Shown: positions 1 to 64,000 of the stretch, piece by piece | Position numbering within the stretch: the first letter of the stretch is position 1 | Layout: each line of letters begins with the position of its first letter | From: Promethearchaeota archaeon | GTDB lineage: Archaea > Asgardarchaeota > Lokiarchaeia > Sigyniarchaeales > SOKP01 | Assembly: GCA_048938005.1 (NCBI GenBank) | Contig: JBHLMQ010000008.1 | Span: 17,509-81,508 of the forward strand | Length of the DNA: 64,000 nucleotides | Direction: 5' to 3' | Made by a program: the position numbers and the translations under genes | The notes under the pieces: generated by a model | Database searches by the model: none | The model's input: only the letters and a program-made list of their open reading frames with translations | What the model was told of the DNA's origin: nothing

Positions 1-153
1 GCCCAAGATCCGTATGATCTATGTGATCTATATGATCTACATGATCAATATGCCCAAGATCCGTATGATCTATGTGATCTATATGATCTACATGATCAAT
101 ATGCCCAAGATCCGTATGATCTATGTGACCTATATGGTCTAGATGATCAATAT
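1..153. repeat. 51-bp coding tandem repeat (3 copies visible, internal 9-bp sub-period)
   Basis: gcccaagatccgtatgatctatgtgatctatatgatctacatgatcaatat at 1-51 and 52-102, slightly diverged at 103-153; encodes the 17-aa unit IDHVDHIDHIDHTDLGH on the minus strand. Confidence 0.95.
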
Positions 154-382
154 TTTGAAGATCATGAGTTGATATTTCAGCAAGAATAGTTGATATAATT
201 GACATTATTATTCCACCAATAAATAAACCCAAGCAGATACTAAAAAAAAAATCATAAAAATTGTTTAAAAAAAGTCCTATAAGTGTAAAGGTTAAACCAA
301 TTAAAATTAAAAAACTAAAAGTAAAGATATGGCTCCTATTCCACTGAATCCCAATTAATCTACTATATAAATTTCTAGCCAT
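1..382 (-). CDS. Partial (runs off window start) membrane protein with His/Asp-rich repeat, YqiJ/NfeD-like; not in ORF track
   Basis: ATG at 382-380 opens an uninterrupted frame to the edge: MARNLYSRLIGIQWNRSHIFTFSFLILIGLTFTLIGLFLNNFYDFFFSICLGLFIGGIIMSIISTILAEISTHDLQNIDHLDHIGHIDHTDLGHIDHVDHIDHIDHTDLG...; two hydrophobic segments, then DH repeats. Confidence 0.75.
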   Translation of the reverse strand, partial: MARNLYSRLIGIQWNRSHIFTFSFLILIGLTFTLIGLFLNNFYDFFFSICLGLFIGGIIMSIISTILAEISTHDLQNIDHLDHIGHIDHTDLGHIDHVDHIDHIDHTDLGHIDHVDHIDHIDHTDLG

Positions 383-457
383 TATGCGAATATACTTTCT
401 CCTATTTTTTTAGTATTTTTTAATTAATTGAATTTGAATATGATAAAAAAATAAAAA

Positions 458-934
458 TTACAATTTAGTTCCGCATTGATGACAAAATATTGCATCTCTC
501 TCGACTTTCTCACCGCAATATTTACAATAATTAATCTCTGAAACAATAGGGATTTCTTGTGTAATCTCCTTATAAATTGATTCTGTGGGTTGTTCTTGAA
601 TTGAGTTTCGAATTTTATAAGGATTATGTTGTTGAGACGGCTCTTGAGATTGATAATCATATAATTTTATGGGTTCTTCATTAGCCTTGTTTGAAGGTGC
701 ACTCATCAATGATGCAATAACTCCTATAATTGTAATAAAGATTAAAAAACCTCCTAAACCAAAAATCATAGGCCATATGGGCATTATCGTAAATCCATTA
801 AAGCGATAAAAGAATACAAACATTAGTAGCCCAAATATAAAGAATAAGATTAATCCAACTATTATTGCTCTAGCAGCTCTATTTTTATGATATCTATTAC
901 GCTTACCTGCAACAATAAACGGAACCCATGCCAA
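458..934 (-). CDS. Membrane protein with C-terminal zinc ribbon
   Basis: Two hydrophobic helices; C-terminal CKYC...CHQC. Confidence 0.8.
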   Translation of the reverse strand: MAWVPFIVAGKRNRYHKNRAARAIIVGLILFFIFGLLMFVFFYRFNGFTIMPIWPMIFGLGGFLIFITIIGVIASLMSAPSNKANEEPIKLYDYQSQEPSQQHNPYKIRNSIQEQPTESIYKEITQEIPIVSEINYCKYCGEKVERDAIFCHQCGTKL

Positions 935-1279
935 TTTTTTTTATATCACCTTATTATATTTTTTTATATTTCTTTATATTTTATTTTATTTTCAATATAT
1001 CTGTATATACCTATATATTTAAATGTTGTGTTATAATCGAAATTTAATAAAAAAAGGCGGAAATATTTAAATTTAAGTATTGAGATATATATATTAATAT
1101 ATATAAATAAATTGAAAATTACAAATAATTAAGTATTGGAAATGTATATAAATCTATATATACAAAATAATTGTTTAAAAAGCTCTTTTCTCTTTTAATA
1201 GATAAAATTAAACTTTATTAATATAAAAATATATATTCGAATAGCGAAGCTGTAAAAAAATAGGTTAAGAATAAAGGAG

Positions 1280-2044
1280 TTGATTCAATTGTCCAAAAAT
1301 AATGAAAATTCTAACGATAAAAATAATGAAACTCAAAAAGATGAAATCAAAGAACCCGAGCTTAAAGATAAGCCCATATACGTCAAGGTAAGTGATGATA
1401 CAAGGAGTTTAATTGATAAATATAAAGAAAAAGGGACTACAATATCAGATTTAGTGAGACATTCGGTAAAATGTTATGATGAATTTAATTCCATATCTCC
1501 AGAAATTCGTGCTGTCATCGAAAAGTATAAAGAGGAAGATGAATCTGATATTTCATTTATTGAACGTGCCATGAAATATTACGGAGATCAAAGAAACCTT
1601 GATAGAGATCTATGGGTTCGTGCTAGAGATGAAATGAAAATGATGCTCATAGGAAAAACTACTTTTAATCAGTTAATCGCTGCTGCTGAAGCTCCAGAAG
1701 AGAGTTTGAAGAAACCATGGCGCAAGAATGTTGCTATTGACTTGATTTTATGGTATAATGAGGCAAAACCACTTAAAAACCTCTCAATAGAAGAAATTAT
1801 AAAAACTGTACAAAAAATGTGGGTTGTTGCTAATTATTTTCATACAATCGATGTTGTAAAAGAAAATGAAGATGAATTTCATATATTATTCAGGCATAGG
1901 CAACATAAACGTTATAGTTCTTATTGGTTAGGATATTTCACAGAATTGTTTACATCAGAAGAAATGCCTTTCAAATGTCAAGTTGAGGGACAGGTATTTG
2001 ATGAATCATTATCAATGATAATAAAAATTGGATATAAAAAATAG
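1280..2044 (+). CDS. Putative transcription regulator (ribbon-helix-helix-like N-terminus, V4R-like ligand-binding C-terminus)
   Basis: IYVKVSDDTRSLIDKY...TISDLVRHSV resembles an RHH motif; GGAG just upstream of the TTG start; domain calls are by eye. Confidence 0.5.
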   Translation: MIQLSKNNENSNDKNNETQKDEIKEPELKDKPIYVKVSDDTRSLIDKYKEKGTTISDLVRHSVKCYDEFNSISPEIRAVIEKYKEEDESDISFIERAMKYYGDQRNLDRDLWVRARDEMKMMLIGKTTFNQLIAAAEAPEESLKKPWRKNVAIDLILWYNEAKPLKNLSIEEIIKTVQKMWVVANYFHTIDVVKENEDEFHILFRHRQHKRYSSYWLGYFTELFTSEEMPFKCQVEGQVFDESLSMIIKIGYKK

Positions 2045-2055
2045 AAATTTAAATT

Positions 2056-2652
2056 TTAAAAATTTCTCAATATTGTTATATTTTGACCTGGAGTAAATTG
2101 TTTTCTTAATTCTTCTTTTTCCTCTTCAGAATCATATATATTATACCAATCCCAAATTTTAAGAGCGAAATCCGAGAATGCATATCCTTTAGCAGTGAGT
2201 ATATTTCCATCCAGTACTACTCTAGCATCCACATAATTTTCCCTTGGGAAAGGATCTGGGACATTTTTTTCTTTATAGTATAGTGGTTCTTCAGATGTTG
2301 TATATTTTTTCCCATCTAAAATACCACTTTTTGCTAGAAATTCAGGTCCTGCACAGATTGCCGCAATTAACTTTCTCTCTTTATTCAGATTTTTTACTAG
2401 ATTCTCAAGTTCTGCTTTTAATATTCTAGTACTTCCTCCAGGAATTAATAATCCTTCTATATTGCTTATGTCTGAAATTTCTGAAATCTCTTTATCTGGA
2501 ATAATTGTCAATCCTCCAGTACTTTTAACAGGTTTTTTTTCATATGCTATATAGACAACTTTATAATTCTCATGTCCATCTATCCCTGAGCAGGTAAGAA
2601 CTGTTTCAAAATCAGCAAATCCATCGTATATAAAACATAATATTTCCTTCAT
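2056..2652 (-). CDS. DJ-1/PfpI family protein
   Basis: GFADFE, LLIPGG, AAICAGP nucleophile motif, VVLDGNILTA. Confidence 0.9.
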   Translation of the reverse strand: MKEILCFIYDGFADFETVLTCSGIDGHENYKVVYIAYEKKPVKSTGGLTIIPDKEISEISDISNIEGLLIPGGSTRILKAELENLVKNLNKERKLIAAICAGPEFLAKSGILDGKKYTTSEEPLYYKEKNVPDPFPRENYVDARVVLDGNILTAKGYAFSDFALKIWDWYNIYDSEEEKEELRKQFTPGQNITILRNF

Positions 2653-2739
2653 CGCTTATCTCATCTAAAACTTTAATTTATTAACTTAAAATTGTCAATT
2701 CTATAAATAGATTAAAATATTGAACTTTTAATTTAACAT

Positions 2740-5256
2740 TTAAAATTTTACTTCTAGTTCATCCATCTCCGCTAAGAGTTTAATTTTTTTCTCTTTCCAT
2801 TCTTTTCTCATTTTTATATCGCAAAAACATGTATATATCGCTTTTTCTCCTTCCTCTAAACTTTCTCGTGCTAAATCATATTTCTCCGTTTCTTTATAGC
2901 ATTTAGCCATTTGAAGATATGAATTATAAGTAAACCAGCCATATGGTTCAAGCTCTAACGCTTTCTGTATTTCTTTCAGTGCCTTTTCGTATTCCCCGAA
3001 GTCTGTTAAAATTTCGGCAAAAGTATCATGATAATTCCCATCATCAGGATCTAATTCAGTCAGTAGTTTTCCTGCGTTTATCGCTTCTTCCTTCTCATTG
3101 TTATATAAATGATAATATACTTTATGATTAAGGATATCAAGATTATCTGGATATTTTTCTCTCAATTTATTGACGATTTTTAAACTTTCATCAAATCTAT
3201 TCATCTTTTTCATAAGATTCGCTTTAAGTAACAATAAATCCACTTCTTTTTCAGGAAATTTCTTAAGATTTTTTTCAATTAGTTCTGTTGCCTTCTCGAA
3301 ATCGTCTTTAGAAAAGAACATTTTATATCTATAATAAAACAATTTAAGATCTTTAGGATCTAACTCCATAGCAGTATTTATTGCTTCAATCGCATCATCC
3401 AATTCATTTAATTGGTTTAAAACGAGGCTCTTAAATAGAAAATACTTTGCTTTATTTGATTTATTCGAATCTAATGAGATGGCATGATCGATATCATCTA
3501 AAACTTGATCACTCCTCATTTCTTCGAGATCCAATTCATAAATAATTTTTTGCCCTAATATTAAAGCTCTAGTTGCATAGCTAATAGGATGATCTGGATA
3601 AGTCTTACTTAATTTATTGCTGAGTTTAAATGCTTTTTCAAACCGTCCATATGTTAAATGGCAAAAGATTGATATGAAATAATAAGAGATCATAGAATTT
3701 TCATCTTTGTCATCAATATAAGGTTTTACCTCTGTATTTAATAATTCTATGGCTTCTTGATGTCGAATCAAATAACTAAGGACAATTGCTTTCAAGAAAA
3801 GTAGGTCTATATTCTCCTTATCTAATTCAATCTCAGCATTTACTTTATTTAGAGCAACTTCATGCTCCTTTTTTTTCATAAAATATTTTGCTTCTTCAAA
3901 AAGTTCTTCTATTTTTGGGGATGCAAAGAACGTTAACACTCTCAATAATGAAGGATCTATATAATATGTCTTCTGAGTTTGCTCAACAATTTCAGGTTGG
4001 GAACTAATTGATTGAAAAACCTCAGGGATATTTCTCCACGCAACACCTTCTAATTTATCTAAAGTATCCACTAATGTCCTCTTAGTTTCTATTTTATAAG
4101 CTAAGTAATTTATATATTCTGGTAAAAATTTCTTTAATGCTTCTTTTAAATCCATTACAAATAAGTTATCGCATATTTCATTTAAAATCGCATCAACAGT
4201 AGATTCTAGAGTTAAGATCGGTCTGTCATCTGTGATTTTTTCATATAATTTGTTCAAATAGGTGAATTTGGTAATATGATCCTCAGTAATCGCACTTAAA
4301 ACTTTCTCTATCTTCTCATTTGCCTGAAAATAATATATCTTCTCATCTTCAACTTCTAACCTAAAAAATTCAATTGGATACACATTTTTCTCTACGATTT
4401 GCCGAATATTAAATTCAAGATCTAAAATATCAATATTATATTTTTTAGAGAAATCTTTTGTTGATTTATAAAATGGATATTGATTTGGGTGATTCATCGA
4501 AAGGAAAAGTAATATCTTATTAAAATCTTCTTCACTGTCTAATGAACCTTTTAATTTTTCAAAGGGTAATGTTAAAACATTATTCAAAAATCGAAATTTT
4601 ATATCATCATCTACAATATCATATTTTTCAAAAAATCTAATTGTCCTCTTAGTAATCTCTTCAATCCTCTTACTTTCTTCATTTAAGATAGATTGTCTGT
4701 CTAAGTCATAAGATTTTAACATTCTTGAATATTCCGATTTACCAGCAAGAGTGATCCTATATTCTTTATTCTCTTTCCTGATAAGCCCATTATCCATTAG
4801 CAAATTCAAATTCTTTGATAATGATGATTGATTAATATAAACAGGTGCTCTTTCATCAAGAAAATCCGACCATTTTAAGTAATTATTATTATAGGCCATC
4901 CAGAGAATTATGTGATCATAATTTCTTTTATCACTAATTGCCTTAGGAGGATAACTTAATTTTCTCTTTGCTTCTTTAGCTCTAGATAATTCGTTATATC
5001 TCTCCTCACCTTTAGAAGTAATTTTATAATGCCCTCTCTTTATTTTTTCAATATACCCCTTACTATCCAACTTATTTAGATAATTTGATAGAGTCGATTG
5101 GGCAATATTTATGGGGTCCTCCTTAAAATTCGACCATTCTACAATTTCGTTATTTTTGAGCATCCAGAGAATAATATGTTCAATATTTTTTTTCTGAAAA
5201 CCTAATTGGACATAAATTTCTTCTGGTGGATAATTCAATTCTTCTGTTCCACTCAT
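2740..5256 (-). CDS. Tandem winged-helix + TPR-repeat protein (putative transcription regulator)
   Basis: Two repeated wHTH units (IAQSTLSNYLNKLDSKGYIEK...YKITSKG; INQSSLSKNLNLLMDNGLIRK...YRITLAG) and many C-terminal TPRs (e.g. KALKEIQKALELEP). Confidence 0.8.
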   Translation of the reverse strand: MSGTEELNYPPEEIYVQLGFQKKNIEHIILWMLKNNEIVEWSNFKEDPINIAQSTLSNYLNKLDSKGYIEKIKRGHYKITSKGEERYNELSRAKEAKRKLSYPPKAISDKRNYDHIILWMAYNNNYLKWSDFLDERAPVYINQSSLSKNLNLLMDNGLIRKENKEYRITLAGKSEYSRMLKSYDLDRQSILNEESKRIEEITKRTIRFFEKYDIVDDDIKFRFLNNVLTLPFEKLKGSLDSEEDFNKILLFLSMNHPNQYPFYKSTKDFSKKYNIDILDLEFNIRQIVEKNVYPIEFFRLEVEDEKIYYFQANEKIEKVLSAITEDHITKFTYLNKLYEKITDDRPILTLESTVDAILNEICDNLFVMDLKEALKKFLPEYINYLAYKIETKRTLVDTLDKLEGVAWRNIPEVFQSISSQPEIVEQTQKTYYIDPSLLRVLTFFASPKIEELFEEAKYFMKKKEHEVALNKVNAEIELDKENIDLLFLKAIVLSYLIRHQEAIELLNTEVKPYIDDKDENSMISYYFISIFCHLTYGRFEKAFKLSNKLSKTYPDHPISYATRALILGQKIIYELDLEEMRSDQVLDDIDHAISLDSNKSNKAKYFLFKSLVLNQLNELDDAIEAINTAMELDPKDLKLFYYRYKMFFSKDDFEKATELIEKNLKKFPEKEVDLLLLKANLMKKMNRFDESLKIVNKLREKYPDNLDILNHKVYYHLYNNEKEEAINAGKLLTELDPDDGNYHDTFAEILTDFGEYEKALKEIQKALELEPYGWFTYNSYLQMAKCYKETEKYDLARESLEEGEKAIYTCFCDIKMRKEWKEKKIKLLAEMDELEVKF

Positions 5257-5314
5257 TAAAAATTCACCATATTCCCTATATTTAATATATAATCCAATCT
5301 ATATTTATAGTTTT

Positions 5315-5368
5315 TGGTTCATTTGGGAGTATGAACTCTCTTTGAAGTACAAACTCCATATGAAGTAT
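5315..5368. promoter_or_regulatory. Tandem 18-bp imperfect palindromic operator-like sites (RAACTC-N6-RAGTWY)
   Basis: TGGTTC-ATTTGG-GAGTAT (5315), GAACTC-TCTTTG-AAGTAC (5333), AAACTC-CATATG-AAGTAT (5351), back-to-back in the divergent promoter region. Confidence 0.55.
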
Positions 5369-5440
5369 ATGTACCAAAACTATATATGTTGTACTTTCTA
5401 TTTGTTATTTAAGGAAAAAAACTTTAGAGTGAAAAAAAAA

Positions 5441-5686
5441 ATGGCTCAAGCAGCAGTAGAAAATTGTGTAGAAAAAAAATGTGTTGATATTGAAAAAATC
5501 ATATTGGAAATACTTCCTGGACAGGAGACGTCTAATCAGATCATAAAAATAGAGAAGAAACCATTTAAAACGGATTTATTAAATTTATTAAAAAAGGTTG
5601 AATTAAACACCAGATATCTTGAAGAAACAATTCCTATAAAAAAAGTTGATAATCAACAATATTGGAGGATTTATAGAGTTTATTAG
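5441..5686 (+). CDS. Small hypothetical protein (81 aa) ending QQYWRIYRVY
   Basis: ATG at 5441 preceded by GAGTGA; more plausible than the ORF-track TTG at 5342, which lies inside the operator array. Confidence 0.6.
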   Translation: MAQAAVENCVEKKCVDIEKIILEILPGQETSNQIIKIEKKPFKTDLLNLLKKVELNTRYLEETIPIKKVDNQQYWRIYRVY

Positions 5687-5758
5687 AGTATTAAATCAAA
5701 ATTTTTTTAATTTAAAACAATAAGCAAAATAAAAATAACAAAAAAGAGGTAAAAAAAA

Positions 5759-5827
5759 ATGTATAAAAAAAGCTTGGAAAGAAGAGAGTTAATTATTATC
5801 AAGAATATGATTTACAGAATTTGGTAA
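5759..5827 (+). CDS. Putative 22-aa peptide MYKKSLERRELIIIKNMIYRIW; not in ORF track
   Basis: GAGGT Shine-Dalgarno 8 nt before ATG; TAA followed by a T-tract; C-terminus IYRIW resembles IYRVY of the upstream gene. Confidence 0.5.
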   Translation: MYKKSLERRELIIIKNMIYRIW

Positions 5828-5911
5828 ATACTTTTTTTTATTTTAATTTATTTCATGTTCATTTTATTTCCACATTATGAACACTTACATTTCTCTTTTT
5901 ATAACATCTCC

Positions 5912-5950
5912 GAATTCCTAGGAGTATAATCTTCTAGGAATTCTTTTTTT
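5912..5950 (+). terminator. Stem-loop plus U-tract (intrinsic-terminator-like)
   Basis: GAATTCCTAGGAG-tataat-CTTCTAGGAATTC (13-bp stem with one G-U pair) followed by T7, between convergent genes. Confidence 0.6.
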
Positions 5951-6057
5951 ATTATAAATTACTATTATGTTAATTATTTAAATAGAAGAAAAAATCATGA
6001 ACAATGGAACTAAATGATTTAAAAAGAAATAAAAAAAGCAAAAATTAATAGAAAGAA

Positions 6058-6840
6058 TTAAGAAATAACAAAACATTTGGGATTTTCTTCGACTGGCTTA
6101 TCAATTTTATCATATTCATTTCTTAGCATTTTGAGAAAAATTGAGGTTGATTTTCGATTGGTTTGGATTGCTGAAATAATAAAAATACTACTTACTAGAA
6201 TTAACCAGATTGCATGAGCTAATTGTAAAGTGAAAATAAAATAAATCCCACAAATCAAAATACTATATCCCAAAATACTACTTATCTTTGAAACGACTTT
6301 TGTGCTAAAACCATAATCTAGAGTACGATCCCATAAAAATGCCCTTAAAACTCGTCCACCATCTAATGGAAATGCGGGGATTAAATTAAAAAAAGCGATA
6401 ATCCCATTCGAGAGTGCAAAAAAGTAAAATGAAGTAGTAATATAGGTGTGAAAATTTAACAATAAGGATCTGCTTAATCCTAGAAACACGGTTCCTATGA
6501 TTAAATTTGTTAATGGACCAACTATACAGATTTTAATTTCGTTCTTAGGAATAGTAATGTCTTCCTTTAAATTAACAATTCCACCAAAAAAATTAAATCC
6601 AATTTCTGCTACAACAACTCCTAATCGTCGAGAAACTATTAAGTGTGCTAATTCATGAATAACTATTGAAAATAGAATAACAAGAACGCTTATAAGACCA
6701 AATATTATTAACTCACTTGGACCAACTTCAGGAAGATATCTTTTATAAAATTCTATAGAAAAATACCCCATAATAAATACAAATAAAAGAAGAGATGAAT
6801 GTACTTTTACATCAATGTCCTTTATTCTCGCGACTTTTAT
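6058..6840 (-). CDS. Site-2 protease (M50 family) intramembrane metalloprotease
   Basis: HELAH, GPLTN and NLIPAFPLDGG motifs; frame stays open upstream of ATG 6771 with a typical KVARIKDIDVKVH N-terminus, so a start at ATA 6840 behind GAGGT is proposed. Confidence 0.9.
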   Translation of the reverse strand: MKVARIKDIDVKVHSSLLLFVFIMGYFSIEFYKRYLPEVGPSELIIFGLISVLVILFSIVIHELAHLIVSRRLGVVVAEIGFNFFGGIVNLKEDITIPKNEIKICIVGPLTNLIIGTVFLGLSRSLLLNFHTYITTSFYFFALSNGIIAFFNLIPAFPLDGGRVLRAFLWDRTLDYGFSTKVVSKISSILGYSILICGIYFIFTLQLAHAIWLILVSSIFIISAIQTNRKSTSIFLKMLRNEYDKIDKPVEENPKCFVIS

Positions 6841-7048
6841 CTTATAAACCTCTTTCCTAGGGTAATTAAGCTAAATATGAATAATATTTATAATAATTTG
6901 CAAAAAACTTATCCACAATAATAAAATAATCACAAATTTAAATAATTATGGTTTTAATAATTGATCTGAATCGCTTTTATTTTTTTAAAAAATTGTTATG
7001 AATTGATGTAATTCCATCAATTTTACCATTACTTTTTTGTAATATGTA

Positions 7049-7084
7049 AAACTCCATTTTGAGTTTAAAGTTCACTCTAAGTTC
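7049..7084. promoter_or_regulatory. 18-bp palindromic operator-like site plus degenerate tandem copy
   Basis: AAACTC-CATTTT-GAGTTT (perfect arms, 7049-7066) followed by AAAGTT-CACTCT-AAGTTC; same motif as 5315-5368; lies between the divergent S2P and MFS genes. Confidence 0.5.
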
Positions 7085-7168
7085 ATCAACTTAAACTATT
7101 TATGTAAAGATTTATAGAAATCTTATAAGGATTGTTTTTAAATAAAGTTAGATAGAGTCAAAGAAAAA

Positions 7169-8479
7169 ATGGAAAATTTACAGACCAAGAAATCGCAGTC
7201 GCATTATCTATATTTCTTGTTTGGACAACAGTTTTCTATGTTAGGTTCTTTAATAGTAAGATTTGTGATTACATGGTGGATTACAGTGGAGACGGGTAGT
7301 GCTGTATATCTTTCAATTTCCGTATTTTTGATGTTTCTACCGCAAATTATAGTAACTCCTTTCTCAGGAGTTATTGCAGATCGATGGAATAAAAAAGTTA
7401 TTATTGCTATCTCCGATACACTACAAGCTTCTCTAACATTTTTGCTATTTATCTTTTTCTTTTTTGATTTTCAAAATATTTGGCTTGTTTTAGCAGTAAA
7501 TACATTTAGTGCTGCTTTATTTGCATTCCAATACCCCACAGTTCAAGCTCTTATCCCTGCTATGGTTCCTAAGGAGAATTTAAGTAGGATTAATGGTATG
7601 AATTTCTTGTTTTCTGGGGTGATTTTTGGAATTGGTCCAGTTATAGCAGCAACTCTTTTATCATTTTTTCCCATAACACAAATTTTCCTTATTGACATAA
7701 TAACATTTATTATAGCTCTTGTCCCATTATTGATAATAAAAATTCCTAGAATGCATAGCATTACGGAAGAAGCCACAAAAAAATCATTCTTTAAGGATTT
7801 TAAAACAGGATTATTAACTATCAAAATGATTCCAGGGCTATTAGCGATGATCGTACTTGCTATGGTATGGAATTTTATTAATAGACCTTGGGCTGTCTTA
7901 ACACCTTACTTTATAAAATATACTCATGATGGATCTGCTTTCGATCTTGCTTTATTAATGACATCAATGCAACTTGGAAACATTGTTGGTTCTGTGATTA
8001 CATCAATTAAGAAAACTTGGAAACATAAAATAAAATTAAATATAATTGGTGCGTCAATATTTTTTGTATGCCAATTGCCTGCAATTCTAGCACCTAAGGG
8101 TAATTTCATACTAATGATGATTGCGCTGTTTCCAGGAGCGATACTTATTCCAATTACAGTTTCTACTTATTTAGCAATTCTACAAATAGTTGTTACTAAA
8201 GATAAAATGGGTAGAATAATGTCGATTGATCATATGATTTCTATGGCAATTGCTCCAATTGGAGCCCTCATTGCTGGTCCATTAGCAGAACTTATTGGAA
8301 TAGTCAATCTATTTCTTATCTGTGCTATTATAGGGAGCGTTTTTCCTTATTTTCTGTGGTTTTTTACAAAAATAAGACACCTTGAAATTATCGATAGAGA
8401 AAAAATGATGAAAACTGAAGAAATCGAAGAAGTTGCTAAAGTCCCAGAAATTGTCCAAATTACCGAAACTATAGAATAA
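7169..8479 (+). CDS. MFS transporter (MefA/DHA3-like efflux)
   Basis: About 12 TM segments; GQQFSMLGS, GVIADRWNKK MFS motif A, MGRIMS. Confidence 0.9.
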   Translation: MENLQTKKSQSHYLYFLFGQQFSMLGSLIVRFVITWWITVETGSAVYLSISVFLMFLPQIIVTPFSGVIADRWNKKVIIAISDTLQASLTFLLFIFFFFDFQNIWLVLAVNTFSAALFAFQYPTVQALIPAMVPKENLSRINGMNFLFSGVIFGIGPVIAATLLSFFPITQIFLIDIITFIIALVPLLIIKIPRMHSITEEATKKSFFKDFKTGLLTIKMIPGLLAMIVLAMVWNFINRPWAVLTPYFIKYTHDGSAFDLALLMTSMQLGNIVGSVITSIKKTWKHKIKLNIIGASIFFVCQLPAILAPKGNFILMMIALFPGAILIPITVSTYLAILQIVVTKDKMGRIMSIDHMISMAIAPIGALIAGPLAELIGIVNLFLICAIIGSVFPYFLWFFTKIRHLEIIDREKMMKTEEIEEVAKVPEIVQITETIE

Positions 8480-8607
8480 ATTCTTTTTTATTTTTTCTTT
8501 TATTTTACTATAAGCATGTTTAAATACTCTAATAGATTTTATAATTATAGAAAGTTGTGAAAAAAAAACACACAACTTATTTAACAGTAGTTTAATGTGA
8601 AAAATAA

Positions 8608-9015
8608 ATGCAACAAAATGATAAGGAATTAGAAATGTTGAGACTAAAAAAAGCTGAAGCTTTATTAAAGCATGAGGCAATGCCAAAGAGCATAATAGAG
8701 ATACATGCTCCTGATGATTTTAATAAAATTCTGAAAAATTACCCCGATAAAATAATTATCATAGATTTTTGGGCAGTTTGGTGTGGTCCTTGTATGTTCT
8801 TCGCTCCAATTTTCAAAAAATTACAAAATGAATTTCAAAAAGATTTCATATTTGTTAAGGTTAATGTTGATGAAAATGGCGCAATAGCGATGAAATATGG
8901 AATAACTGGGATTCCAACAACTTTATTTATTAAAAATGGAGAAGTAGTAAATAAAATTGTTGGAGCGATGAATTATGAAGGCATGAAAAAAGTATTAGAG
9001 AAACTAAACCAGTAA
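8608..9015 (+). CDS. trxA: Thioredoxin
   Basis: DFWAVWCGPC active site, GIPT. Confidence 0.92.
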   Translation: MQQNDKELEMLRLKKAEALLKHEAMPKSIIEIHAPDDFNKILKNYPDKIIIIDFWAVWCGPCMFFAPIFKKLQNEFQKDFIFVKVNVDENGAIAMKYGITGIPTTLFIKNGEVVNKIVGAMNYEGMKKVLEKLNQ

Positions 9016-9077
9016 AAAAAATTTAATATATTATTTTTTTCTTTAAATTCCTTTTTAATATTTTGAGGGAATATTTA

Positions 9078-9542
9078 ATGGAAGTAATAGAAAAGCAATT
9101 AAAAGAATTTGAAATAATTGATAAGTTATTAGATAAAAAAAAAATCTTCTCTAGTGAACGATTATTTAATTGTATTCTGGGTTTAAATAAAACAGAATCT
9201 AAAGTTCTTGGATACTTATTAAAAATTAAAGATGTTAGAACATCCGAAATCGCAGATACACTAAAGATGGATAGAAGCTCAATTCAAAGAGCTCTTCAAG
9301 ATTTGTCTGAATTAAAACTCATTGAACGGAAATCCATGTCAATGAAAGATTACACCCATGTTAAAGGGTTAGAAGATACGAAAAAACAAGGATACCTTTA
9401 TGTATATAATGCTAAAAATATGGATTCAATAAAAATCCAGTTTAAAAAATTATTAGACAAATGGTATAACTCAATGTTAAGCTACATTGAAAATCTTGAA
9501 AATCTTTGCGAATGTTGCGGTTTTAAATTTGATCCATGCTAA
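9078..9542 (+). CDS. Winged-HTH transcription regulator (TrmB/MarR-like) with Cys-rich tail
   Basis: LGLNKTESKVL...SEIADTLKMDRSSIQRALQDL; C-terminal CECCGFKFDPC; ATG 9078 follows GAGGGA. Confidence 0.75.
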   Translation: MEVIEKQLKEFEIIDKLLDKKKIFSSERLFNCILGLNKTESKVLGYLLKIKDVRTSEIADTLKMDRSSIQRALQDLSELKLIERKSMSMKDYTHVKGLEDTKKQGYLYVYNAKNMDSIKIQFKKLLDKWYNSMLSYIENLENLCECCGFKFDPC

Positions 9543-9585
9543 ATCTTATACATAAAATAAGAAAAAAAATAGATTTCTGATAGGT

Positions 9586-9954
9586 TTATTTTGCATCCTC
9601 ATCTTCTTCCATAATACCTAATCTATTACCTTCTGTATCCTTAATAAACGCGTAATATCCGACTCCAGGAATGGGACTCTTAGATCTTATAATTTCTCCT
9701 CCACCTTTTTTTATCTTCTTAATAGATTCATCAACCGAGGCTACACCAACATAATTAAAAATGTGGTCATCTTTATTTTCCCGTTTTTGTAAACCACCAT
9801 TAATTCCTTCCTCATCTTCCTCCCCTGCAGTAATAAGCCAGTATTCAATAGGTCCTTCCCATTTTTCAATTTTCCAGTTAAATACATTCTCATAGAATTT
9901 TTTTGCCCGAAGTGGATCATCTGCATTAATTTCGAAATGGTTAATTTTGGTCAT
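9586..9954 (-). CDS. VOC/glyoxalase family protein
   Basis: HFEINADD...AKKFYENVFNW, GINGGL, DTEGNRLG. Confidence 0.9.
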   Translation of the reverse strand: MTKINHFEINADDPLRAKKFYENVFNWKIEKWEGPIEYWLITAGEEDEEGINGGLQKRENKDDHIFNYVGVASVDESIKKIKKGGGEIIRSKSPIPGVGYYAFIKDTEGNRLGIMEEDEDAK

Positions 9955-10113
9955 AAATTCACCTCAAATTTAATATTTCTTAGTTTAAATCATTCGCAAA
10001 AAATATAAATTTTTAGCTTGAGATTCAAAGGTGTTGAAACATATTTAATAGAAAAGAGTCTCAATTTTTTTTTGAAAATTATAAATTTATACTGCTAAAC
10101 ATTTAGGTTAACT

Positions 10114-11178
10114 ATGAATTATTATACCAAAGATACATTACTCTCTGCAGTTGGAAATAGTACTAAGCTAATTGAATTGAATTCTGATGAAGCAACTATT
10201 ATAATATCAGAATATGGTGGACGAGTTTTAGGTTTTTTTCCAAAGCAGGATTGCTATAGTTTATTATGGATAAATCCAAAAATTAGAAAAATAATAAAAA
10301 CAAGAAATAGGGCAATTGGGGGAGACAGATATTGGATAAGTCCTGAACGAGATTTCTTTTATAAAGATCCGGAAAATTTTAGAGATTGGTTTTGTGCTAG
10401 TGGATTAGATCCTGCTAATTATGAAATTCTTGGTAGTAATGAATTTTCTTGTTCAGTTTCAAGCAATTTATTCATTACTAATATGAGAACAAAACAAGGA
10501 TACCAAGGAGAAATTACAAGACAATTTAGATTAATAAATGAAACGTATCAAACGGATTTATCTTATTGTGGAGTAGAAATTCTTGATGATTGTGTATTTT
10601 ATAGACCAGATCTTAAAATAAATGGGTGGAATTTAGCTACAATTATAAGTGGTGGTCCAGAGAATCCAGGTACAGTATTAGTCCACACTAAATCTAACCC
10701 TAAACCACTCTCATATTTTCGAACTATTCCGGAAGATCGTTTGAAGGTTAAAGAAAATTACATAGCATTTAAGGTTGATGTAGATGATATTTATAAGTTA
10801 GCTATTAGACCTGAAGATATTGATTTTTCAAGACCAGCTAAAATAGGCTATATACTTAAAATGCCTGATAATGGAGATTATGGATTTTTAGTCAAACTTT
10901 CGGATGATATTGCAAGAACTCAAAATGAATGTTTTGATGTAGCTCGAGACAATCCTGATTCTGAGATAGGAGTTATTCAATCATATAATTCTGAGTCACC
11001 AGAGAAACAATTCTTGAATTATGGAGAAATTGAACTCCAATTGAACCAATTTGAAACAATTGATAATGCCTCTCATGGAAAAGCTAAACATCAACTTTTT
11101 GGATATATTGGAACTAAAGATGAGATTTTAGGTGTGGTTGAAAAATATCTTGGAATTGTAAATCCACATTTATTTTGA
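10114..11178 (+). CDS. Hypothetical protein, possibly galactose-mutarotase-like beta-sandwich
   Basis: Long clean ORF; YGGRVLG and GGDRYWISPE motifs; function not recognised. Confidence 0.5.
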   Translation: MNYYTKDTLLSAVGNSTKLIELNSDEATIIISEYGGRVLGFFPKQDCYSLLWINPKIRKIIKTRNRAIGGDRYWISPERDFFYKDPENFRDWFCASGLDPANYEILGSNEFSCSVSSNLFITNMRTKQGYQGEITRQFRLINETYQTDLSYCGVEILDDCVFYRPDLKINGWNLATIISGGPENPGTVLVHTKSNPKPLSYFRTIPEDRLKVKENYIAFKVDVDDIYKLAIRPEDIDFSRPAKIGYILKMPDNGDYGFLVKLSDDIARTQNECFDVARDNPDSEIGVIQSYNSESPEKQFLNYGEIELQLNQFETIDNASHGKAKHQLFGYIGTKDEILGVVEKYLGIVNPHLF

Positions 11179-11184
11179 ATTCTT

Positions 11185-11556
11185 TCAATCCCCAGTTGGT
11201 TTTATAGAACTTTTTTCTATCAATAGTACTGATGTACGAGAAGGAGCTCTTGTTCGATGTATAACACCTTTTGGTACAGTAAAACCTTGTTTTGGTTTCA
11301 ATTCAATTACTTCCTCTTCCAAATCAATTATTAATAATCCTTCGATAACAAAAAAGAATTCATCTTCTTTCTCATGTTTATGCCAATGAAATTCTCCTTC
11401 AATAACTGCTAATCTAACAACTGAATCATTAACATTACAAAGGGATAAATTTTGCCATTTTTTTGAACATTCTTCTATTAATTGGGAAATATCAATGATC
11501 TCTAAAGGTTTGAATTTTATTTTGAGATCAATAGAATATTTATTATTATTCTTCAT
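11185..11556 (-). CDS. Cupin domain protein
   Basis: GEFHWHKHEKEDEFFFV...VPKGVIHRT. Confidence 0.9.
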   Translation of the reverse strand: MKNNNKYSIDLKIKFKPLEIIDISQLIEECSKKWQNLSLCNVNDSVVRLAVIEGEFHWHKHEKEDEFFFVIEGLLIIDLEEEVIELKPKQGFTVPKGVIHRTRAPSRTSVLLIEKSSIKPTGD

Positions 11557-11849
11557 TTTTCATTCTCTCAAATGAGTTTTATTGTTAAAAGAACTTTAAT
11601 CATTCTATGAAATAGATTCTTAAAAAATTTAGGTTGAATTTAATTTAATATTTAAGATTTATATTTTAATCTCATTCTTTGGGTATCAAAAGAGAAGATA
11701 ATAAATAAGCTATAAATTACATTTTTTAGGATTATTATTAAAATATATTCAAAAATATTATAGATGAATTTAAATAATATCTTTAGATAAAGTATTATTA
11801 TAACCTATTAATTGGTTTTTAATCAGAAACAAAAATGGTATGAGATCTA

Positions 11850-13028
11850 ATGAAAAATAATTCGAAATATATAAAATATTTTTTAGTAATAATTATAGGG
11901 ATATTAACACTAGGTTTTTTCTTGGGCTTATCGGTGTTAAGAAATAATGATTATTCAAAAAATGAAGATATAACCTCAATCAAATCCAGTGATGGGACAA
12001 TTACAATTTACGACTACAATCCGTATGGGACTTTATTTGGAAGTAGTGCGCTTACTCACGGTGAACAAGAATATTTTGAATGGAGCATTTCTACTCTATA
12101 TGGCCCAGGATTCACATGGTATATTATGAATAATACAGATTTTGTGAATTTGGTTGCATTTCAACCTCAATGGCGCACTCGTGGGAATTTCTCCTATACT
12201 GAGCTTATTTCAGATGAGGAGGTATCAGCCTCAGGAATTTTCTATCCTCATTATTCGGCTCAATGGTGGCTTGTCGCAATAAATCATTGGTTTGGCTATA
12301 ATTGTTCGGCTTATTATACAGATTTTTGGTTGGATGATTTTATTACTGTTACTGCACCTACAAGTACTAGTTCTTGGTCAGTAGGTACATCTTACAATAT
12401 TGATTGGACATGGGGTGGTGATTTTGATTATGTCAATATTGACCTTTATCACGATGGTAATTTTTTGAGAAGTATTGTCAACAATACTCAAAATGATGGT
12501 TCTTATCTATGGAATATTCCCAGTGACATTTCATTATACGACGATCTATACCAAGTGAATGTATCTAATAGCGATTTTACAAATACTTCTGATATCAGTG
12601 ATGCATATTTTGAAATCATAGAAGGCACTATTACCGTAACAAGCCCTTCTATTACCGATTCATGGGAAACAGAAACGAGTCATTCCATCACATGGACATC
12701 AACAGGTTCTATTACAGATGTAAAGATTGAACTCTTTAAGAATAATATTTTTGAGTTGGAAATTGTTTCAAGTACACCTAACGATGGTAGCTTTCCTTGG
12801 ATTATTCCTTCAGGGCTCGATAATTCTACACAGTATCAAGTAAAAATTACAGATGTATCAAATTCTCTTATTAATGATTATAGCGATTATTTTGAGATAT
12901 ATACTGAACCTTCTACGTCTGGACAAACTACAATTCCCGGGTATGATTTAATGATATTAATTGGCACTTCAATTATAAGCATAATAGGATTAACATATTT
13001 TTTGTATAATAGGAAAAAAAGTAAGTAA
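11850..13028 (+). CDS. Cell-surface protein with two Ser/Thr-rich (Kre9/KNH-like) Ig-type repeats and IPGY-type (Loki-CTERM-like) anchor
   Basis: N-terminal signal/TM; repeats ITVTxP...W...Y.I.WT...NDGSxxWxIP; C-terminal IPGYDLMILIG + TM + RKKSK. Confidence 0.8.
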   Translation: MKNNSKYIKYFLVIIIGILTLGFFLGLSVLRNNDYSKNEDITSIKSSDGTITIYDYNPYGTLFGSSALTHGEQEYFEWSISTLYGPGFTWYIMNNTDFVNLVAFQPQWRTRGNFSYTELISDEEVSASGIFYPHYSAQWWLVAINHWFGYNCSAYYTDFWLDDFITVTAPTSTSSWSVGTSYNIDWTWGGDFDYVNIDLYHDGNFLRSIVNNTQNDGSYLWNIPSDISLYDDLYQVNVSNSDFTNTSDISDAYFEIIEGTITVTSPSITDSWETETSHSITWTSTGSITDVKIELFKNNIFELEIVSSTPNDGSFPWIIPSGLDNSTQYQVKITDVSNSLINDYSDYFEIYTEPSTSGQTTIPGYDLMILIGTSIISIIGLTYFLYNRKKSK

Positions 13029-13103
13029 ATTTATAAAATTAAAAAAATTTTTTTTTTATCTTTATTAAACGACTTGAGAAAATTAATTAAAGAAAGGAGT
13101 TAT

Positions 13104-15056
13104 TTAGAGTTTCAATTTACTCCGCCAAAAGTTAATTTTTTGGATGAGTTCTTCTTTTTCGACCTCATTTAATAAATTCATATTTCGCTTGAGATCGGTA
13201 GTACCCATTCTTATCTGCCTCAAAACAGCACTGAAACCTTTTCTTTCAAGGAGATCATCTTGTAATTTCTCTAAAAGTAAGGCAATCTGAGCCCCTGGCA
13301 GTGTATCAATCTTACTCAATATATTATCAAATTGGCTAGATAGGAAACCATCTGTTGATATAAAAGCAGCAGGTTGAATATCTGGTGTTTTTTTAATAGG
13401 TTCTAATTGAGGCACTAAAGGCTTAGACGGTATTGGTTTAATAGGTTCTTCGGCAATAATTTCAGGTGTTTCAATGGGTTTGGGTAGTATTTGTTCAGAT
13501 ACCCTTGATGTTGGTGTGATGGGTTGCTGGAATCGCGGTTGCGCAAACTCGCGCACAGGAGCTTGTTTTATCGCCTGTAAAACTTCTACTTGCTCATATT
13601 TTTTACTCTGAATCCATACATCTTCTAGAACAGCAGCAAACAGTTTTACGTGTTCCTCTAAGACTGATCCCATTCCAGCAATTTCGATTTCCCCCGTTTC
13701 TGTTTTTGATACGACACAAACTACAACTTCTTCGAAATCTTTATTTATCGACCATAAATTTTCTCTAGAATAATGCCTTATTGAAATATTAGAAAGATCT
13801 GCAACCTCTTTAAATCGTAATTGATCCTCTGGATCAGTTAAATCAAAATTTGTGGATATTCTAATGTTTATATGTTTTTTTAATCGTGATAAAGCAATTA
13901 AATCAATATCCTCCAATTTAGGAGCTACAATATGGACTCGCATTTTCACTCTTGATAATGCTGCATTTATTTGTGCCATGATCCCTTCAACGCTTCGTAC
14001 AAACCATACATCTTTAAAACTTAACAGTGAAGCTTGTTTTGAGCGCTCCCAAAATTCATTCATAGTAAGCTCGGCACTTTCCAATTGATTTATAATATTA
14101 TTGACTATATCATCTTGTATTGTCTCGAAAATTTCTTTCCGGAATAGATCTTTAAGTTCTGTGATTCCAGAAATAATATCATCATAAACTCCTAAAACTC
14201 TCTTTTCCAAATCTTCTAAAGTACTTTTAAGCCCGCTCTCTATGTCTGTAAATACAGTTCCTAAATCAGTACCAATCTCCCCGGCAGTATCTGTAAGACT
14301 TCCTAATTGATTTATGACTTGATCGAGCATGTTCTGTGTTGTTTGAACGAATTTATCCTTGAAATATTTAGTTATTTCTGTAAATTGTTCTGAAATTACT
14401 TTAGAAACAATTTTTTCAGCCATACTACTCAATGCTCCAACCCTAAACTGTTTTTCAAATCTATTTGCTATCTCTGATTTTATTAATTCTAATTGAGACT
14501 CCATAGCTTCAAATTCCTTAGTTATATCCGCGGGTACAATTTCTTTTAAATTATAGATAAAGCGTTTTACATCTTGAAACCTCTTAACTTGTTCAAGTTC
14601 TTTTTCAAAGCGTTCAAATTGAGTCTTTATTTGAGCTGGCAATTTTGTCTTCATTAATTGAAGGTATGTTCGATAATCATCTAATTTTTTAAGTTTTGCG
14701 GAGTGTTGTCCTAAAGAATCAAATTTTTCTTGTATATTCTGAGGAGTTATTTGTTGAAATGATTTTATGGCTTCTTTGAAGTGATGAATCTGGCTTACAA
14801 GTGCCACGTATGGAGGTAATGCTTCATAAATTGGCGTTTTTCCAGGGATTTGCTTGAGAAGCCCTTTTTGAAATAGGTTATTTGCGATTGCTGCTGCTCT
14901 CTCTTCATTAACATTAGCAAGTATAGCAATTTCACCAACCATTACAGGGCCTCTTCCTGTTATCTTATAATATGTATTGACTTCATCATGAGCTAATCCT
15001 ATTAGTTCTAAAACTTGTTTTGTTACTGAATCATTGTCACTTAACAAACTGAACAT
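13104..15056 (-). CDS. TrmB-like HTH / long coiled-coil / PLD-like effector domain protein
   Basis: LELIGLAHDEVNTY...GEIA...LFQKGLL...YEALPP (TrmB HTH); amphipathic helical middle; VWFVRS...HIVAPK TrmB C-domain-like region; Pro-rich linker. Confidence 0.6.
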   Translation of the reverse strand: MFSLLSDNDSVTKQVLELIGLAHDEVNTYYKITGRGPVMVGEIAILANVNEERAAAIANNLFQKGLLKQIPGKTPIYEALPPYVALVSQIHHFKEAIKSFQQITPQNIQEKFDSLGQHSAKLKKLDDYRTYLQLMKTKLPAQIKTQFERFEKELEQVKRFQDVKRFIYNLKEIVPADITKEFEAMESQLELIKSEIANRFEKQFRVGALSSMAEKIVSKVISEQFTEITKYFKDKFVQTTQNMLDQVINQLGSLTDTAGEIGTDLGTVFTDIESGLKSTLEDLEKRVLGVYDDIISGITELKDLFRKEIFETIQDDIVNNIINQLESAELTMNEFWERSKQASLLSFKDVWFVRSVEGIMAQINAALSRVKMRVHIVAPKLEDIDLIALSRLKKHINIRISTNFDLTDPEDQLRFKEVADLSNISIRHYSRENLWSINKDFEEVVVCVVSKTETGEIEIAGMGSVLEEHVKLFAAVLEDVWIQSKKYEQVEVLQAIKQAPVREFAQPRFQQPITPTSRVSEQILPKPIETPEIIAEEPIKPIPSKPLVPQLEPIKKTPDIQPAAFISTDGFLSSQFDNILSKIDTLPGAQIALLLEKLQDDLLERKGFSAVLRQIRMGTTDLKRNMNLLNEVEKEELIQKINFWRSKLKL

Positions 15057-15065
15057 TACCTTTTT

Positions 15066-16193
15066 TTATTTTTTATATGCTTTTTCAAGAAATTCCAAAT
15101 GCTTGATTGCTACATTTTTCTTTAACTTCCCATCTATTCGATCCTTTCGAATTTTTTCAATTATATATTCGGGATAAAATGTATGAACAACAATATCACT
15201 TAATAAAAATACCCATACTGTATCTTTACTGTCTTTTATTATTTTAATAATTTGATCCTCTTCCATAGCCTTTAAAAAACTCCCAACTTGGCCTAAACTT
15301 TCTCCGGGTCCTTTAGGAATCTTGTTTAATGGATATACTCTTTCCCTAAATAAAGTTAAATAATCATAGTTATCCGGATTAATTAGAATTCTGGCAATTT
15401 TTATATTATCTTCAAATGTTGGCTTATAATTTGCAAAAAAATTGTTTACTTCTTCGAGATATTTGGTTGCTACTTCTGGTGTTGGCAAATTTTTCTTAGC
15501 GTCTTCGACTAACTTTGTTACTGGTGATCTAAAAATTGCAAAATCATTTAGAAGGAATAAGGTGATATCCGTATCACCTTCAACCCAATCTTGCATTATT
15601 AATCCAGTTTTAATAAAAGGATCTAAAACATATTCGATATTTGGAATTATTTTCTGCAATCTCTCTTCGATAATTCCTTGTAATTCTCTCCTAAATAATG
15701 CTCTTTCTTGTAAAGCCTCCAGTATTGCCCTTGCTTTTTCACTGGTATAAATTTGTGCTAATCTTTGCTCTTTTGATAAATTTTTCAATCGGTCTAATAA
15801 AATTAAAGTATTCTTTAGGTAGAGTCTTATAGTTTTTACGATTTCATAACTTTGAGATACATTCATACTCATTTGTCTTAAATACTTTAAGAGATCTTCA
15901 TTAACCTCTTTTAATACCGCTTCACCAAACATTTCTGGATCTTCTCCGAGTTCTAACATTAAATTGATCATTACAGGCATATCTGAATCCATACCAGTAA
16001 AATAACTCCATACGTTCGAGCGCGCTTTTTCTAATCGTACTAATACATTTCCCGCCGCTCCTGCACCTGTAATGTGAGCATAAAAAATACGCATCATATC
16101 ATCCAAATCTATTTTAACTTCTTCTGGATACTTAAGTTTAACAACTAAACCTTGGTCCTCAGTCCATTCAGTTATAATATAACCATATGGCAT
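15066..16193 (-). CDS. uDENN/longin-like + tandem winged-helix protein (NPRL2-like architecture)
   Basis: N-terminal EWTEDQGLVVKLKYP and SYFTG...EDPEMF; colinear with the C-terminal ~360 aa of the 2083-aa protein. Confidence 0.6.
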   Translation of the reverse strand: MPYGYIITEWTEDQGLVVKLKYPEEVKIDLDDMMRIFYAHITGAGAAGNVLVRLEKARSNVWSYFTGMDSDMPVMINLMLELGEDPEMFGEAVLKEVNEDLLKYLRQMSMNVSQSYEIVKTIRLYLKNTLILLDRLKNLSKEQRLAQIYTSEKARAILEALQERALFRRELQGIIEERLQKIIPNIEYVLDPFIKTGLIMQDWVEGDTDITLFLLNDFAIFRSPVTKLVEDAKKNLPTPEVATKYLEEVNNFFANYKPTFEDNIKIARILINPDNYDYLTLFRERVYPLNKIPKGPGESLGQVGSFLKAMEEDQIIKIIKDSKDTVWVFLLSDIVVHTFYPEYIIEKIRKDRIDGKLKKNVAIKHLEFLEKAYKK

Positions 16194-19100
16194 TTAATCT
16201 TCTCCCTCTTTTTTAATGAATATTTTTTCAATTTTATCTGCTTTTTCAGTTTGAATTAAATCCAAATCTAAAATTTTTACTTGATTTTGGAAATTAGTTT
16301 CAATGATATCATCTCGCTTTGGTACTAAAATAGGTTTTGTCTTTTTTGTTTTTCTAACTTTTTTCTTTAACTTTCTGATTTTTCTTACCATTGGAGGATA
16401 TTTATAATGTGTTTGATAGAGCGTGAAAACCGTAATAAGTACAATGATCCCCCCAATTAATGCATATATAAGCCAACTCAAGTCAGGTCCAGCAGTAGTA
16501 GAAGGGGTGCTTACTATCAATGTTATCTTATATTCTTTAAAATTATATTCCCCGGAAATAGCATTTATTCTTATTTCATGAACTCCTTTTCGAACATTTG
16601 GAAGGATTGCATTATATATCCCATCATTATCTAGATCTTCAAGTTCTCCCTGTCCATAGGCCCATGTAAATGTCACATTAGCATTTTTAATAGTGTTATT
16701 TAAAGGATCTTTTAAGATAATATTTAATGATACATCTTCTCCAACATAAACTTCTATTTGATCACCTCCATCTGCTCGACTAATATTTCCAACTATTCTA
16801 CTAACTTCAATCCAAAAAACTATTGATTGCGGTTGATAATTTGGGACTTCTGCAAATACTGAGAATTGAGTGGTTCCATAACCTAAATCAATAGCTTTTA
16901 TACTATAATTGTAATAGTTATTTGTTTCATTAAAATCACCTATTCCTGATAAATTGACACTTGCATTTGATAGATGTGTACCTGTTAAATTATCAGTGAA
17001 AGTTATAGTCACATTTATTATCGCATCAAGGTTAACTGATATTTTGTCATTATTTCCTTTTTCTTCTCCATTTAAAAATAAATTTAAAGAAGACGCTAAT
17101 TCAGTAATATACACCCTAATTATAACAGATTGGGCTTCATATTTATACTTATTAATAGAGATAATGAATGATGGGATAGTTTCTGATGTATAAGCAGAAG
17201 TATTACACTGCAACTCATATTGTCCTACAACAGGTTGATTCAGATAGTAATCACCTAACCAACTAATCGAAATATCACCAACAGCATCTATTCCAATTCC
17301 AGGATTGTTCTTTTCAGTAAAATTAAATTGTAAAGTAAAATTTTGCTTCCAAGGGACACTGAAAAAATTATCTTCTACCGTGAGAAGGGTTTCTTTTACT
17401 ACATCAACAGTGATATTTATTACTTTATTTAAATGATATGTAGAATTGGCATAAATTGTCAATGTATTATTTCCAGCGCTAGCTTTAGATGCATTAAATA
17501 TGAATAAATAAAACCCCGGACTTGTTTTAGTGAAATTATGATCCTCACCTGCAAAATTTGTATATACAAGACCATCATCTATTGCTGTATCATCTATTAA
17601 ATCTCTAAACGATACATAAATATTAACTTCACTGTCGTCAATCACATTTTCAATGAAATATATGCCTTGATCAGGTTCAAGTTTAGAATCATGAATTACT
17701 GCAAACTTTTGATAAATAATTCCTGTTTCATTTGATTGAAATGATGAATATGAATTATTCCAAGTGATAACCACTTCATATTCTCCAGCCTTATAATTAG
17801 GAACATTGTTAGGTATCATAAATGGGTCAAAATAAACAATCCCATTATCGTTAACTTGCTTATTTTGATATTCTCCTGTCCAAATTGTTCCATCCGGAAA
17901 TCTTAAGTACAGGGTTGCGTTAGTACTTCCGATATAACTAGATATATCAAGTTGAGGACTTACTATTTCTCCTGTTATATTAATATAATCTCCACTCATG
18001 AATGAATTATTAAGCACCCATGGTCCAGTAGCAGTAGAACCCTTATACACATCCAACTCTGAACAATAATTAGGTGATACAGCTGTTAGCTTCCAAAATC
18101 CATTTGTATTGTTTGTTATGGAACTTACTGGAATATTTACAACTTTTTTGTTTCCGTATTCTGTTATAGTAGTTTGAGAAATAGAATTAGGATTTTGAGA
18201 GAAAGATACTCCTATTAAATTGTAATCTGAAGGGTATTCAACAGTCATATTTGTTTCTTCGTATTCTGCTGGAATCTCCATATGGGCATAAGTTGTCCAA
18301 TCCACATTACTATTATTAGATACACTAAAAGCTGAGCCTTGATAATCTAGATCTGGATCAGCTGCATAATAACTTTCAGGCGTATATTTATTTGCAAACA
18401 AATTCAAATTTGCGTCAAGGTCTATTTTGTAGCTTATCCAGCTCCCGTCTTCTTCAAATGTTAAAGGCCAATTCAAATTGCTACTAAAATTAGCAATGAC
18501 AGATGATTGGATGCTTCCATTCCAATTACCCATAATTCCAACATTACCTTCACCATAATTAGCATTATCATTTACATCTTCACCATTTAATTGTAAATCA
18601 AGTTGAGATGGTTTTGTTTTAGCTTTAACTACTAAGGATACATTATCAATGAGAACAGAATATGCGGTAGAATAACCAGGATCTTCATGTCCACTAACCC
18701 TTTTAAATTCTAAAGTTATATTCATACTTTTAACTCCAACAGGAAATATTTGTTCATCATTGACATCTAAAAAAATAGGTTGCGGATTGTACCATTGCCC
18801 TGAAGGATTACCACATGCGTCTAACATTGATGCAAGGCCATTTCCCCATAAGGTTTTATCATTTATTATAGTTTGTAATACAAAATGGTTATTATATTGG
18901 TCACTGTACTTTGGAAAGGCAGCAAAACTTAACCAAGCTTCATCTACATCCCCTCTATCAAGTTCAAAAGTAGTTTCCCACCAACACTTATCACCAACGT
19001 CATATTCTCCACTCTCGTCTCCAACCCTTAATTCCAAGCAATCAGCTCCATCAGTACCATCTCCTACCCCATCATAATAATTTCCTGAAAAATCATTATC

Positions 19101-19619
19101 ATGTCCAATATCTCCTTCATCAAATGTCCAATTGGCAACGTCAAGACTATCATTATCATTTGCACCAGGGCCATTATCGGTTCCAGCATGAAAAGTCCCA
19201 TTAATCCAATTTCGTGTATCATATAAGTCCTTTACCGTAGAATTTAATTGATACCCATTCCATCCATATAATTCTACTTTAGCATTAGTATTATCATAAG
19301 AATTATTATAAAAACTTACAGCTAAATTAGTTTTTGTTCGATTGGCATAATGAGTTACGTTCCAAGGTGCTCCATTACCACTAAATATATTATCAGTCGT
19401 TAAAGCCTGTGTTTTTAAATCTTCAGAAAATAATTGTTCCTTTTCATTATAACTTTGATTAGAATTCTGATTTATGTTAAGAGTATTTAAAAATGCAATC
19501 ATCAAAAAACTCATAAATAAAACCGATAAAACTATAGTCTTTTTTTTATTAACTCTATTCAAATTTAAAAATCTAGATCTGTTTACTCTCAATTCAATAC
19601 ACCAATGAAGGTTTTTCAT
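16194..19619 (-). CDS. Large single-pass cell-surface glycoprotein with Ig-like repeats
   Basis: N-terminal hydrophobic segment, beta-rich body with many NxS/T sequons, C-terminal TM (WLIYALIGGIIVLITVFTLY) then basic KYPPMVRKIRKLKKK. Confidence 0.8.
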   Translation of the reverse strand: MKNLHWCIELRVNRSRFLNLNRVNKKKTIVLSVLFMSFLMIAFLNTLNINQNSNQSYNEKEQLFSEDLKTQALTTDNIFSGNGAPWNVTHYANRTKTNLAVSFYNNSYDNTNAKVELYGWNGYQLNSTVKDLYDTRNWINGTFHAGTDNGPGANDNDSLDVANWTFDEGDIGHDNDFSGNYYDGVGDGTDGADCLELRVGDESGEYDVGDKCWWETTFELDRGDVDEAWLSFAAFPKYSDQYNNHFVLQTIINDKTLWGNGLASMLDACGNPSGQWYNPQPIFLDVNDEQIFPVGVKSMNITLEFKRVSGHEDPGYSTAYSVLIDNVSLVVKAKTKPSQLDLQLNGEDVNDNANYGEGNVGIMGNWNGSIQSSVIANFSSNLNWPLTFEEDGSWISYKIDLDANLNLFANKYTPESYYAADPDLDYQGSAFSVSNNSNVDWTTYAHMEIPAEYEETNMTVEYPSDYNLIGVSFSQNPNSISQTTITEYGNKKVVNIPVSSITNNTNGFWKLTAVSPNYCSELDVYKGSTATGPWVLNNSFMSGDYINITGEIVSPQLDISSYIGSTNATLYLRFPDGTIWTGEYQNKQVNDNGIVYFDPFMIPNNVPNYKAGEYEVVITWNNSYSSFQSNETGIIYQKFAVIHDSKLEPDQGIYFIENVIDDSEVNIYVSFRDLIDDTAIDDGLVYTNFAGEDHNFTKTSPGFYLFIFNASKASAGNNTLTIYANSTYHLNKVINITVDVVKETLLTVEDNFFSVPWKQNFTLQFNFTEKNNPGIGIDAVGDISISWLGDYYLNQPVVGQYELQCNTSAYTSETIPSFIISINKYKYEAQSVIIRVYITELASSLNLFLNGEEKGNNDKISVNLDAIINVTITFTDNLTGTHLSNASVNLSGIGDFNETNNYYNYSIKAIDLGYGTTQFSVFAEVPNYQPQSIVFWIEVSRIVGNISRADGGDQIEVYVGEDVSLNIILKDPLNNTIKNANVTFTWAYGQGELEDLDNDGIYNAILPNVRKGVHEIRINAISGEYNFKEYKITLIVSTPSTTAGPDLSWLIYALIGGIIVLITVFTLYQTHYKYPPMVRKIRKLKKKVRKTKKTKPILVPKRDDIIETNFQNQVKILDLDLIQTEKADKIEKIFIKKEGED

Positions 19620-19790
19620 TCTATTTTTTAAAGCAAATCTAAAATAATAAGTATATAACTTTTACTAAATAAGTTATTAGAATTATATATAGGTTAATAA
19701 TATAAATATGATATATTAAAATCTTTTTTTTATATCAATATAAGTTAGAATTTTTTATTTTAATCTCTAAAATATGAAAGTGATATTCAG

Positions 19791-20594
19791 CTAAAAAGCA
19801 CTTTTTACAAATCCACCATCTACTTGAATTACAGTTCCAGTGATAAAAGTTGCCCTTTCAGATGCTAAAAATACCACTAAATTTGCTAATTCCTCAGGTT
19901 TTCCTAATCTTCCTAATGGTATGGGGTTTATCCATGTTTTCTCAACCTCATTATAAGATTTTCCTGTATCCTTTACTGTTTTATTTATCAATTCCCTCAT
20001 GCGATTTGTAAGTGTTGGACCAGGACATACAACATTCACTAAAATATTATACTTTGCATATTCATTTGCGAGTGTTTTGGCAAATCCTACAACTCCCATC
20101 CTTGTCGTATTTGATAAAACCAAATTATTTAACGGTTGTTTTACAGAAACAGATGTAATCGCAATAATCCTTCCACTGCCTTGTTTTATCATAATAGGAA
20201 TCACTAAATCTGTAATGCGAATAAAAGAACGGAGATTTAAATCAATTGAATTTGACCAATCTTGCTTACTTATTTTATCGATGGGAGCTGAAGGGGGCCC
20301 CCCAGCATTATGCACCAGAATATCGATCCTCCCAAATTCTTCTAAAGTTTTCTCCACAAGATTCCCTATTTGATCTTCGTACATTAAATCTGCAACAATC
20401 GAAAAAATCCTATTCTCTGTAGTAATGGATTCTATAGATTCTATTTGGTCCTTTGCTTGGTTTAGATTTTTTTTTGAGCGACTACAAATCACTACATTAG
20501 CTCCCTCTTCATAAAATCCCTTAGAACAGGCTAATCCTAATCCTTTACTCGATGCTAAAACTAATGCGACCTTATTTTTTAAACCCAAGTTCAT
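19791..20594 (-). CDS. SDR family oxidoreductase
   Basis: ASSKGLG, NAGGP, NVVCPG, GRLGKPEE, ITGTVIQVDGG; SNTTR replaces canonical YxxxK; ATG (MNLGL) preferred as start. Confidence 0.9.
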   Translation of the reverse strand: MNLGLKNKVALVLASSKGLGLACSKGFYEEGANVVICSRSKKNLNQAKDQIESIESITTENRIFSIVADLMYEDQIGNLVEKTLEEFGRIDILVHNAGGPPSAPIDKISKQDWSNSIDLNLRSFIRITDLVIPIMIKQGSGRIIAITSVSVKQPLNNLVLSNTTRMGVVGFAKTLANEYAKYNILVNVVCPGPTLTNRMRELINKTVKDTGKSYNEVEKTWINPIPLGRLGKPEELANLVVFLASERATFITGTVIQVDGGFVKSAF

Positions 20595-21048
20595 TTTAAA
20601 CAACTCTTATCCTTATTTAGAATTCGAAATGAAATCAATAAATTTAGTACATTTTCGATAAAATTCATTATATCTACTATGATTTTCAGCAATCAAGCAT
20701 TCAAAAGTATAGGGATAAATAATTTTTTTTTGTCTGTTTTTATCATTACTCTATGAAATCTTTTTTCTATTCCATCTCGCATATGTTTATATCTATCTAC
20801 CGTTTTCAATTCTGATTTCATTTCTAATTATACTTTCGTGATATTAATATATGAAAAATATCTTTTATTAAAATTATTAGGAATTTAATATAAACCTTTT
20901 AAAATCTTCTTCTAATGAATTTATTTTCCTAAATTTCCTATGAAAGATTTTAAAAAGATAATTTTATAAATTCAAATAATTATAATAGTTTTAAAGATTG
21001 AAGAATATATTATTAAATATATAATCAAAAAATTAGTTAAAAAGGTGT

Positions 21049-21510
21049 ATGAGTATTAGTATTGATACCAAAAGTTTCGATAACATTCTCAGTAAAATAA
21101 TAAAGAGTGAAAGCGGTATCAAAAAAGTAATTTTAGTTGATAGAACTGGTTTAACCATCGCAAGCGTTTCGAAGTTTTCCTATTTCCCAGCCGATGTTGA
21201 CGGGATTGGGGCAATTGCAAGTGCAGTTTTCTGTGCTTCTGAAGAACAAGGAAAAAATCTAGAACTTGGTAATCTTGAGATAGTTACATCGGAATTTGGT
21301 GGTGGTAAAATATTTGCGTCATCATGTGGACCTAAGGGTGTTTTAACGCTTATTTCCGATCCAGACATCAATATAGGATTAATTCGGCTTATTTTAAAGA
21401 GATCAGGCGATGAGCTTAAAGAAATTTTGGATGAATTTTTAGCAGAAGCTCCAGATGTAATGGATAGTGGTTTAGATTTATCAGATTTAGATTCACTTAC
21501 ACCTGATTAA
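21049..21510 (+). CDS. Roadblock/LC7 domain protein
   Basis: ILVDRTGLTIAS...IGAIAS...INIGLIRL; acidic tail. Confidence 0.88.
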   Translation: MSISIDTKSFDNILSKIIKSESGIKKVILVDRTGLTIASVSKFSYFPADVDGIGAIASAVFCASEEQGKNLELGNLEIVTSEFGGGKIFASSCGPKGVLTLISDPDINIGLIRLILKRSGDELKEILDEFLAEAPDVMDSGLDLSDLDSLTPD

Positions 21511-21599
21511 AAATCTTTATTTTTCCTCTAATTCTTCTTAATAAAGTATATTATTAAATATTCACAAAAGTTTTTCAAGGGTTAGTTATAGAAAAATTT

Positions 21600-22547
21600 A
21601 TGTCATTTGATTTTATTAAAAATTTAGATTTTAAATCGGAATTCTTTGAACTGTACCAGCTCTCAGAAAGTGCTTATGCGGCTATCTCTAAAGAAAATTC
21701 TGGTATGGGAGGAAACGTAGGATTTATTGATATTGGAGATTATTTGATAATAGTTGATACTACTGGAAATATTAATGCTGCTAAAGATTTAATAAAAGCT
21801 GCTGCTCAATATACTCAAAAAGAACCCAATTTTATTGTTATAACTCATTATCACATGGATCATCTTATGGGAACTTCTTTATTTGATATATCAACTCAAA
21901 TAATGACATCTGATCGAACCCTAAATAACATTCAGACTGATGGTAAGAAACGAATTGAAGAGCTTAAGAATATGGACCTAAAAGAGATGGAAGAATCTCT
22001 AAAGTCTGAAACAAATGAAGAGAAAAGAAAGGAAATTGAAAATGATCTTATATTTCTTAAAAGTATTCGCTCAGATGATTTTTTCCTTCGGGAACCTAAT
22101 CTTACTTTTAAAGAAGAATGCATTATTCATGGAAAAGAAAAGACTGTCTATTTACGAACTTTTAAGAAAGCTCATACAGATGGGGACGTCATAATATATA
22201 TTCCAGATGAAAAAATACTATTTGCAGGAGATCTTTTGTTTGCGGAAGTAGATCCCTGGTTAGGTTCTGGAGATCCTGAAGGGTGGTTATCGGTAAATGA
22301 TGAATTATTGGAACTTGATTTCAAAATTGCTGTTCCAGGACATGGAAATTTAGCATCTAAGGAGGAATTCTCTTTAGAAAATAAGTACATTAAAGAAATA
22401 ATTGAATTGGTAAAAAAACGGATTGATGCTGGAGAAGATCCAAATCAAATAAAAAGAGAGGATTTTTCTGAAGAATTAAAATCATGGAAAAGTCCAATAT
22501 TAGAGTGGAATCTTACCTTTCTTGCTGAATATTTAAAAAAATCTTAA
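21600..22547 (+). CDS. MBL-fold metallo-hydrolase
   Basis: THYHMDH, AHTDGD, FAGDL, VPGHG. Confidence 0.9.
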   Translation: MSFDFIKNLDFKSEFFELYQLSESAYAAISKENSGMGGNVGFIDIGDYLIIVDTTGNINAAKDLIKAAAQYTQKEPNFIVITHYHMDHLMGTSLFDISTQIMTSDRTLNNIQTDGKKRIEELKNMDLKEMEESLKSETNEEKRKEIENDLIFLKSIRSDDFFLREPNLTFKEECIIHGKEKTVYLRTFKKAHTDGDVIIYIPDEKILFAGDLLFAEVDPWLGSGDPEGWLSVNDELLELDFKIAVPGHGNLASKEEFSLENKYIKEIIELVKKRIDAGEDPNQIKREDFSEELKSWKSPILEWNLTFLAEYLKKS

Positions 22548-22557
22548 AATTTGTTTC

Positions 22558-23646
22558 TTATTTTTTTTTCTTAATTTTTGCATTAGATTTAAGAAGATTA
22601 TGTTCTTTTACAATATTCTGATAATGATCACATTCTCGGCGTAAAACTTTTAACTCTTTTTTTAAATCTATTACTTCTTGATTAAGATTTTGTTTTTCAT
22701 TAGTAGTACCTAACATTTTATCATTTAATTTCTTAACTTCGAGCTTTAAATTTGTAATTGTTTCAAGATGAGATTCATTATCCCTATTAGATTTTAAAAC
22801 TTGAAATTTCAATTTTTTATTAATCTCATTCATTTTTTCAATTTCTTGTTTAAATTGATCATTTTCAATCTTAATATTTTTAATTTCTGCTATTAATTTT
22901 TCGGCACCCTTTTCGATTTCATCTGTATCAGTTAATTTTGCTTTTAAATTATTAATTCTCTCATCCTTTTGATCTAATGCTAATTTTTGTACATTAGTTA
23001 ATCTAGTTAATTCTCTATTTTTTGATGTTAAAGTTGCGTTATATTCATTTAATTCAGCCATTTGCATACTCCACTTTTCTAATTTTGAATATAACTCGGT
23101 AACCTCCTTTTTTAAAGCTTCTACATTTCGAAGGTGTTCTGATCTATCGGAAACTAACAAAGAAACCTTTTGAGCAAGATCATCAATTTTTTCCTTTTTT
23201 TCCCCAATCTCTTGTTCAAGTTCCTGCCTTTCCTGCCAATACGCATCAAGTTCACCTTTTTCTAATAATTCATAAGATTTAGTAAAAAGTTCTCCAAAAT
23301 TTTTTTCCTTTCTTTTTGGTAATAATTCAAAAGCGATTCTTCTTACTTGACCCTCAAAATTTCTTGGAAGGATATCCTCATCAGAAAGAAAAACTGTGAT
23401 TACATGATCCCCTTTACCAATAAAGTGTCTCGAGGAATGACCAGTAAAAAAACTAGCAACACTAAGATCACGTTTAATTTGCATTTCGAGATAATTAGGT
23501 CCCGTTCTTACACTTTTATGTTCATCAAAAACTGTTGAAAGCATTGAGTCTGTAACCCCTAATTCATTAACAATGTTTTCTGGATATTCGGCATCTATAG
23601 ATAACTCTGATTTTTTATCAAGATTAAGAATAACAATTCCTTTCAA
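22558..23646 (-). CDS. uDENN/longin-like domain + long coiled-coil protein
   Basis: N-terminus (GIVILNLDKKSELSIDAEYPE...ASFFTG) resembles the 375-aa protein; heptad-rich C-terminal ~230 aa. Confidence 0.55.
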   Translation of the reverse strand: MKGIVILNLDKKSELSIDAEYPENIVNELGVTDSMLSTVFDEHKSVRTGPNYLEMQIKRDLSVASFFTGHSSRHFIGKGDHVITVFLSDEDILPRNFEGQVRRIAFELLPKRKEKNFGELFTKSYELLEKGELDAYWQERQELEQEIGEKKEKIDDLAQKVSLLVSDRSEHLRNVEALKKEVTELYSKLEKWSMQMAELNEYNATLTSKNRELTRLTNVQKLALDQKDERINNLKAKLTDTDEIEKGAEKLIAEIKNIKIENDQFKQEIEKMNEINKKLKFQVLKSNRDNESHLETITNLKLEVKKLNDKMLGTTNEKQNLNQEVIDLKKELKVLRRECDHYQNIVKEHNLLKSNAKIKKKK

Positions 23647-23760
23647 GGTATTTCCCTAAGAAGTAATTAATTTTCTAGTTTATAACGTAGAAATATAATA
23701 TTTGCTCTAATATTAATTAGTATTAACAAATATAATAGTTATGCTGTGAAGATGTTTAAT

Positions 23761-25308
23761 TTAAGCATAAATATGGGAAAAAGTATCTACTGTTTTTATA
23801 ACATCCATAGCTAAATAACTTTGCTTGAACGCTGAAGCAAAAAAAGCACGATCTTCAGGGGTGAAATAATTATAGCCAAATTTTTTCCATTCCATACTAG
23901 AATGCAATGGAGCAAAAAGAGCTATTTGGTCTTTCACCAGATTCATCAATAATAAATTTCTTTCTTGCTTATTATTATTTGATATTGTAGTTAATAATAC
24001 ATCTTCACTAAAAGTATCCCAAGAATCTTTAAATTGTATACAAAACCTTTTAATATCAAATTTATTCTCGACGATTAATCTTGCTAAAGCCATTATAGAT
24101 ACGTCATAAGTACTCATTTTATTTTGATGAAATATTGGATTAGAAACGATTAAGCTTGGCACAGATTTTGATTCTTTCTGATTTTGAGGTGCATTATATT
24201 CTGGCAGTAGTCTTAGTTGATTTAATCCAAGGATATTTCTGACATCTGTAATTGTTCCTCCAGTGTCAAAGAACTGTTTGTTAATAATGTATTTTATTAA
24301 TTTTTGGGCGTGAGTATCTCCAAAATATGGATAATCTGACGCATAAAGGAGATATTCCGACCATATACGATTATCAACTCTTTGTTTATTATTTGAAATA
24401 AACCATTTTCTAAAACTTTCAAAGAAATTTCCTGCACCCACACCATGTAACATGGAAAGATCCCCATATGTATTTGGCTGGACAATAGTATTATATACCT
24501 CATAATCATCAATATTTCCTTGAGCAAAATGAGCTATAATAACTTTAAAGTGGGGTAATAAATCTGAAAAATTGGATTGAATTACATTTCTAGCGGATCT
24601 TATTAATTTCCCAATTTCGAGAATTGAACCCCTACCTCTTGTATCAAAAATTACGGGCATAGAATAACTTGCAGCTTCTACAAGAACATTTATCACTTTT
24701 TCAGAAGTTATTTTATCTATATATCCTTCTGATCGAGGATGTAATTTCAAACCCCGAAGTCCTAATTCTTCCCTTATATATTTCACTTCATTTACAGCTT
24801 TTACACCTTCCATTGGATCACAGCGACCATATCCAATTAACTTCATAGAAAACGGAAATCTCGTTGTAAAACGTGAAACGTTTATATTACTTGCTCTATA
24901 TAATGCCTCAGGGTATTTACTCCGAAAAACATCCTGGAATGGAAAACAGACACCTTGATCTATAAATGAATAAAATTTAGACTTCTCTTTTAAATCAGAA
25001 TGTCTCTTTCCTAGCTTCTCAAGCTCGATATAAAGCCTATCTGTAAAAGGAAAGGGAGTAAATGACCATGATATTTTTGTAAACTTACCATCCATTGTAG
25101 TTGTAAAAGACTGTTCCCCTGTTTTCTCCCAATCAGCCTTGATTCTTCCTTGAACATTTCCCCAAAAATCGAATGTTCCTGCTCCAGGAGCTAAAGGATT
25201 CATCATTGTTGCTCCATCTACATCTTGACCTAAATGAGAATGAGCATCAATTACAAGTAAATTTTCTACTCTCTTTTTTCCGTCTTGTTCTATGGTACAG
25301 GTTAGCAT
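23761..25308 (-). CDS. Amidohydrolase family protein (Amidohydro_2-like) with C-terminal extension
   Basis: IDAHSH, RGLKLHP, IIAHF, YASDYPY. Confidence 0.8.
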   Translation of the reverse strand: MLTCTIEQDGKKRVENLLVIDAHSHLGQDVDGATMMNPLAPGAGTFDFWGNVQGRIKADWEKTGEQSFTTTMDGKFTKISWSFTPFPFTDRLYIELEKLGKRHSDLKEKSKFYSFIDQGVCFPFQDVFRSKYPEALYRASNINVSRFTTRFPFSMKLIGYGRCDPMEGVKAVNEVKYIREELGLRGLKLHPRSEGYIDKITSEKVINVLVEAASYSMPVIFDTRGRGSILEIGKLIRSARNVIQSNFSDLLPHFKVIIAHFAQGNIDDYEVYNTIVQPNTYGDLSMLHGVGAGNFFESFRKWFISNNKQRVDNRIWSEYLLYASDYPYFGDTHAQKLIKYIINKQFFDTGGTITDVRNILGLNQLRLLPEYNAPQNQKESKSVPSLIVSNPIFHQNKMSTYDVSIMALARLIVENKFDIKRFCIQFKDSWDTFSEDVLLTTISNNNKQERNLLLMNLVKDQIALFAPLHSSMEWKKFGYNYFTPEDRAFFASAFKQSYLAMDVIKTVDTFSHIYA

Positions 25309-25499
25309 GAAAAGATCAATTATTGTTTTTATTTAGAAATTAGTAATAATTACCTAATTAAAACTTACTTATTATTATGTAAATTAAATTAAAATTAATT
25401 AATGAAGAAAAGGTAAAAAAAATTCTATTATTCTTTGAATTTTCTTAATTTCTAAATCAAAGTGATATTTTTAAAATAAAAACCATTTCTTTTTATAGA

Positions 25500-26795
25500 A
25501 TGAACTTACCCGCAATACTGTTGATCTTAGTTTTATTTGCCATTTTAATGGCGTTTTTTTCTCAAAGTAAGATCGATTATTTCCCTATTGCATTGATCAT
25601 AGGAGCCATCGCAGTAGTCTCAATGCTCACTCTTTTTAATGTTGGAGAGGAACAAATTCTTGGATTTATCAATTTCAACACATTAGTCTTCATATTTGCC
25701 ATGCAAATAATTATATTTTTTGCAGTCAATGACAAAGTTTTAGAATATACGGCAATAAAATTGATTCATATCACGAAAGGGAATAACAGGTTATTTTTCT
25801 ATATGATTTGTCTGTTTACAGGTATAATCGTAGCCTTTATAGAGGATTTAACCCTTTCTTTGATATTGATTCCATTGATCTACAGGACATGCCGAGTTTT
25901 AGAGATACCTGCGGGCACTTATATGATGGGGATGACCATTACAATAAATGTTGGTGCAATACTCACGCCCGTCTCTAGCTTAAAAAACCTAATAATTGGT
26001 CAAACTTTTGGGTGGGGTTTTGGTGAGTATCTTGCCAATATGGGCATTTTGTTTGTAATCACGTTAATATCCACCATTTTCTTGATTGATAGGTTCATAT
26101 TGAAAAAAGAAGAAAAACCAACTGAACAAAACAAAAAGATTTTATTATCAATGCTAGAACCTGAAATTGTTATTGAGAATAAAAAATACTTCTTGATGAC
26201 AGTTATTATTGTTTTAACTACTTTTGTGTTCATGTTCTTCGGATTTGAACCTGCACTTGTCGCGATCATATCTGCGGCTATTCTTCTTCTTATTCACTCT
26301 AAAGAAATTAAATTCTCAGATCTTAAGAATGATATCTCGTGGAGAATCATCATTGTATTTGCAATCTTATTCATACTTTCGAATTCATTAGCACACTTCG
26401 GTTTTTCAGACTTGATCTCCTCAGGGTTGGTAAACCTTGTAAATAATAACATTTATCTCGCAGTGTTGATAACATTAGGCATCTCTTCCCTCTTATCAGC
26501 ATTTCTTGCAGGTACACCCGTCACCATCATCCTTCTCCCCATTTTTTCGGCACTCATAGGACAAGGTTTCTTTCCGAACCCGATTATCATTGCCTTCATA
26601 AGCGGTGTTAATATGGCAGGTAATTTTTTACCGCAAGGTTCTGCCTGTGATCTTCTCACATTATCAATGGCAAAAAAATACAAAGTGCGGAATTTAGATT
26701 ACAAGCGTTTGCTAAAAAATGGAGCCCTTTTCGCAACAATTCATTTCTTAACTATTTTAGGATATACAATGCTTTACACTTTAATTTTTAGTTAA
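25500..26795 (+). CDS. ArsB/NhaD/SLC13-family ion transporter
   Basis: Multi-TM; NVGAILTPVSSLKNLII and NMAGNFLPQGSA repeats. Confidence 0.8.
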   Translation: MNLPAILLILVLFAILMAFFSQSKIDYFPIALIIGAIAVVSMLTLFNVGEEQILGFINFNTLVFIFAMQIIIFFAVNDKVLEYTAIKLIHITKGNNRLFFYMICLFTGIIVAFIEDLTLSLILIPLIYRTCRVLEIPAGTYMMGMTITINVGAILTPVSSLKNLIIGQTFGWGFGEYLANMGILFVITLISTIFLIDRFILKKEEKPTEQNKKILLSMLEPEIVIENKKYFLMTVIIVLTTFVFMFFGFEPALVAIISAAILLLIHSKEIKFSDLKNDISWRIIIVFAILFILSNSLAHFGFSDLISSGLVNLVNNNIYLAVLITLGISSLLSAFLAGTPVTIILLPIFSALIGQGFFPNPIIIAFISGVNMAGNFLPQGSACDLLTLSMAKKYKVRNLDYKRLLKNGALFATIHFLTILGYTMLYTLIFS

Positions 26796-27009
26796 GAGAT
26801 GAGAGGATAAACATTCTCTTCTATATAACTACAATGAAGATAAGGAATTAGATGGTTATATTTATCTCATGATAACTTATAAGAATATTTAAAGTCTGAA
26901 TATTTAATGCAAATTTAAGGTAAAATTTATAAATTAAAGGCGGTTATGAGATTAATAAGAAATCTAAAATATTCACAAGTTTAAGTTTTAAATAAAAGGA
27001 GGAATTGTA

Positions 27010-27639
27010 ATGTCTGAGGATTTAATAGATTTAATAGTAAATTTATGTGAGAAGGAAGCTATAGACCTAGTTCAGAAAAAAATTGATGCTGGAGAGGACC
27101 CTCTGAAAATTTTAGAACAAATTAGAATTGCTATGGCTAAAGTGGGAGAGAAATTTGAGAATGATGAATTCTTCTTGCCGGATTTGATCATGGCTGGAGA
27201 GATTCTAAGGCAAATAACAGAAGTTATAGAACCAAAGCTCAAAACTGGTGCCAAAATCCGGAGTTTAGGAAAAGTAGTTCTTGGGACAGTATTTGGTGAT
27301 ATACACGATATAGGCAAGGATATTGTAAAATTTATGTTAGAGTCAAATGGGTTTGAGGTCTATGATCTTGGAGCAAATGTCTCAAAAGAAAAATTTGTAG
27401 AAAAAATAAAGGAAGTGAATGCAAAAATAGTAGGCCTGAGTGGATTTTTAACCCTAGCATATGAATCTATGAAAGAAACTATAGAGGAAATTAAAAATGC
27501 AGGTTTAAGAGAAAAAACGAAGATAATGATTGGTGGAGGGCAGATAAACGAGGATGTAAGAAAATATGTGGGTGCGGACTCCTATGGAAAAGATGCAATC
27601 GAAGCAGTAGTCCTAGCTAAAGAGTGGATGGGTGAATAA
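27010..27639 (+). CDS. Methyltransferase cognate corrinoid (B12-binding) protein
   Basis: GDIHDIGK, GLSGFL, IGGG; N-terminal cap domain with FFLPDL; AGGAGG SD. Confidence 0.92.
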   Translation: MSEDLIDLIVNLCEKEAIDLVQKKIDAGEDPLKILEQIRIAMAKVGEKFENDEFFLPDLIMAGEILRQITEVIEPKLKTGAKIRSLGKVVLGTVFGDIHDIGKDIVKFMLESNGFEVYDLGANVSKEKFVEKIKEVNAKIVGLSGFLTLAYESMKETIEEIKNAGLREKTKIMIGGGQINEDVRKYVGADSYGKDAIEAVVLAKEWMGE

Positions 27640-27678
27640 TAATATCCTCAGTAGAGAAATTGTAGGAGGTAATAAAAA

Positions 27679-29016
27679 ATGGAAAATAAATGGGAAAATT
27701 TATCATTAGATGAAAAACAGGAAGAAATGTTTGAAAGGTGGTTTTCACCCCAGGGCATTGAATTTGTCAGCCCCAATGCGGAGAACTCGTATAAAGAAAG
27801 AGTAATGAGGATAAAAGACATTGTTCAATTGAAAAAAAAGCCTGATAGAATTCCTGTTGTACTAATGATTGGCTTTTTTCCTGCATTTTACAGTGGCATA
27901 TCTCCAAAAGAATCTATGTATGATTATGATAAACTTTTTGAAGCATGGAAAAAAGTGATTTTAGATTTAGAACCAGATGCTCATATAGGGTGTTTTGTAC
28001 CTGGTCCAGGAAAACTCTTCGACATTCTTGATTATAGATTATATGCTTGGCCTGGCCATGGGGTTTCTCCTAATCTTTCATATCAGTGCCTTGAGGGTGA
28101 ATATATGAAGGCAGATGAATATGATGCCTTTATCCAAGATCCCTCTGGTTTCTTCAGAACTGTCTATTTACCTCGTATATTTGGAACGTTAGAGCCCCTT
28201 AAACAGTTAGCACCTCTCACTAACATAATCGAATTACCATTTACCGGAGGAAATCTTTTACAATATGGCCTCCCAGATGTTCAGGAAGCTTTAAAGGCCC
28301 TTATGGAAGCAGGAAGTGAGGCTTTAAAATGGGTAGGAACTCTCGGAGCGTTTGACAAGGAGATGGCAGAAAATGGCTTTCCAAATTTCTTTGGTGGAGC
28401 GTCAAAAGCACCTTATGATGTAATAGGCGATACTCTCAGAGGAACTAAAGGGATTATGCTTGATATATACCGGCAACCTGATAAGTTGCTTAAAGCTCTT
28501 GAAATAACAATACCATTGATGATTAACATGGGTGTATCTATGGCTAAGATGAATGGAAATCCTATAGTATTCATACCTTTACATAAAGGAGCTGATGGTT
28601 TTCTTTCTGATGAGCAATTTAAGACATTTTATTGGCCTTCCTTTAGAAAAGTTCTTATGGGTTTAATAAAAGAAGGATGTGTACCTTTTTCTTATGTTGA
28701 GGGTGGTTTTAACTCACGTCTTGAGATTATTAAAGATTTACCTAGGGGTAAGGCTATATGGGCTTTTGATTTAACAGATATGGAAAAAGCAAAAGAAATT
28801 CTAGGCGACTCTGCATGTGTGGGAGGTAATATGCCGATTTCTTTATTAAATTTAGGTACACCCCAAGATGTAAAAGATTATGCTAAAAAATTAATAGATA
28901 CTGTAGGTAAAGATGGTGGTTATTTGATGATGAATGGAGCAGTAATTGATGAAGCAAAGCCAGAAAATGTTAAAGCCATGATTGATTTCACTAAAGAATA
29001 CGGTGTATATAAATAG
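27679..29016 (+). CDS. Uroporphyrinogen decarboxylase family / MtaA-like methyltransferase
   Basis: PDRIPV, LRGTKGIMLDIYRQPD, FKTFYWP, GGN, AKPENVKAM; adjacent to the corrinoid gene. Confidence 0.85.
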   Translation: MENKWENLSLDEKQEEMFERWFSPQGIEFVSPNAENSYKERVMRIKDIVQLKKKPDRIPVVLMIGFFPAFYSGISPKESMYDYDKLFEAWKKVILDLEPDAHIGCFVPGPGKLFDILDYRLYAWPGHGVSPNLSYQCLEGEYMKADEYDAFIQDPSGFFRTVYLPRIFGTLEPLKQLAPLTNIIELPFTGGNLLQYGLPDVQEALKALMEAGSEALKWVGTLGAFDKEMAENGFPNFFGGASKAPYDVIGDTLRGTKGIMLDIYRQPDKLLKALEITIPLMINMGVSMAKMNGNPIVFIPLHKGADGFLSDEQFKTFYWPSFRKVLMGLIKEGCVPFSYVEGGFNSRLEIIKDLPRGKAIWAFDLTDMEKAKEILGDSACVGGNMPISLLNLGTPQDVKDYAKKLIDTVGKDGGYLMMNGAVIDEAKPENVKAMIDFTKEYGVYK

Positions 29017-29101
29017 AAATAATTCAATATTTCCTTTTTTTTTAATATTGAATTTAAGATAATTAGAGAAAAGTGTATATAAGATCATAATTTTATTAAA
29101 A

Positions 29102-29295
29102 TTATTCCCTCATTTCTTTTGGAAGGGTTAAGGTTCCAATAAGAGGATTATTTAATGGATCTTGGCAATATTGCATATAAAATAAATTAAGTCAAATAAA
29201 ATGCTTGGATCCTCTCCACTTTTTAATTTATAATCATACAGGGAAAGTTGATATTCTGCCTCTGTTATTTATGGTTATCGCGTAAGAGAAACTCC
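29102..29295 (-). pseudogene. Decayed duplicate of the 3' ~190 bp of the carboxylate-amine ligase gene
   Basis: Aligns with 30268-30461 in the same orientation (shared taagaggattatttaatggatcttggcaatattg and taatttataatcatacagggaaagttgata); encodes ...LIGTLTLPKEMRE* with small indels. Confidence 0.88.
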
Positions 29296-29340
29296 TAATT
29301 TTTCTAAGGAATAATAATTTTTCCAACATTTATATTATAG

Positions 29341-30165
29341 TTAACCTGCAGTACTTGAAGGGATTATAAGGATTTCGTCTCCATCAACCAAATTGTAGTC
29401 CTTTAAGGATAAACTTTCGTCAAATGTAATACCTCCCGAAACTAAATGAAAATTTAATGGGTTCAATCCATACATATTTCCTATTGTTTCTTTGATTTTA
29501 CTGATTACATTATTAGTATCAATTATTAATTTTTGTCTTTTCTCACCAGGTCCTATAGTTGATAAGAAATAGATCGTAATCTTTTTAGCTTCAATAACAG
29601 GTTCTTTAGCAGGAGTCTTGGATTGTATTGATCCGGGTGTTTTAGTTCTGATAGTAAATAAGGTTTTTTTATAAGTATCCTTTTCTTCTTCTTGAATTTC
29701 TTGTCTTATCGTTTCCTCCTCTACTTCAATTATATCTTCCAAACTAGAAAGGGTTGTCTCATTACCCGTCAGAATTCTACTTTTATTTAATTCTTTTATT
29801 TCAATTTTATTTAAAAGTTCATTTAACTGAAAATTTTCTTCTTGTAAGCTTACTATTTCGTCCATTAATGTTTCTGTAATTTTTCTCGTTAACTCTTCTG
29901 AAAAAATTCCTATACTATCTTGTATTTCTATGACATCGACTCCTCGTATTTGTAATTGTTTATCTAAGTAGAGAATTGTGAGTAAATCGTTTAAATTCCC
30001 CTCAGAAGAATGGAGATATGCATAGGAAAAAGGAAAACTCGATTTATTTTTGAATAAATCTCTCTGTAATTTTACAGTATGAGTTTTTTTGCATTTTGGG
30101 CAATTATATAATCTATTCAAAAATTCTGGTTCATTAGAGTTATCTTTATTAAAATTTTCCGCCAT
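29341..30165 (-). CDS. CxxC-domain protein with C-terminal ubiquitin-like domain ending in Gly
   Basis: N-terminal CPKCKKTH; C-terminal ~80-aa beta-grasp pattern ITIYFLST...ISKIKETIGNMYGLNPLNFHLVSGGITFDESLSLKDYNLVDGDEILIIPSSTAG*. Confidence 0.78.
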   Translation of the reverse strand: MAENFNKDNSNEPEFLNRLYNCPKCKKTHTVKLQRDLFKNKSSFPFSYAYLHSSEGNLNDLLTILYLDKQLQIRGVDVIEIQDSIGIFSEELTRKITETLMDEIVSLQEENFQLNELLNKIEIKELNKSRILTGNETTLSSLEDIIEVEEETIRQEIQEEEKDTYKKTLFTIRTKTPGSIQSKTPAKEPVIEAKKITIYFLSTIGPGEKRQKLIIDTNNVISKIKETIGNMYGLNPLNFHLVSGGITFDESLSLKDYNLVDGDEILIIPSSTAG

Positions 30166-30267
30166 ATTTACTAAATATTGTTTTTTTATATAATTCTAAT
30201 GATTTATACCAACCTGCTCTTAAGAACATTTTAATAGAAAGTTCTCTCATATTTTTTATCAAGATTC

Positions 30268-31920
30268 TTATTCTCTCATCTCTTTTGGAAGAGTTAAAAC
30301 CCCTGTAAGAGGATTATTTAATGGATCTTGGCAATATTGGATGGTAAAATAAATTAAATCATATAATATGCTTGGATTCTCTCCATTCTTTAATTTATAA
30401 TCATACAGGGAAAGTTGATACTCCGCCTCTGTTATTGGTGGTTCTGCATAAGAAACACTCCCAAAGACGGACTGAAGCAACGGTTTTAAGAATGGGCTAT
30501 ACAAGAACCCCAACTCTTTTAAAACATCTTTTAGATAGAAGAACATGCGTTGCACAGCCTGCATCATATATTTTACTGGCTGATTTTCAGGTCCTAAATA
30601 TTGTTCTGCAAATTCAGGATCGTATTGTGCAAGTTGTTCCCGTGTAATATTTTGAGGTCGGAATAAAGAAATCAATCCCCTCTCAATTGCCCCTTGACGA
30701 TTTATTGCAATTGTTTCGCTCCCCGCATCGGGTACCCAAATTCCCTTTTCTAATAATTTTCTTGCTTTATAACACATCGCCTGAATCAACATTCCAATTC
30801 CTATTCTTCGACAAATAGATATCTGTGCATCACTAATCCTAACTTCGATCGTACCCCAATCTGTGAAGGGAAATACATCTTGGAAGCGTCCATCCTCTAA
30901 ACTCGCTTTCTGAACAGTTTGGAGGAAATAATTTTGTGAATTCTGATCTGTGGAAGTTAAATAGGGTATATAATATTTTGGATTATTTCCACTTAACATT
31001 GTAGTATTATATTTCAATCTTAATGACCTAACGCAGTTAGGTGCGGTAATTCTTCCGTTAATAATTTTAACAACATCAGTCGGTTTATTATTTAAAATAG
31101 GTGAATTGCAGGTGAGAGCAATAATATGTGGTATAAAATTCCGTATCATACAATATGCTTGAACTTTTTCTATCTCAGATTGAAACGTTCCTAAATGACT
31201 ATGATCTGCTTGGGATACTCCTCGCATATATTCACGGGTTGCAGGATTTATCGCAGATGCGATTATATGTAAGTCTTTTGGTAGAGTAGCTTTTGCTAAT
31301 AAGAATAGAGTGCTTGCCCAATATGCTAATTCTTCAATATAAGCACAAGGTGGTGTTACAAGCTCTAATATATAAGTAATTGCCGTTACATTTCCATCTC
31401 TTGCAAAAGAATCAATATCGACAGAAGAATCTCCCAAAGCATAGCGTAAATTCATAGCATACCCCTTTTCTAGATCATCTCGACCCCAAGGTCTAGCTAA
31501 AACTTTTTGTCTAATATAGTCAGGAACGGGTAGAAAATCATCTCTCCCATCATATAGAATTTGATCCATAATTTTAATGGCGTCCTTTACAATTTCTTTC
31601 ATCCGAAAAACCATTTCTTCTCCAGGAGGATAATCTCCATTGTCATCGGCAATGATTAATTCCATTTCAATACCATGAGTGAATGGTAAAGGGGTCCAAT
31701 GTTCAGTATCCCAGAGCATCTCCGCCCATGGTCTTTCAGGGATATGAACTTCTCGATAATCTGTCCCTAGAAATAATTTATCACCTGATCTGTCTATGCT
31801 TTGTCCCAATGAAACACCAATCTTGCCTTTTTTAGCATATAACTGGGAAAAAGTATCAACTTTCTGTCCGGTTTTCTTTTTCTTCTTTTTCTCTTTCTTC
31901 TTTTTCTTATCTTTAGCCAT
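30268..31920 (-). CDS. Glutamate-cysteine ligase family 2 (GCS2/YbdK-like) carboxylate-amine ligase with poly-Lys N-terminus
   Basis: GIEMEL, LELVTPP, HSHLG, ALTCNSP, GTIEVRISD motifs. Confidence 0.8.
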   Translation of the reverse strand: MAKDKKKKKEKKKKKKTGQKVDTFSQLYAKKGKIGVSLGQSIDRSGDKLFLGTDYREVHIPERPWAEMLWDTEHWTPLPFTHGIEMELIIADDNGDYPPGEEMVFRMKEIVKDAIKIMDQILYDGRDDFLPVPDYIRQKVLARPWGRDDLEKGYAMNLRYALGDSSVDIDSFARDGNVTAITYILELVTPPCAYIEELAYWASTLFLLAKATLPKDLHIIASAINPATREYMRGVSQADHSHLGTFQSEIEKVQAYCMIRNFIPHIIALTCNSPILNNKPTDVVKIINGRITAPNCVRSLRLKYNTTMLSGNNPKYYIPYLTSTDQNSQNYFLQTVQKASLEDGRFQDVFPFTDWGTIEVRISDAQISICRRIGIGMLIQAMCYKARKLLEKGIWVPDAGSETIAINRQGAIERGLISLFRPQNITREQLAQYDPEFAEQYLGPENQPVKYMMQAVQRMFFYLKDVLKELGFLYSPFLKPLLQSVFGSVSYAEPPITEAEYQLSLYDYKLKNGENPSILYDLIYFTIQYCQDPLNNPLTGVLTLPKEMRE

Positions 31921-32044
31921 TGATGTGTTCCCTTTTTATTGCTCTACACTGTTTTCTAATATAATATATTCTTTTTTTCCTTTTTTTAACTTACAATATA
32001 AATAATAAATTCCTATTTTATAATTTTGGATTATTATCTTCATT

Positions 32045-33898
32045 TTAGAGTAATGATTGTATAAAAGCTTTAAATATGTCATAATCATTGATAAATTCGT
32101 AGGATAGAACTAAATTGATGATTTTACACTTGTCAGGGGGAAATATTTGTTTTAGATTATCAGAGATTGTACCACCTTTAAATAAAGAATCATCAAAAAT
32201 CAGATTAATGGTTTCTCCAAGCTTTTTAACTTTGGAGTAAAAAGATTTATCTAACTCATTGCCGTCTGAAACGATAACAGTAGGTTTCCCTAGATATGGA
32301 ATAAAATCTAAATTTATGACAAACACATGACCTGGAGCATTTCTTATGTTTTTGAAAAATTGCCTTAACGAATTAGTAAGTGTTTTTAACTCATTCTCAT
32401 TATAATTCTCCTTTGATGGAAAAACATAATATGCTATTGATTTATTTAATGAGTATTTTAAATCGTTGTATACACGATCTAGTATTGGAAAAATGCTAAA
32501 ATCAAAACCGAATAAGGATAAAAATGTAATATTAAATTTGAAATCATTTATAAGGATATTGCTACTTACATTTCCACCAGTTAAACTAAAATTTTTAATA
32601 TCATTATTGACAGTGGAAATATAAGTATTTAACAGGAAATATTGAGAAAAAACTACTTTAGATTCCATTTTTGTTCTAATTTCATCAACCATGACATAAA
32701 TTACATTGAATAAGTCCTTCGATATTTTTTCTTTAAGTTCTTGAATAGTTATATTTTTAATAATAGAATCTGCTTTTGTAGTACTATCAATTTCTGCAAG
32801 TGCATGGATTGCATTTTTAAGCAATTTATAACATAATTTCCTGAATTTTTTATTGGTGGAATATTGCTCAAATGATTTTATAGCTATTCCAATAATTGAG
32901 TTTAAGATATTAATTAATTCAGTTCTCGCATCTTCTTCGTACAATTTTTTTGCGATATTGAATAATGTTTTAGCTTTCAGAATACTATCATCAATATTCT
33001 CAATTAATTTTAGAGCTAATAAAGGATTTGATTCAATTATTTTACCAAAAATATTGATTAGAAGATTTTCTTTAATAGAAGGATTTTGAACTAGAATTCC
33101 GACTTTTACTGCCCGTTCTGGATTAATTTGTGCTTGATCTAATGCCAAAAATTTGAATAAATTTTGTTGAATATCTAAATCTTGTAAATTTTTAACTAAT
33201 TGAAGCATTTCATCAAAATTTTTAAAAGCATAGGCTCGAACTAAATTCATATAAAAAATAATTTGTTCATTCTTATCGGATAATATAAGTGCGAATTCTA
33301 AAGCTTTTAGTGGATTATTAATTGAGAGATAACCTTTTGCTAATTGTTTTATATATGCATCTATTTCTTTAAGTAGTTCAGGAGTCTTTGTATTTATAGA
33401 TTGTAATGAATTATAATTATTTTTCAGTGTTTTCAATTGTTCTTCTGCCTGTTTTATTACATCTTCGGTCATATCAATAAAAAATTCTTCTGGATTAAAT
33501 ATTTCAACCGTTTCTTTAGTACTAAAGGTATACCTTTCTAAAATTACCTTGATTTTACTAGTTTGGACAGTTTCTCTCACTTTTTGTACTTTAACTTTAT
33601 ACTCTATTACTTTAACCCAATATACATTAATATTTAATTTCCCAAAACCATCTGCAGTAGGTACTAATTTTATATCTATATTTTTGGCCTCTCCTGGACC
33701 AAATTTAATCTCATTTTTAAGATCTTCTGATTCGAATACAATTTCTAAGTTTTCTCCTTCAAAATTAAATTTAAAATTCTCTAATTTACCCGAATGGTTG
33801 ATTGCTTGAATTGAAATAGCATTATCAATATCTGGAATTAAAAGATTTTGGGGAAATTTGGTTATATTTAAAGAGATGATTTTGTCTGCGTTTGACAT
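32045..33898 (-). CDS. Hypothetical protein (Ig-like N-terminus, helical repeats, alpha/beta C-terminus)
   Basis: 617-aa clean ORF, same strand as the ligase; domain layout inferred by eye. Confidence 0.55.
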   Translation of the reverse strand: MSNADKIISLNITKFPQNLLIPDIDNAISIQAINHSGKLENFKFNFEGENLEIVFESEDLKNEIKFGPGEAKNIDIKLVPTADGFGKLNINVYWVKVIEYKVKVQKVRETVQTSKIKVILERYTFSTKETVEIFNPEEFFIDMTEDVIKQAEEQLKTLKNNYNSLQSINTKTPELLKEIDAYIKQLAKGYLSINNPLKALEFALILSDKNEQIIFYMNLVRAYAFKNFDEMLQLVKNLQDLDIQQNLFKFLALDQAQINPERAVKVGILVQNPSIKENLLINIFGKIIESNPLLALKLIENIDDSILKAKTLFNIAKKLYEEDARTELINILNSIIGIAIKSFEQYSTNKKFRKLCYKLLKNAIHALAEIDSTTKADSIIKNITIQELKEKISKDLFNVIYVMVDEIRTKMESKVVFSQYFLLNTYISTVNNDIKNFSLTGGNVSSNILINDFKFNITFLSLFGFDFSIFPILDRVYNDLKYSLNKSIAYYVFPSKENYNENELKTLTNSLRQFFKNIRNAPGHVFVINLDFIPYLGKPTVIVSDGNELDKSFYSKVKKLGETINLIFDDSLFKGGTISDNLKQIFPPDKCKIINLVLSYEFINDYDIFKAFIQSLL

Positions 33899-34020
33899 AT
33901 TTTAAGTGTTAATTTTGTTCGTTTGACTTATAATGATTCAAATATCTTATTACTTTTTAGGTTTAATAATTATTAACGAGTTATTTATTATAGATTTAAA
34001 TAATAAAATAAAATGAAGAT

Positions 34021-34758
34021 TTATCGTCCCATTCGTCTATTTCTTCTAATATAATCTTGTAAATCTTCAATAACCATTTCTTTATTATAATCAGGCCATA
34101 ATTCATTTCTAAATTTGAATTCAGCATAAGAAGAATCCCACAATAAAAATCCTGAGATTCTTGCTCCATCATCCATCCCAGTTCTAATTATATAATCTAA
34201 TGGAGGGAAATTTTTTGTGTAGAGATATGTTTTAATCAAATCTGTATTGATACCTTCTGGTTTAATACCATCATTGATTATCTTTTTGACAGCATCAACG
34301 ATTTCTTCATGACCATCATACATAATACAAAGATTTATAAAATTTTGATCGTGATCCTCGGTAAATTCTATCAATTCTTCAATTTTCTTCCTTGCTTTCG
34401 GTGGTAGCATTGAAATTCGCCCAATAGCACTGAACTTAACTTTTTCTTCTTTAACAATTGATTCAGTTATAACAGTATCAACAGCTTTAACCATTATCTT
34501 GTAAATATATTCAAGCTCTTTAAGATTGCGTTTCCTCACATTTTCAAGTGATAAAATATATAAACTTAAATAATGGATCCCGGCATCAAAAAAATCAAAT
34601 AATCTTTTTTTTAGGTTCTCATAACCAACTAGATGACCTAAGTTGACATCAAGGTTTCTTTTTTTTGCCCATCGACGATTACCATCGATAATCAGTCCGA
34701 TATGCTTTGGTAGCTTATCTTTTGCTGTTCTTTTTAATTCTTCTAAAGTAGTTTCCAT
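34021..34758 (-). CDS. uppS: cis-prenyltransferase (polyprenyl/undecaprenyl diphosphate synthase)
   Basis: PKHIGLIIDGNRRWA, SLEN, IIRTG...RISGFLLW. Confidence 0.95.
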   Translation of the reverse strand: METTLEELKRTAKDKLPKHIGLIIDGNRRWAKKRNLDVNLGHLVGYENLKKRLFDFFDAGIHYLSLYILSLENVRKRNLKELEYIYKIMVKAVDTVITESIVKEEKVKFSAIGRISMLPPKARKKIEELIEFTEDHDQNFINLCIMYDGHEEIVDAVKKIINDGIKPEGINTDLIKTYLYTKNFPPLDYIIRTGMDDGARISGFLLWDSSYAEFKFRNELWPDYNKEMVIEDLQDYIRRNRRMGR

Positions 34759-35164
34759 CTAACCCATTACATTATTGTAATATTTTCAATATTAATATTA
34801 AATATTAAAAATATTAATTTTATCTAAAAATTTCAGAGAACTATTATTAATCAATCTTTTTATCTCTAATTAAAAAGGGAAATATCTCCCATTTCTCTTA
34901 TATTCCATGCAAATTTGATGATTAATGATCCTGCTTTTAAATTCTTAATGTTTACAAAAGAATGATAATAATACTCTTAACAATTAACACTTATAAGAAT
35001 TTGAACTGTTGAAAATATTAATTTGTTGAGAAGTTTTAAATAATTACTTGTACTGAAAAATATAAAATTTATATAAATAACTTTTTGAATAAATAAAAAT
35101 TACATATAATTATTCATTTTTTCATTAGGATAAGGAAAAATTAGCACATTGAGAGACACGGTAA

Positions 35165-36841
35165 ATGCTTTCTAACGAGTATCTATTTTCGGACATTGGA
35201 ATTGATTCAGTTTCTTTTTATACTACAAGGTCATATGTCGATCTTCATGAACTCGCATTAGAAAGAAAGGTGGATCCTGCAAAATATGCTAAGGGATTAT
35301 TATCAAAAGAAATAAGAATAGCCGAGATCGACGAAGATATTATTTCGCTTGGATTAAAAGCAGGATATAATGCTTTATTAAGAGGCAGTATCTCTCCTAA
35401 AAGTATAGATGCACTTTTTGTTGGTACTGAAACAGAAGTATATGCTGCTAAATCAGTTTCTAATATTTTTGCTGAGATGTTAGAAATATCATCTAATTCA
35501 TTGACTCAGGATATCTACAACGCCTGTGCTGGGGGGACATTAGCAATTCTCAATGCGATCGCTTTAATTGAAAAAGAAATTATAAAAAAAGCTCTCATTA
35601 TAAGCACAGATATCTCTTCATACCATCTTGGTTCCCCAGGTGAACCAACACAAGGATCAGGTGCTATTGGCCTTATTATCTCGAAAAATCCTAGAATAGC
35701 TAGATTTAGTAAAAAATTTGGAAAAGTTTCAGGAAATGTTAATGACTTTTTTAGACCTGCAAATGATAAAAATGCAAGAGCGTTTGGTAGATATTCTCAA
35801 GATGCATATATTAAATTCCAGCTTGGTGCCTATGATGACCTAATTAGAAATATTGGCGATTTTAATGCAGATTTTTATACTTTTCATGCCCCATATTCCA
35901 AACTTCCCCTTAAAACAATGCAACAAATAATCCTAAAACGCTGGATTAAACATATAAATGAGTTACCTAAATTTGAGAAAAAGCAGATTAGATCATCTAT
36001 ACTCAAGAAGATTGATCGTTTTTTACATGATGTTACAGTTTTACCAGAATATCTTTATTTAAAATTAAAAGAAAGAGGATTTAGTTCCCCCCTATTAGAG
36101 AGATTTTCATATTGGGTTAATACAAATGTAAAGGAAAGGGTACTTCCTCAATTAAATGTCCCAATGCATTTTGGAAACATGTATAACGCTTCACTCTGGG
36201 CTCAAATTATATACCTTCTAGAAAATCATGCTCGTGTTAATGATACAATTTATTTTGGTTCATACGGCTCGGGAGCGACTTGTATTTCTGGTCTTTTAAA
36301 AGTTCAAGACAGATTTGAAGAAATCGTCCGAAAAGGGCCTCATATTGATGATTTTATATCTCTCAAGAAGAGAAAAAGCGTTCAAGAATACGAACTAATA
36401 AAGAATGGTATTACTAAACCAGAAATATTATTAGGACGTATTATAGAACATGAACAAAACAATAATAGAGGATTTACACTTCATTTTTGTGATGAGGGGT
36501 GTCTTCTCCCTAATATAAAGGGTTTAAATAACTGCCCGAAAGGGCATTCGGGATATCATAAGAGATTTTTCCCTCTTTTTGCGAAATTAAATAGTGATCC
36601 AATAGTTCATACAGATAATAATGACCTAAAATATTTAAAAGAAGGGTTGGTAAGAGTAGCTAGTAATGTAAAAAAAGGGGCTTCTTTAGAATATGAAATA
36701 CGGAGGGTTGAGAATGAAAAGGAAGAGAATTTTAATGCAAAAGGATTGTTAAATTGGAGCCCTATATATATTCCGATACCCGAGAAATTTTTAGTAAAAA
36801 GAAATGATCAAATCCAAGATCTTGCTATCCCTCATCTATAA
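35165..36841 (+). CDS. mvaS: Hydroxymethylglutaryl-CoA synthase with C-terminal Cys/His extension
   Basis: GTET, NACAGG (catalytic Cys), GEPTQGSGA, FHAPY, GNMYNAS, GSYGSG. Confidence 0.88.
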   Translation: MLSNEYLFSDIGIDSVSFYTTRSYVDLHELALERKVDPAKYAKGLLSKEIRIAEIDEDIISLGLKAGYNALLRGSISPKSIDALFVGTETEVYAAKSVSNIFAEMLEISSNSLTQDIYNACAGGTLAILNAIALIEKEIIKKALIISTDISSYHLGSPGEPTQGSGAIGLIISKNPRIARFSKKFGKVSGNVNDFFRPANDKNARAFGRYSQDAYIKFQLGAYDDLIRNIGDFNADFYTFHAPYSKLPLKTMQQIILKRWIKHINELPKFEKKQIRSSILKKIDRFLHDVTVLPEYLYLKLKERGFSSPLLERFSYWVNTNVKERVLPQLNVPMHFGNMYNASLWAQIIYLLENHARVNDTIYFGSYGSGATCISGLLKVQDRFEEIVRKGPHIDDFISLKKRKSVQEYELIKNGITKPEILLGRIIEHEQNNNRGFTLHFCDEGCLLPNIKGLNNCPKGHSGYHKRFFPLFAKLNSDPIVHTDNNDLKYLKEGLVRVASNVKKGASLEYEIRRVENEKEENFNAKGLLNWSPIYIPIPEKFLVKRNDQIQDLAIPHL

Positions 36842-36875
36842 TGATAAGAAATATTAAATGAAATTCGCATTCCAC

Positions 36876-37436
36876 CTATTTATTTCCCCATCTTTTAATA
36901 TCACTTTCTATTCCGAATTGATCTAGAATTCGACCAACAGTATGATCAATAAGTTCATCAACGGATTCTGGTTTAATATAATAAGAAGGAACAGGTGGTG
37001 CAATTACAACATCTAACCTAGCTAATTTAAGCATATTTTCTAAATGTATTGGACTTAGTGGACTCTCTCTTACAATTAGAATTAATTTTCTTTTCTCTTT
37101 AATGGTTACATCTGCAGCTCTAGTAATTAAGTTATTAGAATAACCATTAGCTATAGCTGATAAAGTTTTCATAGTGCAGGGAACAATAATCATGCCATCA
37201 ATTTTATGCGAGCCACTAGCAGGTGGAGCAGTTAAATCATTGACATCATAATAAATTGAAGCTAACTGTTGAAGATCAGTAATTTTGATATTAGATTCAC
37301 TTAAGATTACTTGTTCAGCTGCTTTAGATATAATTAATGCGGTTTCAATATTTTTTTCTTTTAAAATATTTAATAATCTAACGGTAACTAATATACCTGA
37401 AGCTCCAGTTATCGCAATAAGAATCAAAATTCTCAC
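36876..37436 (-). CDS. ubiX: Flavin prenyltransferase
   Basis: AITGASG, PPASGS, PCTMKTL, RAADVTIKEKR, RESPL. Confidence 0.95.
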   Translation of the reverse strand: MRILILIAITGASGILVTVRLLNILKEKNIETALIISKAAEQVILSESNIKITDLQQLASIYYDVNDLTAPPASGSHKIDGMIIVPCTMKTLSAIANGYSNNLITRAADVTIKEKRKLILIVRESPLSPIHLENMLKLARLDVVIAPPVPSYYIKPESVDELIDHTVGRILDQFGIESDIKRWGNK

Positions 37437-37554
37437 AGATATTTGATTGTAAATTTAAATTTCTTATAAGTATTAATTAATTAGGAATAATAATTATTTT
37501 TTGTATTAATTTTAAAAATGTATAAAAAATAATTCTCTACAAAGATAAAATTAA

Positions 37555-38844
37555 TTGTTAATTATGAATGGATATAATTCTGAAATTTCTGGTTTTTATA
37601 AACTTTCAATAGAAAAACGCAGAGAACTTTTATCTAAGCTTATTAAGTTTTCTGAAAATGATAGAAAGATTCTGGAGAACATAGGATATTTTACAGAAAC
37701 TCAAATTGATACTTTAATTGAGAATGTAATTGGTTCCTATCAATTACCAATTGGAATTGCTTGTAATTTCAAAGTAAACAATAAAGATTATTTAATTCCT
37801 ATGGTTATTGAAGAACCTTCTGTTGTTGCAGCAGCCTCAAATGCTGCAAAAATAGCTAGAAAACATGGAGGATTTCAATCTGAAAACGTTAAATCTGTAA
37901 TGATATCTCAAATTCAGATAACTAACTTAAAAGATAGAGAATCTGCCAAAATCAAATTAGAAGAAAATAAGGAAATTATTTTAAAAAAAGCAAATGAAAA
38001 GGATCCGCTCCTAATAAAATTAGGTGGAGGAGCTTTTGATCTTGAAATTCGAGAGCTAACAACTAGAAAAGGAGAAATGTTGATTCTTCATTTATTAGTT
38101 GATGTTTTAGATGCAATGGGAGCGAATGTGGTAAATACTATGGCTGAAACTGTTAGCCCATATATAGAAGAAGTATCTGGAGGTAAGATATATCTTAGAA
38201 TTGTATCCAATTTAGCAACCCATCGAATAGCAAAAAGTAAAGCGACTTTTGATAAGGAATTATTAGGTGGAAAAGAAGTTGTAGAAGGTATATTAAATGC
38301 ATATGAGTTTGCACTGGCAGATCCTTATAGAGCCACAACTCATAATAAAGGTATTATGAACGGAATTATAGCTTTAACAATGGCTACAGGAAATGATACG
38401 CGAGCTATTGAATCTGGAGCTCATGCATATGCTGCATTGAGTGGACAATATTCTCCATTAACCAAATATCAAGTTGATTCAGATGGAAATTTAGTAGGAG
38501 AAATAGAGATACCTCTTGCACTTGGCATTATTGGAGGTATGACTAAAATACATCCGATGGCCCGAATTACCTTGAAGATTTTAAACGTTAAAAGTGCTAA
38601 TGAGCTTTCCCAAGTTGCTGCTGCTCTCGGATTGGCTCAGAATGTAGCTGCTCTAAGAGCCTTAGCTTCAGAGGGAATTCAGAAGGGGCATATGACTCTA
38701 CATTCGAGAAATATTGCAAAACTTGCAGGAGTACCAGAAGAATTAATAGAAAAAGTTGCTAAGAAATTAGTAGAAGATAAAAAAATTAGAGTAGATTATG
38801 CGAAAGAAATTTTACAAAGAATAGTTAATAATGAAAACCTTTAG
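37555..38844 (+). CDS. mvaA: HMG-CoA reductase, class II
   Basis: IENVIG, EEPSVVAA, DAMGAN, ATTHNKGIMNG, GIQKGHM. Confidence 0.95.
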   Translation: MLIMNGYNSEISGFYKLSIEKRRELLSKLIKFSENDRKILENIGYFTETQIDTLIENVIGSYQLPIGIACNFKVNNKDYLIPMVIEEPSVVAAASNAAKIARKHGGFQSENVKSVMISQIQITNLKDRESAKIKLEENKEIILKKANEKDPLLIKLGGGAFDLEIRELTTRKGEMLILHLLVDVLDAMGANVVNTMAETVSPYIEEVSGGKIYLRIVSNLATHRIAKSKATFDKELLGGKEVVEGILNAYEFALADPYRATTHNKGIMNGIIALTMATGNDTRAIESGAHAYAALSGQYSPLTKYQVDSDGNLVGEIEIPLALGIIGGMTKIHPMARITLKILNVKSANELSQVAAALGLAQNVAALRALASEGIQKGHMTLHSRNIAKLAGVPEELIEKVAKKLVEDKKIRVDYAKEILQRIVNNENL

Positions 38845-38936
38845 TTTTATAAAATTTGTTTCTGTAACTCCTCTAAACATATAATATTATAGATGTTTAT
38901 ATTAATGGAAATAACTCTTTAAGATGAATGTAACTT

Positions 38937-40259
38937 ATGGGATTTCGAGAATATATAAATCAAATTGATGAGAAAAATCTTCTTCGAAAGGTAGATATTG
39001 AAGTATCGAAGAAATTAGAGATTTCTGGAATTTTAAAAAAGATTGAACCAACACCAGTAATTTTTAATAATGTTAAAGAATCCGAGTTTCGCGTTGTTGG
39101 CAATGTCTTTTGTACTAAGAATGTGATTGCGTCATACTTCGGCGTTACTCCAGCAGATCTTATACCAATGCTTTCAAACGCAATTTCTAATCATTCTAAA
39201 CCGGAGATTATTTCAAATGCGTCTTGCCAAGAAGTGATCGAATCAAATGTGGATTTAGATAAATTTCCGATATTATTCCACTGTGAAAAAGATGGTGGAA
39301 ATTATATCAGTTCTGCTGTTGTTATTACTAGAGATCCTGATTATGGACAAAATATGGATTTTCATCGCGCAATGCAGTTTTCCAAAGAAAAATTTTCTAC
39401 TCGAATAGTTAGTGGTCGTCATTTCCATCAATTTTTAGAAAAAAACGATGAATTAGATGTAGCATTTTGTATAGGAAATACTCCTAACATTTTAATTGCT
39501 GGTGCAACTTCTGTAGATATTGGTATTGATGAATTAGAAATAGCAAACGCATTAGAACCTATTAAAATTGTTAAGGCAAATTCAGTTGATCTTTTAATTC
39601 CGGCAGAAGCAGAATTTGTGTTAGAAGGTCGTGTTTATAAGGAAGAGAAACATCCTGAGGGACCATTTGTCGATTTAACTGAAACTTACGATATGGTCAG
39701 GGAAGAACCAGTTTTTGAAGTGAAAAAAATTACTCATAGAGAGGACGCCATTTGGCAAGCTTTATTACCTGGTGCGCTTGAGCACAAAATTTTGATGGGC
39801 ATGCCTCGAGAACCTACTATTTTCAATAAGGTAAATGAAATGGGTGTTAATTGCCTTGATGTCAATATTAGTCCTGGTGGGTCTTCTTGGTTACATGCAA
39901 TAGTTCAAATAGATAAAAGATCAGAAGAAGATGGGAAAAAAGCAATAGAGGGGACCTTTATGGGCCATACAAGCTGTAAACATGCTTTTATTGTTGATAA
40001 AGATATTAATATTTATGATCCTTTATCTGTAGAATGGGCGATGGCGACTCGTTTTCAAGGAGATACCAGAATGGTTATTAAAGATAAAGAGCCAGGGAGT
40101 AGTTTAGATCCAAGTGCGGAACCGGGAACAAAGATGACTACGAAAATTGGTTTTGATTTAACTAAGCCACTTATAGTCAAAGGAAAGAGTTTTGAAATAG
40201 CAGAATTTCCAAAAGTCAATATTAACAAATATTTTTTAGATGAGGTAAGGGAAGAATGA
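38937..40259 (+). CDS. UbiD-family decarboxylase (probable trans-anhydromevalonate 5-phosphate decarboxylase)
   Basis: DGGNYI, EGPFVDLT, WAMATRFQG, SSLDPS; context with ubiX and AcnX. Confidence 0.88.
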   Translation: MGFREYINQIDEKNLLRKVDIEVSKKLEISGILKKIEPTPVIFNNVKESEFRVVGNVFCTKNVIASYFGVTPADLIPMLSNAISNHSKPEIISNASCQEVIESNVDLDKFPILFHCEKDGGNYISSAVVITRDPDYGQNMDFHRAMQFSKEKFSTRIVSGRHFHQFLEKNDELDVAFCIGNTPNILIAGATSVDIGIDELEIANALEPIKIVKANSVDLLIPAEAEFVLEGRVYKEEKHPEGPFVDLTETYDMVREEPVFEVKKITHREDAIWQALLPGALEHKILMGMPREPTIFNKVNEMGVNCLDVNISPGGSSWLHAIVQIDKRSEEDGKKAIEGTFMGHTSCKHAFIVDKDINIYDPLSVEWAMATRFQGDTRMVIKDKEPGSSLDPSAEPGTKMTTKIGFDLTKPLIVKGKSFEIAEFPKVNINKYFLDEVREE

Positions 40260-41449
40260 AATTGACATCAGAAGAGCAAGAAATGCTGGATGGCAAGTAT
40301 GGAAAAGCTACCAAGAAGTCTATGGAAATTTTAACTACACTAGGTGATATATTTGATGCTGAAAACATGGTTGAGGTTTATGGAGTCCAGATAGCTGGTG
40401 TTTCCTATGCAAATCTAGGTGAAGCGGGATTAGAATTTTTAAATGAAATGGCAGAAGATGGTAAGGTTAGAGTTTTAACGACTTTGAATCCAGCAGGAAT
40501 GGATCGTGAAAATTGGAAAGCTTTAGGGATAGATGAAGAATTTGCTAAAAATCAGAATCGCGCAATTGATGCTTTTGCTAAAATGGGTATAATTACAACA
40601 TGTTCTTGTACTCCATATTTAATTGGAAATGCTCCACACTTCGGTCAACATCTCGCATGGGCTGAAAGTAGTGCTGTATGTTATGCAAACTCAGTTATTG
40701 GTGCTAGAACAAACCGTGAGGGCGGCCCAAGTGCTTTAGCGTCAGCCATTACAGGAAAAACACCAAAATATGGTTATCATTTGGATGAAAATCGGTATGG
40801 GGAAGTTTTAGTAAAAGTTAACACTCACATTAAAGGTACAGACGAATTTGGGGTATTAGGAAAAATAATTGGAGATAAATTGGTCGAACTGGGAAAGAAA
40901 ATACCGTATATTACAGGAGTTCCTTCTGCTACAGTTGAAGAGCTAAAATCATTTTGTGCGTCTGTTGCGACTTACGGTGGAACAGCATTATTCCATATGG
41001 AAGGAATTACTCCAGAATATAATAAATATCCTACTCCAAGTGAAATAATATTTGAAATTAATCAAGATGATATAGATAAAACACGATTGGAACTTATTGA
41101 TGATGTTATTGAAATAGATTTTGTTAGTATAGGGTGTCCTCATGCTTCAATTCACGAAATCGCTAAGATTGCGAGCTTATTGAAGGGAAAGAAAGTAAAA
41201 AAAGAATTTTGGATTACAACTGCACGACCTACTAAAAGAATTGCTGATGAAGCGGGTTACTCAAAAATAATAGAAGATGCAGGAGCGAAATTTGCGGCAG
41301 ATACTTGCTGTGTCGTTGCTCCAATTAAGGGACGTTTCAAAGGTATGATGGTGGATTCAGCAAAAGCATGTTATTATGGTCGGGCTAAAAATAAATTTAA
41401 AATCACAATTGGTTCAGTTGAGAAATGCGTGGGGGAGGCAACAAAATGA
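40256..41449 (+). CDS. Aconitase X large subunit (probable phosphomevalonate dehydratase)
   Basis: CSCTPY, WAESSA, GARTNREGG, GCPH, DTCCVVAP; 4-nt overlap with the UbiD gene. Confidence 0.92.
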   Translation: MKLTSEEQEMLDGKYGKATKKSMEILTTLGDIFDAENMVEVYGVQIAGVSYANLGEAGLEFLNEMAEDGKVRVLTTLNPAGMDRENWKALGIDEEFAKNQNRAIDAFAKMGIITTCSCTPYLIGNAPHFGQHLAWAESSAVCYANSVIGARTNREGGPSALASAITGKTPKYGYHLDENRYGEVLVKVNTHIKGTDEFGVLGKIIGDKLVELGKKIPYITGVPSATVEELKSFCASVATYGGTALFHMEGITPEYNKYPTPSEIIFEINQDDIDKTRLELIDDVIEIDFVSIGCPHASIHEIAKIASLLKGKKVKKEFWITTARPTKRIADEAGYSKIIEDAGAKFAADTCCVVAPIKGRFKGMMVDSAKACYYGRAKNKFKITIGSVEKCVGEATK

Positions 41450-41838
41450 AGTTGGAAGGAAGAAAAATTTATAAGGGTACTGCTAAGGCGGAAGCAATCG
41501 TTACCAATGACGGTATTTCATTTTATGGTGGTGTTGATCCTGATACAGGGAAAGTAGTTGAAGTTGGACATGAACTTGAAGGTCAGTCGGTAACAGGAAA
41601 AGTTTTAGTATTTCCAACAGGCAAGGGGTCTACAGTAGGATCTTATACCATGTATAGAATGAAAAAGAATAACATGGCTCCTGCTGCAATCGTCAATAAA
41701 CAAATCGATACAATTGTTGCAGTAGGGTGTATTATCAGTGAAATTCCTTGCGTGGATAAAATTGATATTAGCTATATAAAAACTGGACAAGTTGTTATTG
41801 TTAATGGTTTAGAAGGAACTATAGAAATAATAGATTAG
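41446..41838 (+). CDS. Aconitase X small (swivel) subunit
   Basis: ISFYGGVDP, GKGSTVGS; ATGA overlap at 41446. Confidence 0.92.
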   Translation: MKLEGRKIYKGTAKAEAIVTNDGISFYGGVDPDTGKVVEVGHELEGQSVTGKVLVFPTGKGSTVGSYTMYRMKKNNMAPAAIVNKQIDTIVAVGCIISEIPCVDKIDISYIKTGQVVIVNGLEGTIEIID

Positions 41839-41854
41839 TTTCATTTTAGAATTT

Positions 41855-42865
41855 ATGAAATCTTCTGCAATTGCTCATTCAAATATTGCGCTAATAAAAT
41901 ATTGGGGTAATTGGAACAAGGTGTCCCCAGAACTAAATATTCCTTTAAATGATAGCGTAAGCATGACGAAATATGGGTTATCGGAAAATACTCACTTAAA
42001 AGCTCATACTACAATAGAATTTTCAGAAGATTTCAAGGAAAATGAAGCAAAATTAAATAATAATCTATTAAAAGGAAGAGATATGGAAAGGATTCTAAAA
42101 ATCATTAATCCATTAAGAAAATTAAAAAAAATTGATTACAAATTCAAAATGATGAGTTTTAATGACTTTCCTACCCAAGCAGGTTTGGCATCTTCCGCAG
42201 CGGGTTTTGCAGCACTTACTATTGCGGCAGCAAAAGCATTAAATTTAGATTTAACGCAAAGGGAATTATCTACATTCGCAAGATTAGGTTCTGGTTCTGC
42301 AGCACGCTCTATCCACGGAGGATTTGTATATTGGCATCGGGGATTCTCCCATGAAACCTCCTATGCAGAACAAATATGTGGTCCAAATGATTTTGACATG
42401 GATGCAATTATTGCCATAATAGATGAAGGAAGAAAGGATGTAACATCTGATTTAGGTCATGAATCGGCAAAGACAAGCATATTTAATACAGTACGAGTGA
42501 AAAAATCGCATGAACAAGCTGAAGAAATCAAAAAAGCAATTCTAGATGATGATTTTAAGAAAGTTGGAACAATTGCTGAAAAAAATTGTATATTTATGCA
42601 TGCAGTAATGATGACATCTAGACCAGCTTTATTTTATTGGAATCCAACTACTTTAAGAGTAATAAAGAAAGTGCTAAATATTCGAAAATCTGAAAATTTA
42701 GATTGCTTCTTTACCATCGATGCAGGACCGAATGTACACTGTCTATGCAGACCAGAAATTAATAAACATGTTCAAAATATCTTAGAAAATATTGAAGGTG
42801 TCGAAAAAACTATTCTTGTAAAGCCTGCTAATGATTCTTCTACGACAAATAAGCATTTGTTTTAA
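41855..42865 (+). CDS. mvaD: GHMP-family mevalonate (di)phosphate decarboxylase
   Basis: SNIALIKYWG, AGLASSAAG, RLGSGSAARS, TIDAGPNVH. Confidence 0.88.
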   Translation: MKSSAIAHSNIALIKYWGNWNKVSPELNIPLNDSVSMTKYGLSENTHLKAHTTIEFSEDFKENEAKLNNNLLKGRDMERILKIINPLRKLKKIDYKFKMMSFNDFPTQAGLASSAAGFAALTIAAAKALNLDLTQRELSTFARLGSGSAARSIHGGFVYWHRGFSHETSYAEQICGPNDFDMDAIIAIIDEGRKDVTSDLGHESAKTSIFNTVRVKKSHEQAEEIKKAILDDDFKKVGTIAEKNCIFMHAVMMTSRPALFYWNPTTLRVIKKVLNIRKSENLDCFFTIDAGPNVHCLCRPEINKHVQNILENIEGVEKTILVKPANDSSTTNKHLF

Positions 42866-43026
42866 TACTACTTAAAATATTTATTCTAATATTTCATTCA
42901 ACTTATTTTATCCAACTTTTTAAATAAAGTCAAAAATTATTTAATTAAGTAATAGATTAAGTTATTTTTATAAATTTGAATTTTTTCAAATTCTATTATG
43001 TCATACGAGTATAATTGGTGAAGAAT

Positions 43027-43993
43027 TTGGGATCTGGAATAGGATATGGAAAGACCATACTTTTTGGCGAAATTTATTTCCCATTTCAGGAATAAACGCA
43101 ATCATTTTGTTGTATATGGCCTTCCAGCAATTGTATCAGCTTTAGGATCTTTTACAACCGCGGAAGTTAAAATTCTTAAGGGTAATGGTTGGACGGTTGA
43201 TGATCAAAGACCTGCAACACCCGGTTATAAAAAAAAGAAATTTAATGAAGCAAAAAAATCAATTAAAAATATAATTGAGTATTTAAATATAGATATAGAG
43301 AATCAAAAACTTGAAATAAAATTTGCTGGGGACTTAATCGCCGCGAGTGGAGTAGGTGCTTCAGCAGCTCAATGTACATCTCTTTCTCGAGCTTTAAATA
43401 ACACATTTAATCTTAATCTAAACAACGAAAAGATAAACGAAGCTGCCTATGAAGGAGAGAAAGCATACCATGGAACCCCTTCGGGCATCGATAACACAGC
43501 CTCTACTTATGGTGGTATGATTTGGTTTGTAAAAAATTTGAGTGGGGGAAAAAATACTATGGATCTTCTGCAATCTCCAAAAAAGATACCTTTAGTAATA
43601 GCAAATTCAGGAATAACAGCTTCAACAACAGAAGTTGTTGCCGATGTTCGACGTTTAAAGAAAGAAAATCCAGAAAAATTTGACAAAATCTTCAAGAAAT
43701 ATGAAAAATTAGCAGAAGAGGCAAAAAAAGCCTTGATTGAAGGTGATATCACTACTATTGGTAATCTAATGAATCAAAATCATAAATTACTACAAGATAT
43801 TACGGTATCTGGAGAGATTAATGATAAACTAATTGATATATCCTTACAAAATGGAGCTATTGGTGCTAAAATGACAGGAACAGGGCGGGGTGGCTTGGTT
43901 ATAGCGCTAACAGAAAATGAGAAACTACAAGATAAGATTGCCAAAGCAATTGAAAAAGAAGGATATGATGCCTGGAAAACCATGATTGGATGA
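43027..43993 (+). CDS. mvk: Mevalonate kinase, interrupted by a 31-nt insert (join 43027..43071,43103..43993; 311 aa)
   Basis: GGTGA SD and TTG start give MGSGIGYGKTILFGE; after the insert HFVVYG continues; SGVGASAA, HGTPSGID, GAKMTGTGRGG. Confidence 0.9.
43072..43102 (+). other. Candidate bulge-helix-bulge intron / palindromic insert in mvk
   Basis: ATTTATTTCCCATTTCAGGAATAAACGCAAT separates GAA (Glu) from CAT (His), carries an in-frame TAA and shifts the frame. Confidence 0.7.
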
Positions 43994-45899
43994 GTGTGAG
44001 TTAAAATTGAAAAATATTAATGAGATAATTCTGTTAAAATTAGGCGGTAGTATATTAACTGATAAGAATAAACCTTTTTCTCTTAGAGAAGAGATTTTAG
44101 AAAAATGTCTTAATCAAATTATTGAAAGTAAAAAACCAATTATTTTAATCCATGGAGGTGGATCATTCGGGCATCCAATTGCTAAAAAATATCAAATTTC
44201 TCAAGGATTAAATAAATCTGTTAAGGATCAGATAATAGGGCTTTCCAAAACCCATGAAACTATGAATAATTTTAATTCTATAATAATAAAGAAATTATTA
44301 GATAAAGGATATCCAGCAATTTCGATTCAACCTTCTAGTATTTTTATAAAAGATTTTAATCAAATAAATATAAAAACTATAGAACCAATTGAAAAATTGC
44401 TTGAACTTAGAATAATGCCCGTTCTATATGGTGATATTATTTTAAGTTGGGATTCTTATTTTTCAATTCTTTCAGGAGATCAAATTATTTTAAAATTATG
44501 CGAGAAAATTCAAAATTTTAAGATTTCAAAAGTTATTTTTGCTATTGAAAAGGATGGCATATACATTGAAGATAATGGAAAAACTAAACTTGCTTTAAAA
44601 TTAAAAACCAAAGATTTAGCTGAATTAAAATTAGCCAACTTAGATCAAAAAATAGATGTAACTGGAGGTATAAAAGGGAAACTTGAAACTATTAAAGAGA
44701 TTATAAATTTCAATATCCCTGTTCAAATTATTAATGGGCTTAAAAATAAAAATATCCTTAAAGCATTAAATAACCAATATTTAGAATGCACTAATATTGA
44801 AGTATCTCCCGATGAAAAATTTGTTAGAAAACTGTACAATAGGAAGATAGAACACATTAAAATACCTTTAGAGTATAATGTTCAACATAGAAAGAATTAT
44901 TTTGATGATATTAATCTAATTCATTATCCCCTCCCAGAGATTGAATTAGATGACATTAATCTTTCTGTAGATTTCTTTAAAAAGAAAGTATCCGCTCCTA
45001 TATGTATAGCCGCAATTACGGGAGGGCATGAAATTTCCAAAGCAATTAATAATATCTTAGCAAACGCAGCAAAGACAGAAAATATTATTATGAGTGTTGG
45101 TAGTCAGCGAATAGGATTAGAGGATCCCTCTACTATTGATTCTTTTAAAATTGTTCGTGATGTCGCACCCTCTATTCCTGTAATAGGAAATTTAGGAATA
45201 GGACAGATATGCGATCCCGATTTCAATTTAGATGTTTTTAAAAAATGCATTGAAATGATTAATGCGGATGTTATGGCTATACACTTCAATGCTTTACATG
45301 AACTAGTTCAAAGGGAAGGAAACATTTCCTATAAAAATTTTGAAGAAAAATTCAAAGAAATAAGAAAAAATTTGAAGATTCCTATTATAGCAAAAGAGGT
45401 TGGCACAGGCTTTAATAACGAGTTGGCTTTAAAGCTAGATTTACTCGGATTTGATGGATTTGATGTTGGAGGAACAGGAGGTACTAGTTTTGCTGCAATA
45501 GAGTCAATACGTGATGAAGATAGCTATGAAGTTTACACTCGGAAAATAGCAGAGACTTTTAGAGAATGGGGCATTCCAACACCAATTAGTATTATGAATG
45601 TCAGAAAAGTATCTAAAAAATTAATTATAGCAACTGGAGGTTTACGATCTGGTATAGATATTGCCAAATCAATTGTTTTAGGTGCTGATATTGGGGGTTT
45701 TGCATTTAAATTTTTAAAGACAGCATGGAGAGACTATAAAAACAACACACAGTCGAATACACTCAAAGAAATAAAAACTTTGAAGCAAGAATTAAGATCT
45801 TCCATGTGGTTGATGAATATGGATAATCTTAAAAAATTAAAAAGCAATAACGACAAAAGGGTATTAGTGGGCGAATTGTATCAATGGGTCAATCAATAA
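43986..45899 (+). CDS. Fused isopentenyl phosphate kinase + type 2 IPP isomerase (IPK-Fni)
   Basis: LKLGGSILTDK, HGGGSFGH, SGD, DVTGGI (IPK); RKIEHI, ITGG, VGSQR, AKEVG, GGTSFAAIE, ATGGLRSG (IDI-2). Confidence 0.92.
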   Translation: MDECELKLKNINEIILLKLGGSILTDKNKPFSLREEILEKCLNQIIESKKPIILIHGGGSFGHPIAKKYQISQGLNKSVKDQIIGLSKTHETMNNFNSIIIKKLLDKGYPAISIQPSSIFIKDFNQINIKTIEPIEKLLELRIMPVLYGDIILSWDSYFSILSGDQIILKLCEKIQNFKISKVIFAIEKDGIYIEDNGKTKLALKLKTKDLAELKLANLDQKIDVTGGIKGKLETIKEIINFNIPVQIINGLKNKNILKALNNQYLECTNIEVSPDEKFVRKLYNRKIEHIKIPLEYNVQHRKNYFDDINLIHYPLPEIELDDINLSVDFFKKKVSAPICIAAITGGHEISKAINNILANAAKTENIIMSVGSQRIGLEDPSTIDSFKIVRDVAPSIPVIGNLGIGQICDPDFNLDVFKKCIEMINADVMAIHFNALHELVQREGNISYKNFEEKFKEIRKNLKIPIIAKEVGTGFNNELALKLDLLGFDGFDVGGTGGTSFAAIESIRDEDSYEVYTRKIAETFREWGIPTPISIMNVRKVSKKLIIATGGLRSGIDIAKSIVLGADIGGFAFKFLKTAWRDYKNNTQSNTLKEIKTLKQELRSSMWLMNMDNLKKLKSNNDKRVLVGELYQWVNQ

Positions 45900-45944
45900 G
45901 TATCAAAATTGTAACTAACTTTAAGATATCTCTTATTGAGATTC

Positions 45945-46328
45945 TTAAGTTTTTTCTTCAAGAACGTCCTTTATTTCATTTATAAAATCAGAAAAAGTAT
46001 CAATATTTCCTTTGAAATTTTTTATTTCCTCAGAATAGAGTTTCAAGAATTTTTTTGAGATTTTTTGCAATTCTTTGTTTACTTTCTTTTGATTGAATTT
46101 TTTTGAGGAATTAGCCACAAATATAAGCTCATCTCTCTTTATTATTGTGAATCTTATATCTTTTAATTCAAAATTTGATAATCCTCCTTCTGCTAATTGT
46201 TCAGCAAACATATTTAAAGCAGTCATCATTGCTCCGAAAAGCTGAGGAGAAACTGCTTTATCAAACTCTCTATGAAAAATAACTATCCCAGACTGTTCTA
46301 AAATCCAAATATCTTGGAGCATTTTCAT
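45945..46328 (-). CDS. Stand-alone longin-like domain protein
   Basis: LQDIWILEQSGIVIFHREF...LFGAMMTALNMFAEQL...LQKISKKFLKLY. Confidence 0.75.
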   Translation of the reverse strand: MKMLQDIWILEQSGIVIFHREFDKAVSPQLFGAMMTALNMFAEQLAEGGLSNFELKDIRFTIIKRDELIFVANSSKKFNQKKVNKELQKISKKFLKLYSEEIKNFKGNIDTFSDFINEIKDVLEEKT

Positions 46329-46444
46329 TTGAATTCCTCTTTAAATCTCTTTATACCAATTTCTCATAAAAAATAATCTTAAAATGAACTTCGTTTAAAA
46401 TTTATTTTTGTTGGAATAAATATTTTTTTAATTGGATTTTTTCC

Positions 46445-47512
46445 TTAGAATTTCCTTTTTATAACAAAATTTAGTAGATCTTCAAAGAATTCCATTTCTG
46501 TTTCGGTTATTTCATTTTTTAATTTATCTAGAGATAATCTCGCTTCTTTAAAATATGAATTTGCTAATTCTTTGCACGAATTAACAACATTTGATTTAAG
46601 AAACAAATCCTTAACGCTTTGAACATCTCTTTTCGTCATATCTGGCTTTTCTATTAATTCCTCGAGTCTCATCCTCTCCTTATCTTCTAATTTATTAAGG
46701 GCATCAATTAATAAACAACTCTTTTTTCCCTCTCTAATATCTCCATCTGTTGGTTTTCCAGTTATTTTTTCATCGCCAAATGTCCCTAATATATCATCAA
46801 TTATCTGAAAAATAATACCAAGATTTATTCCATAAATTGAAAGTTCCTTCAATATGTTTCCATCAACACTTGCATAATTAGCTCCAATTAGAATCGATTT
46901 CTCAAGCAAAGCTCCAGTTTTTAGTGAAACCATCTTAATATAATCCGAAATTGTAAGATTTTTTTGGTTAACCATGTCGGTTTCAATTAAAACACCATTG
47001 ACAATATCTACAAATGCTTGTTCATAATATTTTATTGCGTTTAAATTTAAATCTCTATTAAAATCGTTTGAAAAATACGCTTCTAATCCTATAATAAATG
47101 CTGAATCGCCTCCAATTATTCCTACAGAATTACCAAAATCAACATCAATCATCTTTTTCAAATTATATTGTTTATGATAATTACGGAATCTGAAATGAAA
47201 AGTAGGTTTCCCTCTTCTAAAATTATCTTTATCAATAATATCATCATGAATTAAAGAAGCATTATGAAGAAATTCTACTCCAACACTAGGTAAAACGATT
47301 CTTTTTTCTTGAGTTTCCCTAAAAGCATTAAAAGTAGCTATGCACAATAATGGTCTGATTCTCTTTCCACCTGATAGAAAATAATCCTTGAGTTCTGAAT
47401 AGTAATCTATAAGAAAAGGATTTTCTACACTATTCAGTTTCTTATCATAAATTAACTTTATTGCCTTATTAATTTCAGGAACATATTTTTTTGCATATTC
47501 AGTAAATTTCAT
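46445..47512 (-). CDS. idsA: Polyprenyl (geranylgeranyl) diphosphate synthase
   Basis: GGKRIRP, LIHDDIID...RRG, KTGAL, FQIIDDILG, DIREGK. Confidence 0.9.
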   Translation of the reverse strand: MKFTEYAKKYVPEINKAIKLIYDKKLNSVENPFLIDYYSELKDYFLSGGKRIRPLLCIATFNAFRETQEKRIVLPSVGVEFLHNASLIHDDIIDKDNFRRGKPTFHFRFRNYHKQYNLKKMIDVDFGNSVGIIGGDSAFIIGLEAYFSNDFNRDLNLNAIKYYEQAFVDIVNGVLIETDMVNQKNLTISDYIKMVSLKTGALLEKSILIGANYASVDGNILKELSIYGINLGIIFQIIDDILGTFGDEKITGKPTDGDIREGKKSCLLIDALNKLEDKERMRLEELIEKPDMTKRDVQSVKDLFLKSNVVNSCKELANSYFKEARLSLDKLKNEITETEMEFFEDLLNFVIKRKF

Positions 47513-47665
47513 TAAAATATACTTTTCTACTTATTGGATAATAGTATTTTAATTGAATTATGCTGCAATAATTTTAGTCAAATAAAAATGCTTCCCAATT
47601 TTCAATATTATTAAATAATGGAGAAATTCATAAATAATATTTAAAATCCAAAATTTTATCTTTAT

Positions 47666-50476
47666 TCACATGATTAAATCAAATTCAATCTTGATTGTTG
47701 CTATTACATGTGGTTCCAATAATATTTCAATTTTATTTTTATTAAAGTTATGAATTTCTGCTTTAATTAGATTTTTCGGTGTTTCTTCTAATAAATTCAC
47801 AATCACAGCATTCTTTATTAATAATCCTTTATAAAAACTCAATCTCGCTTTTTGTGAAGAAGGAGCAATATTATAAATCCGAACAATTAAACAATTTTCT
47901 TTTTCCGATTTTTTCAAAGCGCTTAGAATAATATTCTTATTATTCCACTCAAGAAAACTTATTTCAGTTGGTAAGTAAGAGTTCATTTTTTTTTCTGGTA
48001 ATTTAATTGAGTCAGATAATACTCCCAGTCTCGATAATATTAATAAATCTGTCCTTTTTAGAGGGGATTTTAACATTAGCGGAAATAAATGTTTTAAAGG
48101 GCAATTGAATTCTTTTCCTTTAATGTGGACTTCTGAATCCAGCCAATTTGTTTCATATTGTTCGATAACTAAAGATAATTCAAATGTATGATTTCCAATG
48201 CATTGAGCTCCAGGAGTTTTAATACTTAGTCCGGCGTCAAATCTTCTAGAATCTAAATTAGGTCTTGAAAACCACTCAATACTGCGTAGAAGAGTTATTC
48301 CTATTGAAATTGTGCCATCTTCATTTTTGATTGCTTCATATTCTGGTAATCCTCGATTTAATATTGCTAAACATTTTGAATTATCATATAATGCTATAAA
48401 ATCCTTTTGATGATTTGTTCTTGAAGGTTTTTGGGCCCAATGTCTAGCTTTAGGTAAGTTAATATCTCTAGGGACAACAAAAAACTGTCCATCACAGAAT
48501 ATCTTGTCTGTTTTAATGTTTGAGGGAAAAAGCACTCTAATCCTGTGATCTTTGCTTTGATTTTCCAACTCTATTTTAAAATCTATGCGATTGATGTTTT
48601 TATAAAGTGAAATGTATAAATTGATATTGTTTTCAATAAGATGAGTTTTTCGCTGAAGACGATCTTCAGATAATGATAGTGGTAATTTCATTATCATTTT
48701 GATCTTAATTGTTTTTTGAGAAGAACCATTTAGAAAAGGCTCTATTTCTACAATTTCAGCATCCTTGGTTGTAAATTTTTTGTCAATTTGTTTACGTACG
48801 GGTCCTGAAAAATCATACTGATCCCCCCAATCACCAATATCCTCAAATTGACATACATTTTTTAACCATAAAGCTCTAATTTTATCATAGATATTGATTT
48901 GGCCATTTTTTTTTACATTAACCTTATAAAATTCATTTTCAACTGAATAATCACTAATCTTAAAGTCTACTTCCTTAATTATACTACTTCTTGCTTCTTC
49001 TTCCAGTATTATATAATATGTCTTATAACCGCATGCTGGGACATCAGCTAAAAATGAAAAACAATAAGTTATGTCTGTTTCTCCACAAAATCTAGGATCT
49101 CCTGGTATAGAATAACCTTGATAGTCAATTTCTTTCTCATCTGAATCTACTAATTTAAATTTTTTTGGAAATTTATCACGTATTTTGTATACTTTTGAAA
49201 TTCCATTGAATATTACAATATCTCTACGTTTCCAGGGTAATGGATTAAAAACTATTAAAGCAATTTTATTACTTACTTGAGGTAGAATATTAATTAAGTT
49301 CGAAAGATACAAAAATGAGAGATTGAAAACCTCATTTCCTATTTGATCTGCCCAATCAAACCTAGTTACCATCTCTTCATGGACTTGGTCAATAGAACAC
49401 CCACAAATTGAATCATGAGGATGATTTTTGATGAACCATTTCATTCCAGTAAGAAGGTAAGAACTAGGATATTCAAATTTATGATATTTATCAAGAATCC
49501 ATGTAATCGCTGAAATCGGTTCAGCATATTTTTCAAATAAATATTCTATTTCTGTATTTCTTTGTTTTATCCACATTCTAGCAGATAAAACTCCAGATAG
49601 AATAGGGGAATATTTACTACCTCTAAGCTCGCCTCGATAAGATATTAAATTAAGTTTTTTTGACATAACTTTATCGATATAATATTCAAAGTCGTTTTGC
49701 TCTAATAATACATCAGGATATAACTCATTCCACTGTCGAACTATCTCAGGAATTTCTGCGCATGCCTCTCGATGATCTGAACCATTGTTAAGCAATACAA
49801 TAGGTGATGCAATATATTGTTCGATATCAGTAGTTACCCTCTTTATCTTCTCCAACGCTATTTTATACTTACCATCTTCTAAAGAAGTATCTAGATCTAC
49901 TAATGAACCATATCCTCTAATTAAATGAATAGCCAAAATTGATGCTGATTTTCCTGGAGATTCCCAAATGAATTCCATATTTAGTGCATTCTCTTCAAAC
50001 TCATTACCAAAACCTCTCTCAAAAATAATAGAGGAGAGATTAAACCCGCTTACAATTTGTGGTAATTGAGCTATATGACCAAAAGGATCTGGAATGTAAG
50101 CTATTTTCATAACCCTTCCAAACTTCTTAGCAAATTCATATCCAATTAAAATATTTCTTATTAGCGATTCACCACTGATTAAAAACTCATCAGGTAAAAC
50201 GTACATAGGACCAATAGAAAGCCTTGCTTCTTTTACATATTTTTTAATTTCTTCTTTTCTTTCAGGACGCACTTCTAAATAATCCTCTATAGGAATCGTT
50301 TGTCCGTCTAATGTGAAATTTCTATAATTAGGGTCATCTCGTAGAATAGTCAATAATTTATCCATCATAATTACAAGTCTAGCGCGAAATTCTTGAAAAG
50401 TTAGGTACCATTCTCTATCCCAATGCGTATGCGGGACGATTATAATATTATTTGCTTTCATACTTATTATACTCAA
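47666..50476 (-). CDS. Glycoside hydrolase family 38 alpha-mannosidase
   Basis: HTHWDREWY, LDGQT, PDPFGH, HPHDSICGCS, FNPLPWKR, ITLLRS. Confidence 0.93.
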   Translation of the reverse strand: MSIISMKANNIIIVPHTHWDREWYLTFQEFRARLVIMMDKLLTILRDDPNYRNFTLDGQTIPIEDYLEVRPERKEEIKKYVKEARLSIGPMYVLPDEFLISGESLIRNILIGYEFAKKFGRVMKIAYIPDPFGHIAQLPQIVSGFNLSSIIFERGFGNEFEENALNMEFIWESPGKSASILAIHLIRGYGSLVDLDTSLEDGKYKIALEKIKRVTTDIEQYIASPIVLLNNGSDHREACAEIPEIVRQWNELYPDVLLEQNDFEYYIDKVMSKKLNLISYRGELRGSKYSPILSGVLSARMWIKQRNTEIEYLFEKYAEPISAITWILDKYHKFEYPSSYLLTGMKWFIKNHPHDSICGCSIDQVHEEMVTRFDWADQIGNEVFNLSFLYLSNLINILPQVSNKIALIVFNPLPWKRRDIVIFNGISKVYKIRDKFPKKFKLVDSDEKEIDYQGYSIPGDPRFCGETDITYCFSFLADVPACGYKTYYIILEEEARSSIIKEVDFKISDYSVENEFYKVNVKKNGQINIYDKIRALWLKNVCQFEDIGDWGDQYDFSGPVRKQIDKKFTTKDAEIVEIEPFLNGSSQKTIKIKMIMKLPLSLSEDRLQRKTHLIENNINLYISLYKNINRIDFKIELENQSKDHRIRVLFPSNIKTDKIFCDGQFFVVPRDINLPKARHWAQKPSRTNHQKDFIALYDNSKCLAILNRGLPEYEAIKNEDGTISIGITLLRSIEWFSRPNLDSRRFDAGLSIKTPGAQCIGNHTFELSLVIEQYETNWLDSEVHIKGKEFNCPLKHLFPLMLKSPLKRTDLLILSRLGVLSDSIKLPEKKMNSYLPTEISFLEWNNKNIILSALKKSEKENCLIVRIYNIAPSSQKARLSFYKGLLIKNAVIVNLLEETPKNLIKAEIHNFNKNKIEILLEPHVIATIKIEFDLIM

Positions 50477-50589
50477 AAATTTCTTAGTCTTTTTTCTTAC
50501 TAATTGTTAAACATTTAATTAAATATTATTTTTTTAATAATTTTGAAAATCAATTTCAAAATAGTATTTTTATATAAATATCTATTAGT

Positions 50590-52110
50590 TTAATCCAATA
50601 TAGATTTTCCAATTACACTTGAATGTGGTTTAATTCCTAATAATTCTAATAGAGTCGGAACCATATCTGTTGTTTTACAATATTCCAATTCTTTCTGTGG
50701 AAGCTCAAGTGAACCTCCAATAATAAATGGAATTATCATACACTCTCTAGTTCCAATATCATGAATATAAGGTGAAGCACTTTTAGTTACTCCATGGTCA
50801 TAATTGAAGCCATATTCCCCTAACGTTGAAATAATAATATCGCATGATCGGGGATTTTTAAAATAGCGTGGAATTTGATCAATTATTATAGGGAAATTGA
50901 TATGATTTGTAGCTTCTAACCATTCTTCGAGTGTATGAAATTTATTATCCAGAATTTTTGCTGATTTCTCATTATCGCTGTATTGATAAAAATCGTTGCC
51001 TTTAAATGTATATTTGGTTTGTTGATCTTTTCCAAAACCTCTATATTCTATCATTCCATGTCTTTTTTTCCCAGAATTTTTATCAAAATATTCAATATGA
51101 ATTATTCCTTTTTCTGGTTTATTATCATCATCTCTATAATACATATATTTTACTCCAGGAATTTCCCATAGAGTATTAAACAAATTCATTTCTTGCTTTC
51201 CCTTTCCACTAACCATAAATTTCTGCATCTTTTGAATTAAAGGATGATGTTGCCACGTATCCCCTGGAAAATTAAAAAAACCCATTGATCCAATATTACA
51301 ATCAAAATCTCCAGTTCCTTTTTCGGGATTATATGGTATTAATCCTTTTTCTTGAAAAAATGGTTCAAGGTCGACAATTTTCTTTGCTTTGAAATTACCG
51401 TGATCAGAAATTAGGCCAATCGCAGTAGAATCATAATATCCTGTTTTTTTCAAAGTATTCATTAAAGATCCTAGATATCTATCGCACTCAACTATTAAAT
51501 TAATGTAATTAGGGTGGTCAAATCCTAATTCATGCATAAGATCATCAGTTTGAAAAACATAACCTACACTTAATATTGGAACTTCCTTATTTGGAAAATA
51601 AGTTTTAGGATGTTCAAATGCTTCTATGAGATGTTTAAAGATAGCCTCTACATCGTAAACACTTTTTCCCACAACAAAATATGCTCCACGAAATAAGAAG
51701 CAACTGGAACTTAAGATATTTCCCTCTGGTATTTGTTCAAAAATCGTTTTTACATTTTTACCAATATCTTTATTTGCTTTTAATAACTGCGATCTATCTC
51801 CATAATTACGAATAAATGGTGGCTTTTTACTGGTTGATGGTGGATCTTTCCTATTTAACCAATGATAGAGAGGAAGAGCATTCCCTTCTTTAGGAAAATA
51901 TCCCGAATATGAGCCAGTAACTATATTACCATAACATGGAAATGTAATTGCGGGATATGATGTAATACAATTTGAACATTTAATTCCATTTTCCGCAATT
52001 TGTGCCATATTTGGAAGCATACCCTCATTCATCAACTTAAATAAATGTTCAGCACGAACATCGTCAAGAATAATCAATATAACTTGGTTAACTTTGGCGC
52101 TCCGACTCAT
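50590..52110 (-). CDS. Alkaline phosphatase superfamily protein (nucleotide pyrophosphatase/phosphodiesterase-like)
   Basis: ILDDVR, YPAITFP, DDLMH, SDHG, TDMVPTLLELLG. Confidence 0.85.
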   Translation of the reverse strand: MSRSAKVNQVILIILDDVRAEHLFKLMNEGMLPNMAQIAENGIKCSNCITSYPAITFPCYGNIVTGSYSGYFPKEGNALPLYHWLNRKDPPSTSKKPPFIRNYGDRSQLLKANKDIGKNVKTIFEQIPEGNILSSSCFLFRGAYFVVGKSVYDVEAIFKHLIEAFEHPKTYFPNKEVPILSVGYVFQTDDLMHELGFDHPNYINLIVECDRYLGSLMNTLKKTGYYDSTAIGLISDHGNFKAKKIVDLEPFFQEKGLIPYNPEKGTGDFDCNIGSMGFFNFPGDTWQHHPLIQKMQKFMVSGKGKQEMNLFNTLWEIPGVKYMYYRDDDNKPEKGIIHIEYFDKNSGKKRHGMIEYRGFGKDQQTKYTFKGNDFYQYSDNEKSAKILDNKFHTLEEWLEATNHINFPIIIDQIPRYFKNPRSCDIIISTLGEYGFNYDHGVTKSASPYIHDIGTRECMIIPFIIGGSLELPQKELEYCKTTDMVPTLLELLGIKPHSSVIGKSILD

Positions 52111-52229
52111 CTTTATCTATTATTTGATAATAATTTATATAAATTTTAAATAAAATATTGTTGTGTAGAATTTGAATTTTTTATTTTAAAATTTAAAAAT
52201 CTACTGGAATTAATCAGGAAAACTATATA

Positions 52230-53312
52230 GTGATAATGAAAACTATTCATAAAATTTATTTTAAGGATTCATCTGATATGTGTGAGTTAGAGTCAGATTC
52301 AATAGACTTAATGATCACATCACCTCCTTATCCTATGATTGAAATGTGGGATTCATTATTTTCTTCTTTAAATGATGAAATTAAACAAGCACTTGATGTA
52401 GAGGATGGTAGAAAGGCGTTTAATTTGATGCATGAAGAATTAGGTAAAGTTTGGAAAGAAGTAGCACGCGTTTTAAAACATGGAGGAATAGGTTGTATAA
52501 ATATTGGAGATGCTACAAGAAAAATAGGTCATAATTTTCAAATATTCCCTAATCATGTTAAAATATCCAATTCTTTTTATGATAACGAATTTATTGAATT
52601 ACCTTGTATTTTATGGAGAAAACCGACAAATAGTCCGAATAAATTCTTGGGTTCTGGGATGTTGCCTCCTAATGCGTATGTTACTCTTGAACATGAATAT
52701 ATCTTAATTTTTAGGAAAGGAGATATTAAGCGTGATTTACCTCCAAAATCAGAAAACAGATATCATAGTGCTTTTTTTTGGGAAGAGAGAAATAAATGGT
52801 TTTCAGATATATGGGAAGATATAAAAGGAACAACTCAAAATTTAGATAAAAATAATGTTAACCAAAATAAAATAAGGGAAAGATCCGCGGCTTACCCATT
52901 GGAAGTACCATATCGTCTAATCAATATGTTTTCATTATACAAAGATACAATTTTGGATCCCTTTTGGGGAATAGGCACAACTACATTAGCTGCAATGCTT
53001 TCTGCAAGAAATTCAATTGGGTATGAGATTAACTCAGAATTTATGAATTTTTTCAAAATGAATATCCATAAACTTAAACAACTGAATTCTGATATTAATA
53101 ATGCAAGATTGAATAAACATATTGATTTTATTAAGAAATATAGTAAGGAAGTCAAAGAGACTAAATATAGATCAGTGCATTATAACGTTCCCGTTATTAC
53201 AAAACAAGAGAAAGAAATATTATTATACTCAATAAACAATTATAGTGAAAATAGAAATGAATTTGTGCTCACATATGAAAAATTCAAATTTGACCATAAA
53301 ACAAAATTTTAA
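52230..53312 (+). CDS. Site-specific DNA methyltransferase (beta-class N4/N6), apparently orphan
   Basis: ITSPPY (motif IV) before LDPFWGIGTT (motif I), SIGYEI. Confidence 0.9.
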   Translation: MIMKTIHKIYFKDSSDMCELESDSIDLMITSPPYPMIEMWDSLFSSLNDEIKQALDVEDGRKAFNLMHEELGKVWKEVARVLKHGGIGCINIGDATRKIGHNFQIFPNHVKISNSFYDNEFIELPCILWRKPTNSPNKFLGSGMLPPNAYVTLEHEYILIFRKGDIKRDLPPKSENRYHSAFFWEERNKWFSDIWEDIKGTTQNLDKNNVNQNKIRERSAAYPLEVPYRLINMFSLYKDTILDPFWGIGTTTLAAMLSARNSIGYEINSEFMNFFKMNIHKLKQLNSDINNARLNKHIDFIKKYSKEVKETKYRSVHYNVPVITKQEKEILLYSINNYSENRNEFVLTYEKFKFDHKTKF

Positions 53313-53487
53313 TTTATGAATGTGTATAACTTAGCTTATAGTTTAAGCTACTATTATATCTAAGCAATACACTTTCTTATAATATTTATATAAATAATTT
53401 AACTCTGGACTGAATAGTAATAAATGGTGAATCTTAATATTTAATTAAACATATAAACATATACTCTTTTTAAAGGGAGAACTCATT

Positions 53488-54273
53488 ATGAAGGATGATG
53501 AAAGTATTTTAAATTCGTTAAAAAGTCAGATACATAAATTAAAATTGGAATTAGACAAAAAAAATCAAGAAATCAATATCTATAATGAGAAAATCCATGA
53601 TAATGAAGAGGAACTTATGAAACTTCATGAGTTTATTTCAAAAACACCCTCTCAAGCAACTTTTCAAAAAATAATTGAAACTAAATATAGTTTTGAATTA
53701 AAAGAGAAAGAAAGGGAAATTAGAGATTTAAAAAATCGTATGGGATTCTTAAGACAAGAAAAAAATGCCTTCCAAAGAGAACTAGAAGAACTTAAAAAAA
53801 GAAATAAATCATCAGCGTTATCTGTAGAGGAGATAAGGGAGAACCAAAAAAAAATCAATGATTTATTAAGTCTTGAGAATTTAGCTATTGAATTACGAAA
53901 AGAACTTTATATGCAAGAAATTTTATTGGGAAATTTCAAAAAAGAAATCGTAAAAAAAGACAAGCAAATTAAAAATTTAAATCTAACTAAAAAAGAATTA
54001 AATAAAGAAATTAAAATTAAAAATTCACTATTAGAAGGTAAGGTTAATAGAAAAATAAAAAGAGAGTTAAATAAAGAACTGCAAAAGGAACTCAATAAAT
54101 GTGAAAAACAGATAGAAGATTTAAGAAATAAATTGATTAAATACAAAAAAGCTAAAGGAGAGAAAATTAAGCATAAAATTGAAATAAATGAACTTAAAAA
54201 TAAGTTAAATTTTTTAGAAAAAGAATTGGAAAACAAGGATAGAAAAATTAATGAACTAGAGTCTCAGAAATAA
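53488..54273 (+). CDS. Coiled-coil hypothetical protein
   Basis: K/E/L-rich heptads throughout; GGGAG SD. Confidence 0.6.
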   Translation: MKDDESILNSLKSQIHKLKLELDKKNQEINIYNEKIHDNEEELMKLHEFISKTPSQATFQKIIETKYSFELKEKEREIRDLKNRMGFLRQEKNAFQRELEELKKRNKSSALSVEEIRENQKKINDLLSLENLAIELRKELYMQEILLGNFKKEIVKKDKQIKNLNLTKKELNKEIKIKNSLLEGKVNRKIKRELNKELQKELNKCEKQIEDLRNKLIKYKKAKGEKIKHKIEINELKNKLNFLEKELENKDRKINELESQK

Positions 54274-54426
54274 CTATTCCAAAAACCAATATTATTTGAA
54301 TAAAGATGTTTGCACAATCTAAGATAAGAATGAATTTATGAGCCTAATTAGGTATTTTAACAAATTATTTCAAATAAATTCAAAATATCTAAATCTTTCT
54401 TAAAATAAAGGATAGCACGATTTAAA

Positions 54427-56481
54427 TTAAAAAATTGATGCTATAAATTTATAGGCGATATATAAAAAAGATTCATTTACATTCTCTCCAGTTTTGGCAG
54501 AAGTAATAATATAATTAAGCCCATATCGATTAGCAGTTATTCTTATATCTTCTTCACTAACTAATATTTTATCTACTAAGTCTGATTTATTTCCTATCAA
54601 AATAACATTAAGTTCTCCTTTAATATAAGTTTTAATTTCATTAAGCCATTCATCAATGGATTCAAGACTATCTGGGCGTGTTCTATCTATTACAATTAAA
54701 GCACAATTTGCTCCTTCATAAAATTTCTTTCTATAAGGTGCCATTTTAGTTATCTGACCACCGATATCCCATATTATGAATTTAATTTTTGTGTTTTCAC
54801 CTAATTTTATTAACCTTTGTGAAATATCTACTCCCACTGTAGAGTGATAGTCTTCTTTAAAAAGATTTTGTACAAATCTTGTTATCAGCGATGTTTTTCC
54901 TACTGCAAAATCACCGATCAAAATTAGTTTAAGTGAAAAATCACCAACAGGGATTTTACCATCTTTTGTTTTAGCAAGTATTTTTACGATGTCTGGGATC
55001 TCAAGTGATACTTTTTCATTTCCTTCTAAAAGTAACTCGACTTTTTTCGCAACATGTTCAGAATAAACACGTAGTTCAGTATCATTAGTTGTTAGATCAG
55101 CAATCGTTAATAATATTGATTTTTGTCCCATTGAACAATAGGCGAATTTTTTATCTTGAATTGTGGTAATATTGAAAAAACTACTTTCTTTACCGAATTC
55201 TTTTTTAATTCTCTCTATATAACTATCAACCATGACAGCTATTGCCCCTAAAACTGATTCATCTTCAGTATCTTTTCTACTCTCTGAAGTTATAACAAAA
55301 CCATCGCGATCACTTATTATTACCGCTAAAACGTTTTTCACATTATTCATATAATTTAATAATAGTGTTTTCAGATGACCTTCTAATGAAAAAATTGTTC
55401 TGTGTACACCTGTGATTTCAGAACTTGGGAGTTCTTTAGCGATTTCAAATTTTTTTAACCTTACTTTAACTTCTTGATATTTTTTATAGAATTCCATTTT
55501 GAGAGGATTTTCACCAAGTTTTAAACAGATATTAATAATCTTTTTATAAATGAAATCTGCTCTCTCTAAATTAACCTCTTCTAAAGCATTTTCAAATTCA
55601 TTTATCAAATTTTTCCTTTCCAATTTTAAATTTAATAGAGGAGAAATTTCCTCATGCATCTCTAAAGTATCTACAATAATTTGTATTAATTTGTCTTTAT
55701 TTTCTGTATTTTTTGCACTAATTGGAATTGTTTTTAATCCAATGATTTCTTCTATTTGGGATGGTGTCATTGCATTATTTAAATCCTGCTTATTAGCTAA
55801 AACAAAAGCATAAGCTTGAGGAACCTCTTCTTTAATTTTTTTCAAAAAAAATTTACTTTTTTCTACATTATCTAAAGTGCTATTTGTGATTATAATTAAG
55901 AGATCGCTTCCTTTAATGAAATTATTCCAAAGAAAACCAATTTCTTCTTGCCCCGTAAAATCTCGTATTAAAAAGTATAATCCTCCAATTTTAAGAGTTG
56001 ATATTTCACCACTAATTTTTGAATCTTTTAAAATAGGGAATTCTTTTGTTCTAATTAGATCAGTGATAGTTGTTTTACCAACTCCAGAGTATCCTAAAAA
56101 TGATATTACTGGTGGAAATTTATTGTATACAGAATTAAGAAATTCATCGAATTTTTTTAAAATACTAGGATCAATTTGCTCATCTAGGATTTCCATGAAT
56201 AATCTTAAAAATTCTTTCCTACATCTTTTTAATTCTTTTTTAATTAAAATAAAATCATCAGTTTTGCTATGAACAAATAAAAATAAAAGTTTGAAATCTT
56301 TCTCAGATATGAATGAAATTCTGTATTTCTTTAAATCATTATAATGAATATGTTCAATATCAACATCCTTAGAAAGAATATTTTGTATTGATGATTCAAA
56401 CACTTCTTGCGATAGAGCTTTACCGAAATTTCTTCTATATATTAGAGTGGCGTTTTTATAAATATTTACTTGTCTTAAAAT
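54427..56481 (-). CDS. Multidomain longin + Arf/Rag-like GTPase + roadblock + Rab-like GTPase
   Basis: GTPase 1: GYSGVGKT, DFTGQ, NKQD, SAK. Roadblock: VIISDRDGFVITS...LGAIA. GTPase 2: GDFAVGKTS, TVGVD, WDIGGQ, NKSD, SAKTG. Frame extends upstream of 56403 to ATT at 56481. Confidence 0.85.
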   Translation of the reverse strand: MLRQVNIYKNATLIYRRNFGKALSQEVFESSIQNILSKDVDIEHIHYNDLKKYRISFISEKDFKLLFLFVHSKTDDFILIKKELKRCRKEFLRLFMEILDEQIDPSILKKFDEFLNSVYNKFPPVISFLGYSGVGKTTITDLIRTKEFPILKDSKISGEISTLKIGGLYFLIRDFTGQEEIGFLWNNFIKGSDLLIIITNSTLDNVEKSKFFLKKIKEEVPQAYAFVLANKQDLNNAMTPSQIEEIIGLKTIPISAKNTENKDKLIQIIVDTLEMHEEISPLLNLKLERKNLINEFENALEEVNLERADFIYKKIINICLKLGENPLKMEFYKKYQEVKVRLKKFEIAKELPSSEITGVHRTIFSLEGHLKTLLLNYMNNVKNVLAVIISDRDGFVITSESRKDTEDESVLGAIAVMVDSYIERIKKEFGKESSFFNITTIQDKKFAYCSMGQKSILLTIADLTTNDTELRVYSEHVAKKVELLLEGNEKVSLEIPDIVKILAKTKDGKIPVGDFSLKLILIGDFAVGKTSLITRFVQNLFKEDYHSTVGVDISQRLIKLGENTKIKFIIWDIGGQITKMAPYRKKFYEGANCALIVIDRTRPDSLESIDEWLNEIKTYIKGELNVILIGNKSDLVDKILVSEEDIRITANRYGLNYIITSAKTGENVNESFLYIAYKFIASIF

Positions 56482-56626
56482 GATACTTCACTATATAAAA
56501 TAGATATTCTTTTATTATAATAATTTGAGTTAAAATTTATTTATTGTATAATATATGTAAAATTCAGATTATATATGTTTTAAGGCTTCAACTTCTTTTT
56601 GACTATTTCTTCATTTATTCTCTATG

Positions 56627-56643
56627 GGCGAAATTGCGTTTAT
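56627..56643. repeat. Short fragment related to both ends of the mvk insert
   Basis: GGCGAAATTGCGTTTAT: first 9 nt identical to 43066-43074; last 11 nt are the reverse complement of 43092-43102. Confidence 0.45.
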
Positions 56644-56862
56644 ATGCTTCATTTTTTATAAGATAATTATATTATAAAATTTTTTACTATTTTCACAATA
56701 AAAAGATTTAAATTTAGCTAACCAAATAGTGATGATATTTACAGCGCTAATTATATTAATCCTATCAAAATTGATCTATAAAAATATATACCCGTTTTGT
56801 TATAGTTATTTTTAAGGATACAAGGTATATCGAATATTATTAATAAAGGGATTAAATTAAAA

Positions 56863-59800
56863 ATGAAAATTAATAAAAAATATGACAGAAAGTCAAAAAA
56901 TAAAATAAAATTCTTAGCAATTCTTTTATTCACATTAATTCTTACAACAACAATTAATATACAATTATTTACAATTTTTGGTAGAAATACAAGTAAAAAT
57001 ATTGTAAAAGATCCTATGGAAAAATTATCTCTTTCTACCCCTTCAAACAATCTTCCTAATGCAGATTATTTTAATTATTATAAGGTTATAACCATTGATC
57101 ACACAAAAGTTAATGGATCAGACCATCACAACTTTCCTGTTTTAATTTCTATTATTGACTCAGACTTGGATGACAAAACTCAGTTTGATGGTGATGATAT
57201 CGCCTTTGCTAATAATACTACTTGGTTGGACCATGAGATAGAACTATATAATCCTAGCTATAGTGCTACTCAAGCTCAATTGATAGCATGGGTCAGGATT
57301 CCCTTGTTATCTACTTCTAGTGATACTATAATATTCATGTTTTATGGTAACTCAACTATGGGCTCCCAAGAAAATCCAACAGGAGTTTGGAATACCAATT
57401 ATAAGGGAGTATGGCATTTAAAGGAAGATCCTGGTCCTGGAATTCCAGGAGATATTAAAGATTCAACTAGTAATAGTAATCACGGAACTGCTATTAGTAT
57501 GGGCTCCAGTGATCAGGAACCAGGACAGATTGATGGTAGCTTAAATTTTGATGGAAATGCCGATCCTGATTATGTTAATATCAATAATATTGGCCCAGGA
57601 ATAAAAACTATTGAATTTTGGATGAATCCTAATACTCTCGGTAGTTCTGATTCTTATAATACAGGTTATAGGAGTCCAAGTGCAACTGGATATGACTATG
57701 ATGAATGGACTAATCCACAAGACGCTTATAGCAGTAATAATATTAGAGCATCAGAATCGACTAATTATGACGATCAAGATTGGTACAACTTTAATTTTAA
57801 TATACCTGCTGAGGCTACCATTGATGGAATTTTGGTGTCCATTGAAGCACATACCTCACAACAATACCAATCAACTGGATGTAGAGTTAGACTCTCTGGG
57901 AATGGGGGAATACGTTATACTAGTTATAAATCTCAAAGTTGGTATAGTACAATTGATTCATATAGATCTGTTGGTGGTTCGTCAGACACATGGGGGGAGT
58001 CGTGGTCACCCTCTAATTTTTCTAATTCTAATTTTAGAGTTTGGTTAGAAAAAACAGGTTCTACTTATTACACTTTAAGTGTTGACCATATAAGGATTAT
58101 TGTTTATTATAGTATTTTATCTGATATACCCATAATTGATTTAAATGGCACTACTCAAATTTCTATTGATGCAAATAGTGGTGAAATAAAAACCCTTAGT
58201 TTCCCGGGCGCAACAAATATTTATGTTAACGGCGTAAATAGCTCGACTGTAACCGCAGGTGAATGGTATCATGTGGCAATTACAGATACAGTTGGCATTA
58301 TTAGTTCGACTTTGGATATAGCTAGGAATGCTTCAAGCTATTTTGATGGTACTATTGATGAGTTTCGTCTCTCCAACGTAGAACGTTCAGAAGATTGGAT
58401 TACTGCTGAATACAATAATCAAAAAGATCCTGGTAATTTTTTCTCAGTTGGAGGGGAAGAGACTCCACTTACCGATCTACAGGTTAATGCCACTGATTTA
58501 TATGGCAATCCAATACCAAATGTAAATATTTCTCTCTATAAAAATAATGATTTAATTAGGAGTGATATCGCAGAGGCTAATGGAAGTGTTATATTTGAAG
58601 ATTTAATTTCTATTGAAGATAAATATAACTTTACTGTCTCCATGACATCAAATATTCTTCCCTATAAAAGTATAACTATTAATAGAACAACAGAAGCTAT
58701 CCTTATAGAAGGAGCATTTCAGACTATTAATTTAATTTGCAACATAAGCAGAAATATCTTTAATGTGGTAGATAATGATGGGGTTCCCCTTGATTCGGGA
58801 TGGATAATAGTTGGTAATAGTTCAGATCCAATTCAGAATTGTACGATTGATAATTCAGGACATGCAACATTTCGATGGTTAAACACTAGTCCTTATCAAT
58901 ATAATTATACAGTATGGTATCAAGATTTTAATTACAATCCGAAAAAAATTATAATAGCATCGGGGGATATATTTACACCAAATTTCGATGTCAATGTAAC
59001 TGCGATCTTAACTACAGTTAACTTTACAGTGTTAACTTATGATTACCCTTACACCCCTGTTAATGGTGCAAAATTAATACTAGACAAGCTTAGTCCAGTT
59101 GAAAATATAGTAAATTTAACCACGAATTTAAATGGAAAAGCAACACTTAGATGGGTAAATTCTTCTGGAATAAATTCAAATTATTCCTTAAGAGTTAGTT
59201 TTTATGGACAATTCTGGGATTTTGAAATACCCGGTATGACTGGAGTAGTAGGGAAGACAAATTTTACTGTGAAAGCTGAAATTACTTATAATATAAGCAT
59301 TCATTTCGCTCCAACTGAGTTAGAAAAATTGGAAACAAAATTAGTATCTTTAAATCCAACAAATAATATTATTGTTGAATGGGGTTCGAAAATAAAATTA
59401 AGAGCTCTTTTGAATGTTACCAAAGTACCTTCTGGACCTGAATATAAAGATTTACTAGGACCAACTTATGCAGATTCAATGAAATATCAAATATTTGAAG
59501 ACACAACTCTCATTCAATCCAATATAATGTCTCCAGAAGATGATTATATTGGTAGACATCAGGTAGAAATTGAAACTGATGAGTTAGAAATTGAGACCAT
59601 ATATACACTTAAAATAAGTGCTCAAAAATCTGGTTATGTTTTACCTCCAGATGTAATAATGTTTCTATACCTTAATGAAAATGAGTTAATATTAAACCAA
59701 TCACAAAACGATGATTCATCCCAATCAGTATATTGGCAAGAGAGTGTTGAAATGTCAGTAAAACCTTATGGTATAATTTCTGAATTTTCTACTTTTGAAT

Positions 59801-62800
59801 ATAATATTTATGATATAAATTACGATACACCATTTAAGTTTTCAATTCCAGATATCTCAAACGATTGGAATTTATCACAGATTACCTTTAATATTTATGA
59901 CATTATTTGGAATGCTCCACCCGATGATATAAATATTACTATTGCGGTGAATGGTTATGGAATCCTCGAAGTTTTTAATATTAGTAATCATGATGGCCAC
60001 GATTATGCGCAAGGTATATGGACAGGAATAGAGCTTAACATAGACAAAAGTAGTCCCACTGGTGATAACAGTTTTGAGTTTTCCATTGGAGGGACATTTT
60101 CTGGTAATATAGACATTATAGCTGATGCCTTGTTTATTAGAGATAAAATTAATGTTCAATATTCAAGATTTAACATTACAGAGACTATATCTCTTTTAAC
60201 TGCAGCTGAAGGATGGGCTATAAAAAATATTACTTTTGAACTCTATAACTGCTTCAATACTTCCAATTGGACACCAATAAATCCCTTATCTGACATTAAT
60301 TTGAATATATCTACCAATGAAGGAATTAAATATGCAATGGATTCAGGAAGTTCTGGCTATGGAAAGTTAATCATAGATGATCGAATTATTTACCCTTTAG
60401 ATAACCAATTCTTATTCACCGTAGAAAGTAATCCAGATGTTATGTTTGATGTTATAATTAAAGTTGAATACATTCAAGAATTTCAGCAAAATCAATATCT
60501 AGAGACAATTTATATATCGAAGACAGAATATAACAATGGAGGAACTTTTCAAGTCAGAGTCGATGAGAAAGATTGGATTGAAGATTCTACAAAATTACTG
60601 ATTAGTGAAATCTACGACGGTGAAAATTATCTTCTTCCATCAGAAGTGGCAATGAATATTACAATTGGTGGAACCTCTTATAACGTTTCTGATGTTATTT
60701 TAGGGCAAGGAATTTTTTCATTAGAAAATTTAGATAAAGATACTATATACCAAGCTGTTATAAGCACAAACAAACCAACTATTTTCAATCTAAATTTTAC
60801 AATAGACTACTCAAGAATGGAAATTTATGAAACAAAAGGAATTGTTACTTATATAATAGAAAAATCTGCTATATTTGGAACTGTTCAGTATAATGAGGAT
60901 CTGGAATGTTATCTACAACCTATAAATACAACTATACTCGATACCATAGATTATACTATAAGATTCACTGTTATTAAACAAAATTATGCTTCAGCTATAA
61001 AAGACTTAGATTTGACTGTATTAGATCGTCTAACATTGATTAATGGATCTTCGGGATTCTTCAGAAAACCTGAAAATATTTATATTGGTGATGCTATTAA
61101 TTTTTCTTTTGTATATACTGATTTATTAAATGGAACTAAAATTACTGATTTAACAGCTCAATATTATATATGGGAGAAATATGATATTGATGGCAATGTA
61201 ATTGCTAGTGGACAAGGAACTTTAGTCACTACTACCGATCAATTACATGTATTAGATTTTGATACTGAAAATTTAACTCTTGGAGAATATTTGTTAATTG
61301 CTACAATAGGTAAAAAAAATTATGAATATAAAAATGCCATAATTTCTTTAACTGTCAATAAAAGAACAATTATTCCTCTTCTCAACGATGGAATTAACCA
61401 AATAAATGTTAAAAAAGGAGTAACTGCTACTTTAAGATTAGAATTAACAGATCCTACAAGAGGGGATATTCCATTACAAAATGCAACAGTTTTATTGACT
61501 ATAATGGGGAGGGACTATGAATTTGAAGAAAGTGAGCCTGGTATATATATTTTTAATTTTCACACAGGCAATATAGATACATTTTTTAATCCAAAAACGT
61601 TTATAGGAAAAATTAATATTTCTAAAGAAGATTATAAATCTGAAGAATTAACTATTACTATCGTTGTTGGAATGGATGAGATCTTTCCTGGTATACCTAC
61701 ATTTTATTTCTTAGTAATTGTGATTGGAATTCTTGGAATAGTGGGTAGTCTTGTAGCATATAGAGCATATAAACATGCTAAAATTCCTACATTTGTGAAA
61801 AAAGTTCGAGCGATGAAAAAAACTATTGATGGAGAAAAACCCATTTCAGAAGAGATTTTATATAGAGATAAAGAAGTATTTATTGGAGAAATTATAAAAA
61901 ATAAATGGAAAGCAATTGGATTATCCATAGAAGATATTTTTAGTATAAACCTTGAAAAAGAGAAAAAAGAACAAAAAATACAAAAGAAGATTTCTGAATC
62001 TGTTAGAGAGCATGACAAAAAACCTCTTGGACTAGTATTAATGAAATGGGACGAAAAAATTGGCACTAATATCATAGCTAAATATCCCGAAGATCTCAAA
62101 ATTACAACAAAAAGTTTAATGCAAGTATATAGCACCCATGAATATAGTGGTGAACAAGGTGTGATCACATTAATAACAGAATCATTAAATATTATCTCAT
62201 ATTACACTGGACCTGAGAGTGGTTATTATCTTCTCCTACTTTTGAATTTAGATGACGATCCTGATGTATATGAAGCGGGAATGGCAGATAATGTACGGAT
62301 TATTTTAGAAAATTTGAAAGATGAGTCTTATTTACAACTGATTCCATCACTATTTCAGCGATTATCTGTATATCCATCGCTTAGTGAGGAGGAAATCCTT
62401 ATCTCCCATTATCAAAATGGAATTAAACGAACAATTATTAATATTTTAAGAGAAGAAGGAGTAATTTCCAAATCTGAATTGGATATATGGCTCAAAGATA
62501 AATTTATTGGAGGATTTTTCGACATCGACGCTATTTTGATGGATCTTATTAAAATGGAAATAATAAAAGTCGCTTCCATCAAAGGTTTGCCCTCTGAACT
62601 CATTTTTCTAATCAAAGATCTTTATATGCTTCGAATACCCCCAATTAAATTATTAGATAATCTTGTGAACCGTGGTTTGCCTTCTCAATTTGCTAAAGAA
62701 TATTTAAATAATATAAAAGAATTTTTCCAAGATTATCATCCAACAGAAGAAGATAACCTTAAAATTATTAATGCATTAATCAATCCACAAGTTTTTGAGA

Positions 62801-63114
62801 CTTTAAGATTATTGAGGACTGCGATTGTTACAAGACAAGATCTTGAAAAACTTAGAAAGAAGGGAGTTGATGATATTTATGGTGTTTTGAAATTACTTTG
62901 GGACAATAAAATGATTAAAGTTTTCCATGATGATAAAGATAATGAATATTATGCACTTCTTTCTGATTTCTATATTGATTTTATCTTTCCAAAGTATCTT
63001 TTAAAAGCTGTTAAAACAGCATATGAGCAAAAATCAAAAGTTAATAAAGTACTTGTTGAATATCTTAAAATTCTTGAAATTACATATCTCGATTTAAAAG
63101 CATTGGAAAAATAA
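56863..63114 (+). CDS. Giant single-pass receptor-like protein: DUF2341-like + LamG/ConA + Ig-like ectodomain, TM, cytoplasmic uDENN/longin + wHTH domain
   Basis: NFPVLISI...DGDDIAF...AWVRIP...MFYGN (DUF2341-like); GVWHL...WYHVAIT...FDGTIDEFRLS (LamG); TM FYFLVIVIGILGIVGSLVAY; KIPTFVKKVR; GLVLMKWDEKIGTNIIAKYP. Confidence 0.8.
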   Translation: MKINKKYDRKSKNKIKFLAILLFTLILTTTINIQLFTIFGRNTSKNIVKDPMEKLSLSTPSNNLPNADYFNYYKVITIDHTKVNGSDHHNFPVLISIIDSDLDDKTQFDGDDIAFANNTTWLDHEIELYNPSYSATQAQLIAWVRIPLLSTSSDTIIFMFYGNSTMGSQENPTGVWNTNYKGVWHLKEDPGPGIPGDIKDSTSNSNHGTAISMGSSDQEPGQIDGSLNFDGNADPDYVNINNIGPGIKTIEFWMNPNTLGSSDSYNTGYRSPSATGYDYDEWTNPQDAYSSNNIRASESTNYDDQDWYNFNFNIPAEATIDGILVSIEAHTSQQYQSTGCRVRLSGNGGIRYTSYKSQSWYSTIDSYRSVGGSSDTWGESWSPSNFSNSNFRVWLEKTGSTYYTLSVDHIRIIVYYSILSDIPIIDLNGTTQISIDANSGEIKTLSFPGATNIYVNGVNSSTVTAGEWYHVAITDTVGIISSTLDIARNASSYFDGTIDEFRLSNVERSEDWITAEYNNQKDPGNFFSVGGEETPLTDLQVNATDLYGNPIPNVNISLYKNNDLIRSDIAEANGSVIFEDLISIEDKYNFTVSMTSNILPYKSITINRTTEAILIEGAFQTINLICNISRNIFNVVDNDGVPLDSGWIIVGNSSDPIQNCTIDNSGHATFRWLNTSPYQYNYTVWYQDFNYNPKKIIIASGDIFTPNFDVNVTAILTTVNFTVLTYDYPYTPVNGAKLILDKLSPVENIVNLTTNLNGKATLRWVNSSGINSNYSLRVSFYGQFWDFEIPGMTGVVGKTNFTVKAEITYNISIHFAPTELEKLETKLVSLNPTNNIIVEWGSKIKLRALLNVTKVPSGPEYKDLLGPTYADSMKYQIFEDTTLIQSNIMSPEDDYIGRHQVEIETDELEIETIYTLKISAQKSGYVLPPDVIMFLYLNENELILNQSQNDDSSQSVYWQESVEMSVKPYGIISEFSTFEYNIYDINYDTPFKFSIPDISNDWNLSQITFNIYDIIWNAPPDDINITIAVNGYGILEVFNISNHDGHDYAQGIWTGIELNIDKSSPTGDNSFEFSIGGTFSGNIDIIADALFIRDKINVQYSRFNITETISLLTAAEGWAIKNITFELYNCFNTSNWTPINPLSDINLNISTNEGIKYAMDSGSSGYGKLIIDDRIIYPLDNQFLFTVESNPDVMFDVIIKVEYIQEFQQNQYLETIYISKTEYNNGGTFQVRVDEKDWIEDSTKLLISEIYDGENYLLPSEVAMNITIGGTSYNVSDVILGQGIFSLENLDKDTIYQAVISTNKPTIFNLNFTIDYSRMEIYETKGIVTYIIEKSAIFGTVQYNEDLECYLQPINTTILDTIDYTIRFTVIKQNYASAIKDLDLTVLDRLTLINGSSGFFRKPENIYIGDAINFSFVYTDLLNGTKITDLTAQYYIWEKYDIDGNVIASGQGTLVTTTDQLHVLDFDTENLTLGEYLLIATIGKKNYEYKNAIISLTVNKRTIIPLLNDGINQINVKKGVTATLRLELTDPTRGDIPLQNATVLLTIMGRDYEFEESEPGIYIFNFHTGNIDTFFNPKTFIGKINISKEDYKSEELTITIVVGMDEIFPGIPTFYFLVIVIGILGIVGSLVAYRAYKHAKIPTFVKKVRAMKKTIDGEKPISEEILYRDKEVFIGEIIKNKWKAIGLSIEDIFSINLEKEKKEQKIQKKISESVREHDKKPLGLVLMKWDEKIGTNIIAKYPEDLKITTKSLMQVYSTHEYSGEQGVITLITESLNIISYYTGPESGYYLLLLLNLDDDPDVYEAGMADNVRIILENLKDESYLQLIPSLFQRLSVYPSLSEEEILISHYQNGIKRTIINILREEGVISKSELDIWLKDKFIGGFFDIDAILMDLIKMEIIKVASIKGLPSELIFLIKDLYMLRIPPIKLLDNLVNRGLPSQFAKEYLNNIKEFFQDYHPTEEDNLKIINALINPQVFETLRLLRTAIVTRQDLEKLRKKGVDDIYGVLKLLWDNKMIKVFHDDKDNEYYALLSDFYIDFIFPKYLLKAVKTAYEQKSKVNKVLVEYLKILEITYLDLKALEK

Positions 63115-63245
63115 TAAAAATTCTTAAAAACTACAATTTTTTTCTATTTTTTTTGAAAGTTTAATATATCCAACCTCGTGCAGAGTCTTCATCAAATAAC
63201 TTCCCATAAAGGTTTTTTTTATTTGATTCATTATTATGGATTTTT

Positions 63246-64000
63246 TTAGTCGCAATCTTCAGCTTGCTGGAGATTAATTTTTATGAAAGCTTCTTCTTGT
63301 AAATTTCGTTGCTCTGATTTCACAGATCTATTCACTTGATGTAAGTGTTTCATAGCATTGATTTTTCCCTCTTTAATGTTATCAATTAGTTCCTCTTTGC
63401 TAAAACCACCAGAAATAACGAGAGCAGTTTGAAAAGTGTGCTCAGGTTCTATAGTCATAAATTCAATCTGTAACGCAGATAAAATTTCTCCTGGTTCTCC
63501 ATATAAAATATTCGAAAGATTCATTCTATTTTGATCAATGTGAAAATCTTTTGTTAAGCATGTCTCGTAGTTTGTTGATTTAGAAATGGGAGAAAATCCA
63601 CCATGTAAACCAGTATCATCATATTGGTAAATAATATCGTTTTCTTTGTCATAACCAGATAGATCATTATCAAAACCTTCAAGTCCATTTATATCAAAAT
63701 CAAAAACAAAATACATTGAAAAATCTTTCAAGGCAAAATCCGAAATATTTTTTATAGTAAAGAAAGTATTGATATATGGTACTTTAGGCGGATTGAAAAT
63801 GTCTTTGTACACACGAACAAATTGTTTTTTTTCTAACCCTATTGATTTTAATTTATTTTCCCGCTCCAATTTCTTTAGATACTCCGTAATATTGAAATCT
63901 AACGTAATTCTACTTATAGCAGTACCAGTACGAGTATTAACCATATTATATATTGGTGTTGGTTCGATATTTTTTAGAATCACTGGAATTGTACCAATTT
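63246..64000 (-). CDS. Hypothetical protein, 5'-partial at window edge
   Basis: Frame remains open upstream of 63983 to the window end; FDFDING motif; function not recognised. Confidence 0.6.
   Translation of the reverse strand, partial: IGTIPVILKNIEPTPIYNMVNTRTGTAISRITLDFNITEYLKKLERENKLKSIGLEKKQFVRVYKDIFNPPKVPYINTFFTIKNISDFALKDFSMYFVFDFDINGLEGFDNDLSGYDKENDIIYQYDDTGLHGGFSPISKSTNYETCLTKDFHIDQNRMNLSNILYGEPGEILSALQIEFMTIEPEHTFQTALVISGGFSKEELIDNIKEGKINAMKHLHQVNRSVKSEQRNLQEEAFIKINLQQAEDCD

Follow-up and report, generated by a model that had tools for sequence, protein, structure and literature searches.

A candidate receptor-adaptor module encoded by a Lokiarchaeial surface-protein operon and mirrored in a fused paralogue

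Introduction

Does a large archaeal surface protein work together with the two proteins encoded immediately behind it, and what does a second gene, in which counterparts of the first two are joined in one chain, say about this? The question is raised by a stretch of 64,000 nucleotides (hereafter, the window) from a Promethearchaeota archaeon of the Lokiarchaeia (contig JBHLMQ010000008.1, positions 17,509 to 81,508 of the forward strand). A preliminary description of the window had proposed that the operon is a split version of the receptor found in the fused gene, and that receptor, transducer and transcription factor form a transmembrane signalling system.

An operon with an abutting stop and start

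The ORF list of the window contains three tightly packed genes on the minus strand, for proteins of 1141, 375 and 650 amino acids. The features are as follows.

16194..19619, minus strand: gene of the 1141-aa single-pass surface protein (stop codon included)
16419..16481, minus strand: transmembrane (TM) segment of the 1141-aa protein, LSWLIYALIGGIIVLITVFTL (residues 1047-1067)
16197..16418, minus strand: cytoplasmic tail of the 1141-aa protein (residues 1068-1141)
16191..16208, minus strand: gene junction, with GAGGGAG at 16208-16202, TAA at 16196-16194 and ATG at 16193-16191; stop and start abut in one frame
15066..16193, minus strand: gene of the 375-aa cytoplasmic protein (longin domain, helical hairpin, two winged helices, C-terminal helices)
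13104..15056, minus strand: gene of the 650-aa TrmB-like protein, with a TrmB-type winged helix at the N-terminus

The layout and the GAT TAA ATG CCA junction noted previously are confirmed by the ORF list and the coordinates. No nucleotide separates the 1141-aa and 375-aa genes, which run through the junction in a single frame (GAT 16199-16197, TAA, ATG, CCA 16190-16188). The stop codon of the 375-aa gene (15068-15066) is followed nine bases on by the ATG of the 650-aa gene (15056-15054). The Shine-Dalgarno sequence of the 375-aa gene is carried by the last codons of the 1141-aa protein's tail. These codons are also constrained by it, which we count against the adaptor reading developed below.

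Such a junction could represent a gene broken by a recent nonsense mutation, or a TAA (16196-16194) subject to programmed read-through, the product of which would be built just like the fused paralogue. The abutting arrangement, with a gap of 0 nt, recurs in 33 of 75 related junctions. These junctions come from a comparison set of 79 related loci (979 kb) containing 81 ORFs of the 375-aa family. However, a stop precedes the adaptor start in all 75 readable junctions (TAA in 65, TGA in 7 and TAG in 3), and the sense codon at 16194-16196 that the preliminary description had asked about is found in none of the relatives. The gaps range from -8 to 163 nt in any frame; 46 lie between -8 and 10 nt, 29 exceed 10 nt and 25 junctions are out of frame. 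The adaptor ATG, preceded here by its Shine-Dalgarno sequence, is the aligned start in 70 of the 75, and a Shine-Dalgarno-like motif is present in 52. All 81 family ORFs stand alone, with no fused orthologue among the 79 loci, and the 120 database homologues of the 375-aa protein, among the matches listed, are all 341-378 aa in length. The fused clade, moreover, is distant from the clade of the 375-aa gene. The case for two real genes is thereby upheld. Breakage or read-through is close to refuted as a general mechanism, and we regard this explanation altogether as extremely improbable.

Conservation of the unit across related loci

Searches with tblastn recovered the adaptor at every one of the 79 loci, the TrmB-like gene at 69 and a receptor tail at 74. 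Downstream sequence of at least 1 kb is available for 73 adaptor copies, and 68 of these have a TrmB-like gene within 700 nt, in agreement with the operon proposed earlier; five copies have no adjacent TrmB-like gene, and in one of them (locus L042) the next gene is on the opposite strand. Across the 979 kb, all 110 matches to the tail motif share the adaptor's strand and lie upstream of the adaptor gene, 77 in adjacent genes and 33 in tandem genes further up, with none elsewhere. The conserved unit comprises one to three variable surface-protein genes with a common TM segment and polybasic tail, followed by the 375-aa gene and in most cases by the TrmB-like gene. Receptor and adaptor make up the core of the module, to which the TrmB-like protein is frequently added as a third part; the conserved trio contains no GTPase gene in the related loci. 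Because the genomes are related and the loci have wider gene order in common (with an SDR-like gene upstream in 40 and a DUF6786-like gene downstream in 33), a conserved arrangement counts for less by itself than it might seem to. It also tells against the module that some tail-bearing proteins have locus tags distant from that of the adaptor (e.g. CEE43_01155 versus CEE43_18555).

Adaptor sequences are 56-87% identical across the loci; the ectodomains vary in length from 514 to 1691 aa and in many cases cannot be aligned. Strong variability in ectodomain length and sequence, together with tandem duplication of the receptor genes, would suit a conflict or recognition system, with the ectodomains as detectors of phage, partner cells or non-self and the longin/winged-helix module as the sensor or switch in a pathway of defence type. 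C-terminal fusions within the adaptor family point the same way, namely to SIR2_2 and TPR (P0172, P0198), TIR (P0171, E=4.6e-12) and TPR (P0179). The trio itself, however, is without an effector domain, and the tandem receptor paralogues have a median identity of 47% in the membrane-proximal 400 aa and 67% at the nucleotide level in the TM segment and motif. Judged by this divergence they are old duplicates and not rapidly exchanged cassettes, and a role in conflict seems to us very unlikely.

The surface protein and its cytoplasmic tail

The 1141-aa protein has a hydrophobic signal or anchor at its N-terminus, followed by an ectodomain of ~1000 aa, the TM segment and a 74-aa cytoplasmic tail; the public gene call for the same protein is 1102 aa, starting 39 codons further in. 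The ectodomain is rich in N-x-S/T sequons (37, versus 16.9 expected from composition) and the tail has none. The same pattern, of roughly two-fold enrichment in the ectodomain and absence from the tail, is seen in the 2083-aa protein. Pfam returned only weak Ig-like matches for the 1141-aa ectodomain (residues 963-1020, E about 0.09).

Following the TM segment is KYPPMVRKIRKLKKK, and the tail has a polybasic juxtamembrane motif (YQTHYKYPPMVRKIRKLKKK..KP) that gives way to a helix-like K-R-D/E-x-I-I stretch, the end being acidic. The net charge is +13 over the 32 aa from residue 1067. Positions P8, R12 and R15 do not vary in any of 59 tails, and a regular expression for the motif is matched in 75 of 75 ORFs upstream of the adaptor gene; within the window the juxtamembrane motif is confined to the 1141-aa and 2083-aa proteins. 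Since the motif is conserved in tandem receptors away from the adaptor gene (the 33 matches above), it is not kept solely for the Shine-Dalgarno sequence. The polybasic stretch might nevertheless do no more than signal topology by the positive-inside rule or anchor the protein to lipid, which counts against a role in adaptor docking.

A fused paralogue of receptor and adaptor

The second gene lies on the plus strand of the window and combines both parts in a single chain.

56863..63114, plus strand: gene of the 2083-aa fused paralogue (receptor and longin/winged-helix module in a single chain)
Residues before the TM segment, plus strand: ectodomain with DUF2341, Laminin_G_3 and CarboxypepD_reg-like repeats
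61702..61761, plus strand: TM segment (residues 1614-1633)
61762..62019, plus strand: linker with a homologous basic motif (residues 1634-1719)
62020..63111, plus strand: module of longin and two winged helices (residues 1720-2083)

Over its whole length the 375-aa protein can be aligned with the C-terminus of the 2083-aa protein, at residues 1721-2075 (BLASTP, 28% identity over 378 columns, E=1e-28); the colinearity claimed previously is borne out, with all of the motifs then quoted falling inside the alignment. The TM segment of the fused protein is followed by KIPTFVKKVRAMKKT. The match that had been noted between the TM segments and tails of the two surface proteins also stands, with E=1e-7 when the last ectodomain repeat is included, and a profile of 59 tails matches a profile of 10 fused linkers with E=2.5e-4 over 52 columns (hhalign). 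Beyond this last repeat, the TM segment and the tail, the ectodomains have nothing in common, and the description of the operon as a split version of the same receptor must be abandoned.

Fused and separate forms both exist, as the preliminary description had anticipated. In each of the 10 fused proteins examined, a TM segment is followed by the basic motif, a linker of ~75 aa and the longin/winged-helix module. Nine receptor-fused rows entered the tree (the 2083-aa protein and eight database cluster representatives), a further truncated representative, P0195, being outside these. The fused forms make up a single clade (support 99/97) nested among stand-alone forms, and its union with the clade of the 375-aa gene is rejected (AU test, p-AU 0.0018). 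On this phylogeny the fused domain is a distant paralogue of the 375-aa protein, from another lineage, and fusion therefore looks to be the derived condition, with separate genes the older state. Both halves of the fused chain have separate homologues encoded as neighbours at 75 junctions, the relationship known as a Rosetta stone. Because the fused clade has the module in one covalent chain with a TM protein, after a homologous tail, we place the module at the membrane; the docking proposed for the separate proteins crosses an old duplication, as the fused paralogue is only 28% identical. No TrmB-like gene is found beside the fused gene, the only one in the window being the operon's own.

Fold of the 375-aa protein

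The AlphaFold model of the 375-aa protein (pLDDT 93.3, pTM 0.86) is divided as follows.

15924..16193, minus strand: longin domain (residues 1-90; model and fold matches)
Residues 91-138, minus strand: helical hairpin (model)
15525..15773, minus strand: winged helix 1 (residues 141-223; model and Mnd1 profile match)
15177..15416, minus strand: winged helix 2 (residues 260-339; model and PH1932/HlyU profile matches)

The longin elements follow the order beta-beta-alpha-beta-beta-beta-alpha (E2-11, E15-22, H30-43, E48-54, E59-65, E74-81, H86-110). The best full-length fold matches are to NPRL2/NPRL3 chains, led by 9o5d_D (probability 0.99, 347 columns) and including 9o5a_C, 8fw5_C, 7t3b_B and 7t3b_C. 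The longin domain matches those of Lst4, FLCN-FNIP2, DENND1B, C9orf72-SMCR8 and a Lokiarchaeal Roadblock-Longin protein (all at probability 1.00), with TM-scores of 0.58 for 4zy8_B and 0.50 for 8yqg_A (probability 1.00). In PDB profile searches, residues 133-218 match Mnd1 (E=0.013) and residues 248-316 match PH1932 (E=3.2e-4); winged helix 2 also matches HlyU (E=4.2e-3). Neither Pfam (at E<=0.1) nor NCBIfam returned a family for the protein, and of the 110 Pfam families matched by 65 family members, the 25 matched most often are all of HTH type. The operon encodes no second paralogue of the protein. A DENN protein was considered and rejected, as only the longin part matches DENND1A/1B (123-143 columns) and the rest is a helical hairpin with two winged helices. 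Of the uDENN-wHTH transducer proposed earlier, the longin (uDENN-type) fold followed by winged helices is thus retained, but the DENN core is absent and the nearest full-length folds are NPRL2/NPRL3.

The protein is acidic (net -6, family mean -11), its longin domain strongly so (net -8, family mean -7.3), and the putative recognition helices of both winged helices have a net charge of -1 each and are not basic.

Longin proteins serve small GTPases as platform, GAP or GEF in eukaryotes. The 375-aa protein could likewise be recruited to receptor tails in one of these capacities, the surface proteins gaining in that case a link with the cytoskeleton, with protrusions or with membrane traffic and the TrmB-like protein being a scaffold rather than a transcription factor. 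The closest longins named above are indeed GTPase regulators; W10, D11 and G15 (conserved in 60, 47 and 61 of 65 family members) are spaced like W33-D34...G38 of C9orf72 (PMC12290439, section 2.4); and the non-basic recognition helices suit protein binding better than DNA binding. The genomic surroundings agree to some extent, with the fused gene head to head with a gene for a 658-aa protein bearing Arf-like and Ras/Roc-like GTPase domains, and with a Roadblock gene ~1.4 kb from the operon that belongs to an ORF family of like size recurring in 19 loci. The helical region of the 650-aa protein also gives weak apolipoprotein-like matches in 15 of 25 orthologues. Against this reading, the conserved trio has no GTPase gene. 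The GAP-type signature combines a conserved arginine finger with a GP motif ahead of strand 2 (same section), whereas residues 1-90 contain no near-invariant arginine in the 65 family members and residue 16, after G15, is A, L, V or T and not proline. Tran et al. (PMC10933270) note for MK-D1 that operons do not, as a rule, combine GTPase and longin genes. On balance we consider a GTPase platform unlikely.

The TrmB-like protein

14811..15008, minus strand: TrmB-type winged helix of the 650-aa protein (residues 17-82; Pfam TrmB HTH)

The N-terminal domain of the 650-aa protein is assigned by Pfam PF01978 (E=6e-6, 26.5 bits against a cut-off of 25.6), which is found in 25 of 25 orthologues (best 5.3e-11), and by a match of residues 8-96 to the TrmB structure 3qph (E=1.9e-5). 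The remainder comprises a helical region of ~240 aa, a conserved alpha/beta region at ~340-490, a Pro-rich linker and a C-terminal helical domain. The effector (sugar-binding) domain of TrmB is absent, with no Pfam, NCBIfam or PDB sequence match past about residue 100, and the NCBIfam TrmB equivalog NF040851 reaches 17.7 bits, where its cut-off is 600. Because this domain is absent and the HTH region (residues 1-100, net charge -1) is not basic, the protein is treated here only as a presumptive transcription factor and putative DNA binder.

Regulators are frequently encoded adjacent to their target genes, and the 375-aa and 650-aa proteins might simply be ordinary winged-helix regulators of the adjacent surface-protein genes that make no contact with the tails. 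The universal TrmB HTH of the 650-aa orthologues fits this, as do the resemblance of winged helix 2 to ArsR-type regulators and the weak HTH_20, HTH_5 and TrmB Pfam matches in 4-7 of 65 members of the 375-aa family. Local regulation does not account for the covalent attachment of the module to a TM protein in one paralogue clade (the nine tree rows and P0195), nor for conservation of the tail motif in tandem receptors that are not beside the adaptor gene, and the acidic or neutral recognition helices of an acidic protein speak against it as well. We find it decidedly unlikely.

Proposed module

The surface proteins, the 375-aa protein and the TrmB-like protein probably work together at the membrane. 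In the arrangement that we favour, translational coupling would allow the 375-aa protein to be made in step with the receptors, for which it would be a common adaptor docking on the cytoplasmic tails; contact may be made between the tail, which is strongly basic, and the longin domain, which is strongly acidic. The adaptor would then pass the state of the surface protein to the TrmB-like partner, which could alter transcription or act as a scaffold under the membrane. That the parts bind each other and that a signal crosses the membrane, as first suggested for this locus, is what we infer, and the link of the 375-aa protein to the TrmB-like protein is likewise presumptive. Taken as a whole, a conserved Lokiarchaeial membrane module of receptors and tail-docking adaptor, with the signal passed to a TrmB-like partner, has in our estimate an even chance of being correct.

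Many Asgard longin, roadblock and small-GTPase genes have unknown partners, and gene order seldom helps to pair them (PMC10933270). Here a protein of NPRL2/3 build gains a concrete predicted partner, a short conserved tail common to variable Lokiarchaeial surface glycoproteins, and the pairing is backed by genomic evidence of two independent sorts, the tight operon coupling found across 79 loci and the existence of a clade of fused paralogues. It bears on how the surface proteins observed on the cells and protrusions of Lokiarchaeia are connected with the inside of the cell. A bolder version, unlikely on our estimate, has the adaptor reading the common tail motif on many surface glycoproteins and controlling a small GTPase at the plasma membrane. 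If true, eukaryotic cargo sorting with its tail-motif/adaptor logic, or else the membrane-anchored GATOR/Ragulator-type signalling platforms, would have a prokaryotic forerunner in this system, and the fused paralogue beside the double GTPase gene would be the one-chain version of the system.

Comparison with known systems

The 650-aa protein resembles TrmB and TrmBL2 in its N-terminal winged helix but differs in having, in place of the effector domain, ~550 further residues of helical, alpha/beta, Pro-rich and again helical character. Membrane-tethered one-component regulators such as ToxR and CadC, and systems of a receptor with a sequestered regulator, offer analogies for the two forms of the module. 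The fused paralogue is ToxR/CadC-like in being single-pass with winged helices on the cytoplasmic side, and the split form may be likened to a receptor holding a soluble regulator. The polarity is nonetheless opposite to that of ToxR/CadC, as the winged helices of the fused paralogue are C-terminal to the TM segment, and the longin domain, giant glycosylated ectodomain and non-basic recognition helices set the Lokiarchaeial module further apart.

The longins of the DENN family, FLCN/FNIP and C9orf72/SMCR8 resemble the N-terminus of the 375-aa protein (3tw8_C, 6ulg_N, 6lt0_C and 7o2w_A, probability 0.99-1.00), and C9orf72 and the 375-aa family have equal W-D-x3-G spacing. Unlike DENN proteins, the 375-aa protein has no central DENN or dDENN domain.

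NPRL2-like longin domain proteins are listed as a class of ESPs (PMC9834061), and those of Asgard archaea have been described as an Asgard-specific expansion with unusual fusions (Liu et al., bioRxiv 10.1101/2020.10.19.343400). The fusions named there join the longin proteins to two-component signalling domains, and the main text of that paper contains none of the terms transmembrane, TrmB, wHTH and winged. NPRL2/3 consist of a longin domain and two or more winged helices (PMC3747258), and the predicted model of the 375-aa protein has this composition. Its likeness to NPRL2/NPRL3 (Npr2/Npr3; GATOR1/SEACIT) extends to size (~375-380 aa), to the N-terminal longin followed by helical and winged-helix repeats, and, on the reading proposed here, to action at a membrane-bound signalling complex. 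It differs in domain orientation (TM-score about 0.26), in giving no sequence-level match to curated family models (Pfam, NCBIfam) and in its want of the conserved Arg finger and GP motif. Where a DEPDC5-like partner might be expected none is seen, and the partner implied instead is the tail of a surface receptor encoded in the same prokaryotic operon.

Organization of the receptor, adaptor and TrmB-like genes

Three consecutive genes on the reverse strand encode a surface receptor, a 375-residue protein (hereafter, the adaptor, after its proposed role) and a TrmB-like protein; a separate gene on the forward strand encodes a paralogue in which an ectodomain and transmembrane (TM) segment are followed by a basic linker and a longin/winged-helix module. 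Their anatomy was directly established from the ORF listing and from reading of the sequence.

13104–19619 (−): receptor, adaptor and TrmB-like ORFs (1141, 375 and 650 aa; ORF listing)
16196–16194 (−): receptor stop codon, TAA (sequence reading)
16193–16191 (−): adaptor start codon, ATG, in the same frame as the receptor and abutting its TAA
8 nt 5' of the adaptor ATG (−): GAGGGAG
15068–15066 (−): adaptor stop codon
15056 (−): start of the TrmB-like gene, 9 nt past the adaptor stop
56863–63114 (+): ORF of the fused paralogue (2083 aa; ORF listing)

The sequence details quoted in the preliminary description of this region were all found in the window. The start of the 1141-residue receptor is uncertain (19503–19619, reverse strand), the public call for an identical protein being 1102 residues, 39 codons shorter; a hydrophobic signal or anchor lies at approximately residues 27–46 of the long form. 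A short-chain dehydrogenase gene (19791–20603, reverse strand) is located 171 nt upstream of the receptor gene on the same strand.

Both large proteins, of 1141 and 2083 residues, have an N-terminal hydrophobic segment and a single TM segment near the C-terminus. N-x-S/T sequons are enriched roughly two-fold in the ectodomains (37 versus 16.9 expected, and 46 versus 24.3 expected), and none occur in the cytoplasmic parts. This layout fits N-out, C-in surface glycoproteins.

Receptor and adaptor are separate genes

A database search with the adaptor returned 395 homologues; the 120 listed are 341–378 residues long and 69–100% identical. Genomes were also scanned; 97 relatives were confirmed and 79 loci retained (58 labelled Promethearchaeota and 12 other Asgard). 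The adaptor stands alone in all 79, and none of the 81 family ORFs in these loci is fused. The abutting stop and start could be read as a broken gene, but a stop codon precedes the adaptor in all 75 readable junctions (TAA in 65, TGA in 7, TAG in 3) and the receptor and adaptor frames differ in 25 of them. With no fused ORF among the 81, that reading was rejected, and the earlier preference for two real genes over a recent nonsense mutation is borne out by the relatives. Separate genes look like the ancient state.

The two genes are tightly coupled. The stop-to-start gap is 0 nt in 33 of the 75 junctions and falls between −8 and 10 nt in 46; longer gaps measure 11–60 nt (25 junctions) or exceed 60 nt (4). 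A Shine-Dalgarno (SD)-like motif precedes the adaptor in 52/75 junctions, and where the gap is 0 nt the final codons of the receptor (K-E-G-G-E-like) double as the adaptor SD. Termination-reinitiation occurs in archaea, and from the stops, gaps and SD pattern we infer that translational coupling best explains the contiguous stop and start codons.

A common cytoplasmic tail

All 75 ORFs upstream of an adaptor end in a TM segment, the motif YQxHFKYPPxVRKIRKLxKK... and a tail of about 55–95 residues. Tail positions P8, R12 and R15 are invariant in 59/59 aligned tails. In the receptor of the window, the 32 tail-proximal residues carry a charge of +13. The ectodomains of the related receptors range from 514 to 1691 residues and often cannot be aligned with that of the receptor in the window.

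Within the loci (979 kb), all 110 matches to the tail motif, a count in which one ORF was matched twice, lie upstream of an adaptor gene and on its strand: 77 are adjacent to it, 33 are further upstream in tandem and none are elsewhere. A few tail-bearing database proteins are far from an adaptor by locus tag (for example CEE43_01155 versus CEE43_18555). Tandem receptors are old paralogues, with a median identity of 47% over the membrane-proximal 400 residues and a nucleotide identity of 67% in the TM and motif region. Recent gene conversion among their tails was not seen.

The receptor fusion, a probably derived paralogue

The preliminary description had proposed that the adaptor is colinear with the C-terminus of the 2083-residue protein. 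Pairwise alignment by BLASTP confirmed this, the whole adaptor matching residues 1721–2075 at a sequence identity of 28% across 378 columns (E=1e-28). Similarity between the 1141- and 2083-residue proteins is limited to the TM segment, the tail and the final repeat of the ectodomain (E=1e-7). No other protein of the window carries the juxtamembrane motif P-x-x-V-[RK]-K-x-R-x-[LM]-K-K. A profile of 59 tails also matched a profile of 10 fused linkers (hhalign, E=2.5e-4, 52 columns). The order of TM segment, basic motif, linker of about 75 residues and module is kept in all 10 fused proteins inspected; stop loss in a receptor–adaptor pair would give this layout as its expected product.

When 1.84 billion representatives were searched by profile, 401 family members were identified at E<=1e-3. 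Among the best 150 of these and the two window proteins, 101 sequences covered at least 300 profile positions: 67 stand-alone, 14 with a C-terminal extension, 11 with a longin insertion and 9 receptor-fused. The nine fused proteins form one clade (support 99/97), which every one of the 200 bootstrap trees recovers; the bootstrap itself was not fully settled. In the quick tree this clade is nested among stand-alone forms. The stand-alone paralogues closest to it are P0141, P0182, P0165 and P0192. The adaptor lies in a distant clade, and a tree constrained to unite its clade with the fused one is worse by 123 log-likelihood units (p-AU 0.0018, for a group defined with the tree already in view). 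The fusion therefore seems to have arisen once, as a derived form within a different paralogue lineage, with the proviso that the tree is unrooted. The Rosetta-stone logic of the preliminary description stands, but its view of the receptor and adaptor genes as the fused receptor in split form is not upheld.

A subgroup of 11 representatives that appeared N-extended was considered as membrane-anchored and rejected: the insertion is inside the longin domain and there is no TM segment. C-terminal extensions in the family are SIR2/TPR, TIR, TPR or unknown. SIR2_2 with TPR, TIR or TPR domains follow the longin/winged-helix portion in some database representatives (P0172, P0198, P0171, P0179, P0154, P0162 set), and in two representatives of the same set N-terminal helix-hairpin-helix (HhH) domains precede the winged-helix half on its own. 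These fusions hint that the family may also serve conflict or DNA-linked systems.

The TrmB-like protein and conserved gene order

The 650-residue protein, a putative DNA binder, contains a TrmB-type winged helix; the TrmB effector domain is absent. The rest of the chain is made up of a long helical stretch that gives weak apolipoprotein-like matches, an alpha/beta region that is conserved, a linker rich in proline and a helical C-terminal part. The 120 homologues listed for it are 450–742 residues long, and BLASTP against 150 family representatives found no adaptor/TrmB-like fusion. Elsewhere in the window, an 838-residue protein (2740–5256, reverse strand) combines N-terminal winged helices (HTH_45, HTH_34) with a long TPR region.

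The proposed operon is syntenic in other genomes: a TrmB-like gene lies within 700 nt after the adaptor in 68 of the 73 copies having at least 1 kb downstream. The five exceptions comprise three copies that come first in a duplicated unit (loci L043, L047 and L048) and a divergent subgroup of two (L040 and L042, the next gene in L042 being on the opposite strand). Database locus tags agree with the order of the unit (for example JSV62_04670, _04685 and _04690). In some genomes two units are consecutive (L043, 241–16411; L047, 3–12578), receptor(s) and adaptor being followed by receptor, adaptor and TrmB-like gene; the first unit of these doublets has a TGA stop and a 7-nt gap, and the TrmB-like gene occurs in the second only. 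In L038 (3109–4740) the adaptor frame spans 543 residues from stop to stop, with a C-terminal extension of about 165 residues before the TrmB-like gene.

Synteny alone overstates the functional link, because the genomes share a wider gene order. An ORF family of like size that includes the short-chain dehydrogenase of the window is present in 40 loci (39 related loci, in which it is on the adaptor's strand, and the window), and a DUF6786-like gene in 33. A family of ORFs of about 150 residues, including the Roadblock gene of the window, occurs on either strand in 19 related loci. The Roadblock/LC7 protein itself (153 aa; 21049–21507, forward strand) is encoded about 1.4 kb from the operon.

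Proposed role of the adaptor

The adaptor would dock on receptor tails, one adaptor probably serving one to three receptors, and may act on or with the TrmB-like protein. The main alternative is that it is recruited to the tails as a platform, GAP or GEF for a small GTPase. A 658-residue protein (54427–56403, reverse strand) with Arf-like (approximately residues 100–227) and Ras/Roc-like (492–651) small-GTPase domains is encoded 459 nt from the gene for the fused receptor, with divergent transcription. This neighbour could be relevant should a GTPase be regulated by the longin module.

Asgard 'NPRL2-like longin' proteins are already named in print (bioRxiv 10.1101/2020.10.19.343400; PMC9834061). 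No description of the operon, the tail motif or receptor tail, or the receptor fusion was found in the literature searched, nor did a term search of the main text of Liu et al. turn one up.

Structure of the adaptor and comparison with longin proteins

Pfam and NCBIfam contained no matching family for the adaptor, and ESM Atlas searches matched unnamed Asgard clusters only. An AlphaFold model from a 9-sequence alignment was unusable (pLDDT 53.8) and was replaced by one from 65 sequences (pLDDT 93.3, pTM 0.86), with the following predicted elements.

Residues 1–90: longin-type beta-beta-alpha-beta-beta-beta-alpha domain
After residues 1–90: helical hairpin
Residues 141–223 and 260–339: two winged helices
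C-terminus: helices

Sequence profiles back the winged helices only (PH1932, E=3.2e-4; Mnd1, E=0.013), with weak HTH Pfam matches in 4–7 of 65 family members. The net charge of the adaptor is −6, that of the longin domain −8 and that of each putative recognition helix −1.

The other longin of the window, a 127-residue Fuz/MON1-type protein (45948–46328, reverse strand) beside isoprenoid genes, had no relationship to the adaptor family by hhalign (probability 0.7%). The mevalonate/isoprenoid cluster at 35165–47512 encodes HMG-CoA synthase and reductase, UbiD-like, AcnX large and small subunits, MVD-like, GHMP kinase, an amino-acid-kinase/FMN_dh fusion and polyprenyl synthase.

Ranked by E-value, the fold matches are headed by LOV histidine kinases (TM 0.16) and CodY. 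These were discounted as look-alikes of the sensor-plus-long-helix kind, because the model has the strand order of a longin and the domain-level matches of probability 1.00 are all longins. The longins so matched by Foldseek are Lst4, FLCN-FNIP2, DENND1B, C9orf72-SMCR8 and a Lokiarchaeal Roadblock-Longin protein. The motif of the family reads W10-D11-x3-G15 ... P23, H40, S63. The GP proline and conserved arginine described in PMC12290439 (section 2.4) are absent from the family; the W-D...G spacing equals that of C9orf72 in the same section. Over its full length, the adaptor model matches NPRL2/NPRL3 of GATOR1 in the PDB (9o5d_D, Foldseek probability 0.99, 347 columns), proteins described by Levine et al. 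(PMC3747258) as a longin domain with two or more winged helices; the TM-score is only about 0.26, so the domain orientation differs from that of NPRL2/NPRL3.

Follow-up and report, generated by a model that had tools for sequence, protein, structure and literature searches.

The window analysed here, a 64,000-nucleotide stretch of a contig from a Promethearchaeota archaeon, contains a mevalonate kinase gene whose coding sequence lies on the forward strand in two different frames. Exon 1 (43027-43071) comprises 15 codons with the conserved N-terminal motif; with its TTG read as Met it translates to LGSGIGYGKTILFGE, which leaves GSGIGYGKTILFGE after the start. An SD-like GGTGA at 43017-43021 lies 5 nt upstream of this TTG, not 6 nt as the original prediction had it, and in the 63 orthologs we compared either GGTGA or GGAGGT is found 5-9 nt ahead of the aligned start codon. 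Exon 2 (43103-43993; 296 codons and a TGA stop) is stop-free and opens with HFVVYG in a frame that differs from that of exon 1. Between the two lies the proposed intron of 31 nt (43072-43102), which carries a TAA at 43093-43095 in the frame of exon 1. The original prediction had described this arrangement as we find it, including the peptide of 22 aa expected from unspliced RNA: the ORF from 43015 encodes 26 aa, 22 of them from the TTG at 43027.

The protein encoded by exon 2 (P0001) matches TIGR00549, a model of mevalonate kinase, with 214.8 bits (cut-off 163); its match starts at position 11 of the 276 positions of the profile, and that of an intron-free ortholog of 311 aa (P0002) at position 3. 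Every sequence compared, 36 with the intron and 27 without it, retains the exon-1 peptide xGxGKGYGKTILFGE, whose motif also aligns with the solved mevalonate kinase 2hfs. The called protein on record is a 315-aa ORF from the ATG at 43046. Upstream, on the same strand, lies a gene of the diphosphomevalonate decarboxylase family (41855-42865; TIGR01240, 247.5 bits), which belongs to the same pathway. The downstream gene (43986-45899, forward strand) encodes a fusion of isopentenyl phosphate kinase (NF040647, residues 15-271) and type 2 IPP isomerase (TIGR02151, residues 285-621), and its start overlaps the 3' end of the mevalonate kinase gene.

We aligned the mevalonate kinase genes of relatives, as the original prediction had suggested, using 41 sequences of the genus (26 with the insert) and 22 further ones (10 with the insert). 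An insert of 30-31 nt is present at the same site and codon boundary in 36 of these 63 sequences and exactly missing from the other 27, which like P0002 read ...ILFGEHFVVYG... across the site. The DNA of two relatives, L071 and L079, already has the 18-mer that had been proposed as the spliced junction. In the DNA tree of the gene, from which L053 was excluded as too short, intron-free genes are nested among intron-bearing ones, and at least 4-6 gains or losses are required. This nesting is indicative of precise intron loss. Most likely, the intron was gained once in the family and precisely lost several times, and is best regarded as a tolerated passenger.

An Rfam search of window positions 42900-43300, up to E=1, yielded no match to the insert; the sole match in this region was a chance one to a snoRNA, located outside the insert, with 22 bits where the gathering score is 40. 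A self-splicing group I or II intron was rejected, as no such Rfam family matched and the insert has only 31 nt, far under the size of a ribozyme. Searches of the genome with the intron alignment, using nhmmer, matched the mevalonate kinase locus alone (E 1e-15; next match 0.14) and gave no sign of a repeated or mobile element.

The dN/dS of exon 2 was 0.108 in intron-bearing sequences (587 pairs), compared to 0.101 in intron-free ones (339 pairs), and no stop was found in exon 2 in any of 62 sequences. Exon 1 is intact in its own frame, with the SD-like site kept, in all 36 intron-bearing sequences. By these comparisons, purifying selection acts on both exons just as it does in genes that lack the intron. 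A path that would join the exons by a single frameshift is open in the window and in 23 other sequences and is missing in the remaining 12 of the 36; two of the inserts have 30 nt, and thus stay in frame, and these contain stops. In 11 of the 36, exon 2 lacks a start codon of its own. Taken together, the 12 sequences without a frameshift path, the in-frame stops and the missing exon-2 starts argue that the insert must leave the RNA. The flanking exon sequence also differs between the two types of gene: diversity at third codon positions of intron-bearing genes was 0.20 in the exon flanks and 0.44 in the gene body, whereas the corresponding values for intron-free genes were 0.51 and 0.43. The flanks are thus constrained solely where the intron is present.

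In the RNA, a central helix, H, can form between GGCG at the end of exon 1 (43066-43069) and CGCA (43097-43100), which lies close to where the insert ends. Among 35 distinct sequences, the pair 43069-43097 is always G-C, 43067-43099 is G-C in 33 and G-U in 2, and 43068-43098 is C-G in 31, U-A in 3 and U-G in 1, being unpaired in none. The outermost position, 43066-43100, is G.A in 26 sequences and G.U in 9, so that H has three Watson-Crick pairs and a G.A in the window and four pairs, including the G.U, in 9 of the 35. On the 5' side, H is followed by the bulge AAA (43070-43072), which is unpaired in the RNAalifold consensus and contains the predicted cut 43071/43072. Stacked on H is the intron hairpin h' (43073-43096), with basal pairs 43073-75/43094-96, an inner helix TTTATT/AATAAA and an apical stem for which two registers are possible. 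The 3' cut region, ATC (43101-43103, predicted cut 43102/43103), lies 2 nt past H, as in tRNA introns; it is bounded on one side by H and on the other by U43065-A43104 alone, after which a loop follows, and the corresponding consensus columns (54-68) are unpaired in RNAalifold. Further out, a distal helix between the exons (43048-43059 with 43115-43125) encloses the intron and includes CCATA/TATGG; it is paired in 95.7% of cells and has one A.C mismatch in the window, owing to the C at 43120. All pairings named in the original prediction are therefore present, as are the two weak points it conceded, the G.A pair and the poor pairing next to the 3' bulge.

The proposed structure was paired in 90.2% of cells across the 36 sequences, compared to 39-52% when the pairing partners were slid, and unconstrained RNAalifold yielded the inner three pairs of H, a 3-nt bulge, h' and the exon-exon helix. 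The basal pairs of h' were paired in 95.2% and showed double changes from U-A to C-G via U-G and from U-A to A-U, and compensatory changes were found in all five apical pairs. Overall, double changes occurred at 8 pairs, against a shuffle mean of 4.6 (8 was reached by 5 of 500 shuffles) and at most 3 in the slid controls, counts that overstate the number of independent events since the 36 sequences include many close relatives. Even with counts inflated by kinship, the pattern suggests that the structure has been maintained in evolution through compensatory changes. Thermodynamic stability gave a mixed picture. The fold of the window was not more stable than shuffled sequences (z -0.40 for 76 nt, -1.45 for 81 nt). 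Of seven further species, five gave z values from -3.0 to -5.3. The minimum-free-energy fold of the window is a competing conformer, in which GGCGAAAU pairs with exon-2 AUUUUGUU; the constrained fold had a mean of -18.0 kcal/mol, against -20.1 for the minimum. The motif is a relaxed HBh' or bulge-helix-loop form and not the canonical motif with two bulges, albeit with exact spacing (cuts 2 nt past the helix) and a well-formed 5' half of H, bulge and h'.

The best-scoring pair of cuts at the mevalonate kinase insert is also the sole one that yields the sequence of the intron-free orthologs. Cutting between bulge nucleotides 2 and 3, as had been proposed, gives GEHF at the junction and a protein of 311 aa, equal to these orthologs. 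In the genome's own tRNA introns, for example that of tRNA-Ser(tga), the cuts likewise lie 2 nt after H, and in several of them H has three of four pairs. The genome encodes two paralogs of the splicing endonuclease EndA (TIGR00324, 116 and 88 bits), the second of which also matches the beta-subunit model; this is the set one would expect of an (alpha-beta)2 enzyme. The ligase RtcB is encoded as well (568 bits). Most tRNA genes in these genomes depend on EndA. For Asgard archaea, EndA is described as an (alpha-beta)2 enzyme with an L1 loop and broad specificity (PMC5829648).

The original prediction had also asked whether other frameshifted genes of this genome contain such inserts. A comparison with one relative (1.83 Mb aligned) revealed another seven inserts, each of 28-32 nt and built like the one in mevalonate kinase. 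Two of them lie in proteasome alpha, and one each in MoxR ATPase, an epimerase, an E2-like enzyme, ribosomal protein uL11 and a RadA paralog, which makes six further gene families. In each of the seven, the best pair of BHB cuts restores the protein of the ortholog, and AA|A is the 5' bulge in five of them, or in six of eight including mevalonate kinase. The mevalonate kinase feature exceeds chance expectation: in the genome, an H with at least three of four pairs, next to a helix with 8 or more pairs, arose at fixed boundaries in 0.145% of 400,000 random trials; for the eight inserts, the chance of such a motif at their fixed boundaries is 0.1-0.7%. Matches to uL11 also look interrupted in 24 genomes of the genus and 13 genomes of other genera of the family (f1).

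Scans with the motif alone, in contrast, gave no excess over decoys. When the scan was set as strict as the motif in mevalonate kinase, 89,624 structural matches in the genome yielded 1,036 frame rescues, against 983-1,035 in eight decoy geometries, and a refined motif (AAA bulge, length 24-36, at least 6 pairs in h') yielded 1,848 rescues from 30,673 matches, against 2,019-2,391 in decoys. The motif by itself therefore carries little information and cannot locate introns of this type in the AT-rich genome studied here, and these scans say nothing about the number of such introns. Several candidates were discarded: a 25-nt insert in a 112-aa ORF (candidate R; genome G041, contig C21) had no convincing motif, a 26-nt apparent split on contig C60 of the present genome lies in a tRNA region, and long apparent inserts of 200-250 nt proved to be domain differences between paralogs. 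We conclude that the mevalonate kinase intron is most likely one of a class of mini-introns of 28-32 nt in the protein genes of this lineage.

From these results we infer that 43072-43102 is, with high probability, an archaeal endonuclease-type intron in the pre-mRNA of mevalonate kinase, which would be removed by cleavage and ligation. Of the 20 sequencing runs listed as containing the locus, none is recorded as RNA. The prediction of a BHB intron has gained from the conservation of the insert, the selection on the exons, the covariation, the agreement with the cut rule, the enzymes and the seven further inserts, and it stands modified in that the motif has the relaxed form. In the proposed mechanism, the GGCG at the end of exon 1 would pair with the CGCA of the insert into the four-pair central helix, with the AAA bulge on the 5' strand and the intron hairpin stacked straight on the helix, while the longer exon-exon helix would keep both ends together. 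A heteromeric (alpha-beta)2 endonuclease that accepts relaxed motifs would cut each strand 2 nt past the central helix. RtcB would then join the exons at GE|HF to give the 311-aa enzyme, and the excised 31-mer would be released, probably as a circle.

Other explanations of the insert have to be weighed against this one. The genome is a metagenome-assembled draft of 101 contigs with 7.2% contamination, which could favour an artefact of assembly or sequencing, yet the probability of one is negligible here, as the insert occurs with species-specific substitutions in 36 separately assembled genomes and is bridged by DNA contigs of runs from three studies, without a gap, joint or deletion; the original concern about misassembly is thereby settled in favour of real DNA. 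Very little also speaks for a dead or dying pseudogene, or for a locus that makes just the 315-aa ORF from the ATG at 43046, with another kinase supplying the activity. Gene callers do predict this ORF, and contig C38 of the genome encodes a further GHMP kinase, of 316 aa, whose best matches are mevalonate kinase models. That paralog, however, stays under both curated cut-offs (147.3 against 163.05 and 177.9 against 403), is present in just 25 of 54 genomes of the genus and is missing from 15 of 26 intron-bearing species; no other gene of the genome reaches the cut-offs either, so that the search for an intact second copy, named at the outset as a way to unmask a pseudogene, came back empty. 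The low dN/dS of exon 2, its lack of stops and the intact frame of exon 1 in all intron-bearing sequences are at odds with a pseudogene, and a protein made from exon 2 alone would be without a start codon in the 11 sequences mentioned above.

A ribosome might instead cross the insert in an unspliced mRNA by recoding, either through a +1 frameshift or through a bypass like that of phage T4 gene 60, in which a single protein is likewise made from an ORF despite a short, hairpin-containing gap that does not code. Known bypass sites have a hairpin after the last sense codon, a feature shared by the insert, and a single-frameshift path is formally open in the window and in the 23 other sequences. 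We nevertheless regard recoding as very unlikely. The frameshift path is absent from 12 of the 36 sequences, the two 30-nt inserts are in frame and have stops, and a frameshift would place about 10 extra residues within the invariant GEH motif. Bypass in T4 gene 60 leaves the RNA uncut and requires matching take-off and landing codons, whereas in the 26 intron-bearing sequences of the genus the insert ends in AAT, TAT, AAA, TAA or TAG and never in the take-off codon GAA; the matched codon pair that defines a bypass is therefore missing from the mevalonate kinase insert. Finally, something other than EndA could excise the insert from the RNA, such as another nuclease with a ligase or a guide-dependent process, the fold being incidental or serving another role. 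Cleavage by EndA is a prediction here and the window offers only the relaxed motif; moreover, all eight inserts fall within 28-32 nt and six have AA|A, neither of which EndA is known to need, and this may hint at an extra determinant. We still consider such an activity unlikely: in all eight inserts the cuts that restore the protein lie 2 nt past a four-pair helix on both strands, which is the signature spacing of EndA, the chance rate of the motif at these boundaries is low, and EndA is already needed for most tRNA genes of the same genomes.

The proposed EndA-type intron has its closest counterpart in cbf5. An intron in the cbf5 pre-mRNA of Crenarchaeota was reportedly described by Watanabe in 2002, and cbf5 itself is uninterrupted in the present genome. 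According to the account in PMC7714728, no archaeal gene other than cbf5 was known to carry a BHB intron within its reading frame. Its host endonuclease is reported to be hetero-oligomeric with broad specificity, and its patchy distribution has been explained by one gain and secondary losses (Yokobori 2009, PMC2738675). Both the type of endonuclease and the patchiness resemble what we find. Unlike cbf5, the gene here is mevalonate kinase of an Asgard lineage, Promethearchaeia, and is interrupted at codon 15, within the catalytic N-terminal motif; further, cbf5 is a single case, in contrast to at least eight inserts in seven gene families here. Splicing of cbf5 was demonstrated experimentally, whereas that of the mevalonate kinase mRNA is predicted from the sequence data.

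The BHB introns of Asgard tRNAs, as described in bioRxiv 10.64898/2026.10.13.758758 and as found in the genome's own tRNA genes, have the same four-pair helix with cuts 2 nt after it, the same presumed enzymes, a similar size range and repeated gain and loss. In the present case, however, the substrate is an mRNA, a weak outer U-A pair and a distant exon-exon helix are found instead of a tRNA stem, and the motif must coexist with coding constraints. That an mRNA can be a substrate of the archaeal splicing endonuclease is also known from HVO_1309 of Haloferax volcanii, whose 5' UTR contains a BHB intron that has been demonstrated both in vivo and in vitro (PMC7714728). That intron lies in the untranslated leader of a euryarchaeal gene, whereas the one proposed here lies within the reading frame. 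The splicing endonuclease of Haloferax volcanii is homodimeric.

A eukaryotic parallel is offered by HAC1/XBP1, a regulated stress switch in which the nuclease IRE1 excises a short, frame-shifting mRNA intron independently of the spliceosome. The mevalonate kinase intron is likewise short, frame-shifting and located in an mRNA, with no spliceosome involved, and the joining by RtcB proposed here has its counterpart in the role of RtcB in HAC1/XBP1 splicing (PMC8718801). The two differ in the nuclease, IRE1 there and the tRNA endonuclease here, and in that nothing indicates regulation in the archaeal case. The suggestion that splicing might gate isoprenoid synthesis is unsupported: the insert was precisely lost several times and similar inserts occur in unrelated housekeeping genes, which points to tolerated, efficiently removed introns and not to a pathway switch.

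In a literature search we came across no report of mRNA introns in Asgard archaea, nor of one in mevalonate kinase. Should RNA data confirm it, mevalonate kinase would become the second gene, in a second major lineage, with a BHB intron within the reading frame, and the seven further inserts, if likewise confirmed, would mean that tRNA-type introns in mRNAs can be common in one lineage. Gene callers swap the catalytic N-terminus of the interrupted protein for a false one, so that hidden errors may enter pathway reconstructions and protein families. On balance, we lean towards the broader view that mevalonate kinase is the first case to come to light and that the tRNA-splicing machinery routinely splices mRNAs in this family of Promethearchaeia, at mini-introns of 28-33 nt with many gains and precise losses, in genes that include core ones such as those for uL11, proteasome alpha, a RadA paralog and an E2-like enzyme. 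If this is true, predicted proteomes would be wrong at each interrupted gene, as standard gene calling misses mini-introns, and the lineage would offer a natural setting for the evolution of interrupted protein genes, and of mRNA splicing by enzymes, among close prokaryotic relatives of eukaryotes. One could study there how protein genes repeatedly acquire introns and precisely lose them, with an enzyme pair, EndA and RtcB, that is still in use in eukaryotes.

The layout given in the original prediction is found in the sequence. Exon 1 (43027-43071, plus strand) reads TTG GGA TCT ... GGC GAA and translates as (M)GSGIGYGKTILFGE, with an SD-like GGTGA (43017-43021, plus strand) 5 nt upstream of the TTG at 43027. 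The 31-nt insert that follows (43072-43102, plus strand) carries a TAA at 43093 in the exon-1 frame, and exon 2 (plus strand, from 43103, stop codon at 43991-43993) continues in another frame with 296 codons that begin HFVVYG. The mevalonate kinase model TIGR00549 matches the exon-2 protein from profile position 11 (214.8 bits, cut-off 163), and the profile positions absent from it are those encoded by 43027-43071. Gene callers instead start at ATG 43046, and the resulting ORF of 315 aa, whose N-terminus is false, is the called protein on record.

The locus is part of contig C60 in a draft genome of 3.72 Mb, with neighbors from the same pathway on the same strand: a diphosphomevalonate decarboxylase family gene upstream (41855-42865) and a fusion of isopentenyl phosphate kinase and type 2 IPP isomerase downstream (43986-45899). 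The fusion is a single 637-aa ORF (isopentenyl phosphate kinase, residues 15-271; type 2 IPP isomerase, 285-621) that shares the last 8 nt of mevalonate kinase. In many relatives (L004, L006, L009 and others), a homolog of the 137-aa ORF at 41425-41838 lies directly 5' of mevalonate kinase (...GTVEVK stop ATG); in the window lineage, the decarboxylase gene and a 160-nt AT-rich spacer separate the two. The start codon is TTG in the window lineage, as opposed to ATG in relatives with the directly preceding ORF homolog. In eight orthologs, intron-bearing or intron-free, ACG (L060, L065, L074, L076, L080, L082, L086) or CTG (L088) takes the place of the ATG or TTG start and immediately follows the upstream stop.

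The gene is present in 42 of the 54 genomes of the genus (E <= 1e-60). Leaving out one gene represented by its C-terminal half only, we read the junction in 41 genomes: 26 have the insert at exactly the same place (31 nt in 24 genomes, 30 nt in two), and in 15 the intron-free sequence ...GGN GAR CAY TTY... is uninterrupted. A scan of one genome per species yielded 42 loci, of which two lacked the N-terminus and were dropped, 18 duplicated earlier loci and 22 were new. The insert is found in 10 of the new loci and absent from 12, for an overall tally of 36 genes with it and 27 without. Since two newly found intron-bearing genes are only 70-72% identical in protein, the insert may be older than the genus. 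On a gene tree of 40 exon-2 sequences, insert presence requires six changes, at least four of them forced by well-supported branches; shuffled insert states gave a mean of 12.4 changes, with none of 500 shuffles as low as six. A basal group of eight genes is intron-free and further intron-free genes are nested inside the intron-bearing clade, in a tree that is midpoint-rooted only. This history, one gain and several exact losses, parallels that of the cbf5 intron as presented in PMC2738675.

Misassembly, against which the original prediction had cautioned, is excluded by the conserved insert in relatives and by contigs from public runs of three studies, which bridge the insert with neither deletion nor joint; one of the runs may be the assembly's source. 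The reading as a pseudogene, which an intact second copy would have favored, fails as well. Exon 2 is stop-free in 62 of 62 sequences and under the same selection as in intron-free genes, with pairwise dN/dS values, computed with the partial sequence L053 excluded, of 0.108 for the intron-bearing (35 genes; 587 of 595 pairs usable) and 0.101 for the intron-free set (27 genes; 339 of 351 pairs). Exon 1 is intact: the motif xGxGKGYGKTILFGE, the position of the start codon and the SD-like site are kept in 36 of 36 sequences, and the N-terminus of a 311-aa intron-free ortholog (P0002) aligns with the solved mevalonate kinase 2hfs, with GYGK.ILFGEHFV conserved (E 1.3e-76). Besides this gene, a single GHMP kinase has mevalonate kinase as its best hit: an ORF of 316 aa on the genome's contig C38 (30875-31822, locus L002). 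Its N-terminus is PGRICLMGDKVDLLG. Mevalonate kinase models are its top matches, yet it scores under both curated cut-offs. This paralog is patchy (25 of 54 genus genomes): of the 26 intron-bearing species, 15 lack it, including several with genomes 97-100% complete; in four intron-bearing genomes without it (G001, G003, G005, G023), no other match was found at E <= 1e-20.

Translational alternatives fare no better. The two frames cannot be joined by a single frameshift in 12 of 36 sequences; these include five in which TAA or TAG immediately precedes the His codon and two whose 30-nt in-frame inserts contain stops. In 11 of 36, the exon-2 frame begins with no ATG, GTG or TTG close by. The final triplet of the insert is variable (AAT, TAT, AAA, TAA, TAG) and never equals GAA, the take-off codon, so that bypassing of the gene-60 type is without the feature that defines it, a matching landing triplet. 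An Rfam search of the insert region found nothing. The insert is thus a real and conserved part of the gene that needs to be removed from the RNA.

The original prediction had proposed a motif of the bulge-helix-bulge (BHB) type, the target of the archaeal tRNA-splicing endonuclease (EndA). We folded an alignment of 81 columns (column c = window position 43046+c) with RNAalifold without constraint. On the plus strand, the consensus contains a distal exon 1-exon 2 helix (43048-59 / 43115-25), the central helix (43067-69 / 43097-99), an unpaired 5' bulge (43070-72) and the base of the intron hairpin (43073-75 / 43094-96), stacked directly on the central helix. Over 36 sequences (35 distinct), 90.2% of the cells are paired, compared to 39-52% with partners slid by 1-3 columns. 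Two-sided changes occur in eight pairs (shuffle mean 4.6, eight reached in 5 of 500 shuffles, slid controls <= 3). Pair 43068-43098 is C-G in 31 sequences, U-A in three and U-G in one, but never unpaired, even though 43068 is a synonymous third position; pair 43074-43095 is U-A in 28, U-G in five and C-G in one; and the fourth pair of the central helix, 43066-43100, is G.A in 26 and G.U in nine.

Enforcing the central helix and bulges gives a mean folding energy of -18.0 kcal/mol versus -20.1 unconstrained; in some species the enforced BHB fold and the MFE coincide. In a competing conformer, GGCGAAAU pairs with exon-2 AUUUUGUU (43065-43073 / 43104-43112), which joins the last bases of exon 1 and the intron's first base to the beginning of exon 2; this conformer is the MFE in the window and in four of seven other species folded. 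The U-A compensation at 43068-43098 favors the BHB conformer over this one. In the window itself, the stability of the fold is not significant (z -0.40 over 76 nt and -1.45 over 81 nt), in part owing to C43120, which disrupts a distal pair; z lies between -3.0 and -5.3 in five of the seven other species. The central helix, 5' bulge and hairpin of the predicted fold are recovered by the unconstrained consensus; the motif of the window is relaxed.

The exon sequence beside the insert is constrained too. In intron-bearing genes, third-codon-position diversity is 0.20 in the last eight codons of exon 1 versus 0.44 in the gene body, and in intron-free genes 0.51 versus 0.43. The Thr codon, for example, is ACC, whose C pairs with G43118, in 31 of 35 distinct intron-bearing sequences and ACU (U.G) in four; of the 27 intron-free genes, just one uses ACC. 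Kinship plays a part in these patterns, but the difference between the flank and the remainder of the same genes is independent of it.

The insert fits the cut spacing of the endonuclease. Cutting between bulge nucleotides 2 and 3 of [GGCG]AA|A ... [CGCA]AT|C (vertical bar, predicted cut) excises exactly 43072-43102 and yields the intron-free protein, as originally predicted. The rule agrees with the genome's own tRNA-Ser(tga) intron, [CTTG]AG|A ... [CAAG]TT|A, cut 2 nt past a 4-pair helix on both strands. Of all cut pairs around the insert that restore the frame, it is this one that scores highest for the inner helix (3/4 central, 8 inner pairs), and it alone gives the sequence of the intron-free orthologs. 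In 400,000 random trials on the same genome, the chance of such a motif at fixed boundaries was 0.145%, and that of at least three central and six inner pairs 0.66%. Several tRNA introns of this genome have a central helix with one mismatch, and the tRNA-His intron on C55 (ARAGORN) resembles the mevalonate kinase insert in its long inner and almost missing outer helix. In the whole genome (3.7 Mb), ARAGORN reported only 9 intron-free tRNA genes and 12-21 with introns, probably missing many tRNAs; these counts fit the heavily interrupted Asgard tRNA genes described in a preprint (10.64898/2026.10.13.758758). The genome encodes two EndA paralogs (198 and 205 aa) and the ligase RtcB. By model matches, one paralog looks like an alpha subunit and the other also matches the beta-subunit model; an (alpha-beta)2 endonuclease with an L1 insert and broad specificity is described for Asgard archaea by Kaneta et al. 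2018 (PMC5829648). We infer that EndA cleaves and RtcB ligates the RNA at the insert.

Motif-only genome scans for similar inserts were uninformative. We compared 1,833,063 nt of G041, a relative that has an intron-free mevalonate kinase, with the genome containing the window, searching the open frames of each against the other by tblastn (1,871 and 1,805 frames with good hits); as a control, the mevalonate kinase insert was recovered. We describe seven inserts in other genes, with family names from Pfam. Insert M (C97:181286-181313 of the same genome, outside the window, minus strand, 28 nt; [CGCG]AA|A ... [CACG]AA|A; L163) breaks the frame of a MoxR-type AAA ATPase after codon ~22 and has a hairpin of 7 pairs; among 51 genus orthologs, 49 lack it, and besides this genome it occurs in G019. 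Five lie in G041 (L153, L148/L156 region, L273, L300, L276) and are missing from the orthologs of the window's genome: P in proteasome alpha (C4:22685-22713, 29 nt; [CTCA]AA|A ... [TGAG]AC|A), Q in an NAD-dependent epimerase just before the YDESK motif (C4:82075-82105, 31 nt; [ACGT]AA|A ... [ACGC]AT|A), T in a ubiquitin-conjugating-enzyme family gene (C30 ~11079-11109, 31 nt; [CCAG]AA|A ... [CTGG]AC|A), U in ribosomal protein uL11 (C57 ~12438-12465, 28 nt; [GCAT]AA|A ... [ATGC]AT|A) and V in a Rad51/RadA-family paralog (C33 ~1018-1048, 31 nt; [GGGA]AT|A ... [TCTC]AA|A). The seventh is a second proteasome alpha insert in G049 (32 nt, within locus L255 at G049:C17:41400-42800; [GTAC]TA|A ... [GTAC]TA|A).

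In all seven, the best BHB cut pair restores the protein of the intact ortholog (11 of 26 residues in the paralogous V, 21-25 of 23-27 in the others); for Q, the BHB cut gives HVNPVGPRS, better than the HVNLV of the naive alignment. Insert P occurs in three genus genomes with a covarying hairpin, and Q in five genomes, with A.C or A-U as outermost central-helix pair. The proteasome alpha gene of G049 has two inserts. A direct repeat of 12 nt, AGAGTACTAATC, stands on either side of the 32-nt one, and its palindromic GTAC supplies both strands of the central helix, which hints that such introns may arise through local duplication. Judged by match pattern, with the sequence read in G041 only, uL11 is apparently interrupted in 24 of 52 genus genomes. 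By the same pattern it appears so in 13 of 35 genomes from other genera of the family and in none of 19 matched genomes from the three other families of the order. The apparent interruptions lie at differing sites (aa ~16, ~24 and ~33, plus an in-frame +33 nt that contains stops).

In the mevalonate kinase gene, the insert is thus very probably a BHB intron of the relaxed form that EndA and RtcB remove. No evidence favors a regulatory role, such as the gating of isoprenoid synthesis suggested in the original prediction. The intron belongs to the same kind as that of cbf5, the only coding-region case known by 2020 in the account of Schwarz et al. 2020 (PMC7714728), and our literature search found no report of such mini-introns in Asgard protein genes. 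Mini-introns of this type appear to be a common feature of protein-coding genes in this Asgard family, and they escape annotation.

Follow-up and report, generated by a model that had tools for sequence, protein, structure and literature searches.

A longin and winged-helix module at the cytoplasmic end of a giant Asgard archaeal surface protein, encoded beside a longin-Arf/Rag-like GTPase

Does the cytoplasmic end of a giant archaeal surface protein serve the small GTPase that is encoded, divergently, beside it? The locus that raises this question lies in a stretch of 64,000 nucleotides from a Promethearchaeota archaeon (hereafter the window), and the initial annotation, made from the letters of the window alone, read the protein as a one-component receptor whose NPRL2-like cytoplasmic domain would regulate the neighbouring GTPase. 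NPRL2 and NPRL3 (Npr2 and Npr3 in yeast) are the longin-wHTH (winged helix-turn-helix) subunits of GATOR1 (SEACIT), the GTPase-activating protein (GAP) for RagA/B.

Results

A single-pass giant surface protein

The gene forms one open frame (Table 1). Contigs from the sequencing runs of two other studies span the junction of linker and cytoplasmic module without indels, and none of the substitutions in these contigs creates a stop in the frame. Hydropathy revealed only two hydrophobic stretches in the 2083-aa protein (aa 15-40 and aa 1606-1636), and the layout is that of a single-pass receptor or adhesin, with an N-terminal signal or anchor, a large ectodomain, one transmembrane (TM) helix followed by basic residues, and a cytoplasmic tail. 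The giant single-TM protein of the initial annotation is confirmed in this respect, the helix falling at nt 61696-61764 as against the ~61700-61760 first proposed, and the basic juxtamembrane helix described there is borne out as to its charge, which is +7 over the 86 residues after the TM. This linker is homologous to the C-terminal tails of unfused giant proteins, and the membrane-proximal ~300 aa of the ectodomain are likewise found in partner giants elsewhere.

The ectodomain had been labelled DUF2341/LamG/Ig-like. In this product all such matches fall below the Pfam cut-offs (DUF2341, 19.7 bits against 23.4; Laminin_G_3, 19.4 against 27.6; CarboxypepD_reg, 27.1 against 32.3; Big_1, 16.0 against 34.9), but of the seven fused relatives that were scanned, three (P0004, P0010 and P0011) match Laminin_G_3 significantly (37 to 144 bits), and the last of these additionally matches DUF2341 with 58 bits; the labels are thus confirmed only in part. 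NxS/T sequons number 46 in the ectodomain, where 24.4 +/- 4.3 are expected and none of 2000 shuffles reached 46, and are absent from the cytoplasmic part. The protein is probably N-glycosylated, and its ectodomain may sense glycans or contact.

Table 1. Positions of the features in the window
Feature	Position	Strand	Evidence
Whole ORF, fused giant surface protein and LWH module	56863..63114	+	One open frame, 2083 aa, ATG start
Hydrophobic N-terminal segment, aa 15-40, preceded by basic residues; signal peptide or anchor	56905..56982	+	Hydropathy
Ectodomain, about 1570 aa, rich in sequons	56983..61695	+	Weak Pfam matches, sequon count
Weak DUF2341 match, aa 109-175	within 56983..61695	+	Pfam
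Weak Laminin_G_3 match, aa 448-513	within 56983..61695	+	Pfam
Weak CarboxypepD_reg/Ig-like match, aa 544-595	within 56983..61695	+	Pfam
Single TM helix, aa 1612-1634	61696..61764	+	Hydropathy
Basic juxtamembrane linker, aa 1635-1720	61765..62022	+	Charge count
Longin domain, model residues 1-120	62023..62382	+	AlphaFold2 strand/helix order, structure matches
Family motif W-D-x-[RK]-x-G ... Y-P, longin strand 1/strand 2 hairpin	within 62023..62382	+	Family alignment
Winged-helix domain 1, model residues 122-206	62386..62640	+	AlphaFold2 model; cullin WHB and MarR-type matches
Winged-helix domain 2, model residues 221-322	62683..62988	+	AlphaFold2 model; ArsR/PH1932-type wHTH profile matches
C-terminal helical hairpin, model residues 323-363	62989..63111	+	AlphaFold2 model
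Divergent neighbour: longin (aa 1-120), Arf/Rag-like GTPase (about 121-280), helical linker, roadblock-like (about 370-458), Rab-like GTPase (about 510-680)	54427..56481	-	Pfam, AlphaFold2
Split second cassette, 1141-aa single-pass giant protein, TM near aa 1044	16194..19619	-	
Free-standing LWH paralogue, 375 aa	15066..16193	-	ATG directly after the giant gene's TAA, same frame

A longin followed by two winged helices

The cytoplasmic module comprises 363 aa (aa 1721-2083, from nt 62023, opening GLVLMKWDEK). AlphaFold2, given a 60-sequence family alignment, modelled it with a pLDDT of 95.7 and a pTM of 0.89 as a longin, two helix-rich winged-helix units and two C-terminal helices, an arrangement that we refer to as LWH. 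The model and its structure matches agree with the earlier assignment of a longin fold followed by two wHTH segments. Winged-helix domain 1 matches cullin WHB and MarR-type folds (Z 9.0-9.4, 63-71 residues aligned), and domain 2 gives weak profile matches (E 2e-4 to 6e-3) to wHTH regulators of the ArsR, HlyU and PH1932 types; HTH_20, HTH_5, TrmB and TFIIE_alpha are each matched by 3-6 of the 60 family members.

Regulator-type matches of this kind would suit a membrane-tethered transcription factor, in which the winged helices bind DNA and the longin senses, after the fashion of ToxR-like one-component regulators, and a TrmB-domain protein is in fact encoded (13104-15056) after the split second cassette of the window. 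We nevertheless regard this reading as highly improbable. By composition, the recognition helices of the family are acidic or hydrophobic (median net charge -1 for each across the family, and -3 and -1 in the protein studied here), the module as a whole carries a net charge of -11, and what is conserved around LWH is a GTPase and a membrane protein rather than a regulon. Moreover, the same winged-helix fold mediates protein contacts in NPRL2/3, cullins and ESCRT-II.

How far the likeness to NPRL2 extends

In structural comparisons (VIA-align) the LWH longin matched GATOR1/SEAC chains about 365 residues long with Z 12.2-11.1 over 118-119 residues and an rmsd of 2.9. (Note that the GATOR1 chains in the matched PDB entries are presumed to be such from their lengths.) The NPRL2 longin is nominally the best match at Z 12.2; Lst4, VAMP7 and an archaeal longin follow within about 1 Z, so that in these model-based comparisons the preference for NPRL2 over other longins is within noise. 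One further VIA-align alignment, to 9v0j_A, extends over 158 residues at an rmsd of 6.4. With Foldseek, GATOR1 chains align with the module over 310-330 columns (probability 0.96-0.97).

At the sequence level, neither Pfam NPR2 (PF06218) nor NPR3 (PF03666) matched the protein or anything else in the genome at E<=1, and a profile search of the PDB with the module (E<=10) returned no NPRL2 or NPRL3 and no solved longin. The catalytic arginine finger of NPRL2, Arg78, lies beside a GP motif in the hairpin. In the family alignment no arginine is near-invariant among longin residues 1-120; position 12, the only semi-conserved basic position of the hairpin, is R in 28/60 and K in 10/60 members, and K in the protein studied here. 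The first hairpin conserves W-D-x-x-x-G (W in 54/60, D in 46/60, G in 56/60), and where GAP longins have GP most members have G-x: G14 is kept in 56 of them and followed by P in only seven. The earlier label "NPRL2-like" is supported by domain order, N-terminal longin then tandem winged helices, and not by profile similarity, a near-invariant arginine, a conserved GP motif or a structural lead. LWH further differs from NPRL2/3 in having two winged helices where they have three, and in being membrane-anchored through a giant ectodomain protein where they belong to a soluble DEPDC5 complex; both are tied to an Arf/Rag-like GTPase, a link that for LWH is genomic.

Other longin systems share parts of this design. 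The W-D-x-x-x-G hairpin is spaced as in C9orf72 (W33-D34...G38-P39), where W33, D34 and G38 are reported to be essential for the C9orf72 GAP complex, and FLCN, FNIP and C9orf72 chains are among the matches of the LWH longin (Z 9.2-10.9); compared with C9orf72-SMCR8 and FLCN-FNIP, however, LWH is without DENN or d-DENN domains, seldom has the P after the G, and has no arginine finger that we could identify. As in MglB-MglA, SRX-SRbeta, Mon1-Ccz1, TRAPP and Ragulator, a longin or roadblock protein is encoded with, or fused to, a GTPase. In SRX-SRbeta a longin pairs with a membrane-bound Arf-like GTPase, and SR chains match the LWH longin at Z 8.8-9.8. What sets LWH apart from these platforms is that the regulator-like protein is the membrane-anchored one and that the GTPase has a longin of its own.

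A fused form of a widespread two-gene cassette

The LWH family comprises 380 clusters (E<=1e-3), annotated only as hypothetical, and occurs in 315 of 400 genomes across the phylum. The majority of its members stand alone, as proteins of about 365 aa that start exactly at the position corresponding to aa 1721 of the 2083-aa protein. A giant single-pass gene lies directly next to the LWH gene, in either order, in 15 of 20 fetched regions, and the two adjoin at three loci of the genome studied here, among them the split second cassette of the window (Table 1). LWH and giant genes are often translationally coupled or fused, and the giants have their membrane-proximal part, TM and tail in common. 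Fused rows make up 9 of 85 full-length rows and all fall in one clade of 11 rows, for which the tree needs two changes; genome G189 has a fused copy of 2095 aa, and G170 has a tandem array of five. The gene at 56863..63114 is thus the fused form of a conserved Asgard archaeal two-gene cassette, the fusion being restricted to one lineage and the cassette widespread, and the description "one-component receptor" must be qualified accordingly.

The giant gene is the most constant partner of LWH, and this pairing would be expected if LWH were an inner-face adaptor or assembly factor for the giants (in sorting, anchoring or clustering, or as a link to the cytoskeleton or ESCRT), with no role in GTPase regulation and with the nearby GTPase genes parallel or loosely linked. 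The parts common to the giants resemble a docking site, many cassettes are without a GTPase, and the tandem winged helices resemble those of ESCRT-II subunits (2zme_A, 250 columns, Foldseek probability 0.89). The latter (Vps22, Vps25 and Vps36) also have two consecutive winged helices, which they use for protein contacts, but they are without a longin, and their matches (2zme_A, 3cuq_A and 1u5t_A, probabilities 0.57-0.89) rank lower than those of GATOR1. We consider the adaptor reading unlikely, given that longins with a WD...G hairpin face the GTPase in known complexes and given the gene linkage described below.

Linkage of LWH genes to longin-Arf-like GTPase genes

The divergent neighbour probably starts at ATT 56481, since no in-frame ATG, GTG or TTG occurs after the TGA at 56490-56488. 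Its longin-GTPase-roadblock-Rab order, as initially annotated, was recovered: Pfam scores are 94.5 bits for Arf and 158 bits for Ras/Rab, the N-terminal 120 aa show the longin strand/helix order (AlphaFold2, pLDDT 78.9), and the roadblock-like stretch lies just below threshold (Robl_LC7, 19.9 against 23). The best fold matches of the Arf/Rag-like domain are Arl1 and Arf. All nine adjacent GTPases scanned have in common an N-terminal domain of about 125 aa, a domain with longin strand/helix order in the AlphaFold2 model, followed by an Arf-like G domain.

Such GTPase genes adjoin LWH genes in no fewer than seven of the phylum's families (f1, f6, f7, f9, f20, f21 and f31), and the neighbourhood conservation that the initial annotation called for is therefore present. 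Two of the three cassette loci of the genome studied here have such a GTPase, of which there are seven in 3.72 Mb; the split second cassette has none beside it. In five closed or near-closed genomes of other families, a GTPase lies <=10 kb from 9 of 18 full-length LWH genes, where we estimate about 0.4 by chance. (Note that counts based on our GTPase alignment, A3, are partly circular for these first five genomes because the A3 sequences were found by adjacency.) In five further genomes, picked by best GTPase-longin match, an LWH gene lies within about 300 nt of the GTPase in all five and at 9-27 nt in four. Adjacency is far more frequent than chance.

The linkage is not universal. It holds for 4 of 25 LWH genes in G189, G170, G135, G143 and G279 (none of 12 in those of the five that belong to f3 and f4) and for neither of two in G303. 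Of 400 genomes, 372 have the longin domain of the GTPase, some of them in families nearly without LWH (in f13, 31/31 genomes as against 4/31 for LWH), and the two are therefore not strictly co-inherited. In f20, f21 and f31, by contrast with what the adaptor reading would lead one to expect, an LWH gene abuts the GTPase gene (gaps of 0-27 nt) with no giant gene beside it (loci read: L040 and L054). Thus, LWH probably has a GTPase-linked role of its own.

This linkage also bears on whether LWH is a catalytic equivalent of NPRL2 that would act on a Rag-like GTPase as a GAP with an arginine finger, and so a direct archaeal precursor of GATOR1. According to the part of Tran et al. that treats it, the class of G domain flanked by longin and roadblock, to which the neighbour's first G domain belongs, is Rag-like yet close to Arf (PMC10933270). 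Against the Pfam profile Gtr1_RagA (cut-off 22 bits), five of the nine adjacent GTPases score 22.2-25.6 bits, two stay below the cut-off and two give no match. A short longin-only paralogue, which could form the second half of a heterodimer, lies beside the GTPase at three loci of G128; in G135 the two are at most about 2.3 kb apart, and in G002 the paralogue adjoins an LWH gene with no such GTPase nearby. These observations, together with the domain order and with GATOR1 chains as top structural matches, speak for such a precursor. Nonetheless, the Arf scores of these GTPases are far higher (47-83 bits), the best fold matches of the neighbour are Arl1 and Arf, and LWH itself is without the NPR2/NPR3 profiles, a conserved arginine or, mostly, the GP motif; we find this reading distinctly doubtful, more so than that of an adaptor.

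Discussion

On balance, and with considerable reservation, we think it probable that the fused protein is a membrane-anchored longin platform that recruits or regulates the neighbouring GTPase. The fusion tethers LWH covalently to the inner face of the membrane, where its longin, like longins elsewhere, would contribute one half of a dimeric platform that serves a small GTPase, the likely client being the longin-Arf/Rag-like GTPase encoded alongside. Arf proteins carry a membrane-binding helix at the site where this GTPase has its longin, and we propose that it therefore needs a membrane-bound partner. Both winged helices, which are acidic, would act as protein-binding modules, and the state of the surface protein would be coupled to where the GTPase is located or which nucleotide it carries. 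The gene, its topology and fold, the family, the cassette, the fusion and the synteny with the GTPase are observed, whereas the binding of LWH to the GTPase, the direction of signalling and GAP or GEF activity are the steps that we infer.

A more far-reaching idea, which we hold to be improbable, is that the architecture seen in NPRL2/3, longin plus wHTH, originated in Asgard archaea, where it served giant transmembrane surface proteins as their cytoplasmic output and was a longin platform (GAP or GEF) for a longin-Arf/Rag-like GTPase, in a pre-eukaryotic plasma-membrane receptor-to-small-GTPase pathway ancestral in kind to GATOR1-Rag signalling. NPR2 and NPR3 are described in the literature as longin plus tandem wHTH (PMC3521125, PMC3747258), and in the relevant passage Zhang et al. 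put the origin of this fusion in the eukaryotic stem. "NPRL2-like longin" proteins have been reported in Asgard archaea as asCOGs (Liu et al., bioRxiv 10.1101/2020.10.19.343400) and are also listed for Ca. Lokiarchaeum ossiferum (PMC9834061); passages of these two papers give one such family a longin plus C-terminal-domain organisation and report fusions to signalling domains. LWH resembles these proteins in being an NPRL2-like longin in an Asgard protein, whereas the giant transmembrane fusion and the operon with a longin-Arf GTPase go unmentioned in those passages, and the words "transmembrane", "winged" and "wHTH" each occur 0 times in the main text of Liu et al. The LWH family may already be listed in Figure 5c or the supplementary asCOG tables of that work.

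Small GTPases number in the dozens in Asgard genomes, as do longin and roadblock proteins. In cultured MK-D1, according to the passages of Tran et al. on gene order, GTPase genes are generally not in operons with longin or roadblock genes, and regulators therefore cannot be matched to GTPases from genome layout (PMC10933270). The pairing of LWH with a longin-Arf GTPase is an exception that recurs across the phylum and provides one concrete candidate pair of regulator and client. If the coupling is real, it would connect the surface of a prokaryotic cell with a GTPase switch of eukaryotic type and would bear on the beginnings of membrane signalling and trafficking.

A putative surface protein with a cytoplasmic module

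The fused frame opens with ATG, stays open for 2083 codons and lies in an AT-rich window (G+C 25-36% per 2-kb bin). Hydropathy analysis of its product identified only two hydrophobic stretches: aa 15-40, which is preceded by a lysine-rich N-terminus, and aa 1606-1636, the core of which coincides with the single transmembrane segment that the initial annotation had placed near 61700-61760. The 86 residues past the second stretch are basic (net +7) and the C-terminus should therefore be cytoplasmic. NxS/T sequons number 46 in the 1567-aa stretch between the hydrophobic segments, compared with 24.4 ± 4.3 in shuffles of the same residues (0 of 2000 shuffles reached 46), and there are none in the 449-aa cytoplasmic part; this distribution fits an N-glycosylated ectodomain. 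The DUF2341/LamG/Ig-like labels originally given to the ectodomain are plausible, in that Laminin_G_3 is significant in three of the seven fused relatives scanned (and DUF2341 as well in one of those three), but they are weak for the 2083-aa protein itself, where Pfam matches to DUF2341, Laminin_G_3, CarboxypepD_reg and Big_1 were all sub-threshold. (Note that genes for a 936-aa GH38 alpha-mannosidase and a 506-aa type-I phosphodiesterase/sulfatase-like protein lie at 47666-52110 (-), a few kb away from the gene for the giant, which is putatively glycosylated. Also in the window is an isoprenoid cluster, at 35165-47512, with HMG-CoA synthase and reductase, a UbiX-like flavoprotein, a UbiD-like decarboxylase, aconitase-X large and small subunits, MVD-like and GHMP kinases, an amino-acid-kinase/FMN-dehydrogenase fusion and a polyprenyl synthetase; inside it is a small Fuz/MON1-type longin gene at 45945-46328 (-).)

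Coordinates of the genes, domains and paralogues discussed in the text
Feature	Position	Strand	Details
Fused cassette	ORF 56863..63114	+	2083 aa
Transmembrane core	aa 1612-1634, nt 61696-61764	+	Hydropathy
Longin (model residues)	Strands 3-10, 14-21; helix 29-42; strands 46-51, 56-61, 68-74; helices 80-96, 103-119		AlphaFold2
Winged helix 1 (model residues)	~122-206		Four helices, three strands; AlphaFold2
Winged helix 2 (model residues)	~221-322		AlphaFold2
Closing helices	After winged helix 2		Two; AlphaFold2
Split cassette in the window	Giant 16194-19619, LWH 15066-16193	-	TAA then ATG directly, in frame
Two split cassettes	Contig C49 of the same genome		Giants 1460 and 1221 aa, then LWH 370 and 371 aa
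Short longin paralogues	L039 6445-6825; L041 7230-7619; L043 5799-6188; L044 (G002) 10970-11416; G135:C1:2146494-2146868		126-148 aa (L, fetched 20-kb regions; G, genomes)

The module is built like NPRL2/3

The C-terminal module (aa 1721-2083; a longin, two winged helices and a helical hairpin, here called LWH) was used together with the linker (aa 1635-2083) as the query of an exhaustive HMMER search, which recovered 380 clusters at E<=1e-3, 102 of these at E<=1e-30. Most members are 355-410 aa long and have residue 2 aligned to aa 1721 of the fused protein; in a handful (P0003-P0011) the module forms the C-terminal end of a protein of up to 2548 aa. Every database name in the family is 'hypothetical protein' (from Promethearchaeota and Loki-, Thor- and Hodarchaeota MAGs), none of the entries has a precomputed Pfam domain, and the protein atlas rows are unnamed archaeal clusters only. 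Eleven of the 85 full-length members have C-terminal extensions, and the module is therefore used again in other contexts. (It is N-terminal in P0044, of 1020 aa, and P0058, of 1046 aa, both with TPR repeats and the former also with SIR2_2.)

AlphaFold2, supplied with an alignment of 60 family members, folded the module with pLDDT 95.7 and pTM 0.89. In the model the N-terminal strands and helices run in longin order, and two winged helices follow, bearing out the cytoplasmic longin and two wHTH-like units of the initial annotation. A structural search against representatives placed first a chain that we take, from its length, to belong to GATOR1 (8fw5_B; Z 11.5, 119 residues, rmsd 2.9), with a SEA-complex chain and the longins of Lst4, VAMP7 and a Lokiarchaeota protein within 1 Z of it. 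Similarly, GATOR1 chains of ~365 residues lead a re-scored Foldseek list (Z 12.2, 12.0 and 11.7), tied with Lst4 (11.5), VAMP7 (11.3) and an archaeal longin (11.0). The top Foldseek rows themselves are MON1A and GATOR1 chains (E 8.6e-4), the latter aligned over 310-330 columns at probability 0.96-0.97 with TM-scores of only about 0.2. Judged from the model, LWH and the GATOR1 chains have their domain order in common and differ in domain packing. Structural matches of the winged helices are to cullin WHB and MarR-type domains (Z 9.0-9.4), and their sequence-profile matches are to ArsR/PH1932-type regulators (E 2e-4 to 6e-3); the idea that LWH is a DNA-binding module, that is, a transcription factor, is nonetheless weakened by the acidic character of the recognition helices.

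The likening of this architecture to that of NPRL2/3 was right, because Npr2/Npr3 are described as carrying a triad of tandem wHTH domains after a longin in the text of Zhang et al. (PMC3521125), and as having 'two or more' wHTH repeats, winged and of four helices and two strands, in that of Levine et al. (PMC3747258). LWH shares this domain build but lacks a match to the NPR2/NPR3 profiles, which found nothing at E<=1 across the whole 3.72-Mb genome. Moreover, Pfam and NCBIfam returned no match to the module (in Pfam, no family at E<=1), a PDB profile search with the module returned no GATOR1 chain at E<=10, and phmmer with the longin alone against PDB sequences gave two matches only, both at chance level (E 0.5). 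At the level of sequence profiles, membership of LWH in the NPRL2/3 families fails.

GAP longins are characterized, in the text of a 2025 article in Traffic (PMC12290439), by a GP motif before strand 2, adjoining an arginine finger, and W33-D34 and G38-P39 are the residues named there for C9orf72. At the C9orf72 spacing the LWH hairpin has W in 54 of 60 members, D in 46 (W1729 and D1730 in the fused protein) and G in 56, whereas the counterpart of P39 after the hairpin G is present in only 7 of 60. The sole semi-conserved basic residue of the hairpin is position 12 (R in 28/60, K in 10/60; K1732 in the fused protein), and none of the positions in residues 1-120 has a near-invariant Arg among the 60 members. 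LWH is thus built like NPRL2/3 and has a GTPase-type hairpin, with no evident catalytic arginine.

A two-gene cassette in fused form

A search of the genome with the LWH profile gave nine ORFs at E<=1e-20, in six of which the match spans most of the profile; four of these nine ORFs are part of cassettes that include giant single-pass proteins, either fused or split (see table). (Note that the split cassette region of the window, 13104-19619 (-), encodes a 1141-aa giant, a 375-aa LWH protein and, after these, a protein of 650 aa whose N-terminus is a TrmB-type winged helix; there is no adjoining longin-Arf GTPase, and a roadblock protein is encoded at 21049-21510 (+), 1.4 kb upstream.) In 15 of 20 regions (20 kb each) from eight other genomes, an LWH gene abuts the gene of a single-pass protein about 860-2600 aa long, with the giant either first or second and gaps of a few bases. 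The partner giants resemble the fused protein mainly over aa 1300-1715, that is, the end of the ectodomain, the transmembrane segment and the tail; the distal ectodomains vary, a pattern expected if the surface proteins diversify while their docking tail stays constant.

Fused genes were also found in a genome of the same genus (2095 aa) and in G170, a genome of the phylum, where five copies of 2655-2678 aa stand in tandem. (The G170 array lies at C9:430352-472525, with a GTPase gene of 580-aa frame divergent at its head.) A tree built from 85 full-length modules groups all nine fused rows with the two C49 copies in a single 11-member clade; the fused label needs two changes on this tree, with which a single origin of the fused form would still be compatible.

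An assembly error does not account for the fused frame. A contig from one independent metagenome run (X5) spans 60900-62235 and contigs from a second (X4) span 60900-62021 and 61992-62127, all with no indels; the 14 distinct substitutions comprise nine synonymous and five conservative changes and create no stops, with parts of 62240-63114 lying outside the contig cover. An origin of the fused form by stop-codon read-through was rejected: the frame is open in the window gene and its relatives, and the split copies have ordinary coupling (TAA-ATG in frame at 16194; overlapping or offset frames on C49). At the loose end of an X4 contig, at ~62038, a stop codon and an ATG overlap (TAATG) immediately ahead of an LWH start, and that sample therefore contains a split relative as well as the fused form.

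LWH genes recurrently adjoin longin-Arf GTPases

The divergent neighbour of the fused gene (54427-56481, -) had been described as longin-GTPase-roadblock-Rab. Pfam assigns Arf to aa 126-253 and Ras to aa 518-677, and an AlphaFold2 model of aa 1-294 has an N-terminal domain of longin order followed by a G domain, the best structural matches of which are Arl1 (E 1.8e-10), Arf proteins and an Asgard ArfR; only the roadblock-like stretch fell just below threshold. The N-terminus reads I-L-R-Q. Since there is no ATG, GTG or TTG between an in-frame TGA (56490-56488) and the conserved N-terminus (window 56479-56490, -), and homologues begin M-L/I-R-E there, the start codon is likely the ATT at 56481. 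(The window is C60:17509-81508 of its genome, G000. Just past its end, at G000:C60:81781-84007, the fused gene is followed by a tandem pair of genes for roadblock-Rab-like GTPases of 327 aa each, and a similar gene is divergent beside a giant-LWH cassette in G128, at L049 16330-17277.)

The genome encodes seven longin-Arf GTPases, with two at two of the three cassette loci. In five closed or near-closed genomes of five other families, picked before any GTPase was examined, 9 of 18 full-length LWH genes have a longin-Arf GTPase within 10 kb, seven of these within 1 kb, compared with an estimated chance expectation of ~0.4 (19 such GTPases in 16.7 Mb). All nine adjacent GTPases follow the same plan when scanned, an N-terminal domain of ~125 aa and then an Arf-like G domain. 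Moreover, in five further genomes selected only by a strong GTPase-longin match (families f6 and f20 and three genera of f31), the GTPase adjoins an LWH gene in 5/5, with gaps of 9, 9, 14, 27 and ~270 nt. Adjacent LWH-GTPase pairs number in the dozens in f6, f7, f9, f20, f21 and f31, and in f31 and f20 the two genes abut. Five more closed genomes (families f1, f3 and f4) gave 4 linkages for 25 LWH genes, all four in f1 (three of them in the same-genus genome and orthologous to the loci described here), and 0 for the 12 LWH genes of f3 and f4. The layout of C49, with the GTPase between two cassettes, recurs in about 25 genomes of the genus, which amount to one conserved locus and not 25 events. 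The linkage is not obligatory. Note that phyletic co-occurrence is uninformative here because the GTPase's longin domain is much more widespread than LWH (372 versus 315 of 400 genomes) and is present in families nearly without LWH.

An alternative is that LWH is purely an adaptor for giant surface proteins, as the cassettes might suggest; this is weakened by LWH-GTPase operons that have no giant gene (regions L040 and L054). A complex prediction for LWH, GTP and the longin-GTPase half, with the alignment for the latter built from sequences found by adjacency, scored 0.00 and gave no answer, which is neutral either way. Finally, LWH has short paralogues that consist of a longin only (about 126 aa): three G128 loci have one next to the GTPase, G135 has one within ~2.3 kb of it, and that of G002 is beside an LWH gene with no such GTPase nearby. 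These paralogues are candidate second partners in a longin heterodimer.

Discussion

These analyses show a membrane-anchored longin-wHTH module, encoded in a conserved cassette together with giant surface proteins and, recurrently, in an operon with the gene for a longin-Arf/Rag-like GTPase. NPRL2-like longin proteins have already been reported in Asgard archaea, according to the text of Liu et al. (10.1101/2020.10.19.343400), and a figure legend of Rodrigues-Oliveira et al. (PMC9834061) has 'NPRL2-like longin domain' among enriched families; in the text of the papers examined we found nothing on giant transmembrane LWH fusions or the LWH-GTPase operon.

Longin and roadblock domains are presented as dimeric platforms for small GTPases in the text of Levine et al. 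(PMC3747258) and Tran et al. (PMC10933270). Arf proteins have a membrane-binding helix N-terminal to the G domain (10.1101/2024.02.28.582541), and GTPases of the neighbour's type have a longin domain at that position. Because longins are such platforms and the GTPase longin occupies the place of the Arf helix, we propose that the longin of LWH would pair with that of the GTPase, or with a short longin paralogue. Such pairing could hold the G domain at the receptor tail and set, or read, its nucleotide state, and the acidic winged helices might bind further proteins. Signals may pass from outside to inside, or the GTPase may control the surface protein. The findings provide a concrete, conserved candidate trio of regulator, GTPase and receptor in a group where such pairs are hard to assign.
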